Below are positions 1 to 64,000 of a DNA stretch of 64,000 nucleotides, piece by piece (position 1 is the first letter of the stretch; each line of letters starts with the position of its first letter). Origin of the DNA: PVC group bacterium (lineage in GTDB: Bacteria > Omnitrophota > Gorgyraeia > B26-G9). The notes under the pieces are model-generated. The model was not told the DNA's origin and ran no database searches. It saw nothing but the letters and a program-made list of their open reading frames with translations. A program made the position numbers and the translations under genes. The stretch is from contig JAAEQR010000003.1 in assembly GCA_024231215.1 (NCBI GenBank), forward strand, positions 22,660 through 86,659. Reading direction: 5' to 3'.

Positions 1-1
1 A

Positions 2-481
2 TTGATTGGGTTTAGAAGCGATTTCCTTGTAATGACTAGGGGTAGCGGGATTATGTACCAAAACTTTCTTGAATATCAGACCTATAAAGGCGATCTTCCT
101 ACCCGTCAAAGTGGGGTTCTTGTTTCACATGGAGCAGGTGATGCGGTGGCATACTCGCTTTTTAATTTGCAGCCGCGTGGTGAGATTTTTGTTAAGCCGG
201 GAGTGAAATTATATGAGGGAATGATTGTTGGTGTAAACAACAAGGGAGTTGACCTTGTGGTAAATGCTTTAAAGGGAAAGAAATTAACTAATATGCGTGC
301 TTCAGGAAGTGATGACACGATTTCACTTATTCCTCCTCGGCAAATGACCCTTGAGTTTGCGCTTGAGTTTATTGAGGATGATGAATTGGTTGAGATAACC
401 CCCAAACATATAAGGCTTCGGAAATTGAAATTAACAGAAGTAGATCGTAAAAGGGTGAGCCGCAGCGCTAAATCAAAATAA
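2..481 (+). CDS. typA: GTP-binding protein TypA/BipA, C-terminal part (5' truncated by the window edge)
   Basis: The translation (…GDLPTRQSGVLVSHGAGDAVAYSLFNLQPRGEIFVKPGVKLYEGMIVG…ITPKHIRLRK) matches the conserved TypA/BipA C-terminal domain. The ORF is open to the window start. Confidence 0.75.
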   Translation: MIGFRSDFLVMTRGSGIMYQNFLEYQTYKGDLPTRQSGVLVSHGAGDAVAYSLFNLQPRGEIFVKPGVKLYEGMIVGVNNKGVDLVVNALKGKKLTNMRASGSDDTISLIPPRQMTLEFALEFIEDDELVEITPKHIRLRKLKLTEVDRKRVSRSAKSK

Positions 482-511
482 TAGCATATTTAATATATTA
501 TTATATTTTAG

Positions 512-540
512 TTGACAAGTATTAGAAGTTAGAGTATACT
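512..540 (+). promoter_or_regulatory. sigma70-type promoter: TTGACA (512-517), 17-nt spacer, TATACT (535-540). It sits upstream of the csp gene and is followed by a ~125-nt 5'UTR.
   Basis: Consensus -35 and -10 hexamers with 17-bp spacing are read directly. A long leader is typical of cold-shock genes. Confidence 0.6.
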
Positions 541-664
541 TAATTTTGGTAGTAAATAAGGGAAGTAATGTCTTAGTCCGCAAGGTAGAAGAATATTTGC
601 CTTGCGTTTTTTTGTTTCTGCAATTATTTACTATTATTTTAATAAGAAGGAGGTGTAGTAAGTA

Positions 665-865
665 ATGGCAAAAGGAACAGTAAAATGGTTTAATAGTGCA
701 AAAGGTTTTGGATTTATTACTCCTGAGTCAGGCGATGATGTATTCGTACATCATAGTGCAATTCAGGGTGATGGTTATAAGTCTTTAGACGAAGGCCAGG
801 CAGTTGAGTTTGAAATTCAACAGGGCCCTAAAGGCGAACAAGCCACCAATGTAGTAAAGATATAA
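665..865 (+). CDS. cold-shock protein, CspA family
   Basis: The 66-aa product [21 protein letters not shown]…VFVHHSAI carries the RNP1/RNP2 motifs of the cold-shock domain. A strong AGGAGG RBS is present. Confidence 0.9.
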
Positions 866-880
866 TTGGTATGCAAATAA

Positions 881-909
881 GGCCCGGCCAGAAATGTCCG
901 GGCCTTATT
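881..909 (+). terminator. rho-independent terminator (GGCCCGG…CCGGGCC followed by TTATTT)
   Basis: A perfect 7-bp GC stem followed by a T-run lies immediately after the csp stop codon. Confidence 0.8.
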
Positions 910-1087
910 TATAAAACCCAGAATTTACATTAGACCACAGCGAATAGCATTAATCTTTTTAGCTTAAACAAGTTCCAAAAAGCCTCGACGTACTTATGAG
1001 TATGTCTGCATTTTTTGTAACTGTTTAAACTTAAAAATTTTAGCACTTTTCGTCAGTGGTTAACGCAAAATCTAGGTTTATTAAATT

Positions 1088-1126
1088 CCACAGAGGTTTA
1101 GAAGCATTTACCTTGTGGTTTTTTTT
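1088..1126 (+). terminator. orphan intrinsic terminator-like hairpin (CCACAGAGGT…ACCTTGTGG followed by TTTTTTTT)
   Basis: A stem-loop plus a U-run sits ~180 nt downstream of the csp terminator, with no ORF in between. Confidence 0.45.
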
Positions 1127-1156
1127 CGGTTTAATTGTAAGGATGGATAATAGGTT

Positions 1157-2773
1157 ATGATTTCAGCTAATGGTGTGTCGCTGCAGTATGGTCAGCGGAA
1201 GCTTTTTTCAAATGTAAATATAGTTTTTAATCCGGGGAATTGCTATGGACTGATTGGTGCTAATGGTTCTGGTAAGTCTACGTTTTTAAAAATACTTTCG
1301 GGTGAAATTGATTATACAGCCGGGGAAGTTGTTGTTTCTAAGAACCAGCGGGTATCGATTTTAAAACAGGATCAGTTTGCTTTTGACGAATATACGGTAT
1401 TAAATACGGTGATTAGGGGGCATAGTAAGCTGTATGATATTATGACCGAGAAAGATGCTATCTATGCTAACGAAGATTTTACCGAAGAAGATGGGCTTCG
1501 TGTTTCAGATCTTGAGGCTGAGTTTATTGAACTAGACGGATGGAACGCTGAACCTAATGCAGCTAAATTATTAAGTAATCTGGGAATTCCTGAGAAATTT
1601 CATGCAATGCAGATGAAGCAGCTTGAGGCAGGGCAAAAGGTGCGGGTGCTTTTGTCACAAGCGCTATTTGGCAATCCTGATATCCTATTGCTGGATGAAC
1701 CTACGAACCATCTGGATGTTGAAACATGCATGTGGCTTGAGGAGTTTTTGTGTAATTTTGAAAATACAGCTATTGTTGTTTCGCATGACCGTCATTTTTT
1801 AGATAAAGTTTGTACGCATATTGCTGATATTGATTTTGGTAAGATCCAATTGTATTCTGGCAATTTTAGTTTTTGGTCAGAGTCAAGTCAGCTTGCATTG
1901 AGGCAGCGGACTGAATCTAATAAAAAGATAGGTGAGAAGAGAAAAGAATTACAGGAATTTATAGCTCGTTTTAGTGCTAACGCATCTAAATCCAGGCAGG
2001 CGACCAGCCGCAAAAAAACTTTAGAAAAACTTGCCCTTGAGGATATTAAACCGTCTTCCAGGAAATATCCATATATTAATTTTGAAGCTGAACGTGAAGC
2101 GGGTAATAATCTTTTAAGTATAGATGGCTTGTCAAAATCAGTGGATGGACAAGTTATGTTTAATGATTTGACGATACATATTAATAAGGGAGATAAGATT
2201 GCTTTTGTCGGTCAGTATAATCTTGCCAAGTCAGCGTTGTTTCAAATTTTAATGGGGGAGGAACAAACGGATGAAGGTACTTTCAAATGGGGTGCTTCTA
2301 CTAGCAGGGCATATTATCCTAAGGATAGTGCCGAATATTTTGAAGTAGATCTTAATATTGTTGAGTGGCTTAGTCAGTATACAGATAATACTGATCAGAA
2401 TTTTGTACGTGGATTTTTAGGCCGCATGTTGTTTTCCGGGGATGAATCCTTGAAAAAGGTTAAGGTATTATCAGGAGGTGAAAGGGTCAGATGTATGTTA
2501 GCGCGCATGATGTTAGTGCAGGCTAATGTATTAATCCTGGATGAACCGACTAATCATTTGGATTTAGAATCAATTACAGCTTTAAATAGAGGCCTTGAAA
2601 GATTTCCAGGGACTGTTTTCTTTTCTTCCCAGGATCATCAATTAGTGCAGACTGTGGCTAATCGTATTATTGAGATTACTCCGAATGGGTGTGTCGATAG
2701 AGCAGGGACAACATTCGATGAATATCTGTCTAATAAAAATGTTAAGCAAAAACAGCAGCAGCTCTACTCTTAA
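1157..2773 (+). CDS. ABC-F family ATPase with two nucleotide-binding domains and no transmembrane domain. The second NBD is degenerate.
   Basis: The first Walker A is GANGSGKST, and the signature LSGGERVR and DEPTNHLD motifs are present. The second Walker A position reads GQYNLAKS and the H-loop reads SSQDHQ. Confidence 0.8.
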   Translation: MISANGVSLQYGQRKLFSNVNIVFNPGNCYGLIGANGSGKSTFLKILSGEIDYTAGEVVVSKNQRVSILKQDQFAFDEYTVLNTVIRGHSKLYDIMTEKDAIYANEDFTEEDGLRVSDLEAEFIELDGWNAEPNAAKLLSNLGIPEKFHAMQMKQLEAGQKVRVLLSQALFGNPDILLLDEPTNHLDVETCMWLEEFLCNFENTAIVVSHDRHFLDKVCTHIADIDFGKIQLYSGNFSFWSESSQLALRQRTESNKKIGEKRKELQEFIARFSANASKSRQATSRKKTLEKLALEDIKPSSRKYPYINFEAEREAGNNLLSIDGLSKSVDGQVMFNDLTIHINKGDKIAFVGQYNLAKSALFQILMGEEQTDEGTFKWGASTSRAYYPKDSAEYFEVDLNIVEWLSQYTDNTDQNFVRGFLGRMLFSGDESLKKVKVLSGGERVRCMLARMMLVQANVLILDEPTNHLDLESITALNRGLERFPGTVFFSSQDHQLVQTVANRIIEITPNGCVDRAGTTFDEYLSNKNVKQKQQQLYS

Positions 2774-2797
2774 AAGAGCTGTAAATCTCATGATTTT

Positions 2798-2835
2798 AAC
2801 CCCTTGTAATGATATGTTTTGCAGGGGGTTTTTAT
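2798..2835 (+). terminator. putative intrinsic terminator (AACCCCTTG…CAGGGGGTT followed by TTTATTT)
   Basis: An imperfect stem plus a T-run lies downstream of the ABC-F stop codon. Confidence 0.45.
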
Positions 2836-2940
2836 TTGCTTGATATAAGATAAAAAAATGTTGTATGATTGGGGGTTTTGAAGGATAATAACGTGGTTAT
2901 TAAAAATAGGGGATTTGATTCATTGAATAGGAATAAAGCC

Positions 2941-3612
2941 ATGAGAATTTTATTAGTAGAGGATGAAAAGAAAATTGCCAGGTTCATCGAGCGCGGGTTA
3001 AGAGCAAATCGATATGTGGTAGATATTGCTTATACCGGAGAGAATGGGATGGAACTGGCAGAGATTAATCCGTATGATTTGATAATATTGGATATAATGC
3101 TGCCGGGAAAAGATGGGATAACTATTTGCCAGGAATTAAGGGAGTATAAGGTTGATGCTCCGATACTTATGCTTACTGCCAAAAGTGCAGTTGCCGAAAA
3201 AGTACTTGCTTTACAATCAGGAGCGGATGATTATCTGGTTAAGCCTTTTTCTTTTGAAGAGTTTTTGGCCAGGGTCGCGGCTTTATTGAGGCGTCAAAGA
3301 AGAGAGAAGACATCTTTTTTACAGATCGGTGATCTTGTGCTGGATCAGGTGTCGCATAAGGTTTTTAAGGCGGACAAAGAGATTGTTTTGACTCCCAAGG
3401 AGTATAGTCTTCTTGAATATATGATGCTTAATGTTGATCAGGTTGTGACCAGGGTCATGATTTCAGAGCATGTATGGAATGAGGATTTTGACAGCATTTC
3501 AAATCTAATCGATGTCTTTATCAAACATCTACGAAATAAAATTGATCCGACACGCGATAAGCAACTGATTCAAACAATTCGCGGAGTAGGATATGTCTTG
3601 AAAAGCAAGTAA
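2941..3612 (+). CDS. OmpR/PhoB-family response regulator (receiver domain plus winged-helix DNA-binding domain)
   Basis: The start MRILLVEDE… matches the receiver domain. The conserved phospho-acceptor Asp lies in LIILDIMLPGKDG and the C-terminus carries the …IQTIRGVGY motif. The ATG at 2941 is preferred over the upstream in-frame extension listed in the ORF track. Confidence 0.85.
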   Translation: MRILLVEDEKKIARFIERGLRANRYVVDIAYTGENGMELAEINPYDLIILDIMLPGKDGITICQELREYKVDAPILMLTAKSAVAEKVLALQSGADDYLVKPFSFEEFLARVAALLRRQRREKTSFLQIGDLVLDQVSHKVFKADKEIVLTPKEYSLLEYMMLNVDQVVTRVMISEHVWNEDFDSISNLIDVFIKHLRNKIDPTRDKQLIQTIRGVGYVLKSK

Positions 3613-3614
3613 TC

Positions 3615-5096
3615 ATGAAAATCAATTCTATAAAATTTAAAATCTGCGTGCTTTATGTTGGCATATTAGGGCTGATATTGATTTCCTACCGGGGGTTGCT
3701 GTATTACAATTTATACCAAACATTATATCGAGACTCCGATAAACAGTTGATTGCAAAAGTCCGGGAAGTTCATAAAACTCTACGAATTTTTACGGTTCCA
3801 TTCGCAGAATCTAAAAGAGCTGTGATTTTTGGGGCACGAAAAATAATGGGTGTGAACGTAAACTTTCCCGATGAAGAAAAAATGAAAAAATCAGTTGCCG
3901 GATGGGAAAATAGAAGGATGCTGCTGGGGCTGAATCGGGATTATATTAATTTTTTAGATGAAAATGGGAAAACAGTAGTTAGTTCTCCGAATGTTGACCG
4001 AGGCTTAGCTAAGTTTTTGGAAGGATATGTAAGTAAAAAACCCGGCAAGAAGTCATTTTACAATATTGTTTATAAAGAAAGTTTAAATTTAAGAATTATT
4101 GTTCTGCCGGTGAATTTTGGAAAACTGGGCCGCTATACCATCCAGGTAGGAATATCTACCGATCCTATAATCTATATCTTACGCGAGCGCATTAATAAAA
4201 GTGCGATGAGTATCCCCCTGATTCTACTTCTTGCGGTTATTATCAGCTATTTTTTTGTCGGGCAGATTTTAAAGCCGGTAAAGCAACTTACAAAAATTGC
4301 GAATGATATTTCTCGCGGTAATTTAACAGCAAGAGTAAAAGTAGAGAATGTCGACGCAGAAATGAAATATCTTGCTGAATCTTTTAATGATATGTTGTCA
4401 CGTTTAGAGAAGGCTTTTACTTATGCGGGAGAATTTAGTTCATATATAGCACATGAATTAAGAACCCCTCTGACTATAATTAAAGGAGAGACAGAAGTTG
4501 CTTTAAAAACTGTCAGAAGTTTTGAAGAATGTACTAGTGTAATGGAATCGAATTTACAGGAAGTTGATAAGATTCTTGAAATCATTGACCATTTGTTATT
4601 ACTCTCAGATATTAATTTTCGCAAAGAGGCGGTAGGAGTTGAGCCATTAGATATATTAGAATTCATCAATGATATCAAAGAAAAAGCAGTACTGCTTGCC
4701 GTGCAAAAAGATATTAGTATGAAGTTTGATGTGCCGCAGGATAAAATTATGATCATGGCAAATGAAATGGAATTAAGACGATTGTTGCTTAATCTTATAG
4801 ATAATGCAATTAAGTTTACCCCCTTAAAAGGGACCATTGACCTGAGTGTTAAATGTGAGAATAAAAAAGTGTTTATTGCTATTCGTGATTCAGGTGTTGG
4901 TATTAACTCAGAAGAAATTTCCAAGATATTCAATAAATCATACCGTTCTGCTCAAGCTGAAGGAAATGCTAAGACAGGCAGCGGCTTGGGGCTGGCTATT
5001 GCACAATCTATTGCTAGAATGCACCAGGGGCATATTGAAGTGAAAAGTGTGCCTATGCAAGGCGCTGTATTCACTGTAATATTACCTATCCTCTAA
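3615..5096 (+). CDS. sensor histidine kinase (two transmembrane segments, HAMP, HisKA, HATPase_c)
   Basis: The H-box is HELRTPLT, the N-box is LIDNAIKFT, and the G-boxes are DSGVGI and GSGLGLAI. It starts 3 nt after the regulator's stop codon. Confidence 0.85.
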   Translation: MKINSIKFKICVLYVGILGLILISYRGLLYYNLYQTLYRDSDKQLIAKVREVHKTLRIFTVPFAESKRAVIFGARKIMGVNVNFPDEEKMKKSVAGWENRRMLLGLNRDYINFLDENGKTVVSSPNVDRGLAKFLEGYVSKKPGKKSFYNIVYKESLNLRIIVLPVNFGKLGRYTIQVGISTDPIIYILRERINKSAMSIPLILLLAVIISYFFVGQILKPVKQLTKIANDISRGNLTARVKVENVDAEMKYLAESFNDMLSRLEKAFTYAGEFSSYIAHELRTPLTIIKGETEVALKTVRSFEECTSVMESNLQEVDKILEIIDHLLLLSDINFRKEAVGVEPLDILEFINDIKEKAVLLAVQKDISMKFDVPQDKIMIMANEMELRRLLLNLIDNAIKFTPLKGTIDLSVKCENKKVFIAIRDSGVGINSEEISKIFNKSYRSAQAEGNAKTGSGLGLAIAQSIARMHQGHIEVKSVPMQGAVFTVILPIL

Positions 5097-5230
5097 ATCT
5101 CATCGCTTTATTTTTCCAAAGATTAAAAAAAATTCATCTTATTTTCACCTTCTCTTAATGATTGTTTAGATATAATTAATTATGAAAGAGATAAGGTATT
5201 ATTTGTGATTTCCAGGTTCAAGGAAGAAAA

Positions 5231-7768
5231 ATGGAAATAAGATATATTAAACAAGTTATTTTAGTTTTAGGAATGATAATGTGTGTGTGCGGTATCGTAA
5301 GAGATTGTACTGTTTTTGCTGCTAATCTAATGCTACCTGATAACTATTCATTTGAGATCATTATTAACCAATTTGATGACGAGGCTCCTATAGTGCAAGG
5401 GTGTGTTCCGGAAGTAAATGCCGCAGATGTTCCTCGTTCTACAAATATTCAAATGAATATTATCGATGGCAGCTCCGCAGTAGATATCAATTCCATAGAC
5501 CTTGAGGTGAACGGGGTTACAATTATTAATAATGGGATTACACAGATGTATCAGGATATTAACGGTGATATGCTTGCGTATGCGGCGGAGATCATCGAGA
5601 AAACTCCTAATGAATATATACTGATGTATGATCCAGAGGAATATCTTAATTATGAAGAAGATATTATAGTTAGTATAAGTGCAACTGATTTCGAGGGGAA
5701 TGTTCTTAATGGATACAGCTATGCTTTTAGAACGCAAAATTTCATGACCGGTTCATTTACTTCATTTGGCAGTGGCGGGACATTTGATTTTTCGATTGAA
5801 GGAGTGGAAGTGCAGACTGCGTTAACGCAATCTCTACAGGGGAATTCGTTTGTGAAAACTTCAAAGGACGGAAAATGTGTTTTTATTTGCTGGGAGCAGT
5901 TTTCTGTGAACGGGGTCTGGAATATTTACTGTGCGCGGTCAACTGATTTTGGTAAGAGTTTTGAAATGCCAGTTATGGTAAATCCTGCAGCAGTAGAATC
6001 AGAACAACGTTTTCCTGCGCTAGCGATTGATAGTGCAGATAATGTGTATATTTCCTGGCAGCAGAGATCATTGCTAGGAGATTGGGATATTTATATCTCG
6101 AAGATGGATAGTAGTGAAAGTGTGTTTGGTGATAGCTATTGTGTTTATGAAGATTTTGGGGGATCGGATCAAATCCATCCGTCAATTGCAGTTGGTCCGG
6201 CATTAACGGGGGATGGCAATCCTGCGACTTTAGAACCAGCTACTGTATATGTAGTATGGGTAGAAGATAATGGAACTGTTACGCAGATTTTTTATAACCG
6301 GACGACTGCAAATTATGGTGATCTTTGGTATGAGTTTGTACCTGTTAGCATCCGGGTGGATGATTATCGAGGGACGCAAATGCCGGCTGATCCGGAAATA
6401 AAAATAGATGACAGCGGTAGGACTTTTGTGGCTTGGAGAGGTGCAAATACCAATGATACATCGAGTCTATATTTCGATTATGCGAGTGCGATTCCCATAG
6501 ATGGCGGGGAGAGTTTTGGGTATGATGTGAGAGTTACTAGTGAGACTGCCGAAAATATTGGGGTGGATATAGCAGTATCATCTGATGGCAATAATGTTTA
6601 TCTGGTTTGGAAAGAATTAAAACAAGGGCTGAGCCGGCTTAAATTTTCTTATTACCGCTATAGTGGTTGGCGGTATGTGTTAACAGCGGATAGATATGTT
6701 AATGCTAATGCTTTAAATAATGAGGACTTGGGAGATTATGCGTTATCTATAGATAATGGTCGAGATGTATCGGTGGTATGGAGCGAGGTACGCTCAGGTA
6801 ACCGGAAGATTTGTATGGCCGGGGCATCATACAATAGTTATCAATTTTCTGAATATACCGCGCTTAGCACTCCCGGAGAACAGAAAAATCCTTCTGTGTC
6901 CATGGATGAAAATGGCGGACATTATTATGTTAGTTGGACGGATAATAGTAATGGCTATGATGCGATTTATTTTTGTCGGAATACATTTATAGTAACTGAT
7001 GAGATTACTTCTCAAAAAATAGAAAATGATATTGGTGGAACAATTACGGTTGATAGCGGAGCAATTGCCGGAACTATCCTTGATGTCCCAGCAGACGCAA
7101 TTGAAGCACCGATTACGATTACAATAACCGAAGTGGTGGGAGCCCCGGATGCTACGGCTGGTCTTATAAGGGTGGGTAGTGTCATTGATGTTGGGCCAGG
7201 GCAAACATTTTTTAATCTCCCGGCAAAAATAGAGATTCCTTATAAAGAAAATGATTTTATTGTCTCCGGCGTAAGTGATGAATTTTCTTTGCAGATTTAT
7301 TATTATAATATTGGTAAACTCTCTTGGGAAATCTTGCCTGGGAATTTGGTAGATATAGATAATAATAGTATTGCGGGTAATATATCTAATCTGTCGATGT
7401 ATATGATCGCCGGAGCCGATGCAGAGCAAATTCCGGATCCGAGTCCTCCTCCGTTACCGGATGATGGGCCTCCTCAGGGTGGAGAAGATAGTGAGAATAA
7501 CGGCAACGGCAATGGCGGAGGCGGTGGAGGAGGTTGTTTTATTGCGACCGCAGCGTTTGGAACAAAAATGGAGAATGAAGTGATCATCCTGTGCGAGTTT
7601 AGAGACCGCTATTTACTGACTAATGTACAGGGGAAGAAGTTTGTTAGAGAGTATTACCGATATAGTCCTCCGATGGCTGATTATATTGCGCAGCATGACG
7701 GATTAAGAGCAGTGAGTAGAGTTTACTTGACCCCTTTAGTGTTTTTAGCTAGAATGGTTTGTCAGTAG
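5231..7768 (+). CDS. large secreted BNR/Asp-box repeat protein with a Gly-rich linker and a C-terminal Cys-containing 'CFIATAAFG…FRDRYLL' module
   Basis: It has a signal peptide and repeated SxDxGxT/S-W/F motifs ([26 protein letters not shown]). A poly-G/N linker (GNGNGGGGGGG) precedes a conserved C-terminal module that I recognise as a recurrent C-terminal domain on diverse secreted proteins. Confidence 0.6.
7495..7545 (+). repeat. simple GGC/AAC-rich repeat encoding the Gly/Asn linker
   Basis: GGCAACGGCAACGGCAATGGCGGAGGCGGTGGAGGAGG lies inside the BNR-repeat protein CDS. Confidence 0.7.
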
Positions 7769-7804
7769 CATGTTGGCGTGAACCTACACATAAAGGTTAA
7801 TTAT

Positions 7805-8275
7805 ATGAAAAACTCTCAGAAAATAATGATATGGTTTCTTCCTGTAATTGTTATTGGTGGGCTATTTAATCCTTTGCTTGGTTATTTAGTCTTGGCAATG
7901 ATGGTGTTTTTATTAATCATGTCTTTTTTTAAAGGGCGATACTGGTGTTGGAATCTATGTCCCAGAGGTGCTTTTTTAGATATTGTATTATCGAAAGTTA
8001 GTGCTAAAAAGCCTTTGCCTAGGCTTGTCACAAAGCAATGGTTTCGCTGGATAATATTTGTTTTATTTATGAGTTTTTTGACGGTTCGAATTATTAGTAC
8101 CGGTGGAAATTACATTGCCATAGGTTTAGTTTTTGTGGTGATGTGCACAATAACAACTGTTATCTCAATTGTTATCGGTGTTGCCACAAAGCATAGGGGA
8201 TGGTGTATGATATGTCCCATGGGAACTCTTCAGGAGAAAATTCATAAAATAAATCAATCTTCCAAAAAACAATAA
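7805..8275 (+). CDS. small polytopic membrane protein with two CxxxCP motifs (Fer4_5-like 4Fe-4S-binding membrane protein)
   Basis: The motifs CWNLCPRG and CMICPMG lie between hydrophobic helices. The ATG at 7805, with an AAAGG RBS, is preferred over the GTG at 7778. Confidence 0.45.
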   Translation: MKNSQKIMIWFLPVIVIGGLFNPLLGYLVLAMMVFLLIMSFFKGRYWCWNLCPRGAFLDIVLSKVSAKKPLPRLVTKQWFRWIIFVLFMSFLTVRIISTGGNYIAIGLVFVVMCTITTVISIVIGVATKHRGWCMICPMGTLQEKIHKINQSSKKQ

Positions 8276-8291
8276 TCGTTAGATTTATAAG

Positions 8292-8328
8292 GGAGGGGAG
8301 CTCAGAAAGAGTTCCCCCTTTTCTTTTG
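8292..8328 (+). terminator. intrinsic terminator (GGGGAGCTC…GAGTTCCCCC followed by TTTTCTTTT)
   Basis: A GC-rich stem with one mismatch plus a T-run lies after the 7805-8275 gene. Confidence 0.6.
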
Positions 8329-8382
8329 ACTTTTCCCCCGGAACATGATACAAGAATAATATCATTTTAAATAGAAGGGATT

Positions 8383-9204
8383 TTGAAATTGGATATAATG
8401 TTAGAAGAAAAATTTGAAAAATTGAAGTCAATGCTAGCTTCGATGCAAAGCATCTTGATTGCATACTCCGGAGGGGTGGATAGTGCATTTTTGCTTAAAG
8501 CTGCGTCTTTAGTTGTTCCTGATAGTATTATGGCGGTAACTGCGGAATCTCCAACATATCCTTCCGGGGAAAAAGATAATGCGAAAGAAATTGCAAATAA
8601 TCTGGGTATCAGGCATATTTTAGTGAAGATTGATGAACTGGCTAATCCGGATTTTGTGAAAAATAATAAGGATCGGTGTTATTGGTGCAAAAAAGAGCTT
8701 TTTACAAAGTTCCTCGATATTGCTAAAGAGGAAAATTTAAAATATGTAGTCGAGGCAAGTAATTATGACGATACATTTGATTATCGTCCGGGGCTTAAGG
8801 CAGTAAAAGAGTTAGAGATAAGAAGCCCATTGATTGATCTGAAATTTACCAAGGATGAAATCAGGGAGGTGTCTAAATCGCTAGGGCTTTCAACGTGGAG
8901 TAAGCCTTCCATGGCTTGCCTATCTTCTCGATTTCCTTACGGAACGAAAATAACAGAAGAAGCTCTTAATCGTATAGACAAAGCGGAGATGTTTTTAAGG
9001 CAGGAAGGGTTTTCTCAGGTCAGGGTCCGACATTATGATGATCTGGCGCGAATTGAAGTTCCGGAAGAAGAATTGCCTAAATTACTGCAGGAACAGACAA
9101 GAAAGAAGATAATAGCTGAATTTAAAAAATTCGGATATGTTTATGTGACGATTGATATAGAAGGATATAGAAGTGGTAGTATGAATTTGGTGGATATGGG
9201 ATGA
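8383..9204 (+). CDS. PP-loop ATP pyrophosphatase, LarE/TIGR00268-like sulfur transferase family
   Basis: The PP-loop SGGVDS is present, with conserved Cys in CYWCKK and MACLSSRFPYG. The start codon appears to be TTG. Confidence 0.6.
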   Translation: MKLDIMLEEKFEKLKSMLASMQSILIAYSGGVDSAFLLKAASLVVPDSIMAVTAESPTYPSGEKDNAKEIANNLGIRHILVKIDELANPDFVKNNKDRCYWCKKELFTKFLDIAKEENLKYVVEASNYDDTFDYRPGLKAVKELEIRSPLIDLKFTKDEIREVSKSLGLSTWSKPSMACLSSRFPYGTKITEEALNRIDKAEMFLRQEGFSQVRVRHYDDLARIEVPEEELPKLLQEQTRKKIIAEFKKFGYVYVTIDIEGYRSGSMNLVDMG

Positions 9205-9252
9205 TGTCCTAAGACGCGATATGTCGCGTCTCTACGTATTGGATGATTGGGT

Positions 9253-10302
9253 ATGAAGAAAAAGGTTTTAGTAGCTATGAGCGGAGGAGTTGATTCTTCG
9301 GTAGCTGCTTTTTTATTAAAAGAGCAGGGATATGATATTGCCGGAGTAACCATGTGTCTTGGCATCTCTGATTCCGGCGATAGTTCCAGAGCCCAGTGCT
9401 GTGGAGTAGAAGCTATTGAGGATTCAAAGACTGTGTGTCGGAAGCTTGATATGCCTCATTATGTATTAAATTTTGCAAATGAATTAGAAGAATTTGTAAT
9501 TAAAAATTTTATTGATAATTACAAAAAAGGATATACTCCCAATCCATGTATTCGATGCAATCAATTTCTTAAATTTGAGAAGCTTTTTAACTATGCTAAA
9601 ACGCTGGGTTTTGATTATCTGGCCACAGGGCATTACGCAAAAATCATAAATTTAAATGAGCAGTATTATTTAAAACGTTCTAAAGACAAAAAGAAGGACC
9701 AGACGTATTTCCTATATTGCATAAAAAAAGATCAATTACAATCGATTCTTTTTCCGTTAGCCGATTATATGAAAGACCAAGTGCGCACCATTGCCAAAGA
9801 TGCTAACTTACCGGTTGCCGAAAAACCGGAAAGTCAGGATATTTGTTTTGTTAATGAAACAAATTATAAGGATTTCATTAAAAAACGTATTGGATTGCAG
9901 GAAGAAGGAGATATTGTCGATAAAAACGGGACGGTTTTAGGGAAACATAAGGGGATCATTAATTATACAAAAGGACAGCGTAAAGGCCTGGGAATAGCAA
10001 CCGGAAAACCATCGTATGTTATTGGAATTGATGCGGCGAAAAATCAGATTATTCTTGGAGACCGAGATGATCTCCTTCAAAAAAATCTTATTGCTTCAGA
10101 TATTAATCTTTTACTTGATGCTTTCCCGCAAAAAGGGAGCGCGCAGATAAGATATGCTCATCAGGAAGCGGATTGCAGTCTTGAATATAAGGATAATATA
10201 TTAAATGTTTCTTTTGATAACGCGCAAGACGCGGTAACTCCCGGGCAGGCAGTCGTGGTATATGATCATGAAACAGTTGTCGGTGGTGGTGTTATACAAT
10301 GA
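9253..10302 (+). CDS. mnmA: tRNA-specific 2-thiouridylase MnmA
   Basis: The N-terminus MKKKVLVAMSGGVDSSVAA, the catalytic Cys motifs (NPCIRCN, DICF) and the overall length all match MnmA. Confidence 0.85.
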   Translation: MKKKVLVAMSGGVDSSVAAFLLKEQGYDIAGVTMCLGISDSGDSSRAQCCGVEAIEDSKTVCRKLDMPHYVLNFANELEEFVIKNFIDNYKKGYTPNPCIRCNQFLKFEKLFNYAKTLGFDYLATGHYAKIINLNEQYYLKRSKDKKKDQTYFLYCIKKDQLQSILFPLADYMKDQVRTIAKDANLPVAEKPESQDICFVNETNYKDFIKKRIGLQEEGDIVDKNGTVLGKHKGIINYTKGQRKGLGIATGKPSYVIGIDAAKNQIILGDRDDLLQKNLIASDINLLLDAFPQKGSAQIRYAHQEADCSLEYKDNILNVSFDNAQDAVTPGQAVVVYDHETVVGGGVIQ

Positions 10303-11069
10303 GTTCTGGAGATGATGTGATGAATTTTAATGAAGGACAATTGAAGCGGTATAGCCGGCATATTCTACTTCCGGAAATTGGAACTGAAGGACAGAGTAAA
10401 ATTAGCGCGGGCAAGGTCTTAGTAATTGGAACCGGGGGACTGGGCTCACCGGGATTGATTTATTTAGCGGCAGCTGGCGTGGGAACGATTGGGATTGCTG
10501 ATGCGGATAAAGTTGACCTTTCTAATCTGCAGCGTCAGGTTATTCATTTCACAGCTGATATAGGAAGATCAAAAGTTCTCTCGGCTAAAGAGAAGATAGA
10601 ACAGATTAATCCGGATGTTAATGTTATTGTTTATGAAGAGAGAGTAGTGGCTGATAATATCGCAGATATTATAAAAGACTATGATTTTGTTATTGATGCT
10701 ACTGATAATTTTTCAGGTAAGTTTTTAATCAATGATGCTTGTGTTATCGGGCAGAAACCGTTTTCTCATGCAGGGGTTTTGCGTTTTGAAGCTCAGACAA
10801 TGACTTATTTGCCGGGTAAAACCTGTTATCGATGTATTTTTAATAGTTCTCCGCCGGAAAATACTGTTCCTTCCGGAGCACAGGCCGGTATCTTTGGCAC
10901 AGTTCCAGGGGTAATCGGAACAATACAGGCAGCAGAGGCTTTAAAATTTCTTACTGGTGCCGGAGATCTGTTGACAGATCAGCTGTTGATTTTTAACGCA
11001 AAGACAATGGATTTTAGAAAAGTAAAATTTAATCAGAACAAAAACTGTCCGGTTTGTGGATATGATTGA
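10299..11069 (+). CDS. ThiF/MoeB/HesA-family E1-like adenylyltransferase
   Basis: It has the Rossmann motif VIGTGGLGS, the RYSRHILL motif and a C-terminal CxxC…CPVC. Its start overlaps the mnmA stop codon (ATGA). Confidence 0.75.
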   Translation: MSSGDDVMNFNEGQLKRYSRHILLPEIGTEGQSKISAGKVLVIGTGGLGSPGLIYLAAAGVGTIGIADADKVDLSNLQRQVIHFTADIGRSKVLSAKEKIEQINPDVNVIVYEERVVADNIADIIKDYDFVIDATDNFSGKFLINDACVIGQKPFSHAGVLRFEAQTMTYLPGKTCYRCIFNSSPPENTVPSGAQAGIFGTVPGVIGTIQAAEALKFLTGAGDLLTDQLLIFNAKTMDFRKVKFNQNKNCPVCGYD

Positions 11070-12930
11070 AATACGTGATATATCCAAATCATTTGGCGGT
11101 CAGGATCTTTTTGACGAGGGCTGTTTTGCTGTCGGGGCAAATGAAAAAATCGGCTTGGTTGGCCGTAACGGCCATGGCAAGACAACCTTGTTTAGTCTAA
11201 TCAACGGGACGTTAGAGCCTGATGCCGGAACCATAGTCATTCCTAAAAACTACCGCATTGGCTGTCTGGAACAAAATATTTGTTTTTCTCAAGATACGGT
11301 ACTTGCTGAAGCATGCCTGGAAATGCCGGCTAGCGAGAGTGAGGACTCCTGGAAAGCGGAAAAGGTTTTGCATGGGCTTGGTTTTTCTGTTTCAGATATG
11401 CAGAGATCTCCTTTGGATTTTTCCGGGGGATTTCAAGTACGCATTAATCTGGCAAAGATTCTGGTTTCTCAGGCAAACCTGTTGCTACTTGATGAACCGA
11501 ATAATTATTTAGATGTTGTAGCGATTCGCTGGCTGATTCGATTTTTGCGTGAGTGGAAAGGTGAATTAATGCTGATTACGCATGACCGTTGTTTTATGGA
11601 TGCGGTTGTTACGCATATAGTGGGAATTCATCGTAAAAAGATGCGTAAGATGTCCGGGACTACGAGCAGGTTTTATCAGCAGATTACGCAGGAAGAAGAT
11701 ATATATGAAAAAACCCGTAAACGTGACGAACGCAAACGTAAACATACAGAAATATTCATTAGTAAATTCCGCGCGAAGGCGCGACAGGCAGGGTTAGCGC
11801 AATCCCGATTGAAAAGTATTGCGAAATTAGAACAAAAAGATAAACTGGAAGAGATAAAGACATTTGATGTTTCATTTAATGCTGCATCATTTAGCGCGGC
11901 AACAATGATGGGTGTTAATAATATAAGCTTTTCTTATGGGGAGAAATATCCGCTATTATTTGAAAAGATCTTTTTTCAGGTTGGCCGGCGGGAACGCTTG
12001 TGTGTGATCGGGAAAAATGGTAAGGGGAAATCAACATTACTTAAGGTCCTTGCCGGAGAACTGAATTCGTTAAGCGGTACGATTAAATCACATCCTCGTT
12101 TGGAAACTGGATATTATGCGCAAAGTAATGCGGCAGAATTAAATTCAGAGCGTTCTGTACTTGCGGAAATCCTAAGTGCTGATCCGGCTGGGTTGCCGCA
12201 AAAAGCGCGTACTATTTGCGGATCACTTTTGTTTAGCCAGGATTTGGCTCTAAAACCTATCTCTGTGCTTTCTGGGGGAGAAAAAAGCCGGGTGTTGCTG
12301 GGGAAAGTTTTGATGCAGCCAAGCCATCTATTGCTTCTTGACGAACCGACAAATCATCTGGATATGGAATCAAGTGAAGCTTTATGCGAAGCGATTGATG
12401 AATTTGAAGGCTCGGTGATCATGGTTACACATAACGAATTATTTTTAGATCGGATTGCGGAGAAGTTACTTATATTTGAAGGAGATGGGGTTCGGTATTT
12501 TGACGGGACTTATCAGGATTTCTTGAGTCGAGTTGGTTGGCAGGATGAAGAAGGGGATTTGAAAGCATCTCCGGAATGCAAAACCCGGGAAAATCCTAAA
12601 ATGGATCGGCGTACGCACAGGCGGCTGGTTGCAGAATTGCGTCATGAGAAATCCAGAGTGCTAAAGCCGCTGGAAGAAAAAATAAAGAAACTGGAAACAA
12701 CGATAAATAATCAGGAAGCAGAATTGAAAAAGATCAATGAAGATCTTGTGACTGCTTCATATGAGTCTGACAGCCAGGCTATTGCTAAGCTTTCACGCAG
12801 GATTAAAGAACTGCCGTTGCAAATTGATGAGCATTATGTAATACTCGATCAGGTGTTTCAGGAATATGAATCACAGAGTGATAAATTCAGTCACAGACTG
12901 GCGGAGCTGAAAGCTCAGGAAAGTGAATGA
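11056..12930 (+). CDS. ABC-F family ATPase (Uup/YheS-like) with a C-terminal coiled coil
   Basis: It has two NBDs (GRNGHGKTT and GKNGKGKST, LSGGEK, DEPTNHLD) and a K/E-rich C-terminal helix. The true start may be the ATG at 11062. Confidence 0.8.
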   Translation: MDMIEIRDISKSFGGQDLFDEGCFAVGANEKIGLVGRNGHGKTTLFSLINGTLEPDAGTIVIPKNYRIGCLEQNICFSQDTVLAEACLEMPASESEDSWKAEKVLHGLGFSVSDMQRSPLDFSGGFQVRINLAKILVSQANLLLLDEPNNYLDVVAIRWLIRFLREWKGELMLITHDRCFMDAVVTHIVGIHRKKMRKMSGTTSRFYQQITQEEDIYEKTRKRDERKRKHTEIFISKFRAKARQAGLAQSRLKSIAKLEQKDKLEEIKTFDVSFNAASFSAATMMGVNNISFSYGEKYPLLFEKIFFQVGRRERLCVIGKNGKGKSTLLKVLAGELNSLSGTIKSHPRLETGYYAQSNAAELNSERSVLAEILSADPAGLPQKARTICGSLLFSQDLALKPISVLSGGEKSRVLLGKVLMQPSHLLLLDEPTNHLDMESSEALCEAIDEFEGSVIMVTHNELFLDRIAEKLLIFEGDGVRYFDGTYQDFLSRVGWQDEEGDLKASPECKTRENPKMDRRTHRRLVAELRHEKSRVLKPLEEKIKKLETTINNQEAELKKINEDLVTASYESDSQAIAKLSRRIKELPLQIDEHYVILDQVFQEYESQSDKFSHRLAELKAQESE

Positions 12931-12950
12931 TGAAAGGGTGTTTAAATTAA

Positions 12951-14114
12951 ATGATTGATTACGATAAAAAGAAAAGTGTTTTGATTACTTGTGCGCGGGG
13001 AAATGTTCCTTATCTAACCCAGGAAATAGAACAATTAGGATATGCAGTTGAGTCTTCACATGAGACTGGGATAGAAATGTTTGCATCTTTACGCGATACG
13101 GAAAAACTTAATCTTTGTTTGCGTACGGCATTTAATGTTTTATATCTTTTAAAAAAATTCGCCTGTCGCAGTCCAAATGAACTTTATCGAGAGGTCAAAT
13201 CGATTGATTGGGAGAACATAATATCTCCAGAGGAGTATTTAAGCATTGTAACTTCTGCGAATACAAAAAATGTTAAAAATTCTGTTTTTGCCAGTCAGAA
13301 AACAAAAGACGCCGTTGTCGACCGGATTACGGAGAAATGTGGGAGCCGGCCGGATTCAGGTCCGGATCGGGATAATATCGTAATTAATCTTTATTGGAAA
13401 GATGACCGGTGTTGGATATATTTTAATACTTCCGGAAAAAAACTTGCAGATCGCAGCTATCGCAAACTTCCGCATAAAGCCCCTATGCAGGAGACTTTGG
13501 CGGCTGCAGTACTGAGCGCTTCCGGTTATGATGGGTCAATGTCTTTTATAAATCCGATGTGTGGCAGTGGTACTCTGGCGATTGAAGCGGCATTAATTGC
13601 TTCCCGCCGAGCTCCCGGGTTATTGCGTAGTAATTTTGGTATTATGCATCTGAAGAATTTTGATAAGGAAAGTTGGTATGCGACACGAAAAGAAGTGGCT
13701 CTTAACACTCGCAAACAATTGCCGAGCCGGATCATTGCCTCAGATATAGACAAAAAGGCGATCATTGCGGCAAAAAAGAACGCACAGACAGCTGGAGTGG
13801 ACCATTTGATTGAATTTCATGTCTGTGATTTTAGCGAGACTCCATTGCCGCACGAGAAGGGCATTATCATTATGAACCCGGAATACGGGATGAGGCTGGG
13901 CGAAGAAAAAAAACTTGGCGAGATTTATAAGCGTATCGGAGATTTTTTTAAACAGAAATGCCCTGGGTTTACCGGATATATTTTTACGGGGAATAAGGAG
14001 TTGTCAAAGCAGGTTGGTTTAAAAACTAGCCTGCGGCTGATATTCTTTAATGCTAAGATAGAATGCCGGCTTTTAGAGTATAAGATTTACGAAGGTAGTA
14101 AGGATGATAAATAG
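12951..14114 (+). CDS. THUMP-domain class I SAM-dependent RNA methyltransferase (RlmL/RlmKL N-terminal-type)
   Basis: It has a THUMP region followed by a methyltransferase fold with INPMCGSGT and the DPPYG-like IIMNPEYG motif. Confidence 0.65.
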   Translation: MIDYDKKKSVLITCARGNVPYLTQEIEQLGYAVESSHETGIEMFASLRDTEKLNLCLRTAFNVLYLLKKFACRSPNELYREVKSIDWENIISPEEYLSIVTSANTKNVKNSVFASQKTKDAVVDRITEKCGSRPDSGPDRDNIVINLYWKDDRCWIYFNTSGKKLADRSYRKLPHKAPMQETLAAAVLSASGYDGSMSFINPMCGSGTLAIEAALIASRRAPGLLRSNFGIMHLKNFDKESWYATRKEVALNTRKQLPSRIIASDIDKKAIIAAKKNAQTAGVDHLIEFHVCDFSETPLPHEKGIIIMNPEYGMRLGEEKKLGEIYKRIGDFFKQKCPGFTGYIFTGNKELSKQVGLKTSLRLIFFNAKIECRLLEYKIYEGSKDDK

Positions 14115-14123
14115 ATGTGATTG

Positions 14124-14486
14124 CTAATCACTGGTGACGATATCGATGGTGTTGGTTATTACTTTGCCGGCAGAATCTACTCCTTCTACCATTCCGTCGA
14201 TTACGCCTCTGGTTTCTCCTGCCGGCGCGCTCCAGACAGCGAACAATTTTTTTATCAGCCAGCCGTTTTTTTCCGGTTTTTCATTTCCGTAAACTTCGTA
14301 TCTATATATTTCTTTTATATTGTGCGGGCCTTTTATGAAAATGCCTTTTAGCGGTGCAAGGGGTATATTAATGAGGTTTTTTCCTATGTTTATGAGATGA
14401 TGCCGCGTTGAAAAAGCATATACCGGCTGTCCGGCTGTTGTGATTAATAAGATTAACATAATCCAGATACTAATTATTTTGCGCAT
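14124..14486 (-). CDS. small exported hypothetical protein
   Basis: It has an N-terminal signal peptide, MRKIISIWIMLILLITTAGQPVYA. It overlaps the upstream minus-strand gene by 17 nt, which suggests an operon. Confidence 0.4.
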   Translation of the reverse strand: MRKIISIWIMLILLITTAGQPVYAFSTRHHLINIGKNLINIPLAPLKGIFIKGPHNIKEIYRYEVYGNEKPEKNGWLIKKLFAVWSAPAGETRGVIDGMVEGVDSAGKVITNTIDIVTSD

Positions 14487-15078
14487 TGATTAATTCCCTG
14501 GCTTTTTCAAAGTAAATAGTTTTATCTTTAAGTTGGTGAATGAAATTTTTCAGTTCAGGCGTTTCTCCGTAATAAGGCCAGAAACCGTATTTCTTTGCTT
14601 CTTGATAGCCCTGTTGTATGGTCATGCCGCAGGCAACCACACGGTACATTGCGATCATGACGCCGGTGCGGTCTTTACCTCCCGGGCAATATACGAAGAT
14701 TGGCTGATTGTTTTTAGTTAAAACTAATTCCAAGAACTTAAGTACTGTCCGGTCGTCCGGCCGCTGGTATAAAGTCATCGGAAGATGGTAAAATTTTATA
14801 CCTAAAGCCTTGGCTGTTTTTTGCTCTTGCAATGAATTTTCCTTATTATTTTTCAGGCTTATAACTGTTTTTATGCCAATTGTTTGTAATTTTTCCCAAC
14901 CCTGTTCATTGGGCACACTTCCTCGATAGAATTTTTCGTCAACCTGATGGAAGTTCGGAATATCGCCGCTTTGTTTAATAAAAGGCGCTAATTCAGCACA
15001 GCCCAAGAGCAAAAATAGGCTTATAATTAATAATGCGATATATTTTTTCATAATCCCCTCTAATATAAAGTATATCAT
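14470..15078 (-). CDS. exported protein-tyrosine/dual-specificity phosphatase-like protein (CX5R active site)
   Basis: It has a signal peptide, and the P-loop VYCPGGKDRTG matches the HCxxGxxR(S/T) signature. Confidence 0.6.
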   Translation of the reverse strand: MIYFILEGIMKKYIALLIISLFLLLGCAELAPFIKQSGDIPNFHQVDEKFYRGSVPNEQGWEKLQTIGIKTVISLKNNKENSLQEQKTAKALGIKFYHLPMTLYQRPDDRTVLKFLELVLTKNNQPIFVYCPGGKDRTGVMIAMYRVVACGMTIQQGYQEAKKYGFWPYYGETPELKNFIHQLKDKTIYFEKARELINAQNN

Positions 15079-15175
15079 ATTTTTGGAAAAACAGCAGGGA
15101 TTGGTATAGTTTTGTTATAATATATCTGAGAACATAAAGCATTGTAGTATATGAAGTTGCAATAAAACATAAAAG

Positions 15176-15204
15176 TTGCAAATAAATAAAAACTAGTGTA
15201 TACT
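15176..15204 (+). promoter_or_regulatory. sigma70-type promoter: TTGCAA, 17-nt spacer, TATACT (within TGTATACTTTA)
   Basis: The hexamers and spacing are read directly. It lies upstream of the 15252 gene. Confidence 0.5.
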
Positions 15205-15251
15205 TTAAAGTCTTTTTAGAATAGAAGCCAATATCTAGTGGGAGGAAAATA

Positions 15252-16244
15252 ATGATTTTACAAAAAAACATAAGATTGATTAGTTATTGTACATTATTTT
15301 TGCTTTATTTAGTTTTTCTAAGTCCGGTTTATGCTTTTGAAAATAGTATTTCTAGAGGAAGTGCTGATAACATGCTAAGTCCACAGATACAGATCAGCCA
15401 TAAGGCGGTAAGATCTGAGATTATTGATATGGTTGCATTTGCTAAGAGTAATAATGTTTTCAATAAGTTTACTCCAATATTGTTTTGGCAAGTTAAGATT
15501 CTTAAAAAATTCGGAATGCAATCAGAGCAAAGCAGAACAGCCTCGTTGATAAGAAAGATAAATAAAGCATATGCAATTAAGGGTAACGTAGGAGGACGTA
15601 AAAGAAAGCACATGGATTTGACCTACTCTGATTTCAACTGGATATTTTCTCAAGCATTACTAAATGATCAGGTTACTAATGAGAAGCTGGAAGCAATTAT
15701 TAATTTGGGGCTTAATATTAAGCATAACTGGAATTGCCTGAGATATAATGTTCAGCTTTGTGATGCTTTTGATCCAGGGCCATCGACATTTGCTATAAGT
15801 GATACCAGAGAGCTTTTACTTGCTTGTGTCAAGTTTGCAAGCGATTTTTCTGATGAAGATTTTTTTGCTGTGATGAATTTTTTTGAGACGGTTGTGTCTG
15901 AGGGGTATGAGATGCATTATGCCCTAAGCATGGCCAAAGAGATTGATGCTCAGAAAGGATTGAATTCTGCTGGGTTTAGTGCTTATGCGGTTGAGGTATC
16001 TAAAGTTCTAAAGATAATGAAAGACGAGCAATATAACCGAGAGACAATAGAGGTTCGCTCAATAGTAAGCAGCCTGATTGAAGCTGTAAGTAAAGGGAGA
16101 ACATTGCGTATAGTAGAAAGTAAAAAAATACCAAAGAGAAGCTTTCTCAGCTCAGAAATTAATATGCTAGACACTTCTTCGTTTTATCGTCAGGGAATAT
16201 CTATTGAAAGTGTGGATACTAGTCTAGTAGAATATGCTATTTAA
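15252..16244 (+). CDS. hypothetical exported protein
   Basis: It has a signal peptide and no recognisable motifs. Confidence 0.5.
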   Translation: MILQKNIRLISYCTLFLLYLVFLSPVYAFENSISRGSADNMLSPQIQISHKAVRSEIIDMVAFAKSNNVFNKFTPILFWQVKILKKFGMQSEQSRTASLIRKINKAYAIKGNVGGRKRKHMDLTYSDFNWIFSQALLNDQVTNEKLEAIINLGLNIKHNWNCLRYNVQLCDAFDPGPSTFAISDTRELLLACVKFASDFSDEDFFAVMNFFETVVSEGYEMHYALSMAKEIDAQKGLNSAGFSAYAVEVSKVLKIMKDEQYNRETIEVRSIVSSLIEAVSKGRTLRIVESKKIPKRSFLSSEINMLDTSSFYRQGISIESVDTSLVEYAI

Positions 16245-16282
16245 GGTTAAATTCAGGAATTAATATATTGTAATTAAAGTGT

Positions 16283-16311
16283 TTGCAATAGGATACGATT
16301 TGGTGTAATAT
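16283..16311 (+). promoter_or_regulatory. sigma70-type promoter: TTGCAA, 17-nt spacer, extended -10 TGGTGTAATAT
   Basis: The hexamers and spacing are read directly. It lies upstream of the 16320 gene. Confidence 0.5.
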
Positions 16312-16319
16312 ATTGATCG

Positions 16320-17795
16320 ATGAAAGCAATATCTTTTTGGAAGAAACTTTTATTTACTTTGTTCGGGTGTTTAATATTTCTGGCTATTCTCGAATTTGGA
16401 TTGAGGATTGGAGGCCAGATTTTTTTGTCTTTGCAGGAACATCGTAATGAAATTTCTTTAAAACAAAAGGATTCATGTCGGATCCTTTGTTTGGGGGAAT
16501 CTACTACAGCTTTAGGGGGAAATTATTCTTATCCACGTCAGCTGGAAAAAATTCTAAATCAAAGTAAAGATATAAATAAAAAATTTACAGTGATTAATAA
16601 GGGAATCCCGGCAATTAATACAGGATTGTTATTGTTGCAGCTTCAGGACAACTTAGATAAATATAAGCCGGATATTGTTATTACCATGATTGGAATAAAT
16701 GATAAATTGGGGGAAATAAGAAACAAAGAAGATAATTATTTTACTTCATTTAGAGTATATAAGTTGGCAAAATTTATTTATTCCAGCTTAAGCAATAAAG
16801 GACATAAGCCTAAGGATGTTCAGGATATAGCTGTTGCTTTGAGCGATGCACAGTTAGAATCTTTGCAGGTTATGGAAAAAGATTTGAAAAAGAAAATAGA
16901 ATCCAACCCGCAAGAGTATGAATTATATACTGATTTGGGAATATGCTATCTGGATCAAGGGAAATATTTTGAGAGTGAAAAGAGTTTAAAGCAGGCTGTG
17001 GCAATGAACCCGAAAAGTATGCGGGCATATTTTGAATTGGGAGTATGTTTACAAAAACAGGGAAAATATCAAGAGAGTGAAAAAGTTTTTGTTCGAGCAA
17101 TAGAAATTTCCGAGGATAATTGGATGCCGTATGTCCAGTTATCAGCTTGCTATAGAAGTCAAAGAAAATATGAACAGAGCCGGCAGATACTGGAAGAGGC
17201 TATTGAAAAACATCCAGAGGTACATTGGCTTTTTTCTGAGCTGGGTATGGTTTGCAAAGAACAGGGGAAAACTGAGCAAGCCAAGTTGTTTTTGCAGAAA
17301 GCAATAGAGTTAAATCAGAAAAAAGATCATGTTTGGCCATATATAGAATTGGGGCGATTGTATCGAAGTGAGGGCCGAAATGATGAAGCTAAAGAAATGA
17401 TCAAACAGGCAATTTTAATTGATCCGAAAAATAAGTGGGCTAAATTCGAAACAGATGGTTTTAATAGTAATCAGGTAAGATTGGAATCAAATAGTCCGGT
17501 TACAGCTTATAATTATCAAAAAATAGCAAAAATGATTGCAGATAGGGGGATCAGGCATTTGTGCGTGCAGTATCCCATGCGTAAAGTTAGTGATTTAGAA
17601 AGAATATTAAAATCTTATCGGAAAAACATTGTTTTTATCGATAATAAATTAGTATTAAAAGAAGCAGTTGAGAAAGACGGATATAAAGAGTATTTTACGG
17701 ATAGATTTGCCGGAGATTTTGGGCATTGTACCGCTAAAGGGAATCGGCTCTTGGCGGAAAATATTGCAAAATTCATTATTGACATAATGGATTAA
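16320..17795 (+). CDS. membrane-anchored SGNH/GDSL-type hydrolase with a large TPR-repeat insertion
   Basis: It has an N-terminal transmembrane segment, the block I motif LCLGESTT and the block V motif DFGH. There are about six TPR-like helical repeats between them. Confidence 0.5.
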   Translation: MKAISFWKKLLFTLFGCLIFLAILEFGLRIGGQIFLSLQEHRNEISLKQKDSCRILCLGESTTALGGNYSYPRQLEKILNQSKDINKKFTVINKGIPAINTGLLLLQLQDNLDKYKPDIVITMIGINDKLGEIRNKEDNYFTSFRVYKLAKFIYSSLSNKGHKPKDVQDIAVALSDAQLESLQVMEKDLKKKIESNPQEYELYTDLGICYLDQGKYFESEKSLKQAVAMNPKSMRAYFELGVCLQKQGKYQESEKVFVRAIEISEDNWMPYVQLSACYRSQRKYEQSRQILEEAIEKHPEVHWLFSELGMVCKEQGKTEQAKLFLQKAIELNQKKDHVWPYIELGRLYRSEGRNDEAKEMIKQAILIDPKNKWAKFETDGFNSNQVRLESNSPVTAYNYQKIAKMIADRGIRHLCVQYPMRKVSDLERILKSYRKNIVFIDNKLVLKEAVEKDGYKEYFTDRFAGDFGHCTAKGNRLLAENIAKFIIDIMD

Positions 17796-17878
17796 TAAAT
17801 ATTGTTATCCAGGATGATGCTGTGGTAAAATATTATTTAATTGTTATATAATGTGGTAGAAAGGATGTAAGTTGTGTT

Positions 17879-19588
17879 ATGAAATTGTTTAAAGATTTGG
17901 GATTATCTCCAGAGATATTGGAAGTACTTAAGAGAAAAGGGTTTGAAGTGCCTACTCCTATCCAGGAACAGACGATTCCGGCTGTGCTGAGTGGAGATAA
18001 AGATATTGTTGGACAGGCTCAGACGGGTACCGGGAAAACAGCGGCTTTTGGTCTTCCAATAATCGAGTTGTTAGAGGAAAATTCAAGTGTAGTTCAAGCG
18101 CTTGTATTGACTCCGACACGTGAGTTGGCGATTCAGGTAGCAGAGGAGATATTATCATTAAAGGGTAAAAAAAAGCTGAGTGTTGTGCCGATATATGGAG
18201 GGCAATCAATTTCTTTACAGTTGAGAAGCTTGAAAAAAGGGGTAGATGTGGTTGTTGGTACTCCAGGCAGAATATTAGATCATCTTAAAAGAGGCACATT
18301 AAAGGTGAATAATATTTCTTATCTTGTCCTGGATGAGGCGGATGAGATGTTAAATATGGGGTTTCAGGAAGATGTAGAGAAAATAATGAAGAAAACATCA
18401 GAGGATAAGCGGACATTGCTGTTTTCCGCGACCATGCCTGCGGCAATAATGAAGATTGCAAAACAGTACATGGGTGAATATGATGTTTTCAAAGTAGCGC
18501 ATGGCCAGCTTACGGTAAATTCAACCGACCAGATATATTTTGAAGTTAGAATGTCGGATAAATTTGAGGCTTTGTGCCGAATTATTGATATTGAGGAAGA
18601 GTTTTATGGGCTTGTTTTCTGCCGGACGAAAATAGATGTTGATACAGTTGCCAGGCATCTTAGTGAACGAGGTTATGATGCTGAAGCTTTGCATGGTGAT
18701 ATTACTCAGAACTTAAGAGAGAAAATACTTAATAAACTTAAAAAGCGTTTGATCAATATCCTTGTTGCGACAGATGTAGCGGCCAGGGGAATCGATGTGC
18801 AGGATCTGACGCATGTTATCAACTATGCTATTCCACAGGATCCGGAGTCATATGTTCACAGGATCGGGCGGACCGGCCGGGCCGGGAAAAAAGGAATTGC
18901 TATAACTTTTGTTACTCCTTCGGAGTACAGAAAACTTCAGTTTATAAAGCAAAAAGCTAAGACAGATATACGCAAGGTGAAACTGCCGAAGGTCAAAGAT
19001 GTTATTAACGCAAAAAAACTTCGAGTTAAGACCCAGATTGAAGAAATAATGCAGACAAACCTTCAACCGGATTATCTTGCTATGTCTGAAGACCTTTTGA
19101 ATAATCATGCTCCCGAACAAGTTCTTGCGGCACTTTTACAGTATTCTTTTCGCGGAGAGTTAAGTGAAAAGAATTATGCTCCAATAGAAGAGAGAGGTGG
19201 TGGAGACGGCGGTGGGGTAGACCGGCAGGGTAAGACGCGTCTTTTTGTTCAACAGGGAAAGAATAACGGGCTGACAGCTAGAAGTCTAGTAGAGATCATT
19301 ACGGATAAATGCAATATCCGGGCAGATAAAATCAGAGATATCCAAATACTTGATGCTTTTTCTTTTGTAACTCTTCCGTTTAATGAGGCAGAAAAGGTAT
19401 TGTCTTATTTTCAGAAAAGACGGAAAGAGTCAGATTTGTTAATTGTGAAAGCTAAGACTGAAAGAACAGGGAGAAGTGATCGAAAAGGCAGAGACAGGGG
19501 AAGAGGCAGAAGTAGTAGGCCGGGCAGAAGTGGTGGTAAAGGTCGTAAAGATAGACAAAGTAAAAGTAGGAGTAGGGGAAGAAAATAA
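17879..19588 (+). CDS. DEAD-box ATP-dependent RNA helicase (DeaD/CsdA-like) with a DbpA-type RNA-binding domain and an Arg/Ser-rich tail
   Basis: It has the Q-motif, AQTGTGKT, DEAD, SAT and HRIGRTGR motifs. The tail reads GRDRGRGRSSRPGRSGGKGRKDRQSKSRSRGRK. Confidence 0.9.
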   Translation: MKLFKDLGLSPEILEVLKRKGFEVPTPIQEQTIPAVLSGDKDIVGQAQTGTGKTAAFGLPIIELLEENSSVVQALVLTPTRELAIQVAEEILSLKGKKKLSVVPIYGGQSISLQLRSLKKGVDVVVGTPGRILDHLKRGTLKVNNISYLVLDEADEMLNMGFQEDVEKIMKKTSEDKRTLLFSATMPAAIMKIAKQYMGEYDVFKVAHGQLTVNSTDQIYFEVRMSDKFEALCRIIDIEEEFYGLVFCRTKIDVDTVARHLSERGYDAEALHGDITQNLREKILNKLKKRLINILVATDVAARGIDVQDLTHVINYAIPQDPESYVHRIGRTGRAGKKGIAITFVTPSEYRKLQFIKQKAKTDIRKVKLPKVKDVINAKKLRVKTQIEEIMQTNLQPDYLAMSEDLLNNHAPEQVLAALLQYSFRGELSEKNYAPIEERGGGDGGGVDRQGKTRLFVQQGKNNGLTARSLVEIITDKCNIRADKIRDIQILDAFSFVTLPFNEAEKVLSYFQKRRKESDLLIVKAKTERTGRSDRKGRDRGRGRSSRPGRSGGKGRKDRQSKSRSRGRK

Positions 19589-19622
19589 AGCAGGACAATC
19601 AGAGATAATATGAGTTTATAGC

Positions 19623-19663
19623 AAGCCCTTACTGGTAAAAACCCGGTAAGGGCTTTATTATTT
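19623..19663 (+). terminator. intrinsic terminator (AAGCCCTTAC…GTAAGGGCTT followed by TATTATTT)
   Basis: A 10-bp perfect stem plus a T-run lies after the helicase gene. Confidence 0.8.
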
Positions 19664-19771
19664 AGTTATAAATAAATGGTTCTAAATATTAGAGAGATAT
19701 AATATAATATAAAATACCGAATAATATTCGGGATTTTAAAATGCAAGATTAAAAAACAGAGGGGAATATTT

Positions 19772-21073
19772 ATGTTAAAGAAAATTACAATTTTAGTTTT
19801 GTTGTCTTTATTATTTTTTTCGATCAATGGGGACGGTTTGGCCGAAGAAAATAAAAACGTGTGGGTGGGAGTCGGCAGCTCGGTAAATACGGATTTAAAA
19901 GAAGCAGTAAAGGAAGCAGGAGCTCAGATAGAAGAACGGCTGGGGAAATATAAGCCAGATTATGTAATCTTATTTTCGACAATAGGATATAATCCGGTAG
20001 AGTTGTTAAAAGAAGTAAAAAATGAATTAGGTAAGAATGTCAAAATATACGGGGGGACTTCTTGTTTGGCTGTTTTTGATCAGAATGGGTTTCATCAGGG
20101 GGAGATTGCTTCTCTTTCGATGTTAGCGGTTTCGTCTGATGAAATAAAATTCGGAGTAGGCGGGGCTGATTTAGATGCAACCAGTCCTTTTGAAGCAGGG
20201 AAAACAGCGATTATAAAAGCCATGGAAAATTCAGGAAGTAAAGAGGAAAAACCTGATTTAATTCTAATTACCGCTGCTCCCGGTGCGGAAGAATTTATTA
20301 TCGAAGGGATTCAAAGTGTTGTAGGAGATGTCCCGATTACCGGGGGGTCTTCCGCGGATAATTCGATCGAAGGTCAATGGCTGCAGTATGCGAATGGTGA
20401 TTTTTTTAGCAATGGAGTTGTCTTAACAGCTATCTATACAAAATTAAAAATTGGCATTTCTTTTGAAGGAGGATATGGCCGGACGGTTAATACTGGTATT
20501 GTTACTAAAGCTGAAGGCAGGGTTATATATGAGATAAATAACAGGCCTGCGGCAGTTGTATATAATGAATGGGTTAACGGTGAATTTAAAGATGTCTTAA
20601 CGGACGGAGGAAATATTTTATCCCGGGCTACTTTTTATCCTTTGGCTAAAAGCATTAGAGGGAGCGGGGATGTCTGGTATTCTTTGACTGTGCATCCGAG
20701 TACTATAAATGCTCCGGAACAGTCATTATCCACATTTGTTAAGGTAGAAGAAGGGGACAATCTAACTCTTATGAGGGGGGATTGGGAGATACTTCTTAAT
20801 AGAGGAATGTCAACACCAAAGCTGGCTTTAAAAAACGGAGGGTTAGATAGGGATAATATTGTTTTTGGTATTTATACTTTTTGCGGGGGATCTATGCTGG
20901 CTATACCGGAAAGCGAGAGACCCAAACTGTCTTTGTTAGCAAATAGGGTATTAAAAGATATTCCTTATGTTGGAACATTTACGTTTGGAGAGCAGGGCTA
21001 TGTTTCCGGGATAGGTAACATGCATGGTAATTTAGTAAGTACAATGGTGTTGTTTAGCGATAGCGAGGAATAA
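19772..21073 (+). CDS. hypothetical exported protein (possibly a FIST-like fold)
   Basis: It has a signal peptide and a Gly-rich ~430-aa body. The domain assignment is weak. Confidence 0.35.
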   Translation: MLKKITILVLLSLLFFSINGDGLAEENKNVWVGVGSSVNTDLKEAVKEAGAQIEERLGKYKPDYVILFSTIGYNPVELLKEVKNELGKNVKIYGGTSCLAVFDQNGFHQGEIASLSMLAVSSDEIKFGVGGADLDATSPFEAGKTAIIKAMENSGSKEEKPDLILITAAPGAEEFIIEGIQSVVGDVPITGGSSADNSIEGQWLQYANGDFFSNGVVLTAIYTKLKIGISFEGGYGRTVNTGIVTKAEGRVIYEINNRPAAVVYNEWVNGEFKDVLTDGGNILSRATFYPLAKSIRGSGDVWYSLTVHPSTINAPEQSLSTFVKVEEGDNLTLMRGDWEILLNRGMSTPKLALKNGGLDRDNIVFGIYTFCGGSMLAIPESERPKLSLLANRVLKDIPYVGTFTFGEQGYVSGIGNMHGNLVSTMVLFSDSEE

Positions 21074-21271
21074 AGGCTTCTATGTTAATGAGAAAAAGAG
21101 TTTATCCGCTTTGACGATTGTAAAGAAGATCGTACAATTCTAGCAAAAAAAGCAGCTTGACCTTACCACGGGTGAAAAAAATCACTAAAAACCAATGTTA
21201 TGTAACATGTTGAAAACAAATAAATTGATTCAGACTTCCAGCCACAATTCAAAATAAATTCAAAAAACAAG

Positions 21272-21316
21272 TTGACAAAGTAATTTTTTATGGTATATTA
21301 GTGAATAAATTCACAG
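21272..21316 (+). promoter_or_regulatory. rex promoter: TTGACA, 17-nt spacer, TATATT. It overlaps a Rex-operator-like inverted repeat, TAGTGAATAAATTCACAG.
   Basis: The -35 is at 21272-21277 and the -10 at 21295-21300. The palindrome GTGAA-TAAA-TTCAC at 21299-21316 matches the Rex box consensus TTGTGAA-N4-TTCACAA at 14 of 16 positions, counting the TAAA spacer as the consensus N4. Confidence 0.6.
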
Positions 21317-21334
21317 ATATACTTGGAGGGGTTG

Positions 21335-21958
21335 ATGGATTTTTCGAATAACACAATTGATCGGATTTGCCGGATATTTGGATATCTTACAGTATTAGAG
21401 AAAAAAGGTATTGATTTTATTTCGTCAAAAGAGTTAGCCGAAGCTATCGGAGCTACAGAATATACAATCCGCAAGGATTTTAGTACTTTAAATTTTAAGG
21501 GATATACAAGAAGAGGGTATGCGGTTAAATCATTAAAGAATAAAATCGGCGATAAGTTTCTTTTAAATCAAAAACGAAGAGCGTGTATTGTCGGGTTGGG
21601 ACGGTTGGGAACGGCATTACTTGATTATGAAAAATTTCAGGAAGACGGATTTGAAATTATTGCCGGGTTTGATATAAGCATTAATAAAATAGAGCGTATT
21701 CAGACAGATATTGATGTATTTGCGATAAGCCGTTTGCCGGATATTGTGAAAAGTAAAAATATAGAGTTAGGCATTATTACTGTGCCAGGGGAAGCAGCTC
21801 AAAAGGTTGCGGATATTTTAATTAAGGCGGGAGTTAAAGGTATTTTAAATTTCTCTCCGGCCAAGATAAATGTGCCGCAATCTATTGTTCATCTGGATAA
21901 AGATTTTACAAGTGCTTTGCGGTTTATTGCCGCAAGGTTTATGGTGGAGAGGAAGTAA
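21335..21958 (+). CDS. rex: redox-sensing transcriptional repressor Rex
   Basis: It has a winged helix (YTIRKDFS), the Rossmann NADH-binding motif IVGLGRLGTALL, and is ~205 aa long. The ATG at 21335 follows a GGAGGGG RBS. Confidence 0.85.
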   Translation: MDFSNNTIDRICRIFGYLTVLEKKGIDFISSKELAEAIGATEYTIRKDFSTLNFKGYTRRGYAVKSLKNKIGDKFLLNQKRRACIVGLGRLGTALLDYEKFQEDGFEIIAGFDISINKIERIQTDIDVFAISRLPDIVKSKNIELGIITVPGEAAQKVADILIKAGVKGILNFSPAKINVPQSIVHLDKDFTSALRFIAARFMVERK

Positions 21959-21965
21959 TGATTCC

Positions 21966-22054
21966 GGGCACTAAGAGAGTAGGGGGTACCCTACAGTGCC
22001 ACGGACATAATTCACGCATATAAATTACATCACTTTGTTCTGTAATTTATGCGT
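21966..22054 (+). promoter_or_regulatory. structured serC leader containing two stem-loops
   Basis: The first stem-loop is the compound hairpin GGGCACT…GTAGGG-GGTA-CCCTAC-AGTGCC (21966-22000). The second is the imperfect inverted repeat ACGCATATAAATTACA / TGTAATTTATGCGT (22015-22054), which ends 5 nt before the serC RBS. Confidence 0.45.
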
Positions 22055-22071
22055 TCATTGAGGAGGTAGTT

Positions 22072-23160
22072 ATGACAGAGATTTATAATTTTAGTGCAGG
22101 TCCGGCAGTATTGCCGAAAGAGGTATTACAAAAAGCAGCTGATGAATTATTGAATTATAATGGATCAGGTATGTCTGTGATGGAGATGTCCCATAGAAGC
22201 GCTGATTTTAAAAACATTATTGATTCTGCGGAATCTAATTTAAGGCAGATAATGGGGATTCCGGAAAATTATAAGGTGTTATTTTTACAGGGAGGTGCGA
22301 GTTTACAGTTTGCAATGATCCCGCTTAATTTAATGAATAAAAATAAAAAAGCTGATTATGTGCATACAGGACAGTGGTCGAAAAAAGCAATAGCTGAAGC
22401 TAAAAAATTTGGAGATGTAAATATCGTTGCTAGTTCGGAAGGGGATAATTATACTAATATTCCAAAGCTTGATCCTGCTATATTTTCTGAGGATGCTGAT
22501 TACTTTTATATTGTAAGCAATAACACTATTTATGGTACTACTTATAATGATTTGCCGGATACGGGCAATGTCCCTTTGGTAGCAGATATGTCCTCGAATA
22601 TTTTATCTGAGCCAATTGATGTTTCAAAATTTGGCGTGATTTTCGCCGGAGCTCAAAAAAATATAGGCCCAGCCGGAGTAACGATTGTGATTATTCGTGA
22701 AGATTTAGTTGGTAATGCTGTGGATAATATCCCAACGATGTTGAACTATAAAACACATGCTGATGCCGGATCCATGTTTAATACGCCGCCGTGTTATTCA
22801 ATTTATATGGCTGGATTGGTATTTGCCTGGATTAAGCAAAAAGGCGGCTTGGCCCAGGTGAAAAAGATCAACGAAGTAAAAGCGAATATGTTATATGATT
22901 ATCTGGATAATTCTAAACTTTTTAGTAGTCCGGTGCAGAAAGAAAATAGATCCTTGATGAATATTCCTTTTGTTACTGGTAATGAAGAGATTGATGCTAA
23001 GTTTATTAAAGAAGCTTCGGCGCGTGGATTAAAAACACTTAAAGGTCATCGTACAGTTGGAGGGATGAGGGCAAGTATTTATAATGCGATGCCGATTGAG
23101 GGAGTTAAGGCTTTGGTTGAATTTATGAAGGAGTTTGAGAAGGAGGTTGGAAATGCATAA
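22072..23160 (+). CDS. serC: phosphoserine aminotransferase SerC
   Basis: It has the full-length class V aminotransferase fold (…FLQGGASLQF…, PLP-lysine region IFAGAQKNIGPAG). Confidence 0.85.
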   Translation: MTEIYNFSAGPAVLPKEVLQKAADELLNYNGSGMSVMEMSHRSADFKNIIDSAESNLRQIMGIPENYKVLFLQGGASLQFAMIPLNLMNKNKKADYVHTGQWSKKAIAEAKKFGDVNIVASSEGDNYTNIPKLDPAIFSEDADYFYIVSNNTIYGTTYNDLPDTGNVPLVADMSSNILSEPIDVSKFGVIFAGAQKNIGPAGVTIVIIREDLVGNAVDNIPTMLNYKTHADAGSMFNTPPCYSIYMAGLVFAWIKQKGGLAQVKKINEVKANMLYDYLDNSKLFSSPVQKENRSLMNIPFVTGNEEIDAKFIKEASARGLKTLKGHRTVGGMRASIYNAMPIEGVKALVEFMKEFEKEVGNA

Positions 23161-24325
23161 AGTTTTAAAACTTAATAAGATTGCGGTTGAAGGTTTGAGC
23201 ATGTTTCCGTTAGATCAGTATGAGATTGGAACAGAGACTAAAGATCCTGATGTGATATTGTTACGTAGCTATAAGATGCATGACATGACGTTGGGAGACA
23301 ACTTATTGGCAGTTGGCAGAGCCGGAGCTGGTGTAAATAATATTCCGGTTGAAGAATGTTCGAAAAAGGGAATTGTTGTGTTTAATACTCCCGGGGCAAA
23401 TGCTAACGCGGTAAAGGAAATGACTATAGCTAGTCTTCTTTTGTCTTCGCGGGATATTGTGGGCGGGGTTAATTTTACCCAAACTTTGAAAGATAAGGGA
23501 GCTGAGGTTCCGGCACTTGTCGAAGCGAATAAAAAGAATTATGCTGGGCAGGAGATAATGGGTAAGAAATTGGCTGTTATTGGTCTGGGCAAAATAGGTG
23601 TAATGGTTGCTAATAGCGCGGTTGATTTGGGCATGGAAGTTATGGGGTATGATCCGTTTATTTCGGTTGAATCTGCTTGGGGATTATCCAGAGCGGTAAA
23701 GAGAGCCGAAGGGTTGGAAGCGTTAATTGCCGAAGCTGATTATATTTCAGTACATACGCCGTTAACAGACAAAACGCGCGGCATAATCAATGTGGATAAA
23801 TTTAACTGCATGAAAAAAGGCGTGCGTATTCTGAATTTCTCCCGCGGTGGGATTGTGAATAATGATGATTTAAAAGCGGCAATTGAAAAGGATATTGTAG
23901 CACGTTATGTAACTGACTTTCCGGATGATGAGCTTTTAAACATGAAGAATATATTAACCATCCCTCATCTAGGTGCTTCAACCCAGGAATCAGAGCGCAA
24001 CTGTGCGGTAATGATTGCTAAAGAGATGCGGGATTTTGTGGAGACAGGAAAGATCAAGAATTCGGTTAATTATCCGGATTGCAAATTAGATCAGAGTACG
24101 GATTTTCGGGTTATTGTTATGCATGAGAATATTCCGAATATGGTACGTCAGGCAACGGAAATCCTGGCAGATGCAAAGATCAATATCAACGAGATGTTGA
24201 ATAAGAGTAAAGGAAACTATTCCTGTACGATTATTGACGCTTCTGATGAGCCGAGTGAGAAGCTGATAAAGGCTATATGCGCGGTAGAGGGAGTTTCTAA
24301 GGTCAGGATGTTGTGTTTTAAGTGA
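23153..24325 (+). CDS. serA: D-3-phosphoglycerate dehydrogenase SerA-like (2-hydroxyacid dehydrogenase with a C-terminal ACT domain)
   Basis: It has the NAD-binding motif VIGLGKIGV and a catalytic His/Glu region. It is adjacent to serC. The ATG at 23153 follows an AGGAGG RBS. Confidence 0.75.
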   Translation: MHKVLKLNKIAVEGLSMFPLDQYEIGTETKDPDVILLRSYKMHDMTLGDNLLAVGRAGAGVNNIPVEECSKKGIVVFNTPGANANAVKEMTIASLLLSSRDIVGGVNFTQTLKDKGAEVPALVEANKKNYAGQEIMGKKLAVIGLGKIGVMVANSAVDLGMEVMGYDPFISVESAWGLSRAVKRAEGLEALIAEADYISVHTPLTDKTRGIINVDKFNCMKKGVRILNFSRGGIVNNDDLKAAIEKDIVARYVTDFPDDELLNMKNILTIPHLGASTQESERNCAVMIAKEMRDFVETGKIKNSVNYPDCKLDQSTDFRVIVMHENIPNMVRQATEILADAKININEMLNKSKGNYSCTIIDASDEPSEKLIKAICAVEGVSKVRMLCFK

Positions 24326-24341
24326 TAAAGGGAGGGAAGAG

Positions 24342-25091
24342 ATGAAGAATGTTATTAGAAATACAATAGGATTATTGTTGGCCAGCCAGACTGCGGCTTA
24401 TGCATATACAAGTAAGCGTGAGATTAACTGGAATGATCAGGTTTTGCAGCCGCTTAAAAACGCATTGGTGGATGCTGTAAGTTTTATCCCGGATATTGTC
24501 TTTGCTGTGTTGATTTTGGTTTCGGGGTGGTTAATAGCTAAAATTGTGCAGTTTGTGATATCCCGTTTTCTTCTATCTATAAAATTTGATAACTTTGCCC
24601 AAAAAATGGGAATTACTGAATTATTAGGTGAAGGAAAAGAACCAATTGCGCCGCATCGCTGGATAGGTAATTTGTCGTTCTGGGTGGTTATTGTAATAAG
24701 TATTATTTCAAGTCTAAATCAGCTTCAGCTTAGGCTTGCTTCAGCCAGGTTAGATGGGTTGCTGCATTTTCTGTCTACTATTTTCAGCACTGTGGTTATT
24801 TTTATTATTGGTATGTTTTTGAGTTTTATCGCGGCAAAATTAATACGAGTAATTGCTCAAAATCTTAAGATGCAGAAACCGGAATTGTTTGCAAATTTAA
24901 CGAAGTGGACGGTTCTTGTGTTTACGGCTATGGTGTGTTTAATGGAAATCGGCTTACCTCCGCAGATAGTGCTTATTGCTATTACTATTGTTTTTGTGAC
25001 TTTGTGTATTACTTTTGTTATCGCCTTTGGTACGGGGGGCATTGGTTGGGCATCAAAAGTACTGGATAGGACTTTAGAGAAAAAAAATTAA
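24342..25091 (+). CDS. hypothetical polytopic membrane protein
   Basis: It has five or six predicted transmembrane helices and no catalytic motifs. Confidence 0.5.
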   Translation: MKNVIRNTIGLLLASQTAAYAYTSKREINWNDQVLQPLKNALVDAVSFIPDIVFAVLILVSGWLIAKIVQFVISRFLLSIKFDNFAQKMGITELLGEGKEPIAPHRWIGNLSFWVVIVISIISSLNQLQLRLASARLDGLLHFLSTIFSTVVIFIIGMFLSFIAAKLIRVIAQNLKMQKPELFANLTKWTVLVFTAMVCLMEIGLPPQIVLIAITIVFVTLCITFVIAFGTGGIGWASKVLDRTLEKKN

Positions 25092-25115
25092 TCTAAAACG
25101 ATAATAATTTTAGAA

Positions 25116-25149
25116 CAGCCGGCAAGATATTAGCCGGCTGTTTTTATTT
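25116..25149 (+). terminator. intrinsic terminator (CAGCCGGC…GCCGGCTG followed by TTTTTATTT)
   Basis: A perfect 8-bp GC stem plus a T-run. Confidence 0.85.
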
Positions 25150-25175
25150 ATGGGGATATGGTAAAATAGCACATT

Positions 25176-25919
25176 ATGGGAAAGAAACTATTAGGGATAG
25201 TAAAAACAAAAGATAATATTAAAATATCGTATGAGCACCGGCAGAATGGATTTCCTTCGGTGGTGATCGTGTGTCCTGGTTTTTTTAACAGTAAAAAGAA
25301 CCGATGGATACGTCGGACTGTGGATATTGTCAGTGAAGAGCATGATGCGATTGTGCTTGATTTTCGCGGGCATGGAGATAGCGGAGGATTATTTACCTGG
25401 TCTGCTAAAGATTATTATGATGTTCAGGCAATAGTTGAATACGCGCGGTCTTGCGGTTATGAATCGATTGGGATTTTGGGATATTCTCTAGGTGCCGCCG
25501 CCGCAGTAAATGCGGTAAGTTATACGAAGGATATAAGGAGTATGATCCTGATTAGTGGACCGTATGATTTCTGGCAGATAAATTATCATTTCTGGGAGCC
25601 GGAGGTGATTTCGGATTTAAAGGATAATATTGATTGTGCCTGGGAGGGAAAAGGTGCGCGGGTTGATAGTTTGTTTATTCCTAAGCCAAAACCAATTACA
25701 CAGATAAAACGTATTACAGAAACACCGATACTGCTTATTCATGGTACACGAGATTGGATCATAAAAGATTATCATTCTCAGAAGTTATTTGATGCAGCGC
25801 CGGGAGAGAAAAAAATAGAACTAATAAAAGGTGGTTTGCACGCGGAACGGCTGATTCAGCAGTACCCGGAGCGGATGAAGCGGTTAATACTAGGCTGGCT
25901 GAAGAAAACAATGGGTTAG
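25176..25919 (+). CDS. alpha/beta-fold hydrolase
   Basis: It has the nucleophile elbow GYSLGAAAA and a length and catalytic-triad spacing typical of the fold. Confidence 0.65.
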   Translation: MGKKLLGIVKTKDNIKISYEHRQNGFPSVVIVCPGFFNSKKNRWIRRTVDIVSEEHDAIVLDFRGHGDSGGLFTWSAKDYYDVQAIVEYARSCGYESIGILGYSLGAAAAVNAVSYTKDIRSMILISGPYDFWQINYHFWEPEVISDLKDNIDCAWEGKGARVDSLFIPKPKPITQIKRITETPILLIHGTRDWIIKDYHSQKLFDAAPGEKKIELIKGGLHAERLIQQYPERMKRLILGWLKKTMG

Positions 25920-25924
25920 TACAA

Positions 25925-28153
25925 ATGATTATTTTCCGAAGTTTATTTAAATTAAAATGTGTTTGTTGTTTCATTTGCCTGGTATTGGCTGTCCCGGTCT
26001 TTGCGCAGGAATATGTGGTAACTCGACCGAAGATTGCCTTGGTGTTGGGAGGAGGGGGAGCACGCGGAGCGGCTCATGTAGGAGTTCTAAAAGTTCTCGA
26101 AGAGCAGCGTGTTCCGGTTGATTATATTGTGGGGACAAGCATGGGGGCACTTGTGGCCGGATTGTATGTGTCTGGAATTTCCCCAGAAGAGATGGAAACA
26201 TTATTTAACGAAATTGATTGGGATAGTCTTTTTAAGGATAAACCGACCGATGATTACTTGCCGTTCCGGCTAAAAGGTGATGAACAGCGCTTTATGGTAC
26301 TTGAGACAGGTATCAAGCAAGGTAAGATTGTTTTGCCGCGCGGATTTATTGCCGGGCAAAAACTCAGTTTTTTTCTTAAAAAAATGACTCTACCGGTTTC
26401 GGATATAGAAAACTTTGATCAATTGCCGATTCCTTATCGTGCGGTAGCTGCTGATATCGGCACAGGAGATGCTTTTATATTTGATCATGGTAATATTGCG
26501 GAAGCTATGCGGGCAAGCATGACTATCCCTGGGGTATTTTCACCAGTGGAGATTGATGGGCATGTACTGGTTGATGGTGGGGTAGTAAATAATGTGCCGA
26601 TTGATGTTGCCCGAGATATGGGTGCGGATATTATTATTGTGGTTGAAGTTGGGCCGGTGCTTGAAAATACCGAAAAATTAAAATCTGCCGTAGCGATTAT
26701 GATGCAATCTCTTGATATTTTGGGCAAGGGGGATGTACAGCGTAAGCTTGCTTTACTTTCAGAGGATGATATTTTAATTCAGCCGGATGTGGGCAGTATT
26801 GAAACCGGAAGTTTTTATCAGGCCCCGGAAGCGGTTATTACCGGAGAAAAAGCTGCACGAAAGGCTGAGAATAGCTTTAGTAAGTTTGGTGTTTCGGCAA
26901 AAGAGTATGAGGCATATTTAACTAGGTTGCGTCCAGAAAAAAAAGATCCGATAACTATAGATTTTATTGAAGTGGCAAATCCTGAAAAATTAAGACCGGA
27001 AATAATTAAAGGCAGGCTTTCTGTTAAGACCGGAGAAGAACTTGATTTGAAGCGGTTACAAAAAGATCTTACGCGTGTGTATGCTATGGGTGATTTTGAA
27101 AAAGTAGAGTTTGATGTTGTTCGTCGGGATAGTCAACGGGGGTTGTATATTAAAACCAAAGAAAAAGAATGGGGACCGGATTATTTGCGTTTTGGCCTTA
27201 ATCTGAATAGTGATTCTACGGGTGATAGTGAATATACCGCACTTGCAGATTATCGCATGACCCAGATTAACTCATTGGGAGGAGAATGGCGGAATATCTT
27301 TCAGTTTGGAGCGACTACCGGACTTTTTTCTGAATTTCATCAGCCCCTGGACGTATACAATCGTTTTTTTATCGCGCCTAATTTTAGAATTGAACGGTAT
27401 TTGTCAGATGTATATGAGAATGATGATCGAGTTGCGGAATACCGGGTTGATTATCACGGAGCCGGAGTTAATTTGGGAGTGAATGTTAGTTCATATACAC
27501 AGTTTAAAATGGGATTAACACGCGGTAGTATAGAGGCAAATTCGGGCATAGGAGGGGTGGCTCTTCCTGAATTTAATAGTATTCAGGAAGGAGCTTTTAC
27601 GGCGAAATTAATATATGATCAGCTGGATAGTCATATCTTTCCGTCCCGCGGAATTCAATCGCAGTTAGCTTTATATCTTTCCGATAAAAAACTCGGAGCT
27701 GATTTTAATTATGAAAAATTGAAATTCGATCTGATGAAAGCCAGAACATATTATAGAAAGCATACTTTTGTGGCTGGTTGCGAGGCCGGGATGAGTGTGG
27801 ACGAGGATACTCCGTTTTATGATCAGTTTACATTGGGTGGTTTCTTGTCTCTTTCTGGCTATGAAGAAAACCAGTTGCGAGCTCAGCACAGCGGATTGGG
27901 AAGATTGATTTATTTTTACACGCTGGGTGACGATGCGTCCGGGGTAGCTCGCAATATTCATTTAGGTGCGGCGCTTGAGTATGGTAATGTCTGGGATGAC
28001 TTTGATGATATTGCGTTTAATGACTCGCGTTTAAGCGGCACGGTTTTTGTCGGAATGAAAACTATGCTCGGTCCATTGTATTTTGGTTATGGGCTGGCTG
28101 AGGGGTATTCTGACGGCAGGCTGTATCTTTTCTTAGGGCAGACATTCTATTGA
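25925..28153 (+). CDS. PlpD-like type Vd autotransporter: patatin-like phospholipase fused to a POTRA domain and an Omp85-type β-barrel
   Basis: It has a signal peptide, the patatin motifs GGGGARGAAHVG and GTSMGAL, and DGGVVNN. The C-terminal ~300 aa form a β-barrel ending in an aromatic residue (…LGQTFY). Confidence 0.7.
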   Translation: MIIFRSLFKLKCVCCFICLVLAVPVFAQEYVVTRPKIALVLGGGGARGAAHVGVLKVLEEQRVPVDYIVGTSMGALVAGLYVSGISPEEMETLFNEIDWDSLFKDKPTDDYLPFRLKGDEQRFMVLETGIKQGKIVLPRGFIAGQKLSFFLKKMTLPVSDIENFDQLPIPYRAVAADIGTGDAFIFDHGNIAEAMRASMTIPGVFSPVEIDGHVLVDGGVVNNVPIDVARDMGADIIIVVEVGPVLENTEKLKSAVAIMMQSLDILGKGDVQRKLALLSEDDILIQPDVGSIETGSFYQAPEAVITGEKAARKAENSFSKFGVSAKEYEAYLTRLRPEKKDPITIDFIEVANPEKLRPEIIKGRLSVKTGEELDLKRLQKDLTRVYAMGDFEKVEFDVVRRDSQRGLYIKTKEKEWGPDYLRFGLNLNSDSTGDSEYTALADYRMTQINSLGGEWRNIFQFGATTGLFSEFHQPLDVYNRFFIAPNFRIERYLSDVYENDDRVAEYRVDYHGAGVNLGVNVSSYTQFKMGLTRGSIEANSGIGGVALPEFNSIQEGAFTAKLIYDQLDSHIFPSRGIQSQLALYLSDKKLGADFNYEKLKFDLMKARTYYRKHTFVAGCEAGMSVDEDTPFYDQFTLGGFLSLSGYEENQLRAQHSGLGRLIYFYTLGDDASGVARNIHLGAALEYGNVWDDFDDIAFNDSRLSGTVFVGMKTMLGPLYFGYGLAEGYSDGRLYLFLGQTFY

Positions 28154-28216
28154 AAATTATGGTTTAAAGCGCCACGAAAAGAGTATTTTTGCTTTAGCTA
28201 ATTTAAAGTGAAATAT

Positions 28217-29371
28217 ATGAAAACTTATAAAACAAAAATATATGATTTATCATTTGGCGGTGCCGGAGTTGGCAAGGTTGACGGTAAGGTGTGTTTTGTC
28301 CGCGGGGCTTTGCCGGAAGAAGAAGTTGTTTTTAACGTCGAGAAAGAGACCTCGAGCTATATTAAAGGTTTGGTTATTGAATTGCTTAATACTTCTTCTG
28401 ATCGCATCGAACCAAAATGTAAATATTATAATGTTTGCGGGGGATGTCAATACCAGCATCTTACCTATGAAAAAGAAATTTTCTATAAAAAACTGCAAGT
28501 TGAAGATTTAGTTCGAAGGTTTGGCGGCATCAATGATTTTAAAACCGAAATTATAGCTTCAAAAGATCCTTATGAGTATCGTAGTAGTATTACCTTGCAT
28601 AAGGCGGATAAAGGGTATGGGTTTTGTCGGTATAATTCAAATGAAATTATAGGAATAGATCAGTGTTCAATAGCATCTAAGAGTATAAATAAGTTATTGC
28701 CCATAGCCGGCGAAGGAGCGCAGAAAGATAGATTGACATTGAAGGAAGATTGTAGCGGAAGGGTTTGGCGTTCTGATAGAAAAGAAGATAAGTTTTTCAC
28801 GGATACATATGCAGATAAGGATATGGTTTTTTCTCCTCGCATATTTTCACAGTGCAATCGCTATATTGCCTTAAAAATAGCCGAAGAGTTGAAGGGATGG
28901 ATTCAGGAGACAGATAATGATTCAGCATTTTTTGATATGTATTGCGGTGCGGGATTTTTTTCGTTTCTTCTGCCGGATTTTGTTTTAAAAGTGGGAATGG
29001 ATTATGAAGGTATTGCTATTGACTGCGCAAAAAAAACATTGAAAAATGTTGGGTTTAAAAACCACAGGTTTTATAAAGGTGATGTGGATAGATTGTTCAA
29101 ATCTGTTTTCAATCGCAATAAAAAAGCTAAAAACATTTTACTTTTAGACCCGCCGCGTAAAGGATTGAGCAAAAATCTCATCAAAATATTAACAGCTATG
29201 AATGATATCGATGCGTTCTATTATGTGTCCTGCGATCCTTCTACATTAGCTAGGGATATAAAACTGTTATGTTCTGGTAGTTGTTGGCAGCTTGAAAGGT
29301 TTAAGGTTTTTGATATGTTTCCCCGTACATATCATGTGGAGTGCTTGGCAGAGTTTAAGCGTGGTGAATAG
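28217..29371 (+). CDS. TRAM-domain 23S rRNA/tRNA (uracil-5)-methyltransferase, RlmD/RumA family
   Basis: It has an N-terminal TRAM domain, the Fe-S cluster motif CKYYNVCGGCQYQH and a C-terminal Rossmann methyltransferase with the catalytic Cys in VSCDP. Confidence 0.7.
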   Translation: MKTYKTKIYDLSFGGAGVGKVDGKVCFVRGALPEEEVVFNVEKETSSYIKGLVIELLNTSSDRIEPKCKYYNVCGGCQYQHLTYEKEIFYKKLQVEDLVRRFGGINDFKTEIIASKDPYEYRSSITLHKADKGYGFCRYNSNEIIGIDQCSIASKSINKLLPIAGEGAQKDRLTLKEDCSGRVWRSDRKEDKFFTDTYADKDMVFSPRIFSQCNRYIALKIAEELKGWIQETDNDSAFFDMYCGAGFFSFLLPDFVLKVGMDYEGIAIDCAKKTLKNVGFKNHRFYKGDVDRLFKSVFNRNKKAKNILLLDPPRKGLSKNLIKILTAMNDIDAFYYVSCDPSTLARDIKLLCSGSCWQLERFKVFDMFPRTYHVECLAEFKRGE

Positions 29372-29568
29372 GGGAGTGTTTTTTTAGGTATTGTAAAATA
29401 AAATGTTGTATTTTCGCCCAGTATTGATTCTACCCAAATTGTTCCTTTGTGCATTTGCACGATTTTTTTTACGATGGCAAGGCCTGCTCCGGTGCCTTCA
29501 GAATTCTTACGTTTTTCAAGCCTTTGGAAAATCTCAAATATTTTTGCAATTCTCGGATCATTTTGCAT
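29332..29568 (-). pseudogene. remnant of a sensor histidine kinase (only the HATPase_c C-terminal ~75 aa remain)
   Basis: The fragment reads …IFEIFQRLEKRKNSEGTGAGLAIVKKIVQMHKGTIWVESILGENTTFYFTIP, which covers only the G2 box. There is no HisKA or sensor module upstream on the - strand. The 29570-29850 region is non-coding. Confidence 0.55.
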
Positions 29569-29892
29569 TTCATGTATCGCATTTTTTCTGGAAAGTTTTT
29601 AGCCAATTCAATGCTTCTTCTTCTGCAGTAAACATTAAATCAGACCAATATATCAAGATGTAACTTAGTATATACTGATGATTGTATCATAAGATATAAT
29701 TGGGTGCAATATTATTTCATATAGAGTTAAATATTAATATAATCTTAAAAAATCTTATAAACTTAGTAAAATTGAATTGGGCGTTACGATCAACAAAAGA
29801 AAGGTTGAAAGTTTTCAGTAAATGAAGTAACATATAAAAATAACTCTTATTTGTTCTTAGTTGCCGGGAAAAAAGGAAAATCTGACGATATA

Positions 29893-30852
29893 ATGGAGAG
29901 ATTAGTAAATACCCAAAGTGGAAAGCATAGCTTGGTTGGTCGAAGTAATTCGATGCTGACTGTCTATGAACTAATAGAAAAAATTTCTCCGGTTGATGTC
30001 GGGGTCTTATTGATCGGGGAGAGTGGAACGGGTAAAGAGTTGGCAGCACATGCAATACATGGTAAAAGCGCACGAAAAGATATGCCGTTTGTTGCTGTAA
30101 ACTGTGCTGCGATTCCGGATACTTTAGCGGAAAGTGAATTGTTTGGACATGAAAAAGGGGCGTTTACCGGTGCGCAGGCAAAACGCAAGGGGAAGTTTGA
30201 ACTTGCGGATAAGGGTACTTTGTTTTTAGATGAGATCGGGGATATGAGCCTTGAAGCACAGTCCAAGATGCTTAGGATACTTGAAGAAAAGAAGTTGGAG
30301 ACGGTTGGGGGAGAGCAGAGTATTTTAGTAGATATCCGAATTATTGCCGCTTCAAACAAAGATCTTCTTCAAAAAGTAAAAGAGAGAACATTTCGGTCGG
30401 ATCTCTATTACCGACTGAATGAAATGAGAATAGACCTGCCTCCGCTAAGAGAAAGAAAAGAAGATATCTCGTTGCTGGTAAAGCATTTCATTGAGTTGTT
30501 TAATCAAGATTTTAACAAAAAAGTAAAAGGGGTTTCTGATACTGCTTTAAGTTATCTTATTAAACATAGTTGGCCTGGTAATGTTCGGGAATTGAAAAAC
30601 GTGATTAAAAGGGCAATTGCTTTAATGGAATCAGAAGTCATTTGGCTGGAGCATCTGCCGTTTGAGGTAAGGTTGCAGGCAAAAGATTATCTTAAAGACG
30701 ATTTCTCCTTGAAACAGATAGAAAGGTGTCATATTGCCGCGATATTAAATAAAACGAAATGGAACAAGAAAATGGCGGCAATGATTCTTGAAATTTCGAG
30801 GCCAAGATTAGATCGTAAAATAAAAGAGTATAATTTGACGGAGGGTAAGTAA
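29893..30852 (+). CDS. sigma-54-dependent transcriptional activator with no receiver domain (PspF-like: AAA+ sigma54-interaction domain plus C-terminal Fis-type HTH)
   Basis: It has Walker A GESGTGKE, the GAFTGA motif (EKGAFTGAQ), an Arg finger, and the C-terminal HTH ISRPRLDRKIKEY. The ATG at 29893 is preferred over the TTG at 29851. Confidence 0.75.
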   Translation: MERLVNTQSGKHSLVGRSNSMLTVYELIEKISPVDVGVLLIGESGTGKELAAHAIHGKSARKDMPFVAVNCAAIPDTLAESELFGHEKGAFTGAQAKRKGKFELADKGTLFLDEIGDMSLEAQSKMLRILEEKKLETVGGEQSILVDIRIIAASNKDLLQKVKERTFRSDLYYRLNEMRIDLPPLRERKEDISLLVKHFIELFNQDFNKKVKGVSDTALSYLIKHSWPGNVRELKNVIKRAIALMESEVIWLEHLPFEVRLQAKDYLKDDFSLKQIERCHIAAILNKTKWNKKMAAMILEISRPRLDRKIKEYNLTEGK

Positions 30853-31266
30853 GTGATTAAAAAAATAAGTATAGGTAGAGAGATTTGTGTGAGTGTTTTA
30901 AATGAAGTTGGCGTATTATCCCGGACAACTTCATTTTTAGTAAATAATGGTATAAATTTAGAGGCGGTTACCGGTTACGCGAGGAATATAGGAGAACCAG
31001 CTGAACTTATGTTTGTAACTAATGATAACCTGGCGGCAATTGATATATTGACTGAAGCTGGATATGATTCTGTGGAGGAAAACGATGTGCTTGTCGTGGA
31101 ACTTGAAAATACTCCGGGAGCATTAAAGAATATTTCTGTGCTTTTATCTCAGAACGGACTAAATATTATATATATATATGGAACTACTTGTAACAAAGGA
31201 TGTCCGGCCAAGATTATTTTAGCAACATCGGATAATCGTCGGGCTCTGGCGTTGCTGAAGAGTTAG
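30853..31266 (+). CDS. tandem ACT-domain small protein
   Basis: It has two βαββαβ-like halves. The start codon appears to be GTG, immediately after the activator gene. Confidence 0.45.
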   Translation: MIKKISIGREICVSVLNEVGVLSRTTSFLVNNGINLEAVTGYARNIGEPAELMFVTNDNLAAIDILTEAGYDSVEENDVLVVELENTPGALKNISVLLSQNGLNIIYIYGTTCNKGCPAKIILATSDNRRALALLKS

Positions 31267-31352
31267 AATCGGCTTGAAAATAAAAGATTGTAGTAGTATT
31301 ATAAATATTGTTAATAGATAATGTTTTTTTATAACAAGAAAGGGGGCAGTAC

Positions 31353-32825
31353 ATGAGGAAGGGACGGTATGTTGTTGTCGTTGCGGTAGCGGTTGCTTTG
31401 TTGTTGGCAGGGACTCAGTCAGCTTGGGCGCTGGACAGATTTTTAATTGGAGCACGCGGCGCAGGGATGGCTGGAGCTAATGTAGCGTGTGTAAATGATA
31501 CAACCGCGCAGTATTATAATCCGGCGGCGTTTGGTTTTATGGTTGAAGAAAGAAAAAAAGATACTGATCCGGGTAATTTTGCATGGGATACTAATATGGG
31601 GCTTGGATATCGTGTCCATGAAAATCTGGGAAAACTTTTGGATGATTTATCTAAAATAGATATTACGGAATTGGGTGCAAATGATATTCAGAACGAAACA
31701 GATTTGCAGAACTTGACTAAGGCGGCTGAGTTTATTAGCCGGCTTGATGATAAGGGAAACGCGATTAGTGTGGATGGCAATGCCGGCACAGGTGTTCGGA
31801 TAAATAATTTCGCGATCGGGGTGCGTGCTATGTATCAGGCTAGCGCAAGAGTTGCCACTGTTGATATAGCCAATCTGGGAATTGGAGTTAATATTGCTGG
31901 ACTAAATACTGATATTAATGCTGTTACATTAACGGGCGATGATGGACTGACATCTCTTTTCACCGGAGCGCAGGTAACACAGCTGACAACCGCAGGTTTA
32001 AATGCGGCTTCGATTCAACAGCTTGATTTCGCGGCAAGGCAAGCAGGGGTTAGTAGCGGGTCTACTGAATTACAACAGGCAGTTGACATGCTTGGTAGCG
32101 TTGCTACGGCAACAGCCAGTGCAACTGGTGGAGAAATTGAAAATAACACCACCAGCGCTGTATTAGAAGGATTTGGAGTGTATGAGATCCCGATTTCTTA
32201 CGGACGTGCCTTGAATGAGCATGTATCTATTGGTGGAAATCTGAAAATAATGAAGGGTAAAGTCTACGGGACCGAGATGATTGTTTTTAAAAATGATTCC
32301 GGCGATATTATGAAGGAAGCGGATGAAAATTATAAAGAGACTACGACTTTTGGTTTAGACCTGGGTGTAATGGCTAAATACGGAAAATTTAGCTACGGGC
32401 TTGTTGGCCGCAATTTAAATTCTCCAAAATTTGACGGGCCTACGGTTAATGCCAGAGTGTTCAATGATGTCACTATTGATCCTCAGGTTACTGCGGGTGT
32501 GGCATATCTTCCGTGGAACGGGTTGGTCTTAGAGTGTGATTATGATCTGACCAAGAGTGAAACAGGGTTGCCGGGATATGATACAAAGAACCTGTCTTTA
32601 GGTGTGGAATGGATGCTTATGCGGATTCTTTCTTTACGTGGTGGTATGTATGATAACATGGAAGAAAGCGATATCGGTTGGGTATATACAGCTGGTGTTG
32701 GTATAAATCTGCCATGGGTAAGCCTGGAAGTAGCCGGGGCGATGTCTTCTGATAAAAGTGATTATGACGGAGATAGTATTCCAGAAGAAAGTCGTGTTAC
32801 TGCACAGCTGAGCATTGGGTTTTAA
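31353..32825 (+). CDS. outer-membrane β-barrel protein (FadL/TodX/TraF-like)
   Basis: It has a signal peptide and an N-terminal Gly/Ala-rich block, GARGAGMAGANVA…YYNPAA. The sequence shows alternating amphipathic strands and a C-terminal aromatic residue (…LSIGF). Confidence 0.45.
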   Translation: MRKGRYVVVVAVAVALLLAGTQSAWALDRFLIGARGAGMAGANVACVNDTTAQYYNPAAFGFMVEERKKDTDPGNFAWDTNMGLGYRVHENLGKLLDDLSKIDITELGANDIQNETDLQNLTKAAEFISRLDDKGNAISVDGNAGTGVRINNFAIGVRAMYQASARVATVDIANLGIGVNIAGLNTDINAVTLTGDDGLTSLFTGAQVTQLTTAGLNAASIQQLDFAARQAGVSSGSTELQQAVDMLGSVATATASATGGEIENNTTSAVLEGFGVYEIPISYGRALNEHVSIGGNLKIMKGKVYGTEMIVFKNDSGDIMKEADENYKETTTFGLDLGVMAKYGKFSYGLVGRNLNSPKFDGPTVNARVFNDVTIDPQVTAGVAYLPWNGLVLECDYDLTKSETGLPGYDTKNLSLGVEWMLMRILSLRGGMYDNMEESDIGWVYTAGVGINLPWVSLEVAGAMSSDKSDYDGDSIPEESRVTAQLSIGF

Positions 32826-32860
32826 GAATAAATTGTAAGTGTTTTAAAGTAGTAGATAGA

Positions 32861-32896
32861 AGAGGAATTCCCTTTATGGGGATTCCTCTTTTTTTG
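32861..32896 (+). terminator. intrinsic terminator (AGAGGAAT…GGATTCCTCT followed by TTTTTTTG)
   Basis: A 9-bp stem plus a T-run. Confidence 0.85.
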
Positions 32897-33020
32897 AGCC
32901 TTCCTTTAGATGTATTAATACATATTTTCTTTATTTGTAATAAGATAGGATTATTGATTTGCTGAGAATAGAAAAATATGGTATACTTCACTACTTTTTT
33001 TAGATCTATGTAAATTAAAA

Positions 33021-34271
33021 ATGACTGGATATGAAATGCGAAAAATATTAAAAATAACCGGATGTATTTTCCTGTTAGCGGGAGTTTTATGTAATGCGCA
33101 AATTGGGGTTTCTCAAGAAGCGTGTTCTAATAATTTACTATCTCCGCGGCTTTCATTACAGCAGGAACATTTTCTTAGGATTTTTTCTGCAGATAAAATT
33201 CCGGCTATTAGACGGACTACGGATAGTAAAACTACTTATTTACCTGCGGATTATAGTTTGGAGGTAAAGGAAATACTTGTCCAGGTGAATTATTGGGGAA
33301 CTATGGAATATGTGATAGACGAAATACATCAAAAACTTCCGCAAGATATTGCGATGGTTATCATTTTTAATGAACGCATTAAGCCGTATTTAGATTATGC
33401 TAAAAACAAGTTATCTTCTCGAAAAGTAAGATTTATAATGTCTGAAAAAATCAGCGTTTGGGCAAGAGATAATTATATCTATTCTTTTTCTAAAAACAAA
33501 CCGATAATGGTGTTTCCAGACGGAGAGTTGCTGCGTAATATGATAGAATTGACGACAGATAAAAGAGCTATCTATAAACTCGCGAAGAAGTTGAAAATAA
33601 AAATAAAACAGGCAAAGTTTCATTTTACCGCGGGTGATATTATGACGGATGAAGAAAATATATTTGTCGGTGCGGCTACTATGCAGGATAACTTTAATAG
33701 ATATAAAATGTCTTGGAAGGAAACGTCTAAAAAAATGCAGGCTTTATTTGGAAATCCGATAGAAGTTCTGCAATTAGATGTAAATGATATTGATAATGTG
33801 CTTACTCTTTTACCGGGCAAGCGGGCAGTATTGGGTAATAATGAGCAGTTTGATAGTTTTTTAAAGGGCCATTATCATGAAAAAGTTGGTGACATTAAAA
33901 AACGTTTACTGGAGTTAGGATATGCGGTTATTGATATCCCCTGGCGGCCGCATGAAATTGATCATGGCCATGCTGATACGACTACGCTGATCTCTTATAA
34001 TAATGTTGTCTTTTTAGACCGTGATAGAATACTTTTGCCTCAGTATGGAATACCGGCAGATAAGGAAGCCATAATGACTTGGGAGCAATTAGGCTATAAG
34101 GTTATCCCGGTTCAGGCATTTTGTAACGGGGAGCATGGCGGAAGTATTCGTTGTTTTACGAATATTATCAACGCTGATTTTATTAATTATGATTCCGAAG
34201 ATTCTTCTAGAATATTCTGTCCCTCAGTTTCTCTTCAGCCGTTAGAACAATTGATTGAAATGGCTATATAA
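33021..34271 (+). CDS. exported amidinotransferase-superfamily enzyme, agmatine deiminase / Porphyromonas-type peptidylarginine deiminase-like
   Basis: It has a signal peptide, and the C-terminal catalytic motif GEHGGSIRCFTN matches the GGG-x-(H/R)-C-x-T Cys-nucleophile signature of the family. Confidence 0.5.
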   Translation: MTGYEMRKILKITGCIFLLAGVLCNAQIGVSQEACSNNLLSPRLSLQQEHFLRIFSADKIPAIRRTTDSKTTYLPADYSLEVKEILVQVNYWGTMEYVIDEIHQKLPQDIAMVIIFNERIKPYLDYAKNKLSSRKVRFIMSEKISVWARDNYIYSFSKNKPIMVFPDGELLRNMIELTTDKRAIYKLAKKLKIKIKQAKFHFTAGDIMTDEENIFVGAATMQDNFNRYKMSWKETSKKMQALFGNPIEVLQLDVNDIDNVLTLLPGKRAVLGNNEQFDSFLKGHYHEKVGDIKKRLLELGYAVIDIPWRPHEIDHGHADTTTLISYNNVVFLDRDRILLPQYGIPADKEAIMTWEQLGYKVIPVQAFCNGEHGGSIRCFTNIINADFINYDSEDSSRIFCPSVSLQPLEQLIEMAI

Positions 34272-34370
34272 AGTTCAGAATCCACCCCATTTTTACAAGC
34301 TACTTAAAAAATTGTCAAATCTAAGCCGTAACTAGCTGCGAGTAAAAGGGATATGTAAAACATGTCCTTA

Positions 34371-34406
34371 CCTTGACAGAAGTATATACCTATGGTATAC
34401 TTTTGA
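34371..34406 (+). promoter_or_regulatory. family promoter cassette, copy A: CCTTGACA, 13-nt spacer, ATGGTATACTTT
   Basis: The -35 TTGACA is at 34373-34378 and the extended -10 TGGTATACT at 34394-34402. This is the same cassette as copies B-E. Confidence 0.7.
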
Positions 34407-34457
34407 GTCTTTTTATTTTACCTAATAAAAATATATAAAAAAACAAGGAGATTTGTT

Positions 34458-37400
34458 ATGATTTCAGTATTAAGTCGTAATTTTTTCTTTAGAACAACCG
34501 CAATTATTTTAATTCAAGCATTTTTATTAATAGACATATCGTGGGCCTGTGGTGGGAGGCTTAATGATATTGATGACAGTAAGGTTTTTGAAGATAACTA
34601 CCTTGCTCCTTCCTTAATTATTAATCACTCTGACTTTTCAAGTTATTTTTCTAGTCCAGAAGATATTACTGCGAATCAATTCAGTAGTTTAAGTTCTGCA
34701 GAAATCGAAACCTTAACATATAAACTTGGCCTAACTCTTACCAATGAAAAGCAAGCAGCAAGAGAGATTGAAGAGATTAAGAAAGAACAATTTAAAATAA
34801 TGGATCAGTTTAGTGAAGGGTTAGAGAACAAGGAGCAACGTGAAAAAGCTTTGAATCAGGTAGTAAGAGATACCAATAAAGCGATTGATACTTTAAGGGC
34901 TGATTTTGTTGTGCAGGAGAGGGCAAAAGCTGAGTTAAAAATTAAAGCAGAAGAGTTGAAAATAGAAGCAGAAATTGCAAAGCTAAAATTAGGCAAAGAG
35001 AGAAGAGAAAACTTTGCGAAAGAAGCTCAGCAGGCATATGATCAGGAAATCGCCAAGCTTATTAAAGAAATCAAAGATGCCGCGAAATCAAAAAAAAGAA
35101 AGGCAGAGGAAGAGTATAAGGAACGTGTTAGCAAAATTGAGGAATGTGTTAGCAAAATTAAGGAGGGACTGCTTGAAGGAATATACATATCTGATTCGCT
35201 GGCTCAGGATATTGAAAAAATCAAGCAGGATACAAATGCCAGGATCCAAAAGATAGCTGCGGATATGCGTACTGAGAAGGGCTTTTTAAGCGATACAGTC
35301 AGGGGTATTATTATTGGCGTGTTTAAAATCGCCTGGTATTGGCCAAAAGGTAAGATAGCTGTTTTAAAGATTGAATTGAGCACTCATGAAGGTTATGATC
35401 TTAGCAAGTCTCGTAGTAGATTTAAGGCAGAAGTTAAGGAAATTAATAAATCTGCCAAGGCAGAGATAGAAGCGGTTAGGGACGGAAAAGATAAAAGGAC
35501 ACATAAACTTAAAGAAGAGCTTGATCAGGCTGGTTTAAATATTGAAAAAGATAAAACGAGGCTGGAACAGCTGGAATCAGATAAGAAAAAACAGCCGGAA
35601 ACAATTAGACAAGAAGTAGAAAACGCAATAAAAGAAGCTCAGAAAGATGCAGCTTTAAAAATCCTTAGCGGTCTTCAAGGTGATGAATATGTAGAACTCA
35701 GGCTGAAGGCTTTAGAAACTGTTTTGCCGCTGGTTAAATTATACGAAGACCGCCAGTCAGAAGGCCAGATGGACATGAGAATTGAAAGTAGGGAGGAGTC
35801 CATTGCCGCTTTATTTTTACGCGCGTATCGGGAAGGGCTTAGCGCTATTTCGATTACCGATGCTAAGCAATTACCTTCTCCTGAGGCGGCTAAGGCACAG
35901 CAGATTGTGAACAGACATATCAAGCGTTCTCGAAAGAAAAATGAAGATAAAAGAAAACCGCTGAAATATATTCCGGGAATCGAATTAGTCGTGTCTCTGG
36001 ACGGAGAGAAAGTTCCGGTAATTATCTATCTGCCGGAAAATTCACGTAACTTGGCGAACGATAAGACTGTTCAGGATTTGCTGGCGCGTAGAAGACCGTT
36101 TATGTTACAGGAACTCGCCCATATTTTATACGTATATAACGGAAAGATTGCTTTAGCCGATGCTCATAAATCTCTAAAAGCAGCGCAGATATTTTTTGAA
36201 CGCATGGCGGAATTTGTAATTAAAGGCAGGATCCCGTTGCGGTCCGTATTAGGGGTCGTATATTATGAAGGAACAAAGCAAAAATCTGATGAGCCGGACA
36301 GTCCGGAGAAACAGAAGCTGATGGAGTATATCGCCCGGCTTTGCGTACACCATCCGGTTTATAAACAGAGTGAGCTTTTCTTTCTGCCGGGAACTAATTT
36401 CAGCGGTAGTGTAGATCTGGAAAAGGAAAATATGCTCGGCAGCGGAGCGGATCGTCATCCGCATGAAACGAGTTATCGAGATAGGATTTTAAAGGCAGTA
36501 AATTATAAATCGGGATTATGGGAGAAGATTGTTTATGAATATGAGGGGTTTTTAAAAAACGTTTATATTTGGGGTTTAATGATTACGGCAGGTGTAACGA
36601 TTGTTGGGACACATTCACTTATTTTGGCCGGACTTTTTGCGGTGATGTTCTATTATTTGATTGCGACATATCCTGGATCTAAAAAAAGTGCATTAAAACA
36701 ACAGGTGCAAGTAATTCCCCAGGCAGATATTGCGTCAGAGGAAATGATGAAATACAAAGATTGGAAATTTGATCCGGCTAAAATTCCTCAACCCAAACCA
36801 GAAAGCGAAAAGAGTGCTTCTAAATGGGGAAAAGTGATGGAAACCGCAGGAAATATTTTTGATAAACTGGATATATTAGAAAATCTTTTTTATAGAGCGA
36901 CAGCCGGGACTAAGTATTTTGCCGGCAGTTTGAGAGAGCATTTAAATAAAAATAAGATCACAAATAACTTTTTCAGAAACGATTTGAAGCCCTGGCAAAA
37001 ATGGACTTTCTTTATTTCCAGTTTGACAATAAGCGGAGTATTGGCCGGTTGGTTGGCCGGCAGTGCATGGCTCGGAATTAAAATAGGGGCATTAGTCTGG
37101 GGTATTGCAATAGCGTTAAAGATTTTTGTGTACATAACCGATTGGGATATGGTGCTTTTACTTTTTGGATTTGCTGGTAGTGGGATAGCCGGATGGTTCT
37201 TGGGAAAAGACTACCCGTGGCAAGGAGCTTTTATTGGTCTTACCGGGTGGACGGGTTTTTTAAATAGGAAAGGAATAATATCCTTTTTTAGAGACAGAAT
37301 AAGAAAAGAGATTGATTTTTATAAACGTTTTAGGATGCTTGGGCCCAAGGCTGTTTTTATCCGAAAGACTCTGAAATTACAGCAGGATATGGCTAAGGGA

Positions 37401-38723
37401 ATTGTATATGTGAATATGGTGGGAAAATCGTTTGGCCTGAGAAAAATAGAGGTTGTGAATGTTTTGGCTAAACATGGTTTTGAATATGTAAAGATACAAG
37501 ATGCCAGCACATTGGTATTTGCCAAAAAGGACGTGATGAGAAGGATCGGAGCGGAATTTTTGAAAACAGCTTTAGAAAAATCCGGCACTTCCTGGGAGAA
37601 GATGACCGAGACTTTAAATAAGATCACAGAACATTTTGAAAAAATGCTGGTCGAGGTAACGCTGAGCACAGGGAACGGCAGGACACGTAAAATGTTTATC
37701 CCGGATCCGAGAGAAATTGCCGATGATCAGGTTATGTATAAGCTTTACCGGATTATCGCCATGTACAAGGCACAGGGATTAGTTTTGGAAAATCCCCAAA
37801 CCCGTCTGGTGGTTGATGTAAAAGGAGCGGACGGACAAGTCAGACCAGTTACAGCAAACGAATTGGCCTTAGTTATGAATAAATATTTTGACATTGTAGT
37901 ACCCATGCCGGAGGAGGGAAGTACGCCGGTGAAATCCAGGATTAGTCAGGGGGAGGTAAGGATACTGGAAGCTACCGGACAGCTTAATGAACTTTGGGAA
38001 CAAGGGGTTAAATCTTTAGTTTCGATCAACCTTGGTTCGCAGATCAGAGTGATTGTTGCGGAATTGCTCAAAGATGAAAAAATCGGAACAATTCGGGTAA
38101 CCTCTTATCCGACAGAATTAGGGCGTGACCTGATTGATTTTAGCTCCGAGGCCGGGAAATCGGTAGAAAGTTTGATCAGTGATCAGGCAATATTGGAGGC
38201 GGCGGAAGAGATGGGCTTACTGGAAACGATTGCGCGAGAGTTTAATATGGATAAGGAGAGCGTAACCCCTGAGCATATCGGACTGATCGCTGCCGGGCGA
38301 AATCCTTTTAATCAGGAGCAAGAGTTATACCAGCCTGTAGAGGTTAAAAAGTCGACGATGCATATGGGCAGTAAATATTTTGGCGGAGACACCGGGTCTA
38401 AGCTTGAGCGATTAGAGGCTGTGGCCCAGGAGTTATGGAAAAAGATAGATCGCAAAATAGCGGATTTTATCATCAAGCTGGATGCGGATAGAGCTGCGGA
38501 ACCGGGAAAGACCTCTTATCATCTTAGCGGAGAAACAATGACTTTGGATATCGCTAAGTTAAGAACGGAAAATTTGCGCCGGTTTCTTGAAGAGAAAAAG
38601 GCTGAGCATATCGAATTTTCCTGCGGGGAAGACCCCCTATCGGGAAACGCAATAATCGACCATGATTTAGAGCGGTCTTCTGAGATTACCGAACCTGCTT
38701 TGTTGGTTGAAATGGCGATTTAG
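34458..38723 (+). CDS. leader-family protein 1 (1421 aa): signal peptide, K/E-rich coiled-coil region, internal block of transmembrane helices, C-terminal globular region
   Basis: The leader reads …IILIQAFLLIDISWA|CGG…NYLAPSLIINH. The coiled coil spans aa ~90-420, and 6-8 hydrophobic helices lie at aa ~690-950. Confidence 0.7.
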   Translation: MISVLSRNFFFRTTAIILIQAFLLIDISWACGGRLNDIDDSKVFEDNYLAPSLIINHSDFSSYFSSPEDITANQFSSLSSAEIETLTYKLGLTLTNEKQAAREIEEIKKEQFKIMDQFSEGLENKEQREKALNQVVRDTNKAIDTLRADFVVQERAKAELKIKAEELKIEAEIAKLKLGKERRENFAKEAQQAYDQEIAKLIKEIKDAAKSKKRKAEEEYKERVSKIEECVSKIKEGLLEGIYISDSLAQDIEKIKQDTNARIQKIAADMRTEKGFLSDTVRGIIIGVFKIAWYWPKGKIAVLKIELSTHEGYDLSKSRSRFKAEVKEINKSAKAEIEAVRDGKDKRTHKLKEELDQAGLNIEKDKTRLEQLESDKKKQPETIRQEVENAIKEAQKDAALKILSGLQGDEYVELRLKALETVLPLVKLYEDRQSEGQMDMRIESREESIAALFLRAYREGLSAISITDAKQLPSPEAAKAQQIVNRHIKRSRKKNEDKRKPLKYIPGIELVVSLDGEKVPVIIYLPENSRNLANDKTVQDLLARRRPFMLQELAHILYVYNGKIALADAHKSLKAAQIFFERMAEFVIKGRIPLRSVLGVVYYEGTKQKSDEPDSPEKQKLMEYIARLCVHHPVYKQSELFFLPGTNFSGSVDLEKENMLGSGADRHPHETSYRDRILKAVNYKSGLWEKIVYEYEGFLKNVYIWGLMITAGVTIVGTHSLILAGLFAVMFYYLIATYPGSKKSALKQQVQVIPQADIASEEMMKYKDWKFDPAKIPQPKPESEKSASKWGKVMETAGNIFDKLDILENLFYRATAGTKYFAGSLREHLNKNKITNNFFRNDLKPWQKWTFFISSLTISGVLAGWLAGSAWLGIKIGALVWGIAIALKIFVYITDWDMVLLLFGFAGSGIAGWFLGKDYPWQGAFIGLTGWTGFLNRKGIISFFRDRIRKEIDFYKRFRMLGPKAVFIRKTLKLQQDMAKGIVYVNMVGKSFGLRKIEVVNVLAKHGFEYVKIQDASTLVFAKKDVMRRIGAEFLKTALEKSGTSWEKMTETLNKITEHFEKMLVEVTLSTGNGRTRKMFIPDPREIADDQVMYKLYRIIAMYKAQGLVLENPQTRLVVDVKGADGQVRPVTANELALVMNKYFDIVVPMPEEGSTPVKSRISQGEVRILEATGQLNELWEQGVKSLVSINLGSQIRVIVAELLKDEKIGTIRVTSYPTELGRDLIDFSSEAGKSVESLISDQAILEAAEEMGLLETIAREFNMDKESVTPEHIGLIAAGRNPFNQEQELYQPVEVKKSTMHMGSKYFGGDTGSKLERLEAVAQELWKKIDRKIADFIIKLDADRAAEPGKTSYHLSGETMTLDIAKLRTENLRRFLEEKKAEHIEFSCGEDPLSGNAIIDHDLERSSEITEPALLVEMAI

Positions 38724-38770
38724 CGATAATAGTTTATAACTATCTTAAAATAAATAAGTTACATTCTATC

Positions 38771-38806
38771 CCTTGACGAAGTATGCCTTATATGGTATAC
38801 TTTACT
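38771..38806 (+). promoter_or_regulatory. family promoter cassette, copy B: CCTTGACG, 13-nt spacer, ATATGGTATACTTTAC
   Basis: The -35 is at 38773-38778 and the -10 TATACT at 38797-38802. Confidence 0.7.
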
Positions 38807-38861
38807 ACCTATTTTTAAATAATCCAAACTATAATAATAACCTATTGGGAGAAAACAAGTT

Positions 38862-41800
38862 ATGGGTATCAATAAGAAATACCTATATCTAAGAATTATT
38901 GCATGTATTCTAATACAGGCGGTTTTGTTTGGTAACAGCGGCTTGATCGGAGTAGTGCGCGCAGAAAACTTCCTGTCGCCGGTTTTAGAAATAAATAATA
39001 AGCTGGTTAAGACTTCGTTTGAAACTCCTCAGGTAAAAAGTCGTCGTTTTGTTCATAATCTGGATGATTTATCAAAACTTTCCCGCCGCAAAAGAGATGA
39101 TCTCGAAATAAATGTTCTTAAAAGAATTAGAAATATTAATCTCAAAGGTTTTAATTTTTTATCAAGGGAGGAGCAGGAGAATTTCATTTTTGTTGATTTG
39201 GACTTTGCGGAGTATGTGTTAAAGACTATCTTTACCGATAAGATTAAAGAGGACATGTCTCAGAAGAACGTATCTTATGAAATCATAACAAGGATTATAG
39301 TAGACATGTTTATTCTTTTAAACAAGGTGTTAGAACAACAAGAAGGACAGGATAATACCTATATCGCATGCACTAATTATACTTTTTCTAAAGATAGAAA
39401 AGGACAGACATATGTACTCACGGTTAATTTTGAGAAAAAAGGAGTGGAAGCTAAAATATCAAAATTTATAGCCGAAGAAATTGATGCAGAAATGCCGAAT
39501 ATTGTCTCAGTGTCCGGGCCGATAGAAAAAATCACTGGAAATAAAAGTATAGATGTTAGTTTTTACGGGGTTTCAAAAAATAACAAAGTGCTTACCCCAT
39601 CGGAAATAACCCGAGCAGTGAAGAAGCTGCCGCCGAACGCAGAGAATATAGATATTTCGGAATTAAGAATTGCGCATAAAAGATTACTTAATTTGGCCAG
39701 AGATCGTTACGAAAAACAGGATATTTTAAAAGAAATAACCCCAGCCATAGAGAGGAAAATAAAAACAGGTATTGTTGCGGAAGGGACATCTTCTTTTACC
39801 CCGATTACTGAGAAGGCTTTTGTGGGAAAGATTATTTGCGCGGAAGTGGTAGAAAAAGAGAAAAAGCCGACATATCCTTTAGTTTCATATTATTCGGAAA
39901 CATTGAGGAAAGATCTGAGATTATTAGATAATGCTATAAATACGGCTATGTATAAGTATGAAGGTATAGATATTAATACGGTTCATCATTTTTTGCAGGA
40001 TGCCTTTGCGTTTGCAAGACATGATTCTCGGGAAACACGCAAGGCTCCGACAGCTCAATTTTTATCGCATCTTATGGATGAGCGGAAGGCAGTGCGGGTT
40101 AGAATTCGAAAGGAATTATTGGAGATTATTACATATACGCCGATGTTAAATAAAGACAATGAGCCAAGAGAGATTTCGGAAATCATGGAGGAAGAGCTAG
40201 CTGAGTTAGCGGAACTGCAAGATTACGAAGACAATATGTATATCTGGGGAGAACTGAACAGGCTTAATCAAGAGGATTTGCTATGGGATAACATCATGTC
40301 TCAAGCAAATGAAATTGTGGGTAATATATATCAATATATAGAAGGAGTGGACCCTGAACCTAAAAATGAAAAAGAGCAGATGGCTTTAGATGCGATTGAA
40401 AATGCGAGGAAGGCAGTCCCAACAGATACTCAAATTGGGTCTATGGTCGATACTGTATTACAAGATCTGCCGCGGCAGTTATTTGCCTGGTTAAGAAAAT
40501 ATGATTGTTCTTTACATGAGGCGTTTTTTCGGTCTATGCAACCTATTGTAGACCAGTTAGTTCAAGCTCAAGAACATACGTCGCAAATGAAAGGAGGGCT
40601 TTCTTTAAATCTCCATACCGAACTTTGTACTTTTGTGGATACTGTATTGTTGGAACTGGGAGAGTATGAATCGCGGCATGTAGTGGTACATAATGACTCG
40701 GAGAAGGAGCCATTTATATTATATGTGCCGGGAGACCTAGGAGGGCCGGAGGAATATTTGCGTTTTCGGCGTCTTTATCCGAATATGGTAGGGATTGTAG
40801 TTAAAGAAGGAGCTAAACATTATGCGGTAATGGCCGGAGATCACGGATTCCCGGTGATTAATAAAATTGATTTAATTGAAATGAGCGAAGGAAAATTGCC
40901 GTTAGAGCTGGTGTTAAAAAAGAAAACTAATGGAATTATGCGTATTAGCAGGGGAGGGAAAGCGTTTTTATATATAAACCCTTCATTGAGGGATACCCTT
41001 GAGGCGGAAACTATTATAAAAACAGCGCAGGCAATTAAAATATTGTGTGAAGCTAATATAGATTTAGAAGGAGAAGATGGGAAATTAAAGACGTATGATG
41101 GAGTAGAAGCGCCTGAGATAATGATGAATTTGGATATTGCCGAAGATGCGGAAGACTTGCCGAGCCGGGTAATACGGAAAATAGGTCTTTATCGTACAGA
41201 ATATGAGTATGAACGTCATGGAGAGTTAACAGAAGAAGCATGGTATAAAATTTTTAAGAAAATTGTTAAAGATTCAGAGGGCGATTTTATCGCTGTACGT
41301 TTACCGGATAGAAAAGTATCCGGAGAAGGTGGGGATATAAAAAATCCTAAAGCTTTTGGAAAAAGTAATCTTGAAGGACTTGATTTTTTGCTTGATGAAA
41401 GAGCTAAGGGCAGGCGAATCTCAACGATAATATTAAGGGCCCTTATGAGAGTATATGCAGAAGACGGAGTCGTAGGTGCTCTTTTTCCCATGGTTTCGCA
41501 AGAAAGAGCCGAAGGAATAATCGACTTTGTCGAAGAAATAAAAGAGAATTTAATCTTTGAACAAAAAAATAAAAATAAGCGGGAAGCTTTGGAAGAGGCG
41601 TTAGACAGCTTTTCCGTGGGAGCGATGTTTGAAACTCCTCAGGCTTTTGAATTTAAAAAAGAGCTTATGGAGATTTTTGATTTTGTAAGTTGGGGGAGTA
41701 ATGACTGGAAGATGGCTTCTTCCGGGAAGTCAAGAGGTGCTCAGGGAACGACCAAAGAATTGATTTCATTTACGCCTGAGGTTGTAAAAACCGCATTAGC

Positions 41801-42191
41801 GGCAGGTAAGATGAGCAGGAAGAAGGAAGTACCTTTTTCTATCTGTGGTAAGCTTGCGTCTACCCCTGAATTCATTCTATTTTCACTATATGCAAAGTCG
41901 TTGTCGCTTTTTGATATCCGACTAAGCGTTGGTAAAGATTCTATAGCGTACGTCAAAGAATTTATTCGCCATGTCGATACTAGACGCATTAAAGATATCT
42001 TTAATGATTATCGAAAAGGTTATGATCAGAATAAATTTGATGAGAAAATAGCAGATGAAATAGAAAACATAGTGCTTTCTATGGGAGAATTAGCCAAGCC
42101 TTTTCTACAGGGACAAGTTAAGATGTCGTTACAGAAGAAAAGGGGGCAGGCATCGAAGGCTCCTGTGTTAGTGCATGAGTATGCAATATAA
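38862..42191 (+). CDS. leader-family protein 2 (1109 aa): signal peptide plus a C-terminal divergent PEP-utilizing-enzyme module (phosphohistidine swivel domain and PEP-binding TIM barrel)
   Basis: The leader reads …ILIQAVLF…VVRA|ENFLSPVLEINN. The His-domain reads MVGIVVKEGAKHYAVMAGDHGFPVI. The TIM barrel carries GLYRTEYEY, FPMVSQ, FETPQA and DFVSWGSNDW… and CGKLASTPEF. Confidence 0.65.
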   Translation: MGINKKYLYLRIIACILIQAVLFGNSGLIGVVRAENFLSPVLEINNKLVKTSFETPQVKSRRFVHNLDDLSKLSRRKRDDLEINVLKRIRNINLKGFNFLSREEQENFIFVDLDFAEYVLKTIFTDKIKEDMSQKNVSYEIITRIIVDMFILLNKVLEQQEGQDNTYIACTNYTFSKDRKGQTYVLTVNFEKKGVEAKISKFIAEEIDAEMPNIVSVSGPIEKITGNKSIDVSFYGVSKNNKVLTPSEITRAVKKLPPNAENIDISELRIAHKRLLNLARDRYEKQDILKEITPAIERKIKTGIVAEGTSSFTPITEKAFVGKIICAEVVEKEKKPTYPLVSYYSETLRKDLRLLDNAINTAMYKYEGIDINTVHHFLQDAFAFARHDSRETRKAPTAQFLSHLMDERKAVRVRIRKELLEIITYTPMLNKDNEPREISEIMEEELAELAELQDYEDNMYIWGELNRLNQEDLLWDNIMSQANEIVGNIYQYIEGVDPEPKNEKEQMALDAIENARKAVPTDTQIGSMVDTVLQDLPRQLFAWLRKYDCSLHEAFFRSMQPIVDQLVQAQEHTSQMKGGLSLNLHTELCTFVDTVLLELGEYESRHVVVHNDSEKEPFILYVPGDLGGPEEYLRFRRLYPNMVGIVVKEGAKHYAVMAGDHGFPVINKIDLIEMSEGKLPLELVLKKKTNGIMRISRGGKAFLYINPSLRDTLEAETIIKTAQAIKILCEANIDLEGEDGKLKTYDGVEAPEIMMNLDIAEDAEDLPSRVIRKIGLYRTEYEYERHGELTEEAWYKIFKKIVKDSEGDFIAVRLPDRKVSGEGGDIKNPKAFGKSNLEGLDFLLDERAKGRRISTIILRALMRVYAEDGVVGALFPMVSQERAEGIIDFVEEIKENLIFEQKNKNKREALEEALDSFSVGAMFETPQAFEFKKELMEIFDFVSWGSNDWKMASSGKSRGAQGTTKELISFTPEVVKTALAAGKMSRKKEVPFSICGKLASTPEFILFSLYAKSLSLFDIRLSVGKDSIAYVKEFIRHVDTRRIKDIFNDYRKGYDQNKFDEKIADEIENIVLSMGELAKPFLQGQVKMSLQKKRGQASKAPVLVHEYAI

Positions 42192-42202
42192 AAGAGGATA
42201 TT

Positions 42203-44296
42203 ATGGGATTTTCTGGTAAAAAAAGATCGGGCAAATCAATATCTTCACGAATTATCACCCTGATAATTCTACAGATCTTTTTTGTCTCAGGATTGTTGTC
42301 CCTAGGCAATAGCTTTGCTGCGGATACTCACCAAACCTGCCTTTCTCCCCGTGTAAATATATCTAATGCGCTAGTCAAAAATTCTTTTAGTACCTTTAAA
42401 AAGCTTAATTTAAATGATTTGTTTGAAGGATTTGCAGAGGGTATTCTAGACATCGATAAGGTAGATCACTGGTTAGTTGGTCGCAATGAATCTATCGCTT
42501 ATGAGTTTAAAACAGATTTAGTTCCTAAAATTGTACAACAACCCAATGCAAAATGGTTTTTAGAACAAATACTTGCAGAAGATAAACTTAAGCCATTACA
42601 TTTTGAAGCCCAAGCTGTTCTTTTGCAGATACGTTTTAAAGAGCTTGGATATCCTAACCATAACCCAGCCTGGAGACATTTTATATCTTCGATGAAAGAA
42701 GGGCTTCAATTCCTGGAAAACCCTGAAAACTTAGAGAATAAGGATGTAGTTATCGGCACTTGTCATGTGGCTGCGGATTCGGATTCTGTGGCTGCGGCAA
42801 TTACGTGGTATGAACGGGAAAGAATGTTAGCAGAGAATCGAGGAAAGGTTTTTATTCCTTTGATCTCTAATGAGGACAGGGATATAAATCTTGAAACAGA
42901 GAGACAATTGCATATTTGTGGGATAATAGCAGAGGATCTGATATACGCTTTTCCTAGTAAAGAGATGGAGAAAAGAGGCGAGGTTAAAAGCCTGATACAG
43001 CAGAAACTTGAGGCTATTGCTAAAACAAAATATAAGAGTAGAATAAAAATTGATTTGCTCGATCATAATGCGGTACAGGTTGACTGGTTAAAACCTTTTA
43101 AAGTACGTAAGATATATGATCATCATAACCCGGAAGTGGATATGCCGGAATTGGCCCCGGGAAATGATTATGTCCGCATTGAAGCCTCCACGACAACCAT
43201 AATTGCTCAGGAAAACATGAAAGATCGTATTTTCCATAGATCATTTCCACAGATAAAGTTTTTGACTATGGCTACCTTGCTTTCAGATACAGACTGTTTA
43301 AATTCAGATATTACACAGCAAGAAACTCTCGGGATTTTATCTCGGATGGCAAAGGATATGGGTTTTTTAAAAAAAGTGCAGTTAAATGGCGGCATAGGCT
43401 CTAGTGGTAAGATTGATTTTGAAAAAATGGAACGCTATTTTGAAATCATAGTTGATAGGGTTTATCTGAACCGGCATTCTTATGTAGAGGAATGGCTGAG
43501 GGATTGTAAGACATATAATGGGTTTGAATTCGGCCAGTCAAAAGTTATATCTTGGGAAGAGTTGTCTGAGAAAAAAGAAATGGAATTAATCGAAGGCATG
43601 AGAAATAAACTTAATGAAAACGATGACAATGAAGCTATTGTTTGGATGGTATCTTCAATGAATCCGTCTGAGTATGGCAGTAAATTTTATGCAATATGTA
43701 AAGATGACCCAGATGGGGCTAAGGCAGAACAGATTATTAGCCAGGTGATGTATCAAAGTCCGGTAAGGATCGGGCTGGTGCGGTCGATATATGTGAATCC
43801 GGCAATACATGCGTACCAGAAAGACTCTCCGGTGAATCCAGTGAGAGTTTTGAATAGAGCTTATAGACAATTTGATCTTAATCTGGATAGATCAACCAAG
43901 AAACAGATGATGGAAAAGATAAGCAATTTGATACAAGATTATGGAAGTAGATTGAAAAGGGATTTGGTTTATAGATATTATTCGTATGAAATAACCAGTG
44001 ATATAATTGAATTTCTGGAGTCAAAAGGCATATCCTGGATACATGCGGAAGTAATGAAGCCGGAAAAAATATATATCGAGGAAATAGGATTAAAAAACGA
44101 AAGAACGCGCAGGGTTCAAATGCCTGGATTTGCTTCCCGGAAGAATATAAAAAATGAGGTTGAAGGCGCAGTCGCGGAAATCATCAGAATAAATAAAGCT
44201 GAGAGGACATTGCGTTTGAACCTCCGCAATGAAATTATGGGCGCTGATGCTGCTTTTGGAATTCAAGCAAAAGAGTTAGTCTTACAGGCTATTTGA
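42203..44296 (+). CDS. leader-family protein 3 (697 aa): signal peptide plus a DHH-family phosphoesterase-like domain
   Basis: The leader reads …LILQIFFVSGLLSLGNSFA|ADTHQTCLSPRVNISN. DHH motif I is GTCHVAADSDSVAAA and motif III is IYDHHNP. It sits 11 nt after protein 2 and is likely co-transcribed with it. Confidence 0.55.
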   Translation: MGFSGKKRSGKSISSRIITLIILQIFFVSGLLSLGNSFAADTHQTCLSPRVNISNALVKNSFSTFKKLNLNDLFEGFAEGILDIDKVDHWLVGRNESIAYEFKTDLVPKIVQQPNAKWFLEQILAEDKLKPLHFEAQAVLLQIRFKELGYPNHNPAWRHFISSMKEGLQFLENPENLENKDVVIGTCHVAADSDSVAAAITWYERERMLAENRGKVFIPLISNEDRDINLETERQLHICGIIAEDLIYAFPSKEMEKRGEVKSLIQQKLEAIAKTKYKSRIKIDLLDHNAVQVDWLKPFKVRKIYDHHNPEVDMPELAPGNDYVRIEASTTTIIAQENMKDRIFHRSFPQIKFLTMATLLSDTDCLNSDITQQETLGILSRMAKDMGFLKKVQLNGGIGSSGKIDFEKMERYFEIIVDRVYLNRHSYVEEWLRDCKTYNGFEFGQSKVISWEELSEKKEMELIEGMRNKLNENDDNEAIVWMVSSMNPSEYGSKFYAICKDDPDGAKAEQIISQVMYQSPVRIGLVRSIYVNPAIHAYQKDSPVNPVRVLNRAYRQFDLNLDRSTKKQMMEKISNLIQDYGSRLKRDLVYRYYSYEITSDIIEFLESKGISWIHAEVMKPEKIYIEEIGLKNERTRRVQMPGFASRKNIKNEVEGAVAEIIRINKAERTLRLNLRNEIMGADAAFGIQAKELVLQAI

Positions 44297-44377
44297 TCAA
44301 TTTGTACCCAGTCGTAAACCCGCCGCAAAATTTATTTCTAACCATCTGAAAATAAAAGACTTAAAAATCTCGCCAGA

Positions 44378-44413
44378 CCTTGACAGGTTGTATTTCATAT
44401 GGTATACTTTACC
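44378..44413 (+). promoter_or_regulatory. family promoter cassette, copy C: CCTTGACA, 13-nt spacer, ATATGGTATACTTTAC
   Basis: The -35 is at 44380-44385 and the -10 TATACT at 44403-44408. A GC-rich hairpin, GGGCCG…CGGCCC, at 44437-44456 lies in the 5'UTR. Confidence 0.7.
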
Positions 44414-44480
44414 GCTTTTATAATAATTAATGTAGGGGCCGCGCTCGGCTCGGCCCGAATAGTCTATAGAAGAGGTAAAT

Positions 44481-46349
44481 ATGCTATCCAAACGAATAAT
44501 AAAAGTTGTTGCAGTTGTTATTATCCAGATGTTTTTATTTATGGATTTTGCCTGGGCAGCGGATTGTCTAAGTCCTTCTTTGAATTTTAGCGGAACTCAA
44601 TTTTCCTCTCATTACAATATTATTTCTGAGGCAATTAAGATTTTTGAAGAATTAGAAGGAGCTCAGGAACAATTTGTTATCAAATCAGGTGATAATTATT
44701 TTTACGTTTATAATCCTAATAATGCTTCAAAAACATTATTAACAAATGCAGAAGTTATTATTAATAATGAAGACGTAGCAGTTGCTTTATTGGGTGATTT
44801 TAAATACCAGAAGACAGAAAAGAAGCTAGTAGAGCCGGTGAAAAATGTAAATATTATTACGGATTTATATTCAGTTCAGCAATGGCGTTCAATATTTGAA
44901 ATGATTATTCACGGGGTTGGTCCGAATAAACCAGGATATTCTCGGGACTATATCCCGCATGTCAAACGATGGTTTAGGCTTCTTTTTAAACAGATAACTG
45001 GGGTAGAGCCTCCAGCTGAAGCTGTTTATTTTTTCGAGGCAGTATATGCGGATGTTGTTACTAGCCGGGTTAATCCTATGGTAAAAAAATACAATAAAGA
45101 AGAAGAGCGTTATGGGGTGCGTGAAATAGAATTAACTCAAAAGGCGATAGGTAATTTTGCGGCAACGCCCTACGCATACATGGATGCAGGTGTTAGAGAA
45201 GAGATGTATAAAAAATTAGATGCGGTTTTAGCAGAGATAGTAGAGATAGCTCTAGCTCAAGGAGCGACTGGCGATTGGCCGACAGCATTAAATGCAATAA
45301 TGCACAGCCAGGGAACGGTCACCGGAACTGAATGGATCCAGGACCGATTAGAAAAAGGAATGTGGCCGGATGTATTGCAGACAGATAAAATAATATTAAT
45401 TGGTGGGGTGTTATGGCTCAAATCAATTCTTAGAAGCAGACCTTTAAGTGATCCTTTAAGAGTTCAAAAATTTGGAGGAATGATTGTAAATATTAAAGAC
45501 CCGCAAGATGCAATTGGAAGATTTTTAAGGCTATTGAGCCCTGAATTTGCGGATGCGATATTTGCTGATGGGTATCTTAATGTGGGAAGTTTTTTAAACC
45601 CATTATCACATACAATTGCTTCTCATACTAAGTATTGGAATAGTCGTAGAATCGCTAAAATCAAGGCAATGATGCTTGTATTTAGCGCATTAAGGCAGAA
45701 TCCCGCGTGGTTAACCAAATACGGACGCAAGTCTTTAGATATTAATGCAGCAGAAACTGAATTCAGAAGAGATCTTCTAAAATTACTTAGAAGTGACTTA
45801 TCCTCCTTGCCCCAGCATGATCCGGAACTTATTGGGCCGGGGTATAAATTTGTGTCTAATGATGAGAATGAGGCTACGGGAGGTATCTTTGTTTTAAATG
45901 AAGCGGCTGAAAAAATTGGATTTTATGCGGACAATAAAACAGTTGCTGCAAATAATGATATCATTGAGCCGATCAAAGCAAAAGTTAAATTTACAAAAAA
46001 TCTTACAGCTAAAGTAGAAGAGTTAAATAAAATCACTCCGGATAGAGCAAATAACCAGGGGTATATGATGATTAATTCTTTGAATCAGGAAGCGGCGAAT
46101 CAAATTAGAGACAAAATTAAAGAAATCAGTTTATTTGTAGAACAGTTTCAGGGTGCAGATACACGGGAGCTTGCTGTACGGATTAAGGAAGTGCAGGATT
46201 TAGCTAGACAGAATATGGACATTTCTAAATTAGATGAAATTAAAGTAAAAATGCAGAATTTGCTTAGTACTACTATAAAGTCAATTGAAGTTTGTAAGCC
46301 TGCTTCAGGGCAGAGTTCAATTATTGCTGCAATCAGTATATCAATATAA
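44481..46349 (+). CDS. leader-family protein 4 (622 aa), function unknown
   Basis: The leader reads …VVIIQMFLFMDFAWA|ADCLSPSLNFSG. The 5' end has a nucleotide-level resemblance to the neighbouring gene at 46364. Confidence 0.65.
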   Translation: MLSKRIIKVVAVVIIQMFLFMDFAWAADCLSPSLNFSGTQFSSHYNIISEAIKIFEELEGAQEQFVIKSGDNYFYVYNPNNASKTLLTNAEVIINNEDVAVALLGDFKYQKTEKKLVEPVKNVNIITDLYSVQQWRSIFEMIIHGVGPNKPGYSRDYIPHVKRWFRLLFKQITGVEPPAEAVYFFEAVYADVVTSRVNPMVKKYNKEEERYGVREIELTQKAIGNFAATPYAYMDAGVREEMYKKLDAVLAEIVEIALAQGATGDWPTALNAIMHSQGTVTGTEWIQDRLEKGMWPDVLQTDKIILIGGVLWLKSILRSRPLSDPLRVQKFGGMIVNIKDPQDAIGRFLRLLSPEFADAIFADGYLNVGSFLNPLSHTIASHTKYWNSRRIAKIKAMMLVFSALRQNPAWLTKYGRKSLDINAAETEFRRDLLKLLRSDLSSLPQHDPELIGPGYKFVSNDENEATGGIFVLNEAAEKIGFYADNKTVAANNDIIEPIKAKVKFTKNLTAKVEELNKITPDRANNQGYMMINSLNQEAANQIRDKIKEISLFVEQFQGADTRELAVRIKEVQDLARQNMDISKLDEIKVKMQNLLSTTIKSIEVCKPASGQSSIIAAISISI

Positions 46350-46363
46350 AGGAAGGTAAAAAT

Positions 46364-49183
46364 ATGTTATCTAAGAGATTCGTAAAAATTATTTCAATTG
46401 TAATCATTCAGGCATTTTTGGTTTTGGACTTTGCCTGGGCCATGGGGCCTGATGCCAGATTTTTTGATGCCGGAGCACAGGAATATCTTGCTCCGACATT
46501 AACTATTAACAGCGCGCCGATTCAGGCAACTTTGCAAAATATGATGGCGCGTGAGAAATCACTTCAGGATGTTATTGATTTTGGCAAAGAAGAAAAAACA
46601 GAATTCTTTGCCGGGTTATCTAAAGAAGAAAAAATAAAACAGCTTGAACAATGGATGGCTGCGTCTTTTGAAGGCGGCGGACCCAAAGGCGCTTATGAAG
46701 CAGGGATTGGACAACTGTTTATGGAGTCATGGATGCATTTGAAAAACCAGGGCAAGGAAGATGTTACCGGGTTTGATGTTATCGGGGGTAACTCCGCAGG
46801 TGCAATTAATGCTTTGTTTTTTAGTTTAGCAATAATGTATGATCCGACTTTTGTTAAATATAATGAAATTACCTGGGTAAAACATTTAAATTTAAAGAAT
46901 TTATTAGAACCGGGCCAAAATTATAATCCTAAGAACGCAGTTTTTTCCAGCCAAATAATAGATCGCGCAATAAAAGCCATAGAGCAAAAGTTGGAAGAGT
47001 GTAAGAATAACGACAAGACTCTTTCTTATGCTCCGGAAGAGATAAGAGTTGTTTTTTCAGTAACCAATCTTAGTGGAACTCCTTATTGGGATGAAGTGAA
47101 GAATCTTCTGGATGGTAAAAAAGGTATTAGATATGACCACCAGGGGAAAATCCATTTTACAATTAAAAAGAAAGACCGCTACAGTCCTGAGACTATGGAA
47201 ATGCTTACATTGATGATGAAAGTTGCGGTAGCTTCAGCATCAATTCCAATTGTTTTTGAAGCGCGAAAAATAGCTCAGTCAGTTAGAGCTTATCCTGGCA
47301 GCATTTTGGCAAACATGGCTGTGAAAGCCGGGAAATGGCTTACCGAAAAAATCACATCAATTTTTGTCGATGGAATGCTTGTAGACAACAAGGCGATAAA
47401 AACAGTAGCAAAGCTAGCTAGGAAGAAGGATATTGAAGAGGGAATGCTGAACAGCAATTTGCGCAATAGATTGCAAGTGGCTATTTCACCGAATGTAATA
47501 GATGATACCGAAGGAGAAAGATTTGATAAACAGGATATCCCTTCTGTTGCTATGAAGAGCCTTAGTGCGGTTATGGCGCAAGTTCTTTATCAGAATGAAA
47601 AGATTGATGAGATAAATAAGAAAAACACGCTGATTACGCATTTCATACAGGATATACAGAAACAGGCTGAAAAAGTAAAGCGTTATAAATGGAGTAAGAA
47701 GCGACTAAAGCAGGAGATTGATGAGTTATTATTCGGATCAAGTTACAGTCTTATTAAACGCAAAAGTGAAAATAGAGCCAAAAGACACATTCTAAAGGAA
47801 ACAGGAAAAGAAGTGGAATATGAAGCGACCAAGGATGAAGTAGCCTGGTATATAAAAAGAAATAAAGAACGTGTAATCAGGCAGCGTTTGCTGGCCAACG
47901 GAATTATTACCGAAGCACAGCTTAACAGTCAGGATGAACGGGATAAATTGTTTATTGATTACTTGGCACTTTTTACGTTTGTCGAGGAATGCGGTCGTGA
48001 TTTAAGAGGCAGGGAAGAAGTATACGTACATCAGATTGCGCCAACTAAGCATCCTTTGGCATCTGATCTCTTGCTCGGGTTTTTGAGTGAGGATGTCAGG
48101 CAGGCTGATTTTAATCAGGGATATGAAGATGCACGATTGGCATTGGAGGCGCTTTTAGGTGTGGATCTTTCTGGTTTGCGCCGGCAGGAATCGGTTCAGC
48201 AGACGGAAGGTTATCAGTTTGCTTATAGCAATGTTTCTTTGACAGAAAGAAAAGAAATAGTAAATATGCTTATTGCCAGAGCAAAACTTATTGTTAAAAC
48301 TATCTTAAGCAAAAAACATTCGTCCTTGGTGGGTAAAATATTCGCTCAGCCGGGGATTGTGGGAAGAAATATTCTGCTTAGTGGTGCTTTAATATTTGTT
48401 AAAAAAATGCTGGCAAAACAATTTCATATTCCTCAGGATGAAAAAAATGCTAAAGCAAGAAGAGTCGAGTCTTTAAAGCTAAATATGCGTAATAATATTT
48501 TATATAAAGAGAATGAACTTTATAATTTAAAGGAAACAAAAGCAAGGCTGGAGCAAATAGCTAATTCTAAGAAGCCGGTTGCAGTTATTGTAGGTAGTGA
48601 TTTAGAAACTTCATTTGAGGCAATGTCTGTGATTAGTAGGTATAGAAAAGATATTACTATTCTTAAAGCACCACATGGAGAGACCCCTGGACAAGCTTTG
48701 CGAACAAGTTATACAAAAGGAAAAGAGACTATTGATTTACATAAATCTACCCAATATAACAGAGATGTTATTTTAAAAACTTTTATTTTAAATTCAGGAA
48801 TTTTAATTAGTACTAAAAAGATGCTGGATAAATATTCTCGAATTGGAGGTAATTACAAAATTACAGAATTGGGGGAAAAAGCAGAAGCCGAGTGGGCAAC
48901 AATTATTAATAATAAAGAACATATAATTATATTGGGAGAGACCCCGGAACAATTAAAACCGATATTAAAGGATAAGGATGTATTAGAAATAGAGACAGCA
49001 AAGCATAGGAAGGCTTTGAATAGAAAAATCCCCTTTGTCGGCAGGAATGTTTGGGAGAAATATTTTGGCAAAGATAAGCAAGCTAAAACACGTAATTTAC
49101 TGGACCTTCGTTATGTACCTAGTTTTGGTGGATATAAACAACCATTGATGATGCATAATAATCTGGTGAATATAGCAATTTAA
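46364..49183 (+). CDS. leader-family protein 5 (939 aa): signal peptide plus a patatin-like phospholipase domain (ExoU/VipD-type)
   Basis: The leader reads …IVIIQAFLVLDFAWA|MGP…EYLAPTLTINS. The patatin blocks are GGGPKGAYEAG (oxyanion hole), GGNSAGA (GxSxG) and FVDGMLVDN (catalytic Asp). Confidence 0.65.
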   Translation: MLSKRFVKIISIVIIQAFLVLDFAWAMGPDARFFDAGAQEYLAPTLTINSAPIQATLQNMMAREKSLQDVIDFGKEEKTEFFAGLSKEEKIKQLEQWMAASFEGGGPKGAYEAGIGQLFMESWMHLKNQGKEDVTGFDVIGGNSAGAINALFFSLAIMYDPTFVKYNEITWVKHLNLKNLLEPGQNYNPKNAVFSSQIIDRAIKAIEQKLEECKNNDKTLSYAPEEIRVVFSVTNLSGTPYWDEVKNLLDGKKGIRYDHQGKIHFTIKKKDRYSPETMEMLTLMMKVAVASASIPIVFEARKIAQSVRAYPGSILANMAVKAGKWLTEKITSIFVDGMLVDNKAIKTVAKLARKKDIEEGMLNSNLRNRLQVAISPNVIDDTEGERFDKQDIPSVAMKSLSAVMAQVLYQNEKIDEINKKNTLITHFIQDIQKQAEKVKRYKWSKKRLKQEIDELLFGSSYSLIKRKSENRAKRHILKETGKEVEYEATKDEVAWYIKRNKERVIRQRLLANGIITEAQLNSQDERDKLFIDYLALFTFVEECGRDLRGREEVYVHQIAPTKHPLASDLLLGFLSEDVRQADFNQGYEDARLALEALLGVDLSGLRRQESVQQTEGYQFAYSNVSLTERKEIVNMLIARAKLIVKTILSKKHSSLVGKIFAQPGIVGRNILLSGALIFVKKMLAKQFHIPQDEKNAKARRVESLKLNMRNNILYKENELYNLKETKARLEQIANSKKPVAVIVGSDLETSFEAMSVISRYRKDITILKAPHGETPGQALRTSYTKGKETIDLHKSTQYNRDVILKTFILNSGILISTKKMLDKYSRIGGNYKITELGEKAEAEWATIINNKEHIIILGETPEQLKPILKDKDVLEIETAKHRKALNRKIPFVGRNVWEKYFGKDKQAKTRNLLDLRYVPSFGGYKQPLMMHNNLVNIAI

Positions 49184-49218
49184 GTGACAAGTTACGAGTG
49201 ACAGGTGAGAAGTTAATG

Positions 49219-49258
49219 CCCCCCTTCCGGGAATATCCGGGAGGGGGTTTTTGTTTTG
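49219..49258 (+). terminator. intrinsic terminator (CCCCCTTCCGGG…CCGGGAGGGGG followed by TTTTTGTTTTG)
   Basis: An 11-12 bp GC stem plus a T-run lies after protein 5. Confidence 0.9.
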
Positions 49259-49380
49259 TACTCGTATAGTTTGGCAATCATCCATCGCTATGTGGCGCTT
49301 AAGCCGCAGCGCATCTTTAACTCTCTGCGAATAAAACACTTAAATCTTCCATTTTTTTATAATAAAATCCCTTCTAGCTA

Positions 49381-49413
49381 TTGAAAAAAGCCAAATCATA
49401 TGGTATACTTTAC
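49381..49413 (+). promoter_or_regulatory. family promoter cassette, copy D: TTGAAA, 17-nt spacer, ATATGGTATACTTTAC
   Basis: The -10 TATACT is at 49404-49409. The -35 is a weaker TTGAAA. Confidence 0.6.
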
Positions 49414-49475
49414 CGATTTTATTTATCATTTTTTAGCAACTTTTTAAAGTGTATTTAAGAAAGAAGGAGTTTTTT

Positions 49476-52400
49476 ATGTTATCGACGAAAAATAATCAAA
49501 AAATTGGTTTCAAATTAATATCTTTTGTTCTTATCCAGGCTTTTCTTTTAATGAATGTTTCCGGTGCCTTTGCCGGACTGGCTGTGGCTCAAAACAGCGT
49601 GGAAAATCAAACTACACTCGCTCCGAATATTGCGATCAGCCATAATGCTTTGCAAGGCATGTTTATGGTTGAACAAGCTCCGGTGATCAAAGTGCCGGAA
49701 AGTTTAATCGACGTAGATTATTTTATGAAGACAGTACGTCGGGCATACTTGACTCGCAAGGTTAATGCTGTGAAAAAAGCTGAAGATTTAGAAACTGCGA
49801 TGCTGGGGATCGTGGAAAAGTATACATCTGCGGATACTGATAAAGTGCGTAGTGCGATCATTACTAAAGTTCGCAAGGCTGGTAAAGAACTTCCTATATA
49901 TAAAGAAGTGGAAAAAATGCTGACTAAAAAGTCTCTGCATATGGAAATGATAAAACATGTGCTTAAGAAAAAACAACTTGGTGAAAAGGTATTTACGGCT
50001 AATAGTGCTGGTGAGTTGTTGAAAACTTTTGGCGTGGATGAAGAGACGCAGCAGCAGGCAATAAATGATGCTAAGCAGACAATAGGTCTTGGTGTAAAAC
50101 TTACCCGTAAAGAACTCAAAAACATTTTAACCCAGATTCCAAGTAAAGAAAAAATTCCCTCTTTGGCTATAGAATATCTGGATAATAAATACAAAATTAA
50201 AGAATGGTGGGGGGTGCAGCTATTTAAAGGAATATGGATGTGTAAGATCGGACAAATGTCTTGGCCGGTGTTAGGGGTGAAAATAGTTCGCTTTGTAAAA
50301 GAGAATGATTTGCTTTCTAAATTCTGGGGAAAGTTTGTGGCTTGGTGGGAAGGCTCATTTAAAAGTTTTATTATTAACTATATAAAAGGAATAAAATTCC
50401 AGTATTCCCAGGGCTCAGGGTATAATTTCGAAACAGCGCGTAACTGGCTTGATACTTTACTTCGTCTTTATATAGATAAATCTGATCGTGAGGATGCTGA
50501 GATTGACCAGGCGCAGACAAGAGAATATATATTTGACCAAATGCGAAAAAAAGGGATTGTTCCGGAAGAGTATAAGCTTTTATTTGCGTCAATGGTTTCA
50601 AAACAGCCTGTGCCTGAAAACATCGAAGGCTTTGCTAAGACAGCAAGTGAAAAGAGATTAACAAATGAAGATATAAAAAAATTGACAATTATGCTTGATA
50701 AGGTAATTGACCGGGCAGAAATCGCGATTTCTCAATACGAATTATCAGGAAATTCCCGGACAGATGAAAAAGCCTGGGATATGCTGGATAAGCGTTTTGA
50801 AGTATATTTAAGCGTGGTTGAGAAACCGTTAATTACGGTGTTTGATATGTGTTCTAAATATCGCATTATCAGTGATATGGTATTTATGATGTTTAAAAAT
50901 TCAGGACTGCTGCTAGAGAATGACAAATATTTATTTAGCCGGATAGGCGATAAAAATATATTTGAAGATGTAAAAATACAGATCAGAGAAAGAATAGAGG
51001 ATAACCGGAAAATATTATCCGGGAAATTAGACAAAAACGATTACACCATAACTACAGCTGGCAACAACCTTAAAATAATTCTCCAGTATATTCTAATGAT
51101 AAAGCAGACAGCTTTTGCAGATGGAAAAGTTGATTTATATGAAGCTAAAAACTGGTTTGGTAAGTTATTTGATTTTTATAAGCAAAGTACTCCTGAATCT
51201 CGCAGGGATATTATTAAAAGACTGAAACGCGCGGAATTGATCCTCAGCGATAAAGATGAAGCATTGTTTAGTGAGTTGCTGAAATCAAAGCCGGGAGTTA
51301 CTGAAAAAATTATTATTGCCATGACTAAAAATGTAAAGACAAAGAGAGCCGGGGAGTCGAAAAGACAGAAATTGATAAAACAGATTCTAAGCGATAAATA
51401 TAGATATGTCTCCAAAATAAACGCACAGGTATCTGATGAGACTGTATTAAAATCAGTAGATAAAAAAGAATTAATCGGAGTTATCGATAGGTTTGTGCGG
51501 GCGCAAAACCTGATTATGGAAGCGGATAAGGTATACCTGGCCGCGGCAACCCCAGAAGAATATGCAGTCGCAGGGGAGATATTAGAAGATGTCCTAAGTA
51601 TTTATAAACTGACGAAATATCGTATGGAACGAAATATTATTTTTAAAATGCTGATAGAGGCAAGATTAGTAACGCGTGAACATAAAGGATTATTTGATTT
51701 GCTATATGCAGGTTCTGCAACCGCAGTCGAAGATATTAAAGATGCAGTTACGGCTCAAGTACAACAGCGCAAAAAAGATTTGGAAGAGTCTTTTATTGAA
51801 ATTCGTGAAGCTGTGAATAAGTCAGTAGAGCTTTATGAGAAAGCTGCGGAGTTATCTAAGGAGCAGATTGATGAATTTCTTAATGAAAAAATGGCTAAAG
51901 TTATAAGTGATTTTACCCAGGAGTATTCGTTTGAACAGGTATTAGAGAGTATCCGAAGGATGGAGACAGGAGAAAAAATAGATTTCTTAGTTGATTTATA
52001 TGAAGACGATAAAGCTAGGCCTGATCAAAAGAAAAGAATATTTGAGATATTAAAAGAAGTGGGATTGCTGGATGGTTTTTGGGTAAATGTTCACAATTTT
52101 TTCAGTAAGCTTGGGCTTACTAAGCGTTTTGCTGCAATTAAGGAACGTTTAAAAGAAACGATCCTGGGTAAAGTTTACTCTGTGCTAGGTGAAAAGAAGC
52201 TGAAGCTCGGGGGGCAGGCTATAGTTTATGCGAAGGCAGCTCAGGCTTTGGATCCGGCGTTAAAGATATATGTCAAAGAACCTTTAGCCAGGCAATTTAT
52301 AACTGAGAGACTGGAAGCGGCAAATTTAATTGATAATTCGATTCAGATGAAGGCAATGTTCTGGTTCTTAGCCGGAGCTAAGCCGTTTGAACCAACTAAT

Positions 52401-55019
52401 ATTATTATCCGGTTAATAAATATTCCGATAAGTGCAATCGGATTACTTATACAGTATCCGGCAAAATTGTTGATTAAATTCATGGTAAAAATAGTCATCA
52501 CTCATCGTCAGATACAAGAATCAGCACGGATTGAGCAGCTGATTATTGCCGCAAGGAAAAATATCGAAGAGGCTGTTAGTTTGTATTCTAAGGGTGATAA
52601 ACCAACCGCGGAAGTAAAAATAGATGCAGCTTTAGATACTTTTGGAGATGCAAAACAGACGCAGGCTAAAATTTTGCAGGCTTTTAAAGATAATGGTTTT
52701 CTTACGGAAGATGACACAGAGTTGAATAGCTTGTTTGATCAGTTGGCACAAAGCACAGATTATGCGCAAAAAGAATCTGTGAAGGCGGAGATTGTACAAA
52801 AGATAAGCATGAATCAGCCGGATCCTCTTCCGAGCGTAGACGTAATACTTGAAACAATAATTCCGGCGGCAGAGCAAGCATATATTGATAAGAATTGGGC
52901 TAGTTTGGAAGCTGCCCTGGATGTCTTTTTGAATTTTTATGAAAAGGTAAAAGAGCCTAGGGAGGAAGAGATTGTATTAAATGGTTTTGCGGGTGCTTTT
53001 CGTGAACATGATATATGGAGCGATACCCTGGATGTATTATTTGAAAAATTAAGAAGTCCGGGGCAGAATTATGAGCAGATTAGAAATGATATCAAAAGTT
53101 ACATTCAGAAAAAAATGAGTGGCACAACTCCGGAAGTGCCTGATTTAGATCAGGCACTTACTGCAATAGCAGAAGCGACGGGGTTATATGCGGATAAAAA
53201 ATATGAAGAAGCCGAAGCTGAATTACTTAAAGTATTGCAGTTTTATGCATTAAATACAGTAAGCGAACGAGAGCGTACAATTGTCATGGATAATATTAAG
53301 CCTTTGTTGCCTACAGAGGATAAGCAGTTAGAAGCGTTTTTTAGATCAATTGCCGATCAAAATACTCCGGATGAAGATAAACAAAGTTTGATAGCTGCGA
53401 TTATAGAAAAAATAACTATTTATCAGAAGTCCCAAGTTGATCCGACTCCGGAAATGCCGGATTTGAATAAAATACAGAGGGATGTGAATAAGGTCGTTAA
53501 TTTATATAAAGAAAAGCAAGATAATACTGCGGAAGAAATATTAGGATCGATACTGAATCTGGCAATAACTCACAAAGATAATGCAGAGGTTATAACTCCA
53601 ATATCCAATATGCTGGTGACTGCGGGATTATGGAATGATGCGGATAAGCAGTTGTTTTCGGAATTATTGCAGAAAAATGACTTGCAGGGGATAAAAGATA
53701 AGATTTCTGCAATCGTATTAAAACATAGAAATGAAATAAGATCAGCAACCGAATATATTAATACTGTAAAAGTTTTTTGTTACGAAAGAAAGTTTAATTG
53801 GGAAGTTGCGTCACAGTCGATTGATTCAGCCTTAACTCTTTATGAGGAAAATGCATGGGTGAGAGATTCAATAGCAGTAGCTTTAACCATGGAAAAAGCA
53901 TTGCTGGATAATGTTACCCGAAATGAATTAATTGGGAAGTTTAATAATGCGATAAAAAATAATGAAAATACAACCGGGATAAAGGGTGAGATAAAAGCGG
54001 CTATAAAAACTTATGCAACAGCGCAGTTAGAGAAAGTAGAGAAGGTAAAGCAAGTTGCGGCGAAAGATAAAGTTAGCAGTTTGACAATAATTATGCGTAA
54101 CAGCTATTACGCGAATGATCTGGATCTTCCGATACAGGCACGGGATGATTTGTTAGCAACATATGTTAAGGTTATGCCATTGCGGAGCTTAATAAAAGAA
54201 CAAATTATAGAAGCTGATTTAATGACAGAAGAGGATGTGAATAGATTATTCGGAGCTTTGGATAGGGTTTCTTCTGATGATGAAATAAAGGATGCACTAG
54301 ACGCTATCGAGAATAATATGTTAACCCATGTGTTGGAGCAACGGCTTGATAAGGCGCAGACCACTATTATACTTATAGCTGATCGTTATGAGGTGGCGGT
54401 AAAAGATGAAGACTATAAGAAAGCAGAGGATCTTTTGAATTATCCTTTGGCTGTGGCGTTAGATTGTAATGAGCATGCAGAGGCTATCTTGACGGAACTG
54501 GAAAAACAGAAATTAGTAACTACTAATGAAGTTAAAGGACACTTCCGGGACTATGTGAATTCCAGGGATGCCGGGTATCTCGATCTTTTAAAACGTAAAA
54601 TAACCGAAGCACAAAAAGCTCTTAAACAGATAGAAGAGCCGAAACAGCCGGATGATGGACAGCAGAATGATATTATTCAGTTGAAAATGAAAGTGGTAAA
54701 CTTTATTGCTGAGGCATGTGGTAATTATTATGTAACTGAAGATTTTGACGCGGCAGGAAAATCTCTTAATGAAATATTGAATGCATATATGGAACATCCT
54801 GAAATACGTGATTTTATCACTGAAATCATGGAGAAGAATGACTTGATGAACGATACTATTAAGGGGTTATTTAAAGACTTAGGAGTCTTGTCCGATAATA
54901 ATATTTCCGAACAACAGATTGATAGTATAAGAGGAAAGATACAGGATGCTGTAAAAGCAAATGTAAAAGCAGTAAAAAGAAATAAAAAGATGCTGGAATT
55001 AATTGGCATGGCGATTTAA
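49476..55019 (+). CDS. leader-family protein 6 (~1847 aa): signal peptide plus a giant K/E-rich α-helical protein built of ~105-aa degenerate repeat modules
   Basis: The leader reads …FVLIQAFLLMNVSGAFA|GLA…TTLAPNIAISH. The ATG at 49476 follows an AAGAAGGAG RBS; the ORF track's GTG at 49449 is less likely. A recurring (D/E)-x-x-LF-x-x-L signature occurs roughly every 100 aa, and P-(E/D)-x-P-D-L module boundaries fall near nt 52818, 53130 and 53448. Confidence 0.7.
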   Translation: MLSTKNNQKIGFKLISFVLIQAFLLMNVSGAFAGLAVAQNSVENQTTLAPNIAISHNALQGMFMVEQAPVIKVPESLIDVDYFMKTVRRAYLTRKVNAVKKAEDLETAMLGIVEKYTSADTDKVRSAIITKVRKAGKELPIYKEVEKMLTKKSLHMEMIKHVLKKKQLGEKVFTANSAGELLKTFGVDEETQQQAINDAKQTIGLGVKLTRKELKNILTQIPSKEKIPSLAIEYLDNKYKIKEWWGVQLFKGIWMCKIGQMSWPVLGVKIVRFVKENDLLSKFWGKFVAWWEGSFKSFIINYIKGIKFQYSQGSGYNFETARNWLDTLLRLYIDKSDREDAEIDQAQTREYIFDQMRKKGIVPEEYKLLFASMVSKQPVPENIEGFAKTASEKRLTNEDIKKLTIMLDKVIDRAEIAISQYELSGNSRTDEKAWDMLDKRFEVYLSVVEKPLITVFDMCSKYRIISDMVFMMFKNSGLLLENDKYLFSRIGDKNIFEDVKIQIRERIEDNRKILSGKLDKNDYTITTAGNNLKIILQYILMIKQTAFADGKVDLYEAKNWFGKLFDFYKQSTPESRRDIIKRLKRAELILSDKDEALFSELLKSKPGVTEKIIIAMTKNVKTKRAGESKRQKLIKQILSDKYRYVSKINAQVSDETVLKSVDKKELIGVIDRFVRAQNLIMEADKVYLAAATPEEYAVAGEILEDVLSIYKLTKYRMERNIIFKMLIEARLVTREHKGLFDLLYAGSATAVEDIKDAVTAQVQQRKKDLEESFIEIREAVNKSVELYEKAAELSKEQIDEFLNEKMAKVISDFTQEYSFEQVLESIRRMETGEKIDFLVDLYEDDKARPDQKKRIFEILKEVGLLDGFWVNVHNFFSKLGLTKRFAAIKERLKETILGKVYSVLGEKKLKLGGQAIVYAKAAQALDPALKIYVKEPLARQFITERLEAANLIDNSIQMKAMFWFLAGAKPFEPTNIIIRLINIPISAIGLLIQYPAKLLIKFMVKIVITHRQIQESARIEQLIIAARKNIEEAVSLYSKGDKPTAEVKIDAALDTFGDAKQTQAKILQAFKDNGFLTEDDTELNSLFDQLAQSTDYAQKESVKAEIVQKISMNQPDPLPSVDVILETIIPAAEQAYIDKNWASLEAALDVFLNFYEKVKEPREEEIVLNGFAGAFREHDIWSDTLDVLFEKLRSPGQNYEQIRNDIKSYIQKKMSGTTPEVPDLDQALTAIAEATGLYADKKYEEAEAELLKVLQFYALNTVSERERTIVMDNIKPLLPTEDKQLEAFFRSIADQNTPDEDKQSLIAAIIEKITIYQKSQVDPTPEMPDLNKIQRDVNKVVNLYKEKQDNTAEEILGSILNLAITHKDNAEVITPISNMLVTAGLWNDADKQLFSELLQKNDLQGIKDKISAIVLKHRNEIRSATEYINTVKVFCYERKFNWEVASQSIDSALTLYEENAWVRDSIAVALTMEKALLDNVTRNELIGKFNNAIKNNENTTGIKGEIKAAIKTYATAQLEKVEKVKQVAAKDKVSSLTIIMRNSYYANDLDLPIQARDDLLATYVKVMPLRSLIKEQIIEADLMTEEDVNRLFGALDRVSSDDEIKDALDAIENNMLTHVLEQRLDKAQTTIILIADRYEVAVKDEDYKKAEDLLNYPLAVALDCNEHAEAILTELEKQKLVTTNEVKGHFRDYVNSRDAGYLDLLKRKITEAQKALKQIEEPKQPDDGQQNDIIQLKMKVVNFIAEACGNYYVTEDFDAAGKSLNEILNAYMEHPEIRDFITEIMEKNDLMNDTIKGLFKDLGVLSDNNISEQQIDSIRGKIQDAVKANVKAVKRNKKMLELIGMAI
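52500..54900 (+). repeat. in-frame degenerate tandem repeats of ~312-318 nt (104-106 codons) inside the protein 6 gene
   Basis: Three modules are aligned, starting with QPDPLPSVDVILETI, TPEVPDLDQALTAI and TPEMPDLNKIQRDV. Further diverged copies carry the …ExxLFxxL… motif. Confidence 0.5.
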
Positions 55020-55049
55020 TTGGTGAATGGTTGATCGTGAATAGTTTTT

Positions 55050-55072
55050 GGGCCGGTTGAGACCGGCCCAAA
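55050..55072. other. GC-rich hairpin (GGGCCGGT-TGAG-ACCGGCCC) between protein 6 and protein 7
   Basis: A perfect 8-bp stem with a 4-nt loop. The T-run is upstream (TTTTTG), not downstream, so it is ambiguous as a terminator. Confidence 0.4.
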
Positions 55073-55088
55073 CTGATATATAATTAAT

Positions 55089-56639
55089 ATGAAAATAATT
55101 ACAAGTATAATCATACAGATATTTTTATTTACTACCTTGTGCTTTGGCGCGGGAGCGAATAGCTATCTTTCCCCTGAGATATCCATGGCTAGTGAAGGAG
55201 TAAAGGACAGGATATCTCAGGTATCCGAGCAAGATAATACTGCGTCTATTTTTCCTACCTATGATGTGATTAAAGAACTCAAGAAAGAAAATTATATTTC
55301 AGGTAAAATTGGCCAGCATGATTTTGCCGGAACAGTAAGACGACGGAAAGGTTTTTTATTTATCCATAATGTATATAAGCCTCAGAGCAAGAAAGATATC
55401 CGATGCTGGGGCGGTGTTTTATTTAAGGTTCCGTATGAAATAATACCTTCTGAAGACGAGGATAAAGGTGTGTTTTTGAAAATGCGTATAAAAGATGTAT
55501 CTAAAAACGGAAAGTTTTCTCTTACCTTGCAATGGCCGGAATTAAAGAATGATAGTTATGTGCGGCTTGTCTATGATACGGATAAAACAGGGGAGATCAC
55601 TATAAACTTATCTAAACTGGTTAAGGACAGAGGATTGCCGGCTGGGGATCAGTTTTATGTACAGGTATTGCCGGTTGGTCATAATGCTAAAGTAGAAATA
55701 GATGAATTTGTTTTAGAAAATATTCCGGTGCGGCAGGAAGAAAATGCTGTGTATAACCGGCATATATACCCTATATATAAAGAAGGGGAATATCCAATTA
55801 ACTTAACTTCGTATCAGGCGGAACAAATTCGCGTGTTTTTGTCTGCAATTTACTCGATTTCAGAAGAGAGCAAAAGGAAAGATGTTTCCAAAGTAGAAAT
55901 AGGTGGTGAGTTGTTTGATTTGCTTAATCAGATAATGGAAGAGCAGGAGAGTTTATGTCTTTTAATGGAATTGGGATATGAAGAGCCGCTGTTGAAAATA
56001 TTAACAGTATTAAAAAAGAAGTTTTTGCGTATGTCTAACATAGCAGTAAAGGTTGAAAAGCTAAAAATAGAAATGCAGAGTAATTCTCGAATGTTAAGAG
56101 TAAGAAGACTGGAAAAAGAGTGGTCTTATATTAATAATCAGTTCGAAGAAAAAAATGCGCAGTACACTGAGACTTTACGCCAGCATCGGGTATTTGGTTC
56201 ACCTCATCCGGGAAGCTATGATGAGATTATGTCCTTGTTTGAAATAAAGAATCATTTGTTTGGAGAATTGAATCGGACAAAAGATGAGTTATTTCGTAAG
56301 GTGGTTGAATACTATAATCATTGTCGTAACTTTTGTAAATTTAAAAGGACCTTAAAGCAGAAGATGGAAGAGATAAATACCATATTAAACAGCAAAGAGG
56401 AGGCTAATATATATTCGAATCCGGAATTATTAGCAAAAGAATTTAAAAAATATTCGTCTTTGATGGGCTCTCCTTCGAAGGCGAGCCGCCTGACTGCCGA
56501 AGATAAAAAATCTGTTATAAAGATGGTTATGTCTTATATTTCTTCGCAATCCGATAGACGCGAGGAAAATATCACTTCGGTGAAATCAATTAAAGAGATT
56601 TCTCGTCCTGCTTTATCTTTCGTGGAATCAGCAATATAG
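55089..56639 (+). CDS. leader-family protein 7 (516 aa), function unknown
   Basis: The leader reads MKIITSIIIQIFLFTTLCFGAGA|NSYLSPEISMAS. Confidence 0.65.
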   Translation: MKIITSIIIQIFLFTTLCFGAGANSYLSPEISMASEGVKDRISQVSEQDNTASIFPTYDVIKELKKENYISGKIGQHDFAGTVRRRKGFLFIHNVYKPQSKKDIRCWGGVLFKVPYEIIPSEDEDKGVFLKMRIKDVSKNGKFSLTLQWPELKNDSYVRLVYDTDKTGEITINLSKLVKDRGLPAGDQFYVQVLPVGHNAKVEIDEFVLENIPVRQEENAVYNRHIYPIYKEGEYPINLTSYQAEQIRVFLSAIYSISEESKRKDVSKVEIGGELFDLLNQIMEEQESLCLLMELGYEEPLLKILTVLKKKFLRMSNIAVKVEKLKIEMQSNSRMLRVRRLEKEWSYINNQFEEKNAQYTETLRQHRVFGSPHPGSYDEIMSLFEIKNHLFGELNRTKDELFRKVVEYYNHCRNFCKFKRTLKQKMEEINTILNSKEEANIYSNPELLAKEFKKYSSLMGSPSKASRLTAEDKKSVIKMVMSYISSQSDRREENITSVKSIKEISRPALSFVESAI

Positions 56640-56667
56640 TTAATATTTATAGGAAAAAAATTAAATT

Positions 56668-57936
56668 ATGAGTAGTAGATTTGGAGTAATATTTAAAATC
56701 ATTGTAATAGTACTTGTGCAGGCATTTTTGACGTTAGATCTTGCTTGGGCTGCGCAGGGGAATCTGCGTTCGTTTCAAGCGGATGATACTATTTCTCCTT
56801 ATATCCAGGTCGAAAATATTTCTTTGCAGGCCGGATTTTCTGTTTTATTTACTAAGGTTGCTGTGAAAGATATTGCTCAGATTGAAACTATTGAGAGTAT
56901 AGAGCAAAACACTACTAACTCATCCATCCTATCTCAAATCAGAAATTGGATGGAAAGATTTTTTCTAAAAATCACATTTTCTTTAGGACAGATATTGTTA
57001 GGGTGGACTGGACTTGTTTGGGCGCAGGAGCATATAGAAGAATATAACGGCCCTTATTTTGATAACGTATGGTCGTATTGGTGGTATCGGACATGTAATT
57101 TTTTTACAAATCCAGTTGTTTTTAAGACTGTATTGGTTATCTCAGGTGTAGCAATGGTTTTTTTAGTCGCGAGTTTTGTTGTAGCTAACCTGATGACAAG
57201 TAAAAAAGATAGAAGCAATCTGGGAATGGTGATATTGATTGGTTTGATTGGTTATTTGGTTCTAAGCAGTGATATAGGCAATAAAGTACAAGACTTTTTC
57301 TTTCCCGATGTTATGCCTGATATGAAGACTTCGACACAAAAGAGTATTATGGAGCACAAATTAGGACTCCCTGGAGTAGGCATACAGACAAATGCGGTGC
57401 ATTCGGAAGTAATACAAGAATTCACCTCAAAAGGAAAAACAAGGAAAAATGTAATTATAAACGGAAAGATAGTAGGAGATAATATTCCTCAGAAGAGTTT
57501 TACACTTGATCAGAATGAGATTGTCTTGGCTGTATTGTTCATGCTTGCAGGGATTTTTTTAATTGATCATGCAATAAACAAAAATAAAAGAGGTCAGAAA
57601 ACATTAATAGATATATCTTTTGCTTTCTGGGGCCCGATAATAGAGGAGATAATTGAGATATTGAAAGCGTCATCTCAATCTGCAGGCCAGCTGGTAACGA
57701 TTAATGAATCAGACATAGCTGATTTACCATCAGAGACTGAGACTGTGTTGGATCAGTCAGGGGTGTTTTTCTCGGATAAGAATTCTGCCCAGGGAGAGCT
57801 TCAGCTTTATATGGAACAATTCGGGGCGCTTCTTTATCCTACAAACTGGGATGATTTTCGAAAAGCAGAACAGGTGCATCGTAACCGGCTGAATAATTGT
57901 AGTACATCATATGTTTTGCTGGAACAGGCTGTTTAG
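56668..57936 (+). CDS. leader-family protein 8 (422 aa): signal peptide plus an internal transmembrane-helix block
   Basis: The leader reads …IVIVLVQAFLTLDLAWA|AQG…ISPYIQVENIS. Hydrophobic helices lie at aa ~150-200 and ~285-305. Confidence 0.65.
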   Translation: MSSRFGVIFKIIVIVLVQAFLTLDLAWAAQGNLRSFQADDTISPYIQVENISLQAGFSVLFTKVAVKDIAQIETIESIEQNTTNSSILSQIRNWMERFFLKITFSLGQILLGWTGLVWAQEHIEEYNGPYFDNVWSYWWYRTCNFFTNPVVFKTVLVISGVAMVFLVASFVVANLMTSKKDRSNLGMVILIGLIGYLVLSSDIGNKVQDFFFPDVMPDMKTSTQKSIMEHKLGLPGVGIQTNAVHSEVIQEFTSKGKTRKNVIINGKIVGDNIPQKSFTLDQNEIVLAVLFMLAGIFLIDHAINKNKRGQKTLIDISFAFWGPIIEEIIEILKASSQSAGQLVTINESDIADLPSETETVLDQSGVFFSDKNSAQGELQLYMEQFGALLYPTNWDDFRKAEQVHRNRLNNCSTSYVLLEQAV

Positions 57937-58011
57937 CTCCATAACTTTACGCCTTCCAATAAATATCAATTGCAACCAATTGTAAATAAATAGCTTACAG
58001 AAATAGACCTG

Positions 58012-58046
58012 CCTTGACAAGCCTGCCTATATATGGTATACTTTAA
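58012..58046 (+). promoter_or_regulatory. family promoter cassette, copy E: CCTTGACA, 13-nt spacer, ATATGGTATACTTTAA
   Basis: The -35 is at 58014-58019 and the -10 TATACT at 58037-58042. Confidence 0.7.
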
Positions 58047-58096
58047 AACCATTTTTAATGTGTAATTTATTGGGATAATTTGAGTTATGAATTTTA

Positions 58097-60730
58097 GTGA
58101 AAAACGGGGTGCAGGTTTTGTTAGTAAAACATTCTAAAATATTGATTCTTACTAAGCTTTTTGTATTGCTTCTGGTGCAGGCGATGTTGATGACAAATAT
58201 TGTCTGGGCTGGAGGGTGGGAAGTCTTATGTCCAGATACCAGAGAAATGCTTGCTCCTACTCTTCAAATCAATAGCACTGTGATACAGGATAGTCTTGCT
58301 GCATTTAACCCTGAACATCCAACTAATCTGAAATATCTTTCCACAGAAGATGAAGTCTTTAAACTGTCCGAATATGTAAAACAACGTGTTCGGGAACTTG
58401 GATACCAGAATAGGGAGATAGATAAAATATCTAATAATTTGCTTGATCTTTTTCTATCTCAAAAAGATAACGGAGGAAGTGCAAGTTTATTGAAATTAAA
58501 GCAGCAGTTGGCAGTTTTGAAAGAATCAAAAGATAGTTTTCCGGCAGAAAGATTTGAAAATCAGGAGATGCAAATTATAATCCAGGTGATGGATATGATT
58601 ACTGCGGTTATCAAGCCTACTTATGATGAATTTGAGGGAATGTTTTTAGAAGATGTATTGAAAAATAAAAAGGCGCAGGGACTAGGCTATACGCAGTTGT
58701 TTTGTATTTTAGCCGGAGCCATCGGCTTGGAAGCATTTCCCGCATCGACAATGTATAATGTGGAAAATCTGGATAAGAAGTTTAATATGTTGAATTATGT
58801 CCGACTTATCACAGGAAAATTTGTTCGGGTCGATCTGATTAATACTCGATTACTGATAAAGGGGCCTTTTCTTTTAACGGAGGAATATTATATTAGAGAC
58901 AATTACTTTATCCCTTTGGAAAGTTCTGCAGATAAATCTTTGTACTCGTGTATTCGTATAGAGTCTTTTTCTAAACTACCAGCGTATATTTGGGATGTCA
59001 AAGGAGCTTTGGCCTATAGGAAGTTTAGCAAAGAAAAATATAAAGATGAGGAGAGTGTTTTAAGAAAGTTGGAACTTGCTAAAATAATCAAGATTTTTCT
59101 AAGAGCTAAAGCAATAGACCATGATGATTTATTAGTGCATTTACACTTAGCTAATATTTATGCTTTGACTGGAATTTATCAAAAGTCGGTTGAATACATA
59201 AGCACGGCAATTCAATTGACCAAACATATTTTTCCCCGAAAATTTGTGGCTGATTTATATCAATTTCGTGGGGAACTATATTTAGAAATGAAACGGAATC
59301 AAGAGGCAAGAAAAGACTTTGTTCAGGCGATTGAGTTAAATCCATTGTTAGAAAAGGAGATTTTAGAATGCTGGAAGGCTGAAACAAAGAAGCCATTTGC
59401 TTCGGCATTGAATAAAAACAGTAAGCCGGTAGTTAATATTGATGATTTAGTGCCGGCAATTGAACTGCCTGGCGCAAAGGGGAGGATTCTAAGCCACAAA
59501 GACAATGTACTATTGTTAGCAAAAGGTAAGATCCCAAAGGTAGGTTCCGGAAAATTTCGGGATAATGCCCTCAAACTTAAAAGGGCAAGCAGTTTTTTAA
59601 GAGAATATTATAAAAAAGAAGATAAATTTGGTGCTAAAGCTGAAATGCTTAAGAAAATCAGTATATCCGGAGTAGATATGAAAACCAATTTATTATATTA
59701 CGATCCTGTGTATAATTTATGTGTGCCGGCTCATATAGTCAGAAGAGCCCAACTGATTGAATTCTCCATGAAGTTTCTTGAACAGTGTGATGTAAAAACA
59801 GATAATGGTATTCGTCTCTTAGCTAAATATATTGACCAGGCAATTAAATTTTTTGTTAAATATGAACAACTTAAAAAAGAGGTCAGGAATAATCCGACAG
59901 ATTCAGATGCTATGTATGAAGCTTTGTTGCCCTTGACTAGGCTATATGAGAACAGGAAGCAGGGAAATATTTTTTCCAAAAAGGCGATGAGAAAAGTGCT
60001 GGCCGGCCTAATAGAAAAAGATAATATTATCGAACAGAAATTGAGCAAGAAAGTTGAGACGGCTGAACGAAAAGTAAAGAAAATGATAATGAATTTGGAA
60101 AAACAAATGCCGAACTTGCTGGGGTATCAAATCCGGGATAAGATTTTAAAAATTACTCCGTTATGTGAAAATATTGGCGAGGACCTGGACCAGGCTGGGA
60201 AGTTTGATGAAGCAAGAAAATATTATTTGGAGGTTGTACGACTGCTTAAATTATCCGAGTTGGATTTGGGTGCCTGGCCGGTAATGTGCCAGAAGAGAAT
60301 TACTTACTTTTTACTGGAACATGGGTTGTTTATTGAACTTATTGAATTGCTTGGTATATTTTGGGATCCGGATGAATTTATCCGGGACATTTCTCAGTTG
60401 CATGAAACAGAATCCGGATATTTGAAAAATATAGAGGGGAAAGAGAGAGCAGAATATTTGTTAGATCAACAGGGGCTGTGGAAAAATATTATAGAAGGAG
60501 ATCATTCTATTTTATGGAATGAGCTTTATTATCAAATGTCGGTACGGAAATCTCAAGCTAGTTTTGCTTTCGCTTTGGAAATTGAGTATCTTCAGAAAAA
60601 GGCAGAAGGATTATATGAAAAGTTATGCCGAAAATTAAGAGAATTGGATGCTCAGCATGAAAGAGGTAACGCGTGGAGAGAGAACGAGTTAGATTTATCG
60701 AATGATATCTTAGTGGAACAGGGAGTATGA
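58097..60730 (+). CDS. leader-family protein 9 (877 aa): signal peptide plus an α-helical/TPR-like body
   Basis: The leader reads …LFVLLLVQAMLMTNIVWA|GGW…MLAPTLQINS. The start codon appears to be GTG. There are TPR-like helices around aa 340-420. Confidence 0.65.
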   Translation: MKNGVQVLLVKHSKILILTKLFVLLLVQAMLMTNIVWAGGWEVLCPDTREMLAPTLQINSTVIQDSLAAFNPEHPTNLKYLSTEDEVFKLSEYVKQRVRELGYQNREIDKISNNLLDLFLSQKDNGGSASLLKLKQQLAVLKESKDSFPAERFENQEMQIIIQVMDMITAVIKPTYDEFEGMFLEDVLKNKKAQGLGYTQLFCILAGAIGLEAFPASTMYNVENLDKKFNMLNYVRLITGKFVRVDLINTRLLIKGPFLLTEEYYIRDNYFIPLESSADKSLYSCIRIESFSKLPAYIWDVKGALAYRKFSKEKYKDEESVLRKLELAKIIKIFLRAKAIDHDDLLVHLHLANIYALTGIYQKSVEYISTAIQLTKHIFPRKFVADLYQFRGELYLEMKRNQEARKDFVQAIELNPLLEKEILECWKAETKKPFASALNKNSKPVVNIDDLVPAIELPGAKGRILSHKDNVLLLAKGKIPKVGSGKFRDNALKLKRASSFLREYYKKEDKFGAKAEMLKKISISGVDMKTNLLYYDPVYNLCVPAHIVRRAQLIEFSMKFLEQCDVKTDNGIRLLAKYIDQAIKFFVKYEQLKKEVRNNPTDSDAMYEALLPLTRLYENRKQGNIFSKKAMRKVLAGLIEKDNIIEQKLSKKVETAERKVKKMIMNLEKQMPNLLGYQIRDKILKITPLCENIGEDLDQAGKFDEARKYYLEVVRLLKLSELDLGAWPVMCQKRITYFLLEHGLFIELIELLGIFWDPDEFIRDISQLHETESGYLKNIEGKERAEYLLDQQGLWKNIIEGDHSILWNELYYQMSVRKSQASFAFALEIEYLQKKAEGLYEKLCRKLRELDAQHERGNAWRENELDLSNDILVEQGV

Positions 60731-60937
60731 GGGAAGTTACAGGTAAAGAGTGGCAAGTAAAGGGTGACAAATTACAAGATTCAGCATATTTTTACTTATC
60801 CCATTGTAAATAATTTGGTTATGTAATAAAGATAGTGTTTGGTATTATAGTTAAATAAGTCCTTGATTTTGTATTTTTAATTAGTTATAATATTTTTTTA
60901 AGTAGGTGGCTTTTTGTCTCTAATCAAAACATAAAGA

Positions 60938-60968
60938 GGTCCGTAGGGACCTGTTATTTTTTTATAAG
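60938..60968 (+). terminator. intrinsic terminator (AGGTCC-GTAG-GGACCT followed by GTTATTTTTTT)
   Basis: A 6-bp stem plus a T-run. It closes the nine-gene block. Confidence 0.6.
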
Positions 60969-60979
60969 GAGGGAAATAG

Positions 60980-63900
60980 ATGGCACGAAGAAAAATTGCA
61001 ATGGATGGAAATACCGCGGCGGCATATGTCGGCCACGCGACTAATGAGGTAATTGCTATTTACCCAATTACTCCTTCTTCTGGTATTGGTGAAATGGCTG
61101 ATGCTAAATCAGCTAAAGGTGAAAAGAATATATGGGGACAAATTCCGGTTGTATCCGAATTACAGTCCGAAGGCGGGGCTTCTGGAGCAGTGCACGGGGC
61201 TTTAAGTGCGGGTAGTTTGACGACTACATTTACTGCGTCTCAGGGGCTTTTACTTATGCTTCCGAATATGTTTAAGATTTCCGGAGAGCTTACTCCGGCA
61301 GTGTTTTATGTTACCGCACGTACAGTAGCATCGCATGCGTTATCTATTTTTTGTGATCATTCGGATATTATGGCTGCACGTTCTACGGGGTTTGGTGTTT
61401 TGTTTGGAGGTAGTGTGCAGGAAGTCATGGATATGGGTTTGATTGCTCAAGCGGCAACCTTAGAAGCTCGCGTTCCTTTACTTATGTCTTTTGACGGGTT
61501 CCGGACTTCGCATGAAATTCAGAAAATTGAAGAGCTTACATTTGATGATATGCGTCAGGTGATAAAAGATGAGTATGTGCAGGCACATCGCAGCCGTGCG
61601 CTTAATCCTGATTGTCCGACGATAAAAGGAACTTCTCAGAACCCGGATGTATTTTTTCAGGAAAGAGAGACGGTTAATCCGTATTATGATAAAGCAGCTT
61701 CTGTTATTCAGGGCGTAATGGATCGTTTTGCTAAAGTTGTTGGTCGTCAATATAAGTTATTTGATTATTTCGGAGCGCCGGATGCAGAGCGTGTGATTGT
61801 AATTATGGGATCCGGAAGCGGTGCAGTGCTTGAGACAGTAGAAGAGATGAATAAAAACGGAGAGAAGGTCGGGATGGTTAAAGTTAATGTATATCGTCCT
61901 TTTTGCGTAGAAAGCTTTGCCAAAGCATTACCGGAAAGTGTAAAAAAGATTTCTGTATTAGATAGAACTAAAGAACCGGGTGCAATAGGAGAGCCTTTAT
62001 ATATTGATGTTCGTTCTGCAATTGGAGAGGCTTTAGAAATTGGTATTGCTACATTTAAAGAATGGCCGGTGATTGTCGGAGGTAGATACGGTTTAGGTTC
62101 TAAGGAATTCAATCCTTGTATGGCAAAAGCAGTGTTTGACAGTCTAAAAGGTGAAAAGGCTAAAAATCATTTTACTGTTGGGATTAATGATGATGTGACT
62201 AAAACAAGTATTGAATTTGATACTTGTTTTTCAGCTGAAGATGTAGATACGTTCCGCGGGGTGTTTTACGGGTTAGGGTCTGATGGTACTGTTGGTGCAA
62301 ACAAAAATTCGATAAAAATAATCGGTGAGTTGACTGATAATTACGTGCAGGGATTTTTTGTCTATGATTCTAAAAAAGCTGGTTCACGAACGGTATCCCA
62401 TCTGAGATTTGGCAAGAAACCAATCAACAGTACTTATTTGATTCAGCAGGCTAATTTCGTTGCTTGTCATAACTTTAGCTTTTTGGAAAAGTACGATATG
62501 CTTTCCGGGGCTGATGAAGGAGCTACTTTCTTGCTGGCAAGCCCGTATGGCAAAGATGAAGTTTGGGATAAGATGCCAAAAGAAGTGCAAAAACAGATCA
62601 TTGATAAAAAGATAAAATTTTATGTTATTGCGGCATATGACCTGGCGAAAAAGATAGGGTTAGGGGCTAGAATAAATGTGATAATGCAGACTGCGTTTTT
62701 TAAGATTAGTAATATTATTCCGACAGATGACGCAGTAAAGGCGATCAAAGATGCGATTAAGAAAACCTATGGGAAAAAAGGTGATAAGATTGTAGAGATG
62801 AATAATAAGGCGGTTGATGTGGGCTTAAACGCGATGGAAGAGGTGAAAGTTCCGGCAGAGGCTACCAGTAAGATAACTATTCCAGATATAGTTCCGAATG
62901 ATGCGCCTGAATTTGTGAAGAATGTAACTTCTCAGATCATCTCTTGTCGTGGAGATGATTTGCCGGTATCCGCGTTTCCAGTAGACGGAACTTGGCCGAC
63001 TGCTACTTCTAAGTTTGAAAAGCGTAATATTGCGGTGCAAATACCGGAGTGGATCCCGGATTTGTGTATTCAGTGTGGACAATGCAGTTTTGTGTGTCCA
63101 CATGGTGTTATCCGAATGAAAATATATGATTCAGATCTGGTCAAAAGTGCTCCGGAAAAATTCAAGAGTTCTAAAGCTACAGGAAAAGGATTGGATAATA
63201 AATCGTTTACTTTACAGGTGGCCCCGGAAGATTGTACGGGTTGCGGAGTTTGTGTGAATAAATGTCCGGCTTTGGAAAAAGATGCAGATAAACAACCTAC
63301 CGGGAAAAAGGCGATCAATATGGTCTCTCAGGTTGAATTGAGAGATCAGGAAAAGAAGAATTTTGAATTTTTCTTGTCTATCCCGGATATGAAGGTAAAA
63401 GATTTACCGATTGGTATTGATACAGTAAAAGGGGCACAGCTTATGCGTCCTTTGTTTGAGTTCTCCGGTGCTTGTGCAGGTTGCGGAGAGACTCCTTATG
63501 TTAAGCTGATGACCCAATTGTTTGGAGACCGGGCGATTATTGCTAATGCAACAGGATGCTCTTCTATTTATGGGGGAAATCTACCGACTACACCTTATTG
63601 TGTGACAGAAGATGGTAGAGGTCCTACCTGGTCAAATTCTTTATTTGAAGATAACGCTGAATTCGGGTTTGGTATGAAGCTGGCAGTTGAGCAGCTTACC
63701 GAACGCGCACGTGCACTGTTGAAGGAGGTGAATTCAGATAGTTTAACTGAGGATGTTCTATCAGCTGAGCAAAAAACTCATCAGCAGATAGAAGAACAGC
63801 GTGAACGCATTGCGAAGTTGAAAGAAATACTGGCTAAGAAGTCTAATGATCCTAAAGTAAAAGAATTACTTGGCATCATAGATTATTTAGCCCAAAAGAG

Positions 63901-64000
63901 CGTTTGGATACTTGGCGGTGACGGATGGGCTTATGATATTGGTTATGGTGGACTTGATCATGTATTGGCATCTGGAAAAAATGTAAATGTTCTGGTGCTT
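60980..64000 (+). CDS. nifJ: pyruvate:ferredoxin (flavodoxin) oxidoreductase, single-chain NifJ/PFOR type (3' truncated by the window edge)
   Basis: The start is MARRKIAMDGNTAAAYVGHA…IYPITPSS, followed by a TPP domain, ferredoxin-like CxxCxxCxxxCP clusters (CIQCGQCSFVCPH, CTGCGVCVNKCP) and …GDGWAYDIG near the end. A GGAGGG RBS is present. The ORF is open to the window end. Confidence 0.9.
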   Translation, partial: MARRKIAMDGNTAAAYVGHATNEVIAIYPITPSSGIGEMADAKSAKGEKNIWGQIPVVSELQSEGGASGAVHGALSAGSLTTTFTASQGLLLMLPNMFKISGELTPAVFYVTARTVASHALSIFCDHSDIMAARSTGFGVLFGGSVQEVMDMGLIAQAATLEARVPLLMSFDGFRTSHEIQKIEELTFDDMRQVIKDEYVQAHRSRALNPDCPTIKGTSQNPDVFFQERETVNPYYDKAASVIQGVMDRFAKVVGRQYKLFDYFGAPDAERVIVIMGSGSGAVLETVEEMNKNGEKVGMVKVNVYRPFCVESFAKALPESVKKISVLDRTKEPGAIGEPLYIDVRSAIGEALEIGIATFKEWPVIVGGRYGLGSKEFNPCMAKAVFDSLKGEKAKNHFTVGINDDVTKTSIEFDTCFSAEDVDTFRGVFYGLGSDGTVGANKNSIKIIGELTDNYVQGFFVYDSKKAGSRTVSHLRFGKKPINSTYLIQQANFVACHNFSFLEKYDMLSGADEGATFLLASPYGKDEVWDKMPKEVQKQIIDKKIKFYVIAAYDLAKKIGLGARINVIMQTAFFKISNIIPTDDAVKAIKDAIKKTYGKKGDKIVEMNNKAVDVGLNAMEEVKVPAEATSKITIPDIVPNDAPEFVKNVTSQIISCRGDDLPVSAFPVDGTWPTATSKFEKRNIAVQIPEWIPDLCIQCGQCSFVCPHGVIRMKIYDSDLVKSAPEKFKSSKATGKGLDNKSFTLQVAPEDCTGCGVCVNKCPALEKDADKQPTGKKAINMVSQVELRDQEKKNFEFFLSIPDMKVKDLPIGIDTVKGAQLMRPLFEFSGACAGCGETPYVKLMTQLFGDRAIIANATGCSSIYGGNLPTTPYCVTEDGRGPTWSNSLFEDNAEFGFGMKLAVEQLTERARALLKEVNSDSLTEDVLSAEQKTHQQIEEQRERIAKLKEILAKKSNDPKVKELLGIIDYLAQKSVWILGGDGWAYDIGYGGLDHVLASGKNVNVLVL

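What the first reader, a model, noticed from the sequence alone, without database searches (positions are those of the whole stretch)
42203..44296. Leader-family protein 3 carries a DHH phosphoesterase-like domain behind a secretion signal
Motif I reads CHVAADSDSVAAA (compare H-x-x-PDxDxxGS) and motif III reads IYDHHNP, separated by ~95 aa as in the NrnA, RecJ and GdpP catalytic cores. No GGGH/DHHA1 motif is evident. A secreted DHH enzyme could degrade nucleic acids, nanoRNA or cyclic dinucleotides outside the producer, or in a target cell. It sits 11 nt after the PEP-enzyme-like protein 2 and is probably translationally linked to it.
Basis: partly seen in the sequence, partly recalled or inferred. 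Interest (0 to 1): 0.6.

Follow-up and report, generated by a model that had tools for sequence, protein, structure and literature searches.

The report
Exported pyrophosphatase-like DHH enzyme, Omnitrophota
The gene encodes a real but very divergent DHH-family phosphatase with an intact metal-binding site, closest to pyrophosphatases and polyphosphatases rather than to nucleases. It carries an export leader and a short end-tag shared by a co-regulated set of effector-like proteins in Omnitrophota, a phylum of suspected bacterial predators.

Summary
The ORF (42203-44296, 697 aa) and both quoted motifs are real. All four DHH motifs are present: H188-x3-D192-x-D194, D287-H-N, D306-H-H and D362.

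Homology to the DHH family is significant:
- Pfam DHH: E 1.2e-4, below the family cut-off.
- NCBIfam Mn-pyrophosphatase: E 2.6e-7.
- Only two relatives among 1.84 billion proteins, both passing Pfam DHH.

Profile searches against solved structures hit only family II pyrophosphatases and yeast exopolyphosphatase. One alignment runs on into the DHHA2 domain. There is no GGGH/DHHA1 motif. So the NrnA/RecJ/GdpP nuclease reading is not favoured; a phosphoanhydride hydrolase (PPi or polyP type) is.

The N-terminus has the form of a Sec signal peptide. It belongs to a signature I could not find described:
- a conserved leader (..IIQAFL..D.AWA);
- a box L-[SA]-P-x-L-x-I;
- a C-terminal tail L-[VI]-x-Q-[AS]-I.

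This signature occurs on 11 ORFs in the window and 37 more in 18 of 27 retrieved loci, nearly all labelled Omnitrophota. Cargo domains include Fic, patatin, GGDEF, glycosyltransferase and a PEP-utilising enzyme. All family operons in the window share an exact promoter element, TATGGTATACTT.

The target is the second gene of a two-gene operon behind the PEP-utilising protein. Export, substrate and a role as an effector are inferred, not shown.

The parts
38773..38802 (+). Promoter-like site of the two-gene operon (TTGACG, 17 nt, TATACT), containing the family-specific element TATGGTATACTT
   Evidence: 10 of 12 matches with TG; the exact 12-mer is found only upstream of leader-family genes.
38862..42191 (+). 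Upstream operon partner: leader-family protein of 1109 aa with a PEP-utilizers_C domain
   Evidence: PF02896, E 2.2e-23. (PtsI and PEP synthase models). (leader and ...VHEYAI tail).
42192..42202 (+). 11-nt intergenic spacer AAGAGGATATT, with a Shine-Dalgarno-like AAGAGG directly after the upstream stop codon
42203..44296 (+). Target ORF, 697 aa (NCBI MCP4648505.1, annotated as hypothetical protein, PVC group bacterium)
42203..42322 (+). Sec-type signal-peptide-like leader, aa 1-40. The n-region MGFSGKKRSGKSISSR has net charge +6; the h-region is IITLIILQIFFVSGLLSLG with the family's conserved Gln; the c-region is NSFA|A.
   Evidence: Read by inspection only; no signal-peptide predictor was available.
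42341..42388 (+). Family N-box LSPRVNISNALVKNSF (consensus T-L-[SA]-P-x-[LIV]-x-[IL]-[ND]-x3-h-Q-x2-[FY])
42389..42742 (+). N-terminal extension, aa 63-180, predicted helical, with no detectable homologue
   Evidence: low-confidence models.
42743..43387 (+). DHH catalytic domain, aa ~181-395
42761..42799 (+). DHH motif I, CHVAADSDSVAAA (H188, D192, D194)
43055..43075 (+). DHH motif II, LLDHNAV (D287)
43112..43132 (+). DHH motif III, IYDHHNP (D306, H307, H308)
43277..43297 (+). DHH motif IV, LLSDTDC (D362)
43475..43927 (+). DHHA2-like domain, aa ~425-575. The first half is supported; the second half is tentative. It contains R433-D434-x-K436 (nt 43496-43516) and R563-STKKQ (nt 43886-43906).
   Evidence: a single alignment to PDB 2eb0, chain 58-255, i-E 2.3e-9; the SRK motif of P0005 aligns here. 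Pfam DHHA2 and hhalign found nothing.
43928..44275 (+). C-terminal extension, aa 576-691, function unknown, partly shared with the Omnitrophota relative P0002
44276..44293 (+). Family C-terminal tail LVLQAI (consensus L-[VI]-[EG]-Q-[AS]-I-COOH), followed by the TGA stop

Best explanation
The gene encodes an exported, metal-dependent phosphoesterase of the DHH/DHHA2 branch, the branch that holds family II inorganic pyrophosphatase, exopolyphosphatase PPX1 and prune. The claims rest on different footings.

Shown by sequence:
- All four DHH motifs with the canonical His/Asp ligands are intact.
- The DxK motif that opens the DHHA2 domain follows at the expected place.

Inferred:
- The enzyme binds two divalent cations (Mn2+, Co2+ or Mg2+) and hydrolyses a phosphoanhydride such as PPi, short polyphosphate or a nucleoside polyphosphate. 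A nucleic-acid phosphodiester is less likely.
- The protein is made with a Sec-type signal peptide whose sequence is unusually conserved. It also carries a mature N-terminal box (L-S-P-x-V-x-I) and a C-terminal tail (LVLQAI).
- This three-part signature marks a family of otherwise unrelated proteins in Omnitrophota. The family is transcribed from a shared promoter, and its cargo domains use cytoplasmic substrates: PEP, ATP, GTP, NDP-sugars, SAM and phospholipids.
- The most coherent reading is therefore that the target is one of a battery of effectors. They would be exported across the inner membrane by Sec, then sorted by the box and tail to the cell surface or into a prey or host cell. There the enzyme would deplete PPi, polyP or a related phosphoanhydride.
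- It is co-transcribed with the PEP-utilising protein, is probably translationally coupled to it, and may act with it.
For: DHH domain:
- Pfam DHH E 1.2e-4; NCBIfam Mn-pyrophosphatase E 2.6e-7.
- Exhaustive HMMER over 1.84e9 proteins gave only P0002 (1.3e-10) and P0003 (4.6e-6). Both pass the Pfam DHH cut-off, and P0003 also passes DHHA2.
- Columns invariant in all three: D194, D287-H-N, D306-H-H, D362, R433-D434-x-K436. At H188 and D192, P0002 has His and Glu, and P0003 has Asn and Asp.

DHHA2 branch:
- A profile of the two Omnitrophota sequences alone hits only family II pyrophosphatases in the PDB (2eb0 5.3e-11, 1wpn 4.6e-7, 9m0m 8.8e-7). One alignment runs from motif II into DHHA2.
- With P0003 added, yeast PPX1 scores 2.8e-23.
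- There is no GGGH.
- Even a poor model gives family II pyrophosphatases as the top 13 Foldseek hits.

Export:
- A single N-terminal hydrophobic segment.
- The n-region is positive in the family (median +5) against -1 after the h-region, in 46 of 47 members. The consensus h-region is 13 residues, followed by A-W-A|G.

Family:
- 11 ORFs in the window and 37 more in 18 retrieved loci carry both leader/box and tail (48 in all, 47 distinct).
- Codons differ between paralogues, so selection acts on the protein.
- Cargo domains: PAD, PEP-utilizers_C, patatin, TPR, Fic, NTase, GGDEF, GT1, PEMT.

Co-regulation:
- The exact element TATGGTATACTT occurs 6 times, only upstream of family operons.

Operon:
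- 11-nt gap with a Shine-Dalgarno-like element, and no promoter in between.

Lifestyle:
- Omnitrophota are proposed predators or parasites (PMC10066038).
Against: - The Pfam DHH score is below the gathering cut-off.
- Pfam DHHA2 does not hit.
- hhalign of the C-terminal half against a bona fide DHHA2 protein found nothing.
- The second half of DHHA2, with the SRKKQ-type motif, is only tentatively placed (STKKQ 564-568, or ASRK 644-647).
- Both structure predictions were of low confidence (pLDDT 37.6 and 41.3).
- No signal-peptide predictor could be run, and cleavage and secretion are untested.
- 26 of 47 family members have further TM-like segments. These could mean retention in the producer's inner membrane rather than secretion.
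- No secretion machinery recurs next to the family in the flanks examined.
- No orthologue with both ends intact was found, so the leader-plus-DHH combination is seen only once.
- Substrate specificity in this superfamily cannot be read reliably from sequence.
Confidence: 0.55

Rival explanations
1. One reading: a secreted NrnA/RecJ/GdpP-like DHH enzyme that degrades nanoRNA, ssDNA or cyclic dinucleotides.
For: The DHH catalytic core is common to both branches. The A1 profile hits a GdpP c-di-AMP phosphodiesterase weakly (9n0l, E 2.5e-4). NrnA, GAN and RecJ2 appear low in the Foldseek list. Some DHHA2-type proteins, such as prune, have been reported to act on cyclic nucleotides (my own knowledge).
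Against: There is no GGGH/DHHA1 motif. No NrnA, RecJ or GdpP model in NCBIfam reaches E <= 1, while two pyrophosphatase models do. The profile of Omnitrophota sequences alone hits only family II pyrophosphatases, and the alignment enters DHHA2 with its DxK motif. The closest characterised relatives are PPX1 and the pyrophosphatases.
Confidence: 0.15
2. A housekeeping periplasmic or surface pyrophosphatase/exopolyphosphatase that scavenges phosphate for the producer, rather than an effector aimed at another cell.
For: The same DHH/DHHA2 and signal-peptide evidence applies. Extracellular polyP and PPi exist in sediments (my own knowledge).
Against: No Pho, Pst or phosphate-uptake genes lie nearby. 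The gene sits in an array of 10 same-signature genes whose domains (Fic in other loci, patatin, PEP-utilising, PAD) are not nutrient-scavenging types. It shares their dedicated promoter and forms an operon with a PEP-utilising protein. It is extremely rare: two relatives among 1.84e9 proteins.
Confidence: 0.2
3. The leader is an uncleaved membrane anchor or a non-Sec signal, and the catalytic domain works in the producer's own cytoplasm at the membrane, as in the membrane-tethered giant proteins described for Omnitrophota.
For: Cargo domains of the family need cytoplasmic substrates. Many members have extra TM-like segments. The target's h-region is long, at 19 residues. The nearest relative, P0002, is a piece of a larger TM-containing multidomain protein. 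A 2026 preprint reports TM-only and SP+TM topologies as dominant in long Omnitrophota proteins (10.64898/2026.06.07.730766).
Against: Charge distribution follows the positive-inside rule for N-in/C-out in 46 of 47 members. The consensus h-region is only 13 residues and is followed by A-x-A|G, typical of cleaved signal peptides. The target has no second hydrophobic segment to bring the domain back inside.
Confidence: 0.12
4. A catalytically dead DHH-like scaffold, or a chance resemblance.
For: The score is below the Pfam cut-off and the structure models are poor.
Against: All seven canonical ligand positions are retained with near-canonical spacing. They are retained in P0002 apart from a conservative D-to-E change. 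E-values are significant against libraries of 1.84e9 and 1.8e5 sequences.
Confidence: 0.04

Closest known systems
Family II (Mn-dependent) inorganic pyrophosphatase, PpaC (PDB 2eb0, 1k23, 1wpn, 9m0m)
   Same: DHH motifs I-IV with the same ligand pattern: H-x3-D-x-D, D-H-N, D-H-H, S-D-T. The linker and the start of DHHA2 with its DxK motif also match. This is the only family hit by the Omnitrophota-only profile and by NCBIfam.
   Different: PpaC proteins are about 310-aa cytoplasmic enzymes. The target is 697 aa and adds a signal-peptide-like leader, a 120-aa helical N-extension, a ~33-aa insertion between motifs I and II, an expanded or uncertain second half of DHHA2 (STKKQ in place of SRKKQ), a 120-aa C-extension and the family tail. 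Its scores are far below the equivalog cut-offs (30 against 283 bits), so it is not a PpaC orthologue.
Exopolyphosphatase PPX1 / prune subfamily (yeast PPX1, PDB 2qb6; Protostelium P0003/P0005)
   Same: The DHH+DHHA2 architecture. It is the best single-sequence hit outside Omnitrophota (P0003: 29% identity over 216 aa, BLASTP 3e-14; phmmer 4.6e-6). PPX1 is the top PDB hit of the three-sequence profile.
   Different: PPX1 and prune have Asn in place of the first His of motif I, while the target keeps His as pyrophosphatases do. PPX1 and prune are cytosolic eukaryotic proteins with no leader or tail.
MDD4954366.1, 'DHH family phosphoesterase, partial' from a Candidatus Omnitrophota MAG (P0002)
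   Same: The nearest relative: 24-26% identity over about 400 aa, covering DHH, the DHHA2-like part and part of the C-extension. It comes from the same phylum and keeps the same motifs.
   Different: It is cut at both ends on a 2882-bp contig, so its leader and tail cannot be assessed. It continues into a TM segment and a methyltransferase domain that the target lacks.
DHHA1-type DHH enzymes (NrnA, RecJ, GdpP, Pde2)
   Same: The DHH catalytic domain and its metal ligands.
   Different: They have a DHHA1 domain with a GGGH motif, which is absent here. There are no significant profile hits apart from a weak GdpP match from the three-sequence profile.
Sequence-conserved signal peptides and C-terminal sorting tags (YSIRK-G/S and ESPR signal peptides; T9SS C-terminal domain; Dot/Icm C-terminal signal)
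   Same: They work alike in principle: a Sec signal with extra conserved residues, and/or a C-terminal tag shared by unrelated cargo, directs a second sorting step (my own knowledge; PMC11285876 for T9SS, PMC11602083 for two-step T4BSS export of TM effectors).
   Different: No sequence similarity. No Pfam or NCBIfam sorting-signal model hits the family. The tail is only 6 residues, against about 80 for the T9SS C-terminal domain, and it is paired with an N-terminal box. The machinery is unknown.

Membership tests
DHH phosphoesterase superfamily (Pfam PF01368) | Motif I, H/D-x3-D-x-D (metal ligands) | tested here: met
   H188, D192 and D194 in CHVAADSDS.
DHH phosphoesterase superfamily (Pfam PF01368) | Motif II, an Asp (D-H-N in the pyrophosphatase branch) | tested here: met
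   LLD287-H-N. Invariant in A1 and aligned to the DH motif of 2eb0 and 1wpn.
DHH phosphoesterase superfamily (Pfam PF01368) | Motif III, D-H-H | tested here: met
   D306-H307-H308, the only DHH tripeptide in the protein.
DHH phosphoesterase superfamily (Pfam PF01368) | Motif IV, an Asp (xSDT) | tested here: met
   LLSD362TD.
DHH phosphoesterase superfamily (Pfam PF01368) | Score at or above the Pfam gathering cut-off | tested here: not met
   22.8 bits against 28.1 (E 1.2e-4). Homology is nevertheless established through P0002 and P0003, which pass the cut-off, and through PDB profile hits.
DHH phosphoesterase superfamily (Pfam PF01368) | DHH domain fold | tested here: inconclusive
   AlphaFold2 pLDDT 37.6 and 41.3. 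The Foldseek top 13 are family II pyrophosphatases at E 6e-4 to 1e-2, but on a low-confidence model.
DHHA2 branch (family II pyrophosphatase / PPX1 / prune) | A DHHA2 domain following DHH (Pfam PF02833) | tested here: inconclusive
   No Pfam DHHA2 hit at E <= 1 and hhalign was negative. However, one HMMER alignment of the Omnitrophota profile to 2eb0 runs over chain 58-255, about 65 residues into DHHA2 (i-E 2.3e-9).
DHHA2 branch (family II pyrophosphatase / PPX1 / prune) | DxK motif at the start of DHHA2 | tested here: met
   R433-D434-C-K436, invariant in A1 and aligned to 'mDfKnf' of 2eb0.
DHHA2 branch (family II pyrophosphatase / PPX1 / prune) | C-terminal S-R-K-K-Q-type substrate-binding motif | tested here: inconclusive
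   R563-S-T-K-K-Q aligns with ASRKQ of P0005 and LSRKD of P0002 in MAFFT. The alternative is FASRK at 643-647. Neither has statistical support.
Family II inorganic pyrophosphatase (NCBIfam NF003877, equivalog) | Score at or above the equivalog cut-off, with full-length collinearity | tested here: not met
   30.4 bits against 283, and only profile positions 62-173 of 308 matched. The protein is related to PpaC but is not a PpaC orthologue.
Family II inorganic pyrophosphatase (NCBIfam NF003877, equivalog) | Mn2+/Co2+-dependent hydrolysis of PPi | not testable with these tools
   Needs an enzyme assay.
DHHA1 branch (NrnA / RecJ / GdpP) | DHHA1 domain with a GGGH motif | tested here: not met
   No GGGH, GGH, GGxH or GxGH in the protein. 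No NrnA, RecJ or GdpP model in NCBIfam at E <= 1.
Sec (SPase I) signal peptide | Positive n-region, hydrophobic h-region, c-region with small residues at -3 and -1 | tested here: inconclusive
   By inspection the layout is n +6, h 19 aa, S-F-A|A. The family consensus is K-rich n, 13-aa h, A-W-A|G. No predictor or experiment was available.
Omnitrophota leader/box/tail family (not found described) | Hydrophobic leader with a central Gln, an L-[SA]-P-x-h-x-h box and a C-terminal h-h-x-x-[AGS]-[IV] end | tested here: met
   The target has ..LIILQIFF.., LSPRVNI and LVLQAI. 48 ORFs carry both signals out of 196 ORFs of >= 200 aa. 55 have the N-box and 60 the tail, so about 17 would carry both if the two were independent.

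The most novel reading that the evidence does not exclude
The DHH enzyme is one cargo of a previously undescribed protein-sorting system that is widespread in Omnitrophota. A sequence-conserved Sec leader (K-I-I-A-L-V-L-I-Q-A-F-L-L-L-D-x-A-W-A), a mature N-terminal box (T-L-[SA]-P-x-L-x-I-[ND]-x3-h-Q-x2-[FY]) and a six-residue C-terminal tail (L-[VI]-[EG]-Q-[AS]-I-COOH) would together route dozens of unrelated 'cytoplasmic-type' enzymes and TM-hairpin proteins out of the predator and into or onto prey cells. These cargoes include a PPase/PPX-like DHH enzyme, a PEP-utilising enzyme, patatin, Fic, GGDEF, a glycosyltransferase, PAD and NTase. All would be expressed as one regulon from a conserved promoter (TTGnnn-N17-TGGTATACTTTA). 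Within that system, the PEP-utilising protein and the DHH pyrophosphatase-like protein would form a two-enzyme effector pair that drains high-energy phosphate from the prey.
Probability: 0.3. Interest if true: 0.85.

Novelty: new variant of a known kind. Interest (0 to 1): 0.55.

Why it matters
DHH/DHHA2 enzymes (family II pyrophosphatases, PPX1, prune) are known as cytosolic housekeeping enzymes. One that carries an export leader and sits in an effector-like gene array would be an unusual use of the fold. It suggests that uncultured Omnitrophota attack the PPi, polyP or energy-phosphate pool of another cell.

More broadly, the protein gives a concrete handle on a family-wide leader, box and tail signature with its own promoter. 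If these are real sorting and regulatory signals, the secreted arsenal of a whole candidate phylum of nanobacterial predators could be listed directly from genome sequence. That would make the predation hypothesis testable.

The gene is currently annotated as 'hypothetical protein', so the functional assignment is new in itself.

Tried and rejected
Searches that led nowhere:
- Word-indexed homologue searches with the protein, with alignment A1 and with the leader alignment A3 returned only the protein itself, plus one 77-aa leader fragment. They gave no material for a deep alignment.
- The look-up of encoding contigs had no record for the protein.
- A genome-contig scan with the protein found no relative.
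- The metagenome scan with A2 chose patterns from a poorly aligned N-terminal stretch and found nothing.
- Leader alignment A3 was too diverse to yield patterns. The narrower A4 worked.
- phmmer of the single sequence against the PDB gave only noise.

Structure and domain tests:
- Both AlphaFold2 jobs (single sequence and three-sequence alignment) gave low-confidence models. I used the Foldseek result only as weak corroboration.
- hhalign of the C-terminal half against P0005 found nothing.
- Pfam on the C-terminal half found nothing.
- A PDB profile search with the C-terminal half alone gave only a sub-significant hit to 2eb0 (E 0.21).

Context tests:
- No DHH relative occurs in any of the 27 related loci.
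- No gene recurs next to family arrays that could be the sorting machinery.
- PADLOC found no defence-system hit for the target, and the phage database had no match. Defence-system and phage origins are therefore rejected.
- The sigma-54 promoter consensus is not enriched, despite the nearby enhancer-binding protein.
- A DNA-level repeat or cassette explanation for the shared leaders is rejected, because codons differ between paralogues.
- Literature searches found no description of the leader or tail, nor of secreted bacterial DHH/DHHA2 enzymes.
Full report
**Observation**

The ORF at 42203-44296 (+) is real and encodes 697 aa. The gap between motifs I and III is 104 residues rather than about 95. 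The extra length is an insertion between motifs I and II. No GGGH-like string exists. The upstream ORF ends at 42191. The 11-nt spacer reads AAGAGGATATT, with a Shine-Dalgarno-like AAGAGG 5 nt before the ATG.

**Is it a DHH enzyme?**

Pfam DHH matches aa 186-336 at E 1.2e-4, but below the gathering cut-off (22.8 against 28.1 bits). NCBIfam gives the Mn-dependent inorganic pyrophosphatase model at E 2.6e-7 over the stretch from motif II to motif IV. No NrnA, RecJ or GdpP model appears.

An exhaustive HMMER scan of 1.84 billion representative proteins found only two relatives:
- P0002 (E 1.3e-10) is a fragment annotated 'DHH family phosphoesterase, partial' from a Candidatus Omnitrophota MAG.
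- P0003 (E 4.6e-6) is a PPX1/prune-like protein of the amoeba Protostelium.

Both pass the Pfam DHH cut-off by themselves, and P0003 also passes DHHA2.

In the three-way alignment the invariant columns include D194, D287-H288-N289, D306-H307-H308, D362 and R433-D434-x-K436. At H188 and D192, P0002 has His and Glu, and P0003 has Asn and Asp. These are the positions that, from my own knowledge of B. subtilis PpaC, correspond to H9, D13, D15, D75, H97, H98, D149 and K205.

**Which branch of the superfamily?**

A profile built from the two Omnitrophota sequences alone hits only family II pyrophosphatases in the PDB: 2eb0 at 5.3e-11, 1wpn at 4.6e-7, 9m0m at 8.8e-7 and 6ll7 at 5e-4. The 2eb0 alignment is a single stretch over chain residues 58-255. 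It runs through the interdomain linker and about 65 residues into DHHA2, including the DxK motif and the strands that follow. Adding the amoebal sequence makes yeast exopolyphosphatase PPX1 the top hit (2.8e-23), followed by the pyrophosphatases, with one weak GdpP hit.

The second half of DHHA2 is not secured:
- Pfam DHHA2 does not hit.
- hhalign against P0005 found nothing.
- The SRKKQ-type motif is only tentatively placed at R563-STKKQ, or at FASRK 643-647.

Both AlphaFold2 jobs gave poor models (pLDDT 37.6 and 41.3). A Foldseek search on the better one still ranked family II pyrophosphatases as its top 13 hits, which I treat as weak corroboration only.

My conclusion is that this is a divergent DHH enzyme of the DHHA2 (PPase/PPX/prune) branch with an intact catalytic centre. 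It is not a PpaC orthologue (30 against 283 bits) and not an NrnA/RecJ/GdpP-type enzyme. The likely chemistry is metal-dependent hydrolysis of a phosphoanhydride. That is an inference from family membership, not a result.

**The 'secretion signal'**

The protein has one hydrophobic segment, at aa 13-39. It is preceded by a +6 n-region and followed by S-F-A|A. This leader is not generic. Exactly 11 ORFs in the window carry both of these features:
- a related leader followed by an L-[SA]-P-x-h-x-h box;
- a C-terminus of the form h-h-x-x-[AGS]-[IV].

These ORFs start at 15252, 33021, 34458, 38862, 42203, 44481, 46364, 49449/49476, 55089, 56668 and 58097.

Scanning public genomes and metagenomes with the leader retrieved 27 loci. 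Nearly all that carry a taxon label are Candidatus Omnitrophota MAGs. In 18 of them, 37 further ORFs carry both signals. Among 196 ORFs of >= 200 aa, 55 have the box, 60 have the tail and 48 have both.

The consensus is:
- leader: KK..IFKIIALVLIQAFLLLD[IF]AWA|GG;
- a variable linker;
- box: T-L-[SA]-P-x-[LIV]-x-[IL]-[ND]-x3-h-Q-x2-[FY];
- C-terminal tail: L-[VI]-[EG]-Q-[AS]-I-COOH.

A 13-residue h-region, the A-x-A site and the charge asymmetry (median +5 before against -1 after, in 46 of 47 members) fit a cleaved Sec signal peptide. The conserved Gln and Asp, the box and the tail imply a further, specific recognition step. Codons for the conserved residues differ among paralogues, so selection acts on the protein and not on a DNA repeat. 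No Pfam or NCBIfam sorting-signal model matches. I found no description of the signature in the Omnitrophota literature I could search.

**What the family carries and how it is expressed**

Cargo domains are heterogeneous and of a 'cytoplasmic-substrate' type:
- in the window: PAD_porph, PEP-utilizers_C, DHH, patatin and TPR;
- elsewhere: Fic, a nucleotidyltransferase, GGDEF, glycosyltransferase 1, PEMT and HEAT.

26 of 47 members also have internal TM-like segments.

Every family transcription unit in the window is preceded by a near-identical promoter. The exact 12-mer TATGGTATACTT occurs six times in 64 kb, always 42-81 nt upstream of a family ORF and never before the roughly 25 other genes. 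Across all loci, TGGTATACT occurs 23 times, always on the family's coding strand.

The target has no promoter of its own. It is the second gene behind 38862 (promoter at 38773-38802). The next promoter is at 44380-44409, and a strong terminator follows the next operon at 49220-49247.

**Mechanism proposed**

Shown by sequence:
- a DHH catalytic site;
- a leader, box and tail shared with a co-regulated family;
- operon linkage to a PEP-utilising protein.

Inferred:
- Sec export with cleavage near A39 or A40;
- a second sorting step that uses the box and tail;
- action outside the producer's cytoplasm.

Enzymes that need PEP, ATP, GTP, NDP-sugars or PPi/polyP would find no substrate in a periplasm. 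Omnitrophota are proposed epibiotic predators or parasites (PMC10066038; 10.1101/2023.11.21.568195). The most coherent reading is therefore an effector battery delivered to prey, in which this enzyme depletes PPi, polyP or a related phosphoanhydride, possibly together with its PEP-utilising partner.

The rivals are:
- a nuclease or cyclic-dinucleotide phosphodiesterase (disfavoured by the branch assignment);
- a phosphate-scavenging exoenzyme (disfavoured by the genomic context);
- a membrane-tethered cytoplasmic enzyme (disfavoured by the charge rule and the lack of a second TM segment, but not excluded);
- a dead scaffold (disfavoured by the intact ligands).

**Novelty and score**

The domain assignment is a new, divergent member of a known superfamily. 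The export leader and family context make it a new variant. The more striking element is the leader/box/tail signature with its own promoter, which lies beyond the coordinates of this finding and rests on sequence patterns alone. I score the finding itself at 0.55. I give a 0.3 probability to the reading that it belongs to a new sorting system widespread in the phylum, which would deserve about 0.85.

Noticed in passing
window 15252-16244, 33021-34271, 34458-38723, 38862-42191, 42203-44296, 44481-46349, 46364-49183, 49449-55019, 55089-56639, 56668-57936, 58097-60730 (all +); also 18 of loci L001-L027: A family of otherwise unrelated proteins (238-3368 aa) shares a conserved leader (..IIQAFL..D.AWA), an L-[SA]-P-x-h-x-h box and a C-terminal L-[VI]-x-Q-[AS]-I end. 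It comprises 11 ORFs here and 37 more in 18 loci, nearly all labelled Omnitrophota. No Pfam or NCBIfam model matches, and I found no description in the literature searched.
   Followed up: partly
window 32977, 34391, 38791, 44398, 49399, 58032 (+), with a degenerate copy at 15194; 17 further copies of TGGTATACT in the loci: The exact 12-mer TATGGTATACTT (an extended -10 element, TGG-TATACT), about 17 nt after a TTGACA-like hexamer, precedes every leader-family operon and none of the other genes. The same element precedes family genes in other Omnitrophota MAGs, which suggests a regulon conserved across the phylum.
   Followed up: partly
window 40791-40859 (aa 644-666 of ORF 38862-42191): By eye, the PEP-utilising partner has a degenerate phospho-histidine swivel-domain-like stretch, GIVVKEGAKHYAVMAGDHGFPVI (compare GGRTSHxxIMAR of enzyme I), upstream of its PEP-utilizers_C domain. 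Pfam did not call a PEP-utilizers mobile domain. The resemblance is recalled from memory and was not tested.
   Followed up: no
window 34458-38723; 26 of 47 family members overall: Many family members contain internal pairs or bundles of TM-like hydrophobic segments, for example three in the 1421-aa ORF. These recall the TM-hairpin effectors of intracellular bacteria, or inner-membrane retention. A 537-aa orthologue fragment of this ORF exists in ENA (P0007).
   Followed up: partly
window 25925-28153 (+): A 742-aa protein combines patatin, POTRA and Omp85 domains. From my own knowledge this is the architecture of PlpD-like type Vd autotransporter phospholipases. It has an ordinary signal peptide without the family signature.
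   Followed up: no
window 29851-30852 and 31353-32825 (+): A sigma-54 enhancer-binding protein and a TraF_2/PorP-SprF-like outer-membrane beta-barrel lie directly upstream of the main family array. No sigma-54 promoter consensus is enriched, and no homologue recurs next to arrays in other loci.
   Followed up: partly
window 14470-15078 (-): This is the only sizeable ORF on the minus strand. It encodes a DSP-PTPase-type phosphatase (matching polymorphic-toxin-associated PTP families) and lies divergently next to the family member at 15252.
   Followed up: no
window 44435-44456 (+): A GC-rich hairpin-like element, GGGGCCGCGCTCGGCTCGGCCC, sits in the 5' untranslated region of ORF 44481, between its promoter and its Shine-Dalgarno sequence. 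The other family leader regions lack it.
   Followed up: no
window 1-64000: GC skew is strongly positive (+0.13 to +0.32) in every 2-kb window, and all but one of the real genes are on the + strand. This fits a single replichore with extreme co-orientation of genes.
   Followed up: no

Follow-up and report, generated by a model that had tools for sequence, protein, structure and literature searches.

A divergent patatin-type lipase with a predicted export leader and a shared C-terminal tail in a tandem gene array of a PVC group bacterium

The locus and its reading frame

We analyzed a 64,000-nucleotide stretch of DNA from a PVC group bacterium, hereafter the window, focusing on a single open reading frame that encodes a 939-aa protein (Table 1). 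NCBI holds an identical protein under the name 'MAG: patatin-like phospholipase family protein [PVC group bacterium]'. The stop codon of the preceding gene (46347-46349) lies just before the reading frame, 14 nt from its ATG, so the two genes are probably co-transcribed. The gene is one of ten in a tandem array whose products share an N-terminal leader and a C-terminal tail, and the window holds an eleventh member of the same kind. In order, the array cargos are PAD_porph, unknown, PEP-utilizers_C, DHH, unknown, patatin, three further unknowns, and TPR. Similarity among the 11 members is confined to the first 50–100 aa and the tail; the cargo domains are unrelated.

Table 1. Coordinates of the patatin reading frame, its parts, and related features of the window
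Feature	Position	Strand	Description and basis
PlpD-like type Vd autotransporter	25925..28153	+	signal peptide, patatin passenger, POTRA, Omp85 barrel (Pfam)
Ten leader-plus-tail genes in tandem	33021..60730	+	includes the 939-aa reading frame
Eleventh leader-plus-tail member	15252-16244		
Shine-Dalgarno sequence AGGAAGG	46350..46356	+	7 nt 5' of the ATG; read from the sequence
Whole open reading frame	46364..49183	+	single reading frame, 939 aa plus stop
Sec-type leader	46364..46441	+	residues 1-26; alignment of 11 window leaders, hydropathy scan
L[SA]PxΦxΦ box, LAPTLTINS	46487..46513	+	residues 42-50
Patatin catalytic domain	46649..47488	+	residues ~96-375; PF01734, conserved columns, AF2, Foldseek
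Gly-rich loop G104-G-G-P-K-G109	46673-46690		within the patatin domain
Nucleophile elbow G142-N-S144-A-G146	46787-46801		within the patatin domain
Catalytic D336-G-M	47369-47377		within the patatin domain
Helical domain	47489..48463	+	residues ~376-700; phmmer, motif alignment, AF2 helices
Degenerate DUF3376-type motif	48050-48124		residues 563-587
Orphan basic C-terminal region	48464..49162	+	residues ~701-933; no homologue, low pLDDT
C-terminal tail LVNIAI-COOH	49163..49180	+	residues 934-939; family comparison

The structure of the protein was modelled with MSA-based AlphaFold (AF2); a single-sequence run reached a pLDDT of only 36 and was discarded. The MSA-based model is confident across about residues 95–700. 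The first-pass annotation had described some 550 aa of helical sequence behind the catalytic domain. About 325 aa of this (residues ~376–700) is indeed modelled as confident helices, with pLDDT of ~70–92, whereas the last ~240 aa form a mixed alpha/beta orphan region of low confidence. This orphan region (residues ~701–933) carries a net charge of +13 and matches no family in a Pfam scan. Among 1.84 billion representatives, no homologue extends past residue ~655, and the C-terminal region shows no internal repeat, with a score that does not exceed 110 of 500 shuffles. In a hydropathy scan, no segment other than the leader resembles a membrane span, the patatin core aside. A hydrophobic segment at residues 280–298, considered as a membrane span, was rejected on the basis of the scan and the AF2 model, which place it buried within that core.

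A second patatin in the window had been proposed to be a PlpD-like type Vd autotransporter, and this assignment holds: Patatin, POTRA, and Omp85 are all present, and the passenger of solved PlpD (PDB) is matched with E=1.4e-77. The accompanying proposal of two delivery architectures also stands, with a type Vd autotransporter in one case and, 18 kb downstream of it, a Sec-type leader plus family-specific tail in the other. Like PlpD, the 939-aa protein would be an exported bacterial patatin lipase, judging by its predicted leader; unlike PlpD, it lacks the POTRA domain and the 16-strand Omp85 barrel that the type Vd architecture joins to the patatin passenger in a single polypeptide, and Pfam matches neither in its reading frame. 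The two patatin domains of the window (BLASTP E=0.18) are, on sequence comparison, not recent duplicates of each other.

The patatin core, the helical half and their relatives

Three patatin motifs lie exactly where the first-pass annotation had placed them: GGGPKGAYEAG at residues 104–114, GGNSAGA at residues 141–147, and FVDGMLVDN at residues 334–342. They correspond to the superfamily patterns G-G-x-[KR]-G (oxyanion loop), G-x-S-x-G (nucleophile elbow), and D-G-[GA] (catalytic Asp), except that D336-G-M departs from the common D-G-G in its third residue. Pfam Patatin (PF01734) matches residues 101–343 with E=2e-15 and 58 bits, above its gathering score of 27.7. When the protein is aligned with 56 relatives, G142, S144, G146, and G337 never vary, and 55 of the 56 keep D336. 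A family profile built from the protein and these relatives aligns the Ser and Asp motifs with GTSVG and YVDGG of CapV. The AF2 model has a pLDDT of mostly 85–97 over the core, and Foldseek matches it to the patatin folds of CapV, Pat17, and CapE with a probability of 1.0. The Pfam match, the conserved columns, and the modelled fold thus bear out a patatin-type lipase with its Ser/Asp dyad in place. Taken together, sequence and model identify the product of the reading frame as a real but very divergent patatin-type lipase, predicted most likely to be a phospholipase A or a lysophospholipase.

No relative exceeds 30% identity to the protein, which has only 68 matches among the 1.84 billion representatives. 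The nearest ones are proteins of ~550–610 aa with a patatin and a helical domain and without a signal peptide, at the fringe of TIGR03607/DUF3376. The best full-length-style relatives (P0002, P0004, P0005, and P0006) align over query residues 102–655, and several of them have C-terminal hydrophobic segments; phmmer alignments of these four and of P0017 reach query residues 598–655. TIGR03607 is the only NCBIfam model to match the 939-aa protein with a significant E-value (1.8e-13), at a sub-threshold 50.4 bits (cut-off 262.45). The same model matches 57 of 57 alignment members, with a best E of 7e-31. PF11856 (DUF3376) matches 23 of the 57, the 939-aa protein itself having no match to it.

Residues 563–587 (HPLASDLLLGFLSEDVRQADFNQGY) form a degenerate version of the LAGxxxxxFGGFxxxxxRxHDFxxGR motif, in which L565, A566, G572, F573, R579, D582, F583, and G586 are kept, and three residues are changed (G567S, H581A, and R587Y). 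The sequence of the helical half makes it a homologue of the helical domain found in TIGR03607/DUF3376-like proteins. As in those proteins, a patatin domain is followed by a long helical domain, and the G-x-S-A-G elbow, the D-G-G-x-x-N-x-P region, and the W171 and P295 columns are common to both. Unlike the TIGR03607/DUF3376 relatives shown here, the 939-aa protein has an export leader, and its ~95 N-terminal and 240 C-terminal extra residues have no counterpart in them. Its placement in the TIGR03607/DUF3376 clade is loose, because it carries the canonical GGGPKG loop where the relatives carry G[GA]VSLG, its identity to them is at most 30%, and its TIGR03607 score is 50 against 262 bits. Two further sites diverge within the catalytic domain. 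G-M follows Asp336 where 54 of 56 relatives have G-G, and N-K-A occurs where the relatives keep N-E-P after the catalytic Asp. Given these changed residues (D-G-M, N-K-A, and the degenerate DUF3376-type motif), catalysis or regulation could differ from that of the relatives.

Other searches for close relatives returned little. A word-indexed homologue search retrieved only the protein itself, and with the 57-sequence profile it retrieved generic patatins. Scans of genome contigs with the 939-aa protein and of metagenomes with the protein and relative P0003 gave no match, nor did exact-protein contig look-ups for two window proteins. A genome-contig scan with the DEAD-box helicase, intended to place the organism, matched sequences of many phyla at ~60% identity and was uninformative; taxonomy therefore rests on the 'PVC group bacterium' label of NCBI, and no result supported an Omnitrophota origin. 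A literature search yielded no relevant paper on DUF3376. The genomic context of one relative, P0070, was uninformative. For Rv3091 of Mycobacterium tuberculosis, a 564-aa extracellular patatin-like phospholipase without a signal peptide, one study reports PLA and lipase activities and an action on host phagosomes (PMC7517356). Rv3091 resembles the ~550–610 aa relatives in length and in lacking a signal peptide, a likeness that serves as a lead only.

Structurally, the catalytic core is matched best by CapV, CapE, and the plant patatin Pat17 (Foldseek 3.7e-6 to 5e-4). These are single-domain cytoplasmic or vacuolar enzymes of ~300–360 aa, 13–17% identical to the 939-aa protein, without its helical domain or leader and found in other genomic contexts.

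A leader, box and tail common to unrelated cargos

The leader comprises an n-region with K4, R5, and K8, an h-region (IISIVIIQAFLVL), and a terminal A-W-A26 that fits the -3/-1 rule, with negative charge following the hydrophobic segment. An L[SA]PxΦxΦ box stands 5–25 aa past the cleavage-like site. All of 12 aligned leaders have P44 of the box, L42 reaches at least 90% conservation among them, and the box is also present in metagenome members. At the other end of the protein, the tail LVNIAI conforms to the family form ΦΦ[E/x]x[AS][IV]-COOH. A ΦΦExAI-type C-terminus is found in 11 of 11 leader-family reading frames and in 0 of 22 other reading frames of the window; for the co-occurrence of leader and tail in the window, Fisher p=8e-8. 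The lipase had been assigned to this leader family, and its residues 1–26, 42–50, and 934–939 all fit the family elements.

Unrelated metagenome contigs carry the leader-plus-tail pair too, again in tandem arrays and with other cargo domains, at loci found with a hand-made degenerate DNA pattern. Every complete leader reading frame on these contigs has a tail (VIEQSI, LIDQAI, LAEQAI, LVMQSI, IFEKAI, and others). Leader, box, and tail are thus common to the 11 window reading frames and to at least 14 complete ones on metagenome contigs. No model in Pfam or NCBIfam matches any of the three elements; a literature search on the leader motif, Omnitrophota papers included, found nothing relevant; and a word-indexed search with the leader alignment returned one 77-aa fragment. 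On our best reading, leader, box, and tail would together form a two-ended sorting signature not described before.

Many of the cargos are cytoplasm-type enzymes (PEP-utilizers, PPDK_N, DHH, HD, and PAD), among them PEP/pyruvate dikinase-like proteins, DHH and HD phosphoesterases, and arginine-deiminase-like proteins. For such cargos, action in the cytoplasm or membrane of another cell would make most sense. Some members of the leader family have internal membrane spans, so the signature may instead belong to proteins that stay in the envelope and are not secreted as effectors. We found no non-family neighbor, conserved from the window to the metagenome loci, that could supply second-step machinery. 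Candidates for such machinery might include a PDZ protease, the TraF_2/PorP-like barrel encoded at 31353-32825, or T2SS genes.

Delivery and function

We consider it probable that the protein is an exported patatin-fold acyl hydrolase with a Ser144/Asp336 dyad, in which TIGR03607/DUF3376-like modules are combined with an export module and the shared two-ended signature. The catalytic and helical modules would derive from the TIGR03607/DUF3376-like branch, whose members are cytoplasmic or tail-anchored, and would have been joined to the export module. The N-terminal leader would direct the protein to Sec, and signal peptidase I would cut after A-W-A26. This cleavage would leave the L[SA]PxΦxΦ box close to the newly formed N-terminus, with the ΦΦxx[AS]I tail closing the other end of the chain. 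Box and tail, common to at least ten unrelated array cargos, could be read by a putative lineage-specific second step that retains the protein, attaches it to the surface, or moves it across the outer membrane. Once beyond the cytoplasm, the enzyme would use its patatin domain to hydrolyze acyl esters of membrane lipids; by analogy, the orphan C-terminal region and the helical domain, which is basic, may bind the membrane or a target.

The first-pass annotation had instead likened the protein to ExoU, a T3SS toxin of Pseudomonas aeruginosa, and VipD, a Dot/Icm effector of Legionella, in whose manner it would be a phospholipase A2 toxin injected into a eukaryotic host by a type III- or type IV-like system and activated by a host cofactor (ubiquitin or Rab5/22). 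The likeness is real at the level of layout: an N-terminal patatin Ser-Asp dyad domain precedes a helical C-terminal region, and the GGGxKG loop and G-x-S-A-G elbow resemble the GGGxKG loop and xSAG elbow of ExoU and VipD. NCBI moreover labels the organism a PVC-group bacterium, and the PVC group includes host-associated lineages. However, no significant sequence or fold match extends beyond the generic patatin core. A phmmer search of the complete set of PDB sequences with the protein retrieved no patatin at E<=1, and the profile of the protein and its 56 relatives reached none of the structures significantly (CapV 0.003, ExoU 0.02, VipD 0.46, and PlpD 0.79), its ExoU match being the 22-residue nucleophile elbow only. 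By Foldseek on the confident model, VipD (3e-3, probability 0.60, TM 0.12–0.20) and ExoU (2e-2, probability 0.44) rank below CapV (3.7e-6), plant patatin (1e-5), and CapE (5e-4), and the two toxins together give TM scores of 0.12–0.21 and rmsd of 22–32 Å over the long alignments. The window's PlpD-like protein is nearer to both toxins, matching ExoU at 1.6e-7 and VipD at 1e-6 by plain phmmer. The helical half has its homologues among DUF3376-like proteins and matches neither the membrane-localization bundle of ExoU nor the Rab5-binding domain of VipD. No member matches the NCBIfam VpdC model at E<=1e-3. Type III and type IV substrates such as ExoU and VipD are not known to have a Sec leader, whereas the 939-aa protein carries a Sec-type leader rather than type III or type IV signals, and Pfam scans of 22 of the 33 window reading frames of at least 150 aa, in a window that spans 64 kb of the 104-kb contig, found no T3SS or T4SS component. 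The specific relationship to ExoU and VipD is therefore not borne out, and injection of this kind seems improbable. By analogy with ExoU and VipD, the protein may still act on the membrane of another cell, yet it falls outside their family and is differently delivered, and the label should be dropped.

An anti-phage role is less plausible again. The prominence of CapV and CapE among the best Foldseek matches, together with a weak match to the NCBIfam CBASS_lipase model NF041079 (E=0.015), would suit a cyclic-nucleotide-activated CBASS effector lipase. That match reaches 14.5 bits where the cut-off is 200, and the likeness to CapV is confined to the patatin core (TM 0.2 query-normalized, ~0.5 by target). 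An export leader is present, and no cyclase (CD-NTase) or other CBASS gene is adjacent: the Pfam-scanned neighbors are leader-family cargos with DHH, PEP-utilizers_C, PAD_porph, or TPR matches or none. We regard this reading as scarcely credible. Impaired catalysis, with the patatin-like protein now binding lipid or membrane instead of acting as an enzyme, would fit the changes at nearly invariant positions (G338M, P344A, F294I, G567S, H581A, and R587Y), yet Ser144, Asp336, and the canonical Gly-rich loop with its basic residue are all kept, the Pfam score is still twice the threshold, and the core is modelled at pLDDT >90; we give it little weight. A housekeeping role is the most substantial of these alternatives, although still unlikely in our view. 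The lipase would reside in the periplasm or at the cell's own membranes and recycle its phospholipids, with leader, box, and tail serving retention or anchoring. This agrees with the relatives, lipases that are either intracellular or anchored in a membrane and are unconnected with virulence, and also with the internal membrane spans of several leader-family members and the lack of secretion machinery beside the arrays. It fits poorly with PEP-utilizers, PPDK_N, DHH, and HD co-cargos, which would have no substrates in the periplasm, and with long tandem arrays whose cargo varies between organisms, a pattern more typical of effector or toxin repertoires. Nor did the homologue, genome-contig, and metagenome searches find an orthologue of the patatin cargo elsewhere.

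Beyond the enzyme itself, we tentatively propose a two-ended sorting system, not previously described, of uncultured PVC-group and related sediment and groundwater bacteria, with the exported lipase among its cargos. Such a system would comprise a leader with an 'IQAFL' core, the L[SA]PxΦxΦ box, and the ΦΦ[E]x[AS]I-COOH tail, and would export its cargos to the cell surface or into another cell. If so, it would represent a new effector-delivery route, with this lipase as a membrane-attacking member. On its own, the enzyme amounts to a divergent patatin lipase, already annotated as such by NCBI. Its interest lies in how clearly a lipase scaffold that is normally intracellular, of the TIGR03607/DUF3376-like type, has apparently been recruited to an export signature that is two-ended, conserved in several uncultured organisms, and carried by very different cargos. 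Should that signature mark a route of secretion or surface display, poorly known PVC-group bacteria, perhaps including predators or symbionts, would encode their sets of effectors in these arrays. Of the family members, the lipase would be the easiest to assay, and hence a practical entry to the pathway.

Patatin identity and the ExoU/VipD comparison

The gene at 46364..49183 (+) is an uninterrupted single frame of 939 aa, with a ribosome-binding site (AGGAAGG) 7 nt ahead of its ATG. The stop of the upstream gene lies 14 nt ahead, so the two are probably co-transcribed. All three patatin motifs quoted in the first-pass annotation are present, and the Pfam Patatin model matches residues 101-343 (58 bits, threshold 27.7, E=2e-15). 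The protein is 100% identical to the NCBI entry 'MAG: patatin-like phospholipase family protein [PVC group bacterium]', which derives from a contig of 104 kb. The patatin call is thus correct, but already public.

The same annotation had called the protein ExoU/VipD-like, a label from which sequence, fold, a control comparison and delivery all point away. Against PDB sequences, no solved patatin matched at E<=1, and a 57-sequence profile matched CapV (0.003), ExoU (0.02), VipD (0.46) and PlpD (0.79), none significantly; its ExoU match covered only the 22-residue nucleophile elbow. AlphaFold, fed the 57-sequence alignment, returned a model with an overall pLDDT of 71; values were mostly 85-97 across the patatin core and about 70-92 along the helical domain to residue ~700, and the final ~230 residues are unreliable. 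Foldseek against the PDB ranked CapV (3.7e-6), plant patatin (1.2e-5) and CapE (5e-4) at the top, all with probability 1.0; below them came VipD (3e-3, probability 0.60, TM 0.12/0.20, rmsd 32 A), iPLA2-beta (0.018) and ExoU (0.02, probability 0.44). In the model, the core adopts a generic patatin fold, and neither toxin offers a convincing match for the helical half. As a control, plain phmmer matched the window's PlpD-like protein to ExoU at 1.6e-7 and to VipD at 1e-6, placing it nearer to both than the present protein. ExoU is a T3SS substrate and VipD a T4SS substrate, neither with a Sec leader, whereas this protein carries a classical leader; Pfam scans of 22 window ORFs found no T3SS or T4SS genes. 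It may likewise be a lipase against foreign membranes, but by these comparisons it does not belong with either toxin.

The PlpD-like protein is indeed a second patatin (Patatin, POTRA and Omp85 in Pfam); its passenger hits PlpD, a solved structure, at E=1.4e-77. That one fold comes in two delivery architectures within 20 kb is true as description; kinship between the two patatin domains is at superfamily level only (BLASTP E=0.18). Other genes of lipolytic type in the window encode an alpha/beta hydrolase, directly upstream of the autotransporter gene, and a GDSL lipase/acylhydrolase fused to TPR repeats, with a hydrophobic segment at its N-terminus.

An outlier of the TIGR03607/DUF3376-like branch

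Exhaustive phmmer against 1.84 billion cluster representatives returned only 68 proteins at E<=1e-3, indicating a very divergent query. For the top relatives (P0002, P0004, P0005 and P0006; 554-612 aa, 25-30% identity), the alignments begin where the patatin domain does and reach query residues ~600-655; in this search residues 27-95 and ~660-939 had no aligned relative, with the sole exception of P0003, a 224-aa fragment sharing the leader. The relatives displayed have the patatin domain right at the N-terminus, with no signal peptide, and several carry hydrophobic segments at the C-terminal end. P0069, a member of one relative's cluster, is a 'DUF3376 domain-containing protein' in NCBI. Pfam DUF3376 matches 23 of the 57 aligned proteins and NCBIfam TIGR03607 ('patatin-like protein') all 57; TIGR03607 also matches our protein (E=1.8e-13), though its 50 bits fall short of the 262-bit cut-off.

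The helical domain is homologous to DUF3376-like proteins, and the catalytic dyad is conserved: G142, S144, G146, W171, P295 and G337 are invariant across the protein and 56 relatives, and D336 is kept in 55 of the 56. The Gly-rich loop is the canonical GGGPKG, whereas all relatives have G[GA]VSLG, lacking the basic residue; the Asp motif reads D-G-M in place of D-G-G (54/56 relatives), and the clade motif LAG...FGGF...RxHDFxxGR is degenerate (HPLASDLLLGFLSEDVRQADFNQGY). We regard the catalytic and helical modules as an outlier of this branch rather than a full member. What is new is that such a scaffold, normally leaderless, is fused to an export signature and comes with an orphan C-terminal region of 240 aa.

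A leader, box and tail shared by tandem cargo genes

Residues 1-26 (MLSKRFVKIISIVIIQAFLVLDFAWA) run from a basic n-region through an h-region of 13 residues to an A-W-A site, and nowhere else, apart from the buried patatin core, is there a segment resembling a membrane span; a LAPTLTINS box follows 15 residues later. Eleven window ORFs, this one included, have this layout: a K/R-rich start, an 'IIQAFL'-type core, an [ASV]-x-A site, a 5-25 aa spacer and an L[SA]PxΦxΦ box (Φ, hydrophobic). A C-terminal tail is common to 11/11 of them and to 0/22 other window ORFs of at least 150 aa (Fisher p=8e-8): LVEYAI, LIEMAI, LVEMAI, VHEYAI, LVLQAI, AISISI, LVNIAI (the patatin), LIGMAI, FVESAI, LLEQAV and LVEQGV. 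The consensus is ΦΦ[E/x]x[AS][IV]-COOH, with ...EYAI, EMAI and NIAI in the window and ...EQSI, DQAI and EQAI in metagenomes. Between leader and tail the 11 proteins are unrelated by BLASTP, carrying PAD_porph, PEP-utilizers_C, DHH, patatin, TPR or no known domain. Neither end matches a Pfam or NCBIfam model, and no published account of the signature was found. The patatin thus belongs, as one cargo among several, to a conserved two-ended signature that appears undescribed. Cytoplasm-type enzymes were unexpected as cargo behind an export leader.

Scanning public metagenome contigs with a degenerate DNA pattern built on the leader core gave 53 loci, about 17 of them true family genes. Every complete leader-bearing ORF in these loci has the same tail type (VIEQSI, LVAQSI, LIDQAI, LAEQAI, LVMQSI, SVEQSI, IIGSAI, IFEKAI), and nearly all additional 'tail-only' ORFs also belong to the family, their leaders having diverged beyond what the regular expression could recognise. 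Across window and metagenome loci, leader/tail co-occurrence is essentially perfect. Tandem arrays recur (six consecutive genes in L113, five in L118). PPDK_N + PEP-utilizers, an HD domain, HEAT repeats and PEMT are among the cargos, and no patatin occurs in the metagenome family genes. The tail is new and, together with the leader and the box, marks out a family of tandem cargo genes that spans organisms.

In P0003 (ENA, 1130-bp contig), the leader shares 75% identity with the patatin's and the linker 'FFAGISKEE' is present too, with about 120 extra residues between them. P0080 (ENA, 622-bp contig) is a fragment matching the leader of window ORF 34458. Both come from other samples, so close relatives of the organism exist in public assemblies, on short contigs only. 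At metagenome locus L119, two very long ORFs have a different tail in common (RWALAAGA and NWTLAVGA), possibly a sister signature for sorting; the longer has a 'LLVIQAFLVFDLAWAGG' leader and no clear LSP box.

Features of the patatin, the window and the metagenome contig loci (L handles)
Feature	Location	Details
Gly-rich motif	residues 104-114	GGGPKGAYEAG
Nucleophile motif	residues 141-147	GGNSAGA, Ser144
Asp motif	residues 334-342	FVDGMLVDN, Asp336
PlpD-like autotransporter	window 25925..28153	
GDSL lipase/acylhydrolase + TPR	window 16320-17795	lipolytic-type
Alpha/beta hydrolase	window 25176-25919	lipolytic-type
Sigma-54 activator	window 29851-30852	AAA+ with Fis-type HTH; directly upstream of family array
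Outer-membrane beta-barrel	window 31353-32825	490 aa, signal peptide; Pfam TraF_2 1.4e-31, weak PorP_SprF; directly upstream of family array
Leader-family ORFs (n=11)	window 15252-16244 and 33021-60730	leader + C-terminal tail
Cytoplasm-type cargos, window	33021-34271, 38862-42191, 42203-44296	agmatine/peptidyl-arginine deiminase-like; PEP-utilizers_C (PtsI/PEP-synthase-like); DHH phosphoesterase
Cytoplasm-type cargos, metagenome	L113:7846-12036; L118:7100-13159	PPDK_N + PEP-utilizers mobile domain, HD domain
Loci with family genes	L086, L088, L092, L094, L096, L103, L110, L113, L116, L118, L121, L125, L126, L127, L130	
Protein after array	L113:12257-13741, L125:6362-7804	homologous, ~480-494 aa, MSEV.H..T...DRIS.SQK...
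Very long ORFs	L119:4598-10339 and L119:168-4592 (- strand)	1913 and 1474 aa

Proposed route and gene context

The patatin would be exported by Sec and cleaved after Ala26, and positive charges before the hydrophobic segment with net negative charge after it suggest an extracytoplasmic location. A second, lineage-specific step may read the N-terminal box together with the tail at the C-terminus. Ser144 and Asp336 would then hydrolyse membrane acyl esters, and the basic helical domain (net charge +10) and orphan C-terminal region (+13) may aid membrane or target binding. Alternatively, leader-family proteins could stay in the producer's envelope, a reading that keeps real weight because some members have internal membrane spans and no machinery for their sorting was identified. 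Many co-cargos, however, are enzymes requiring ATP, PEP, nucleotides and other cytoplasmic substrates, and we therefore prefer a role on or inside another cell to a housekeeping one within the producer's periplasm. That the signature marks a dedicated export or effector route is a tentative proposal, which we judge somewhat improbable and the part worth pursuing.

The sigma-54 activator and the beta-barrel are candidates for the array's regulator and outer-membrane partner, respectively; homologues of neither were seen in the metagenome loci, which are short. The protein following the arrays in L113 and L125 looks, from its sequence, like a polytopic membrane transporter, and this shared neighbour may simply be synteny of related organisms.

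Long window ORFs lie nearly all on the + strand. GC skew is positive, strong and uniform (0.13-0.32 in every 2-kb bin of window 1-64000, at 34-42% GC), making the coding strand unusually G-rich relative to C. At the window edge, an open-ended ORF of >1000 aa (60980-64000) is by eye pyruvate:ferredoxin oxidoreductase-like, which, if correct, would suggest an anaerobic lifestyle.
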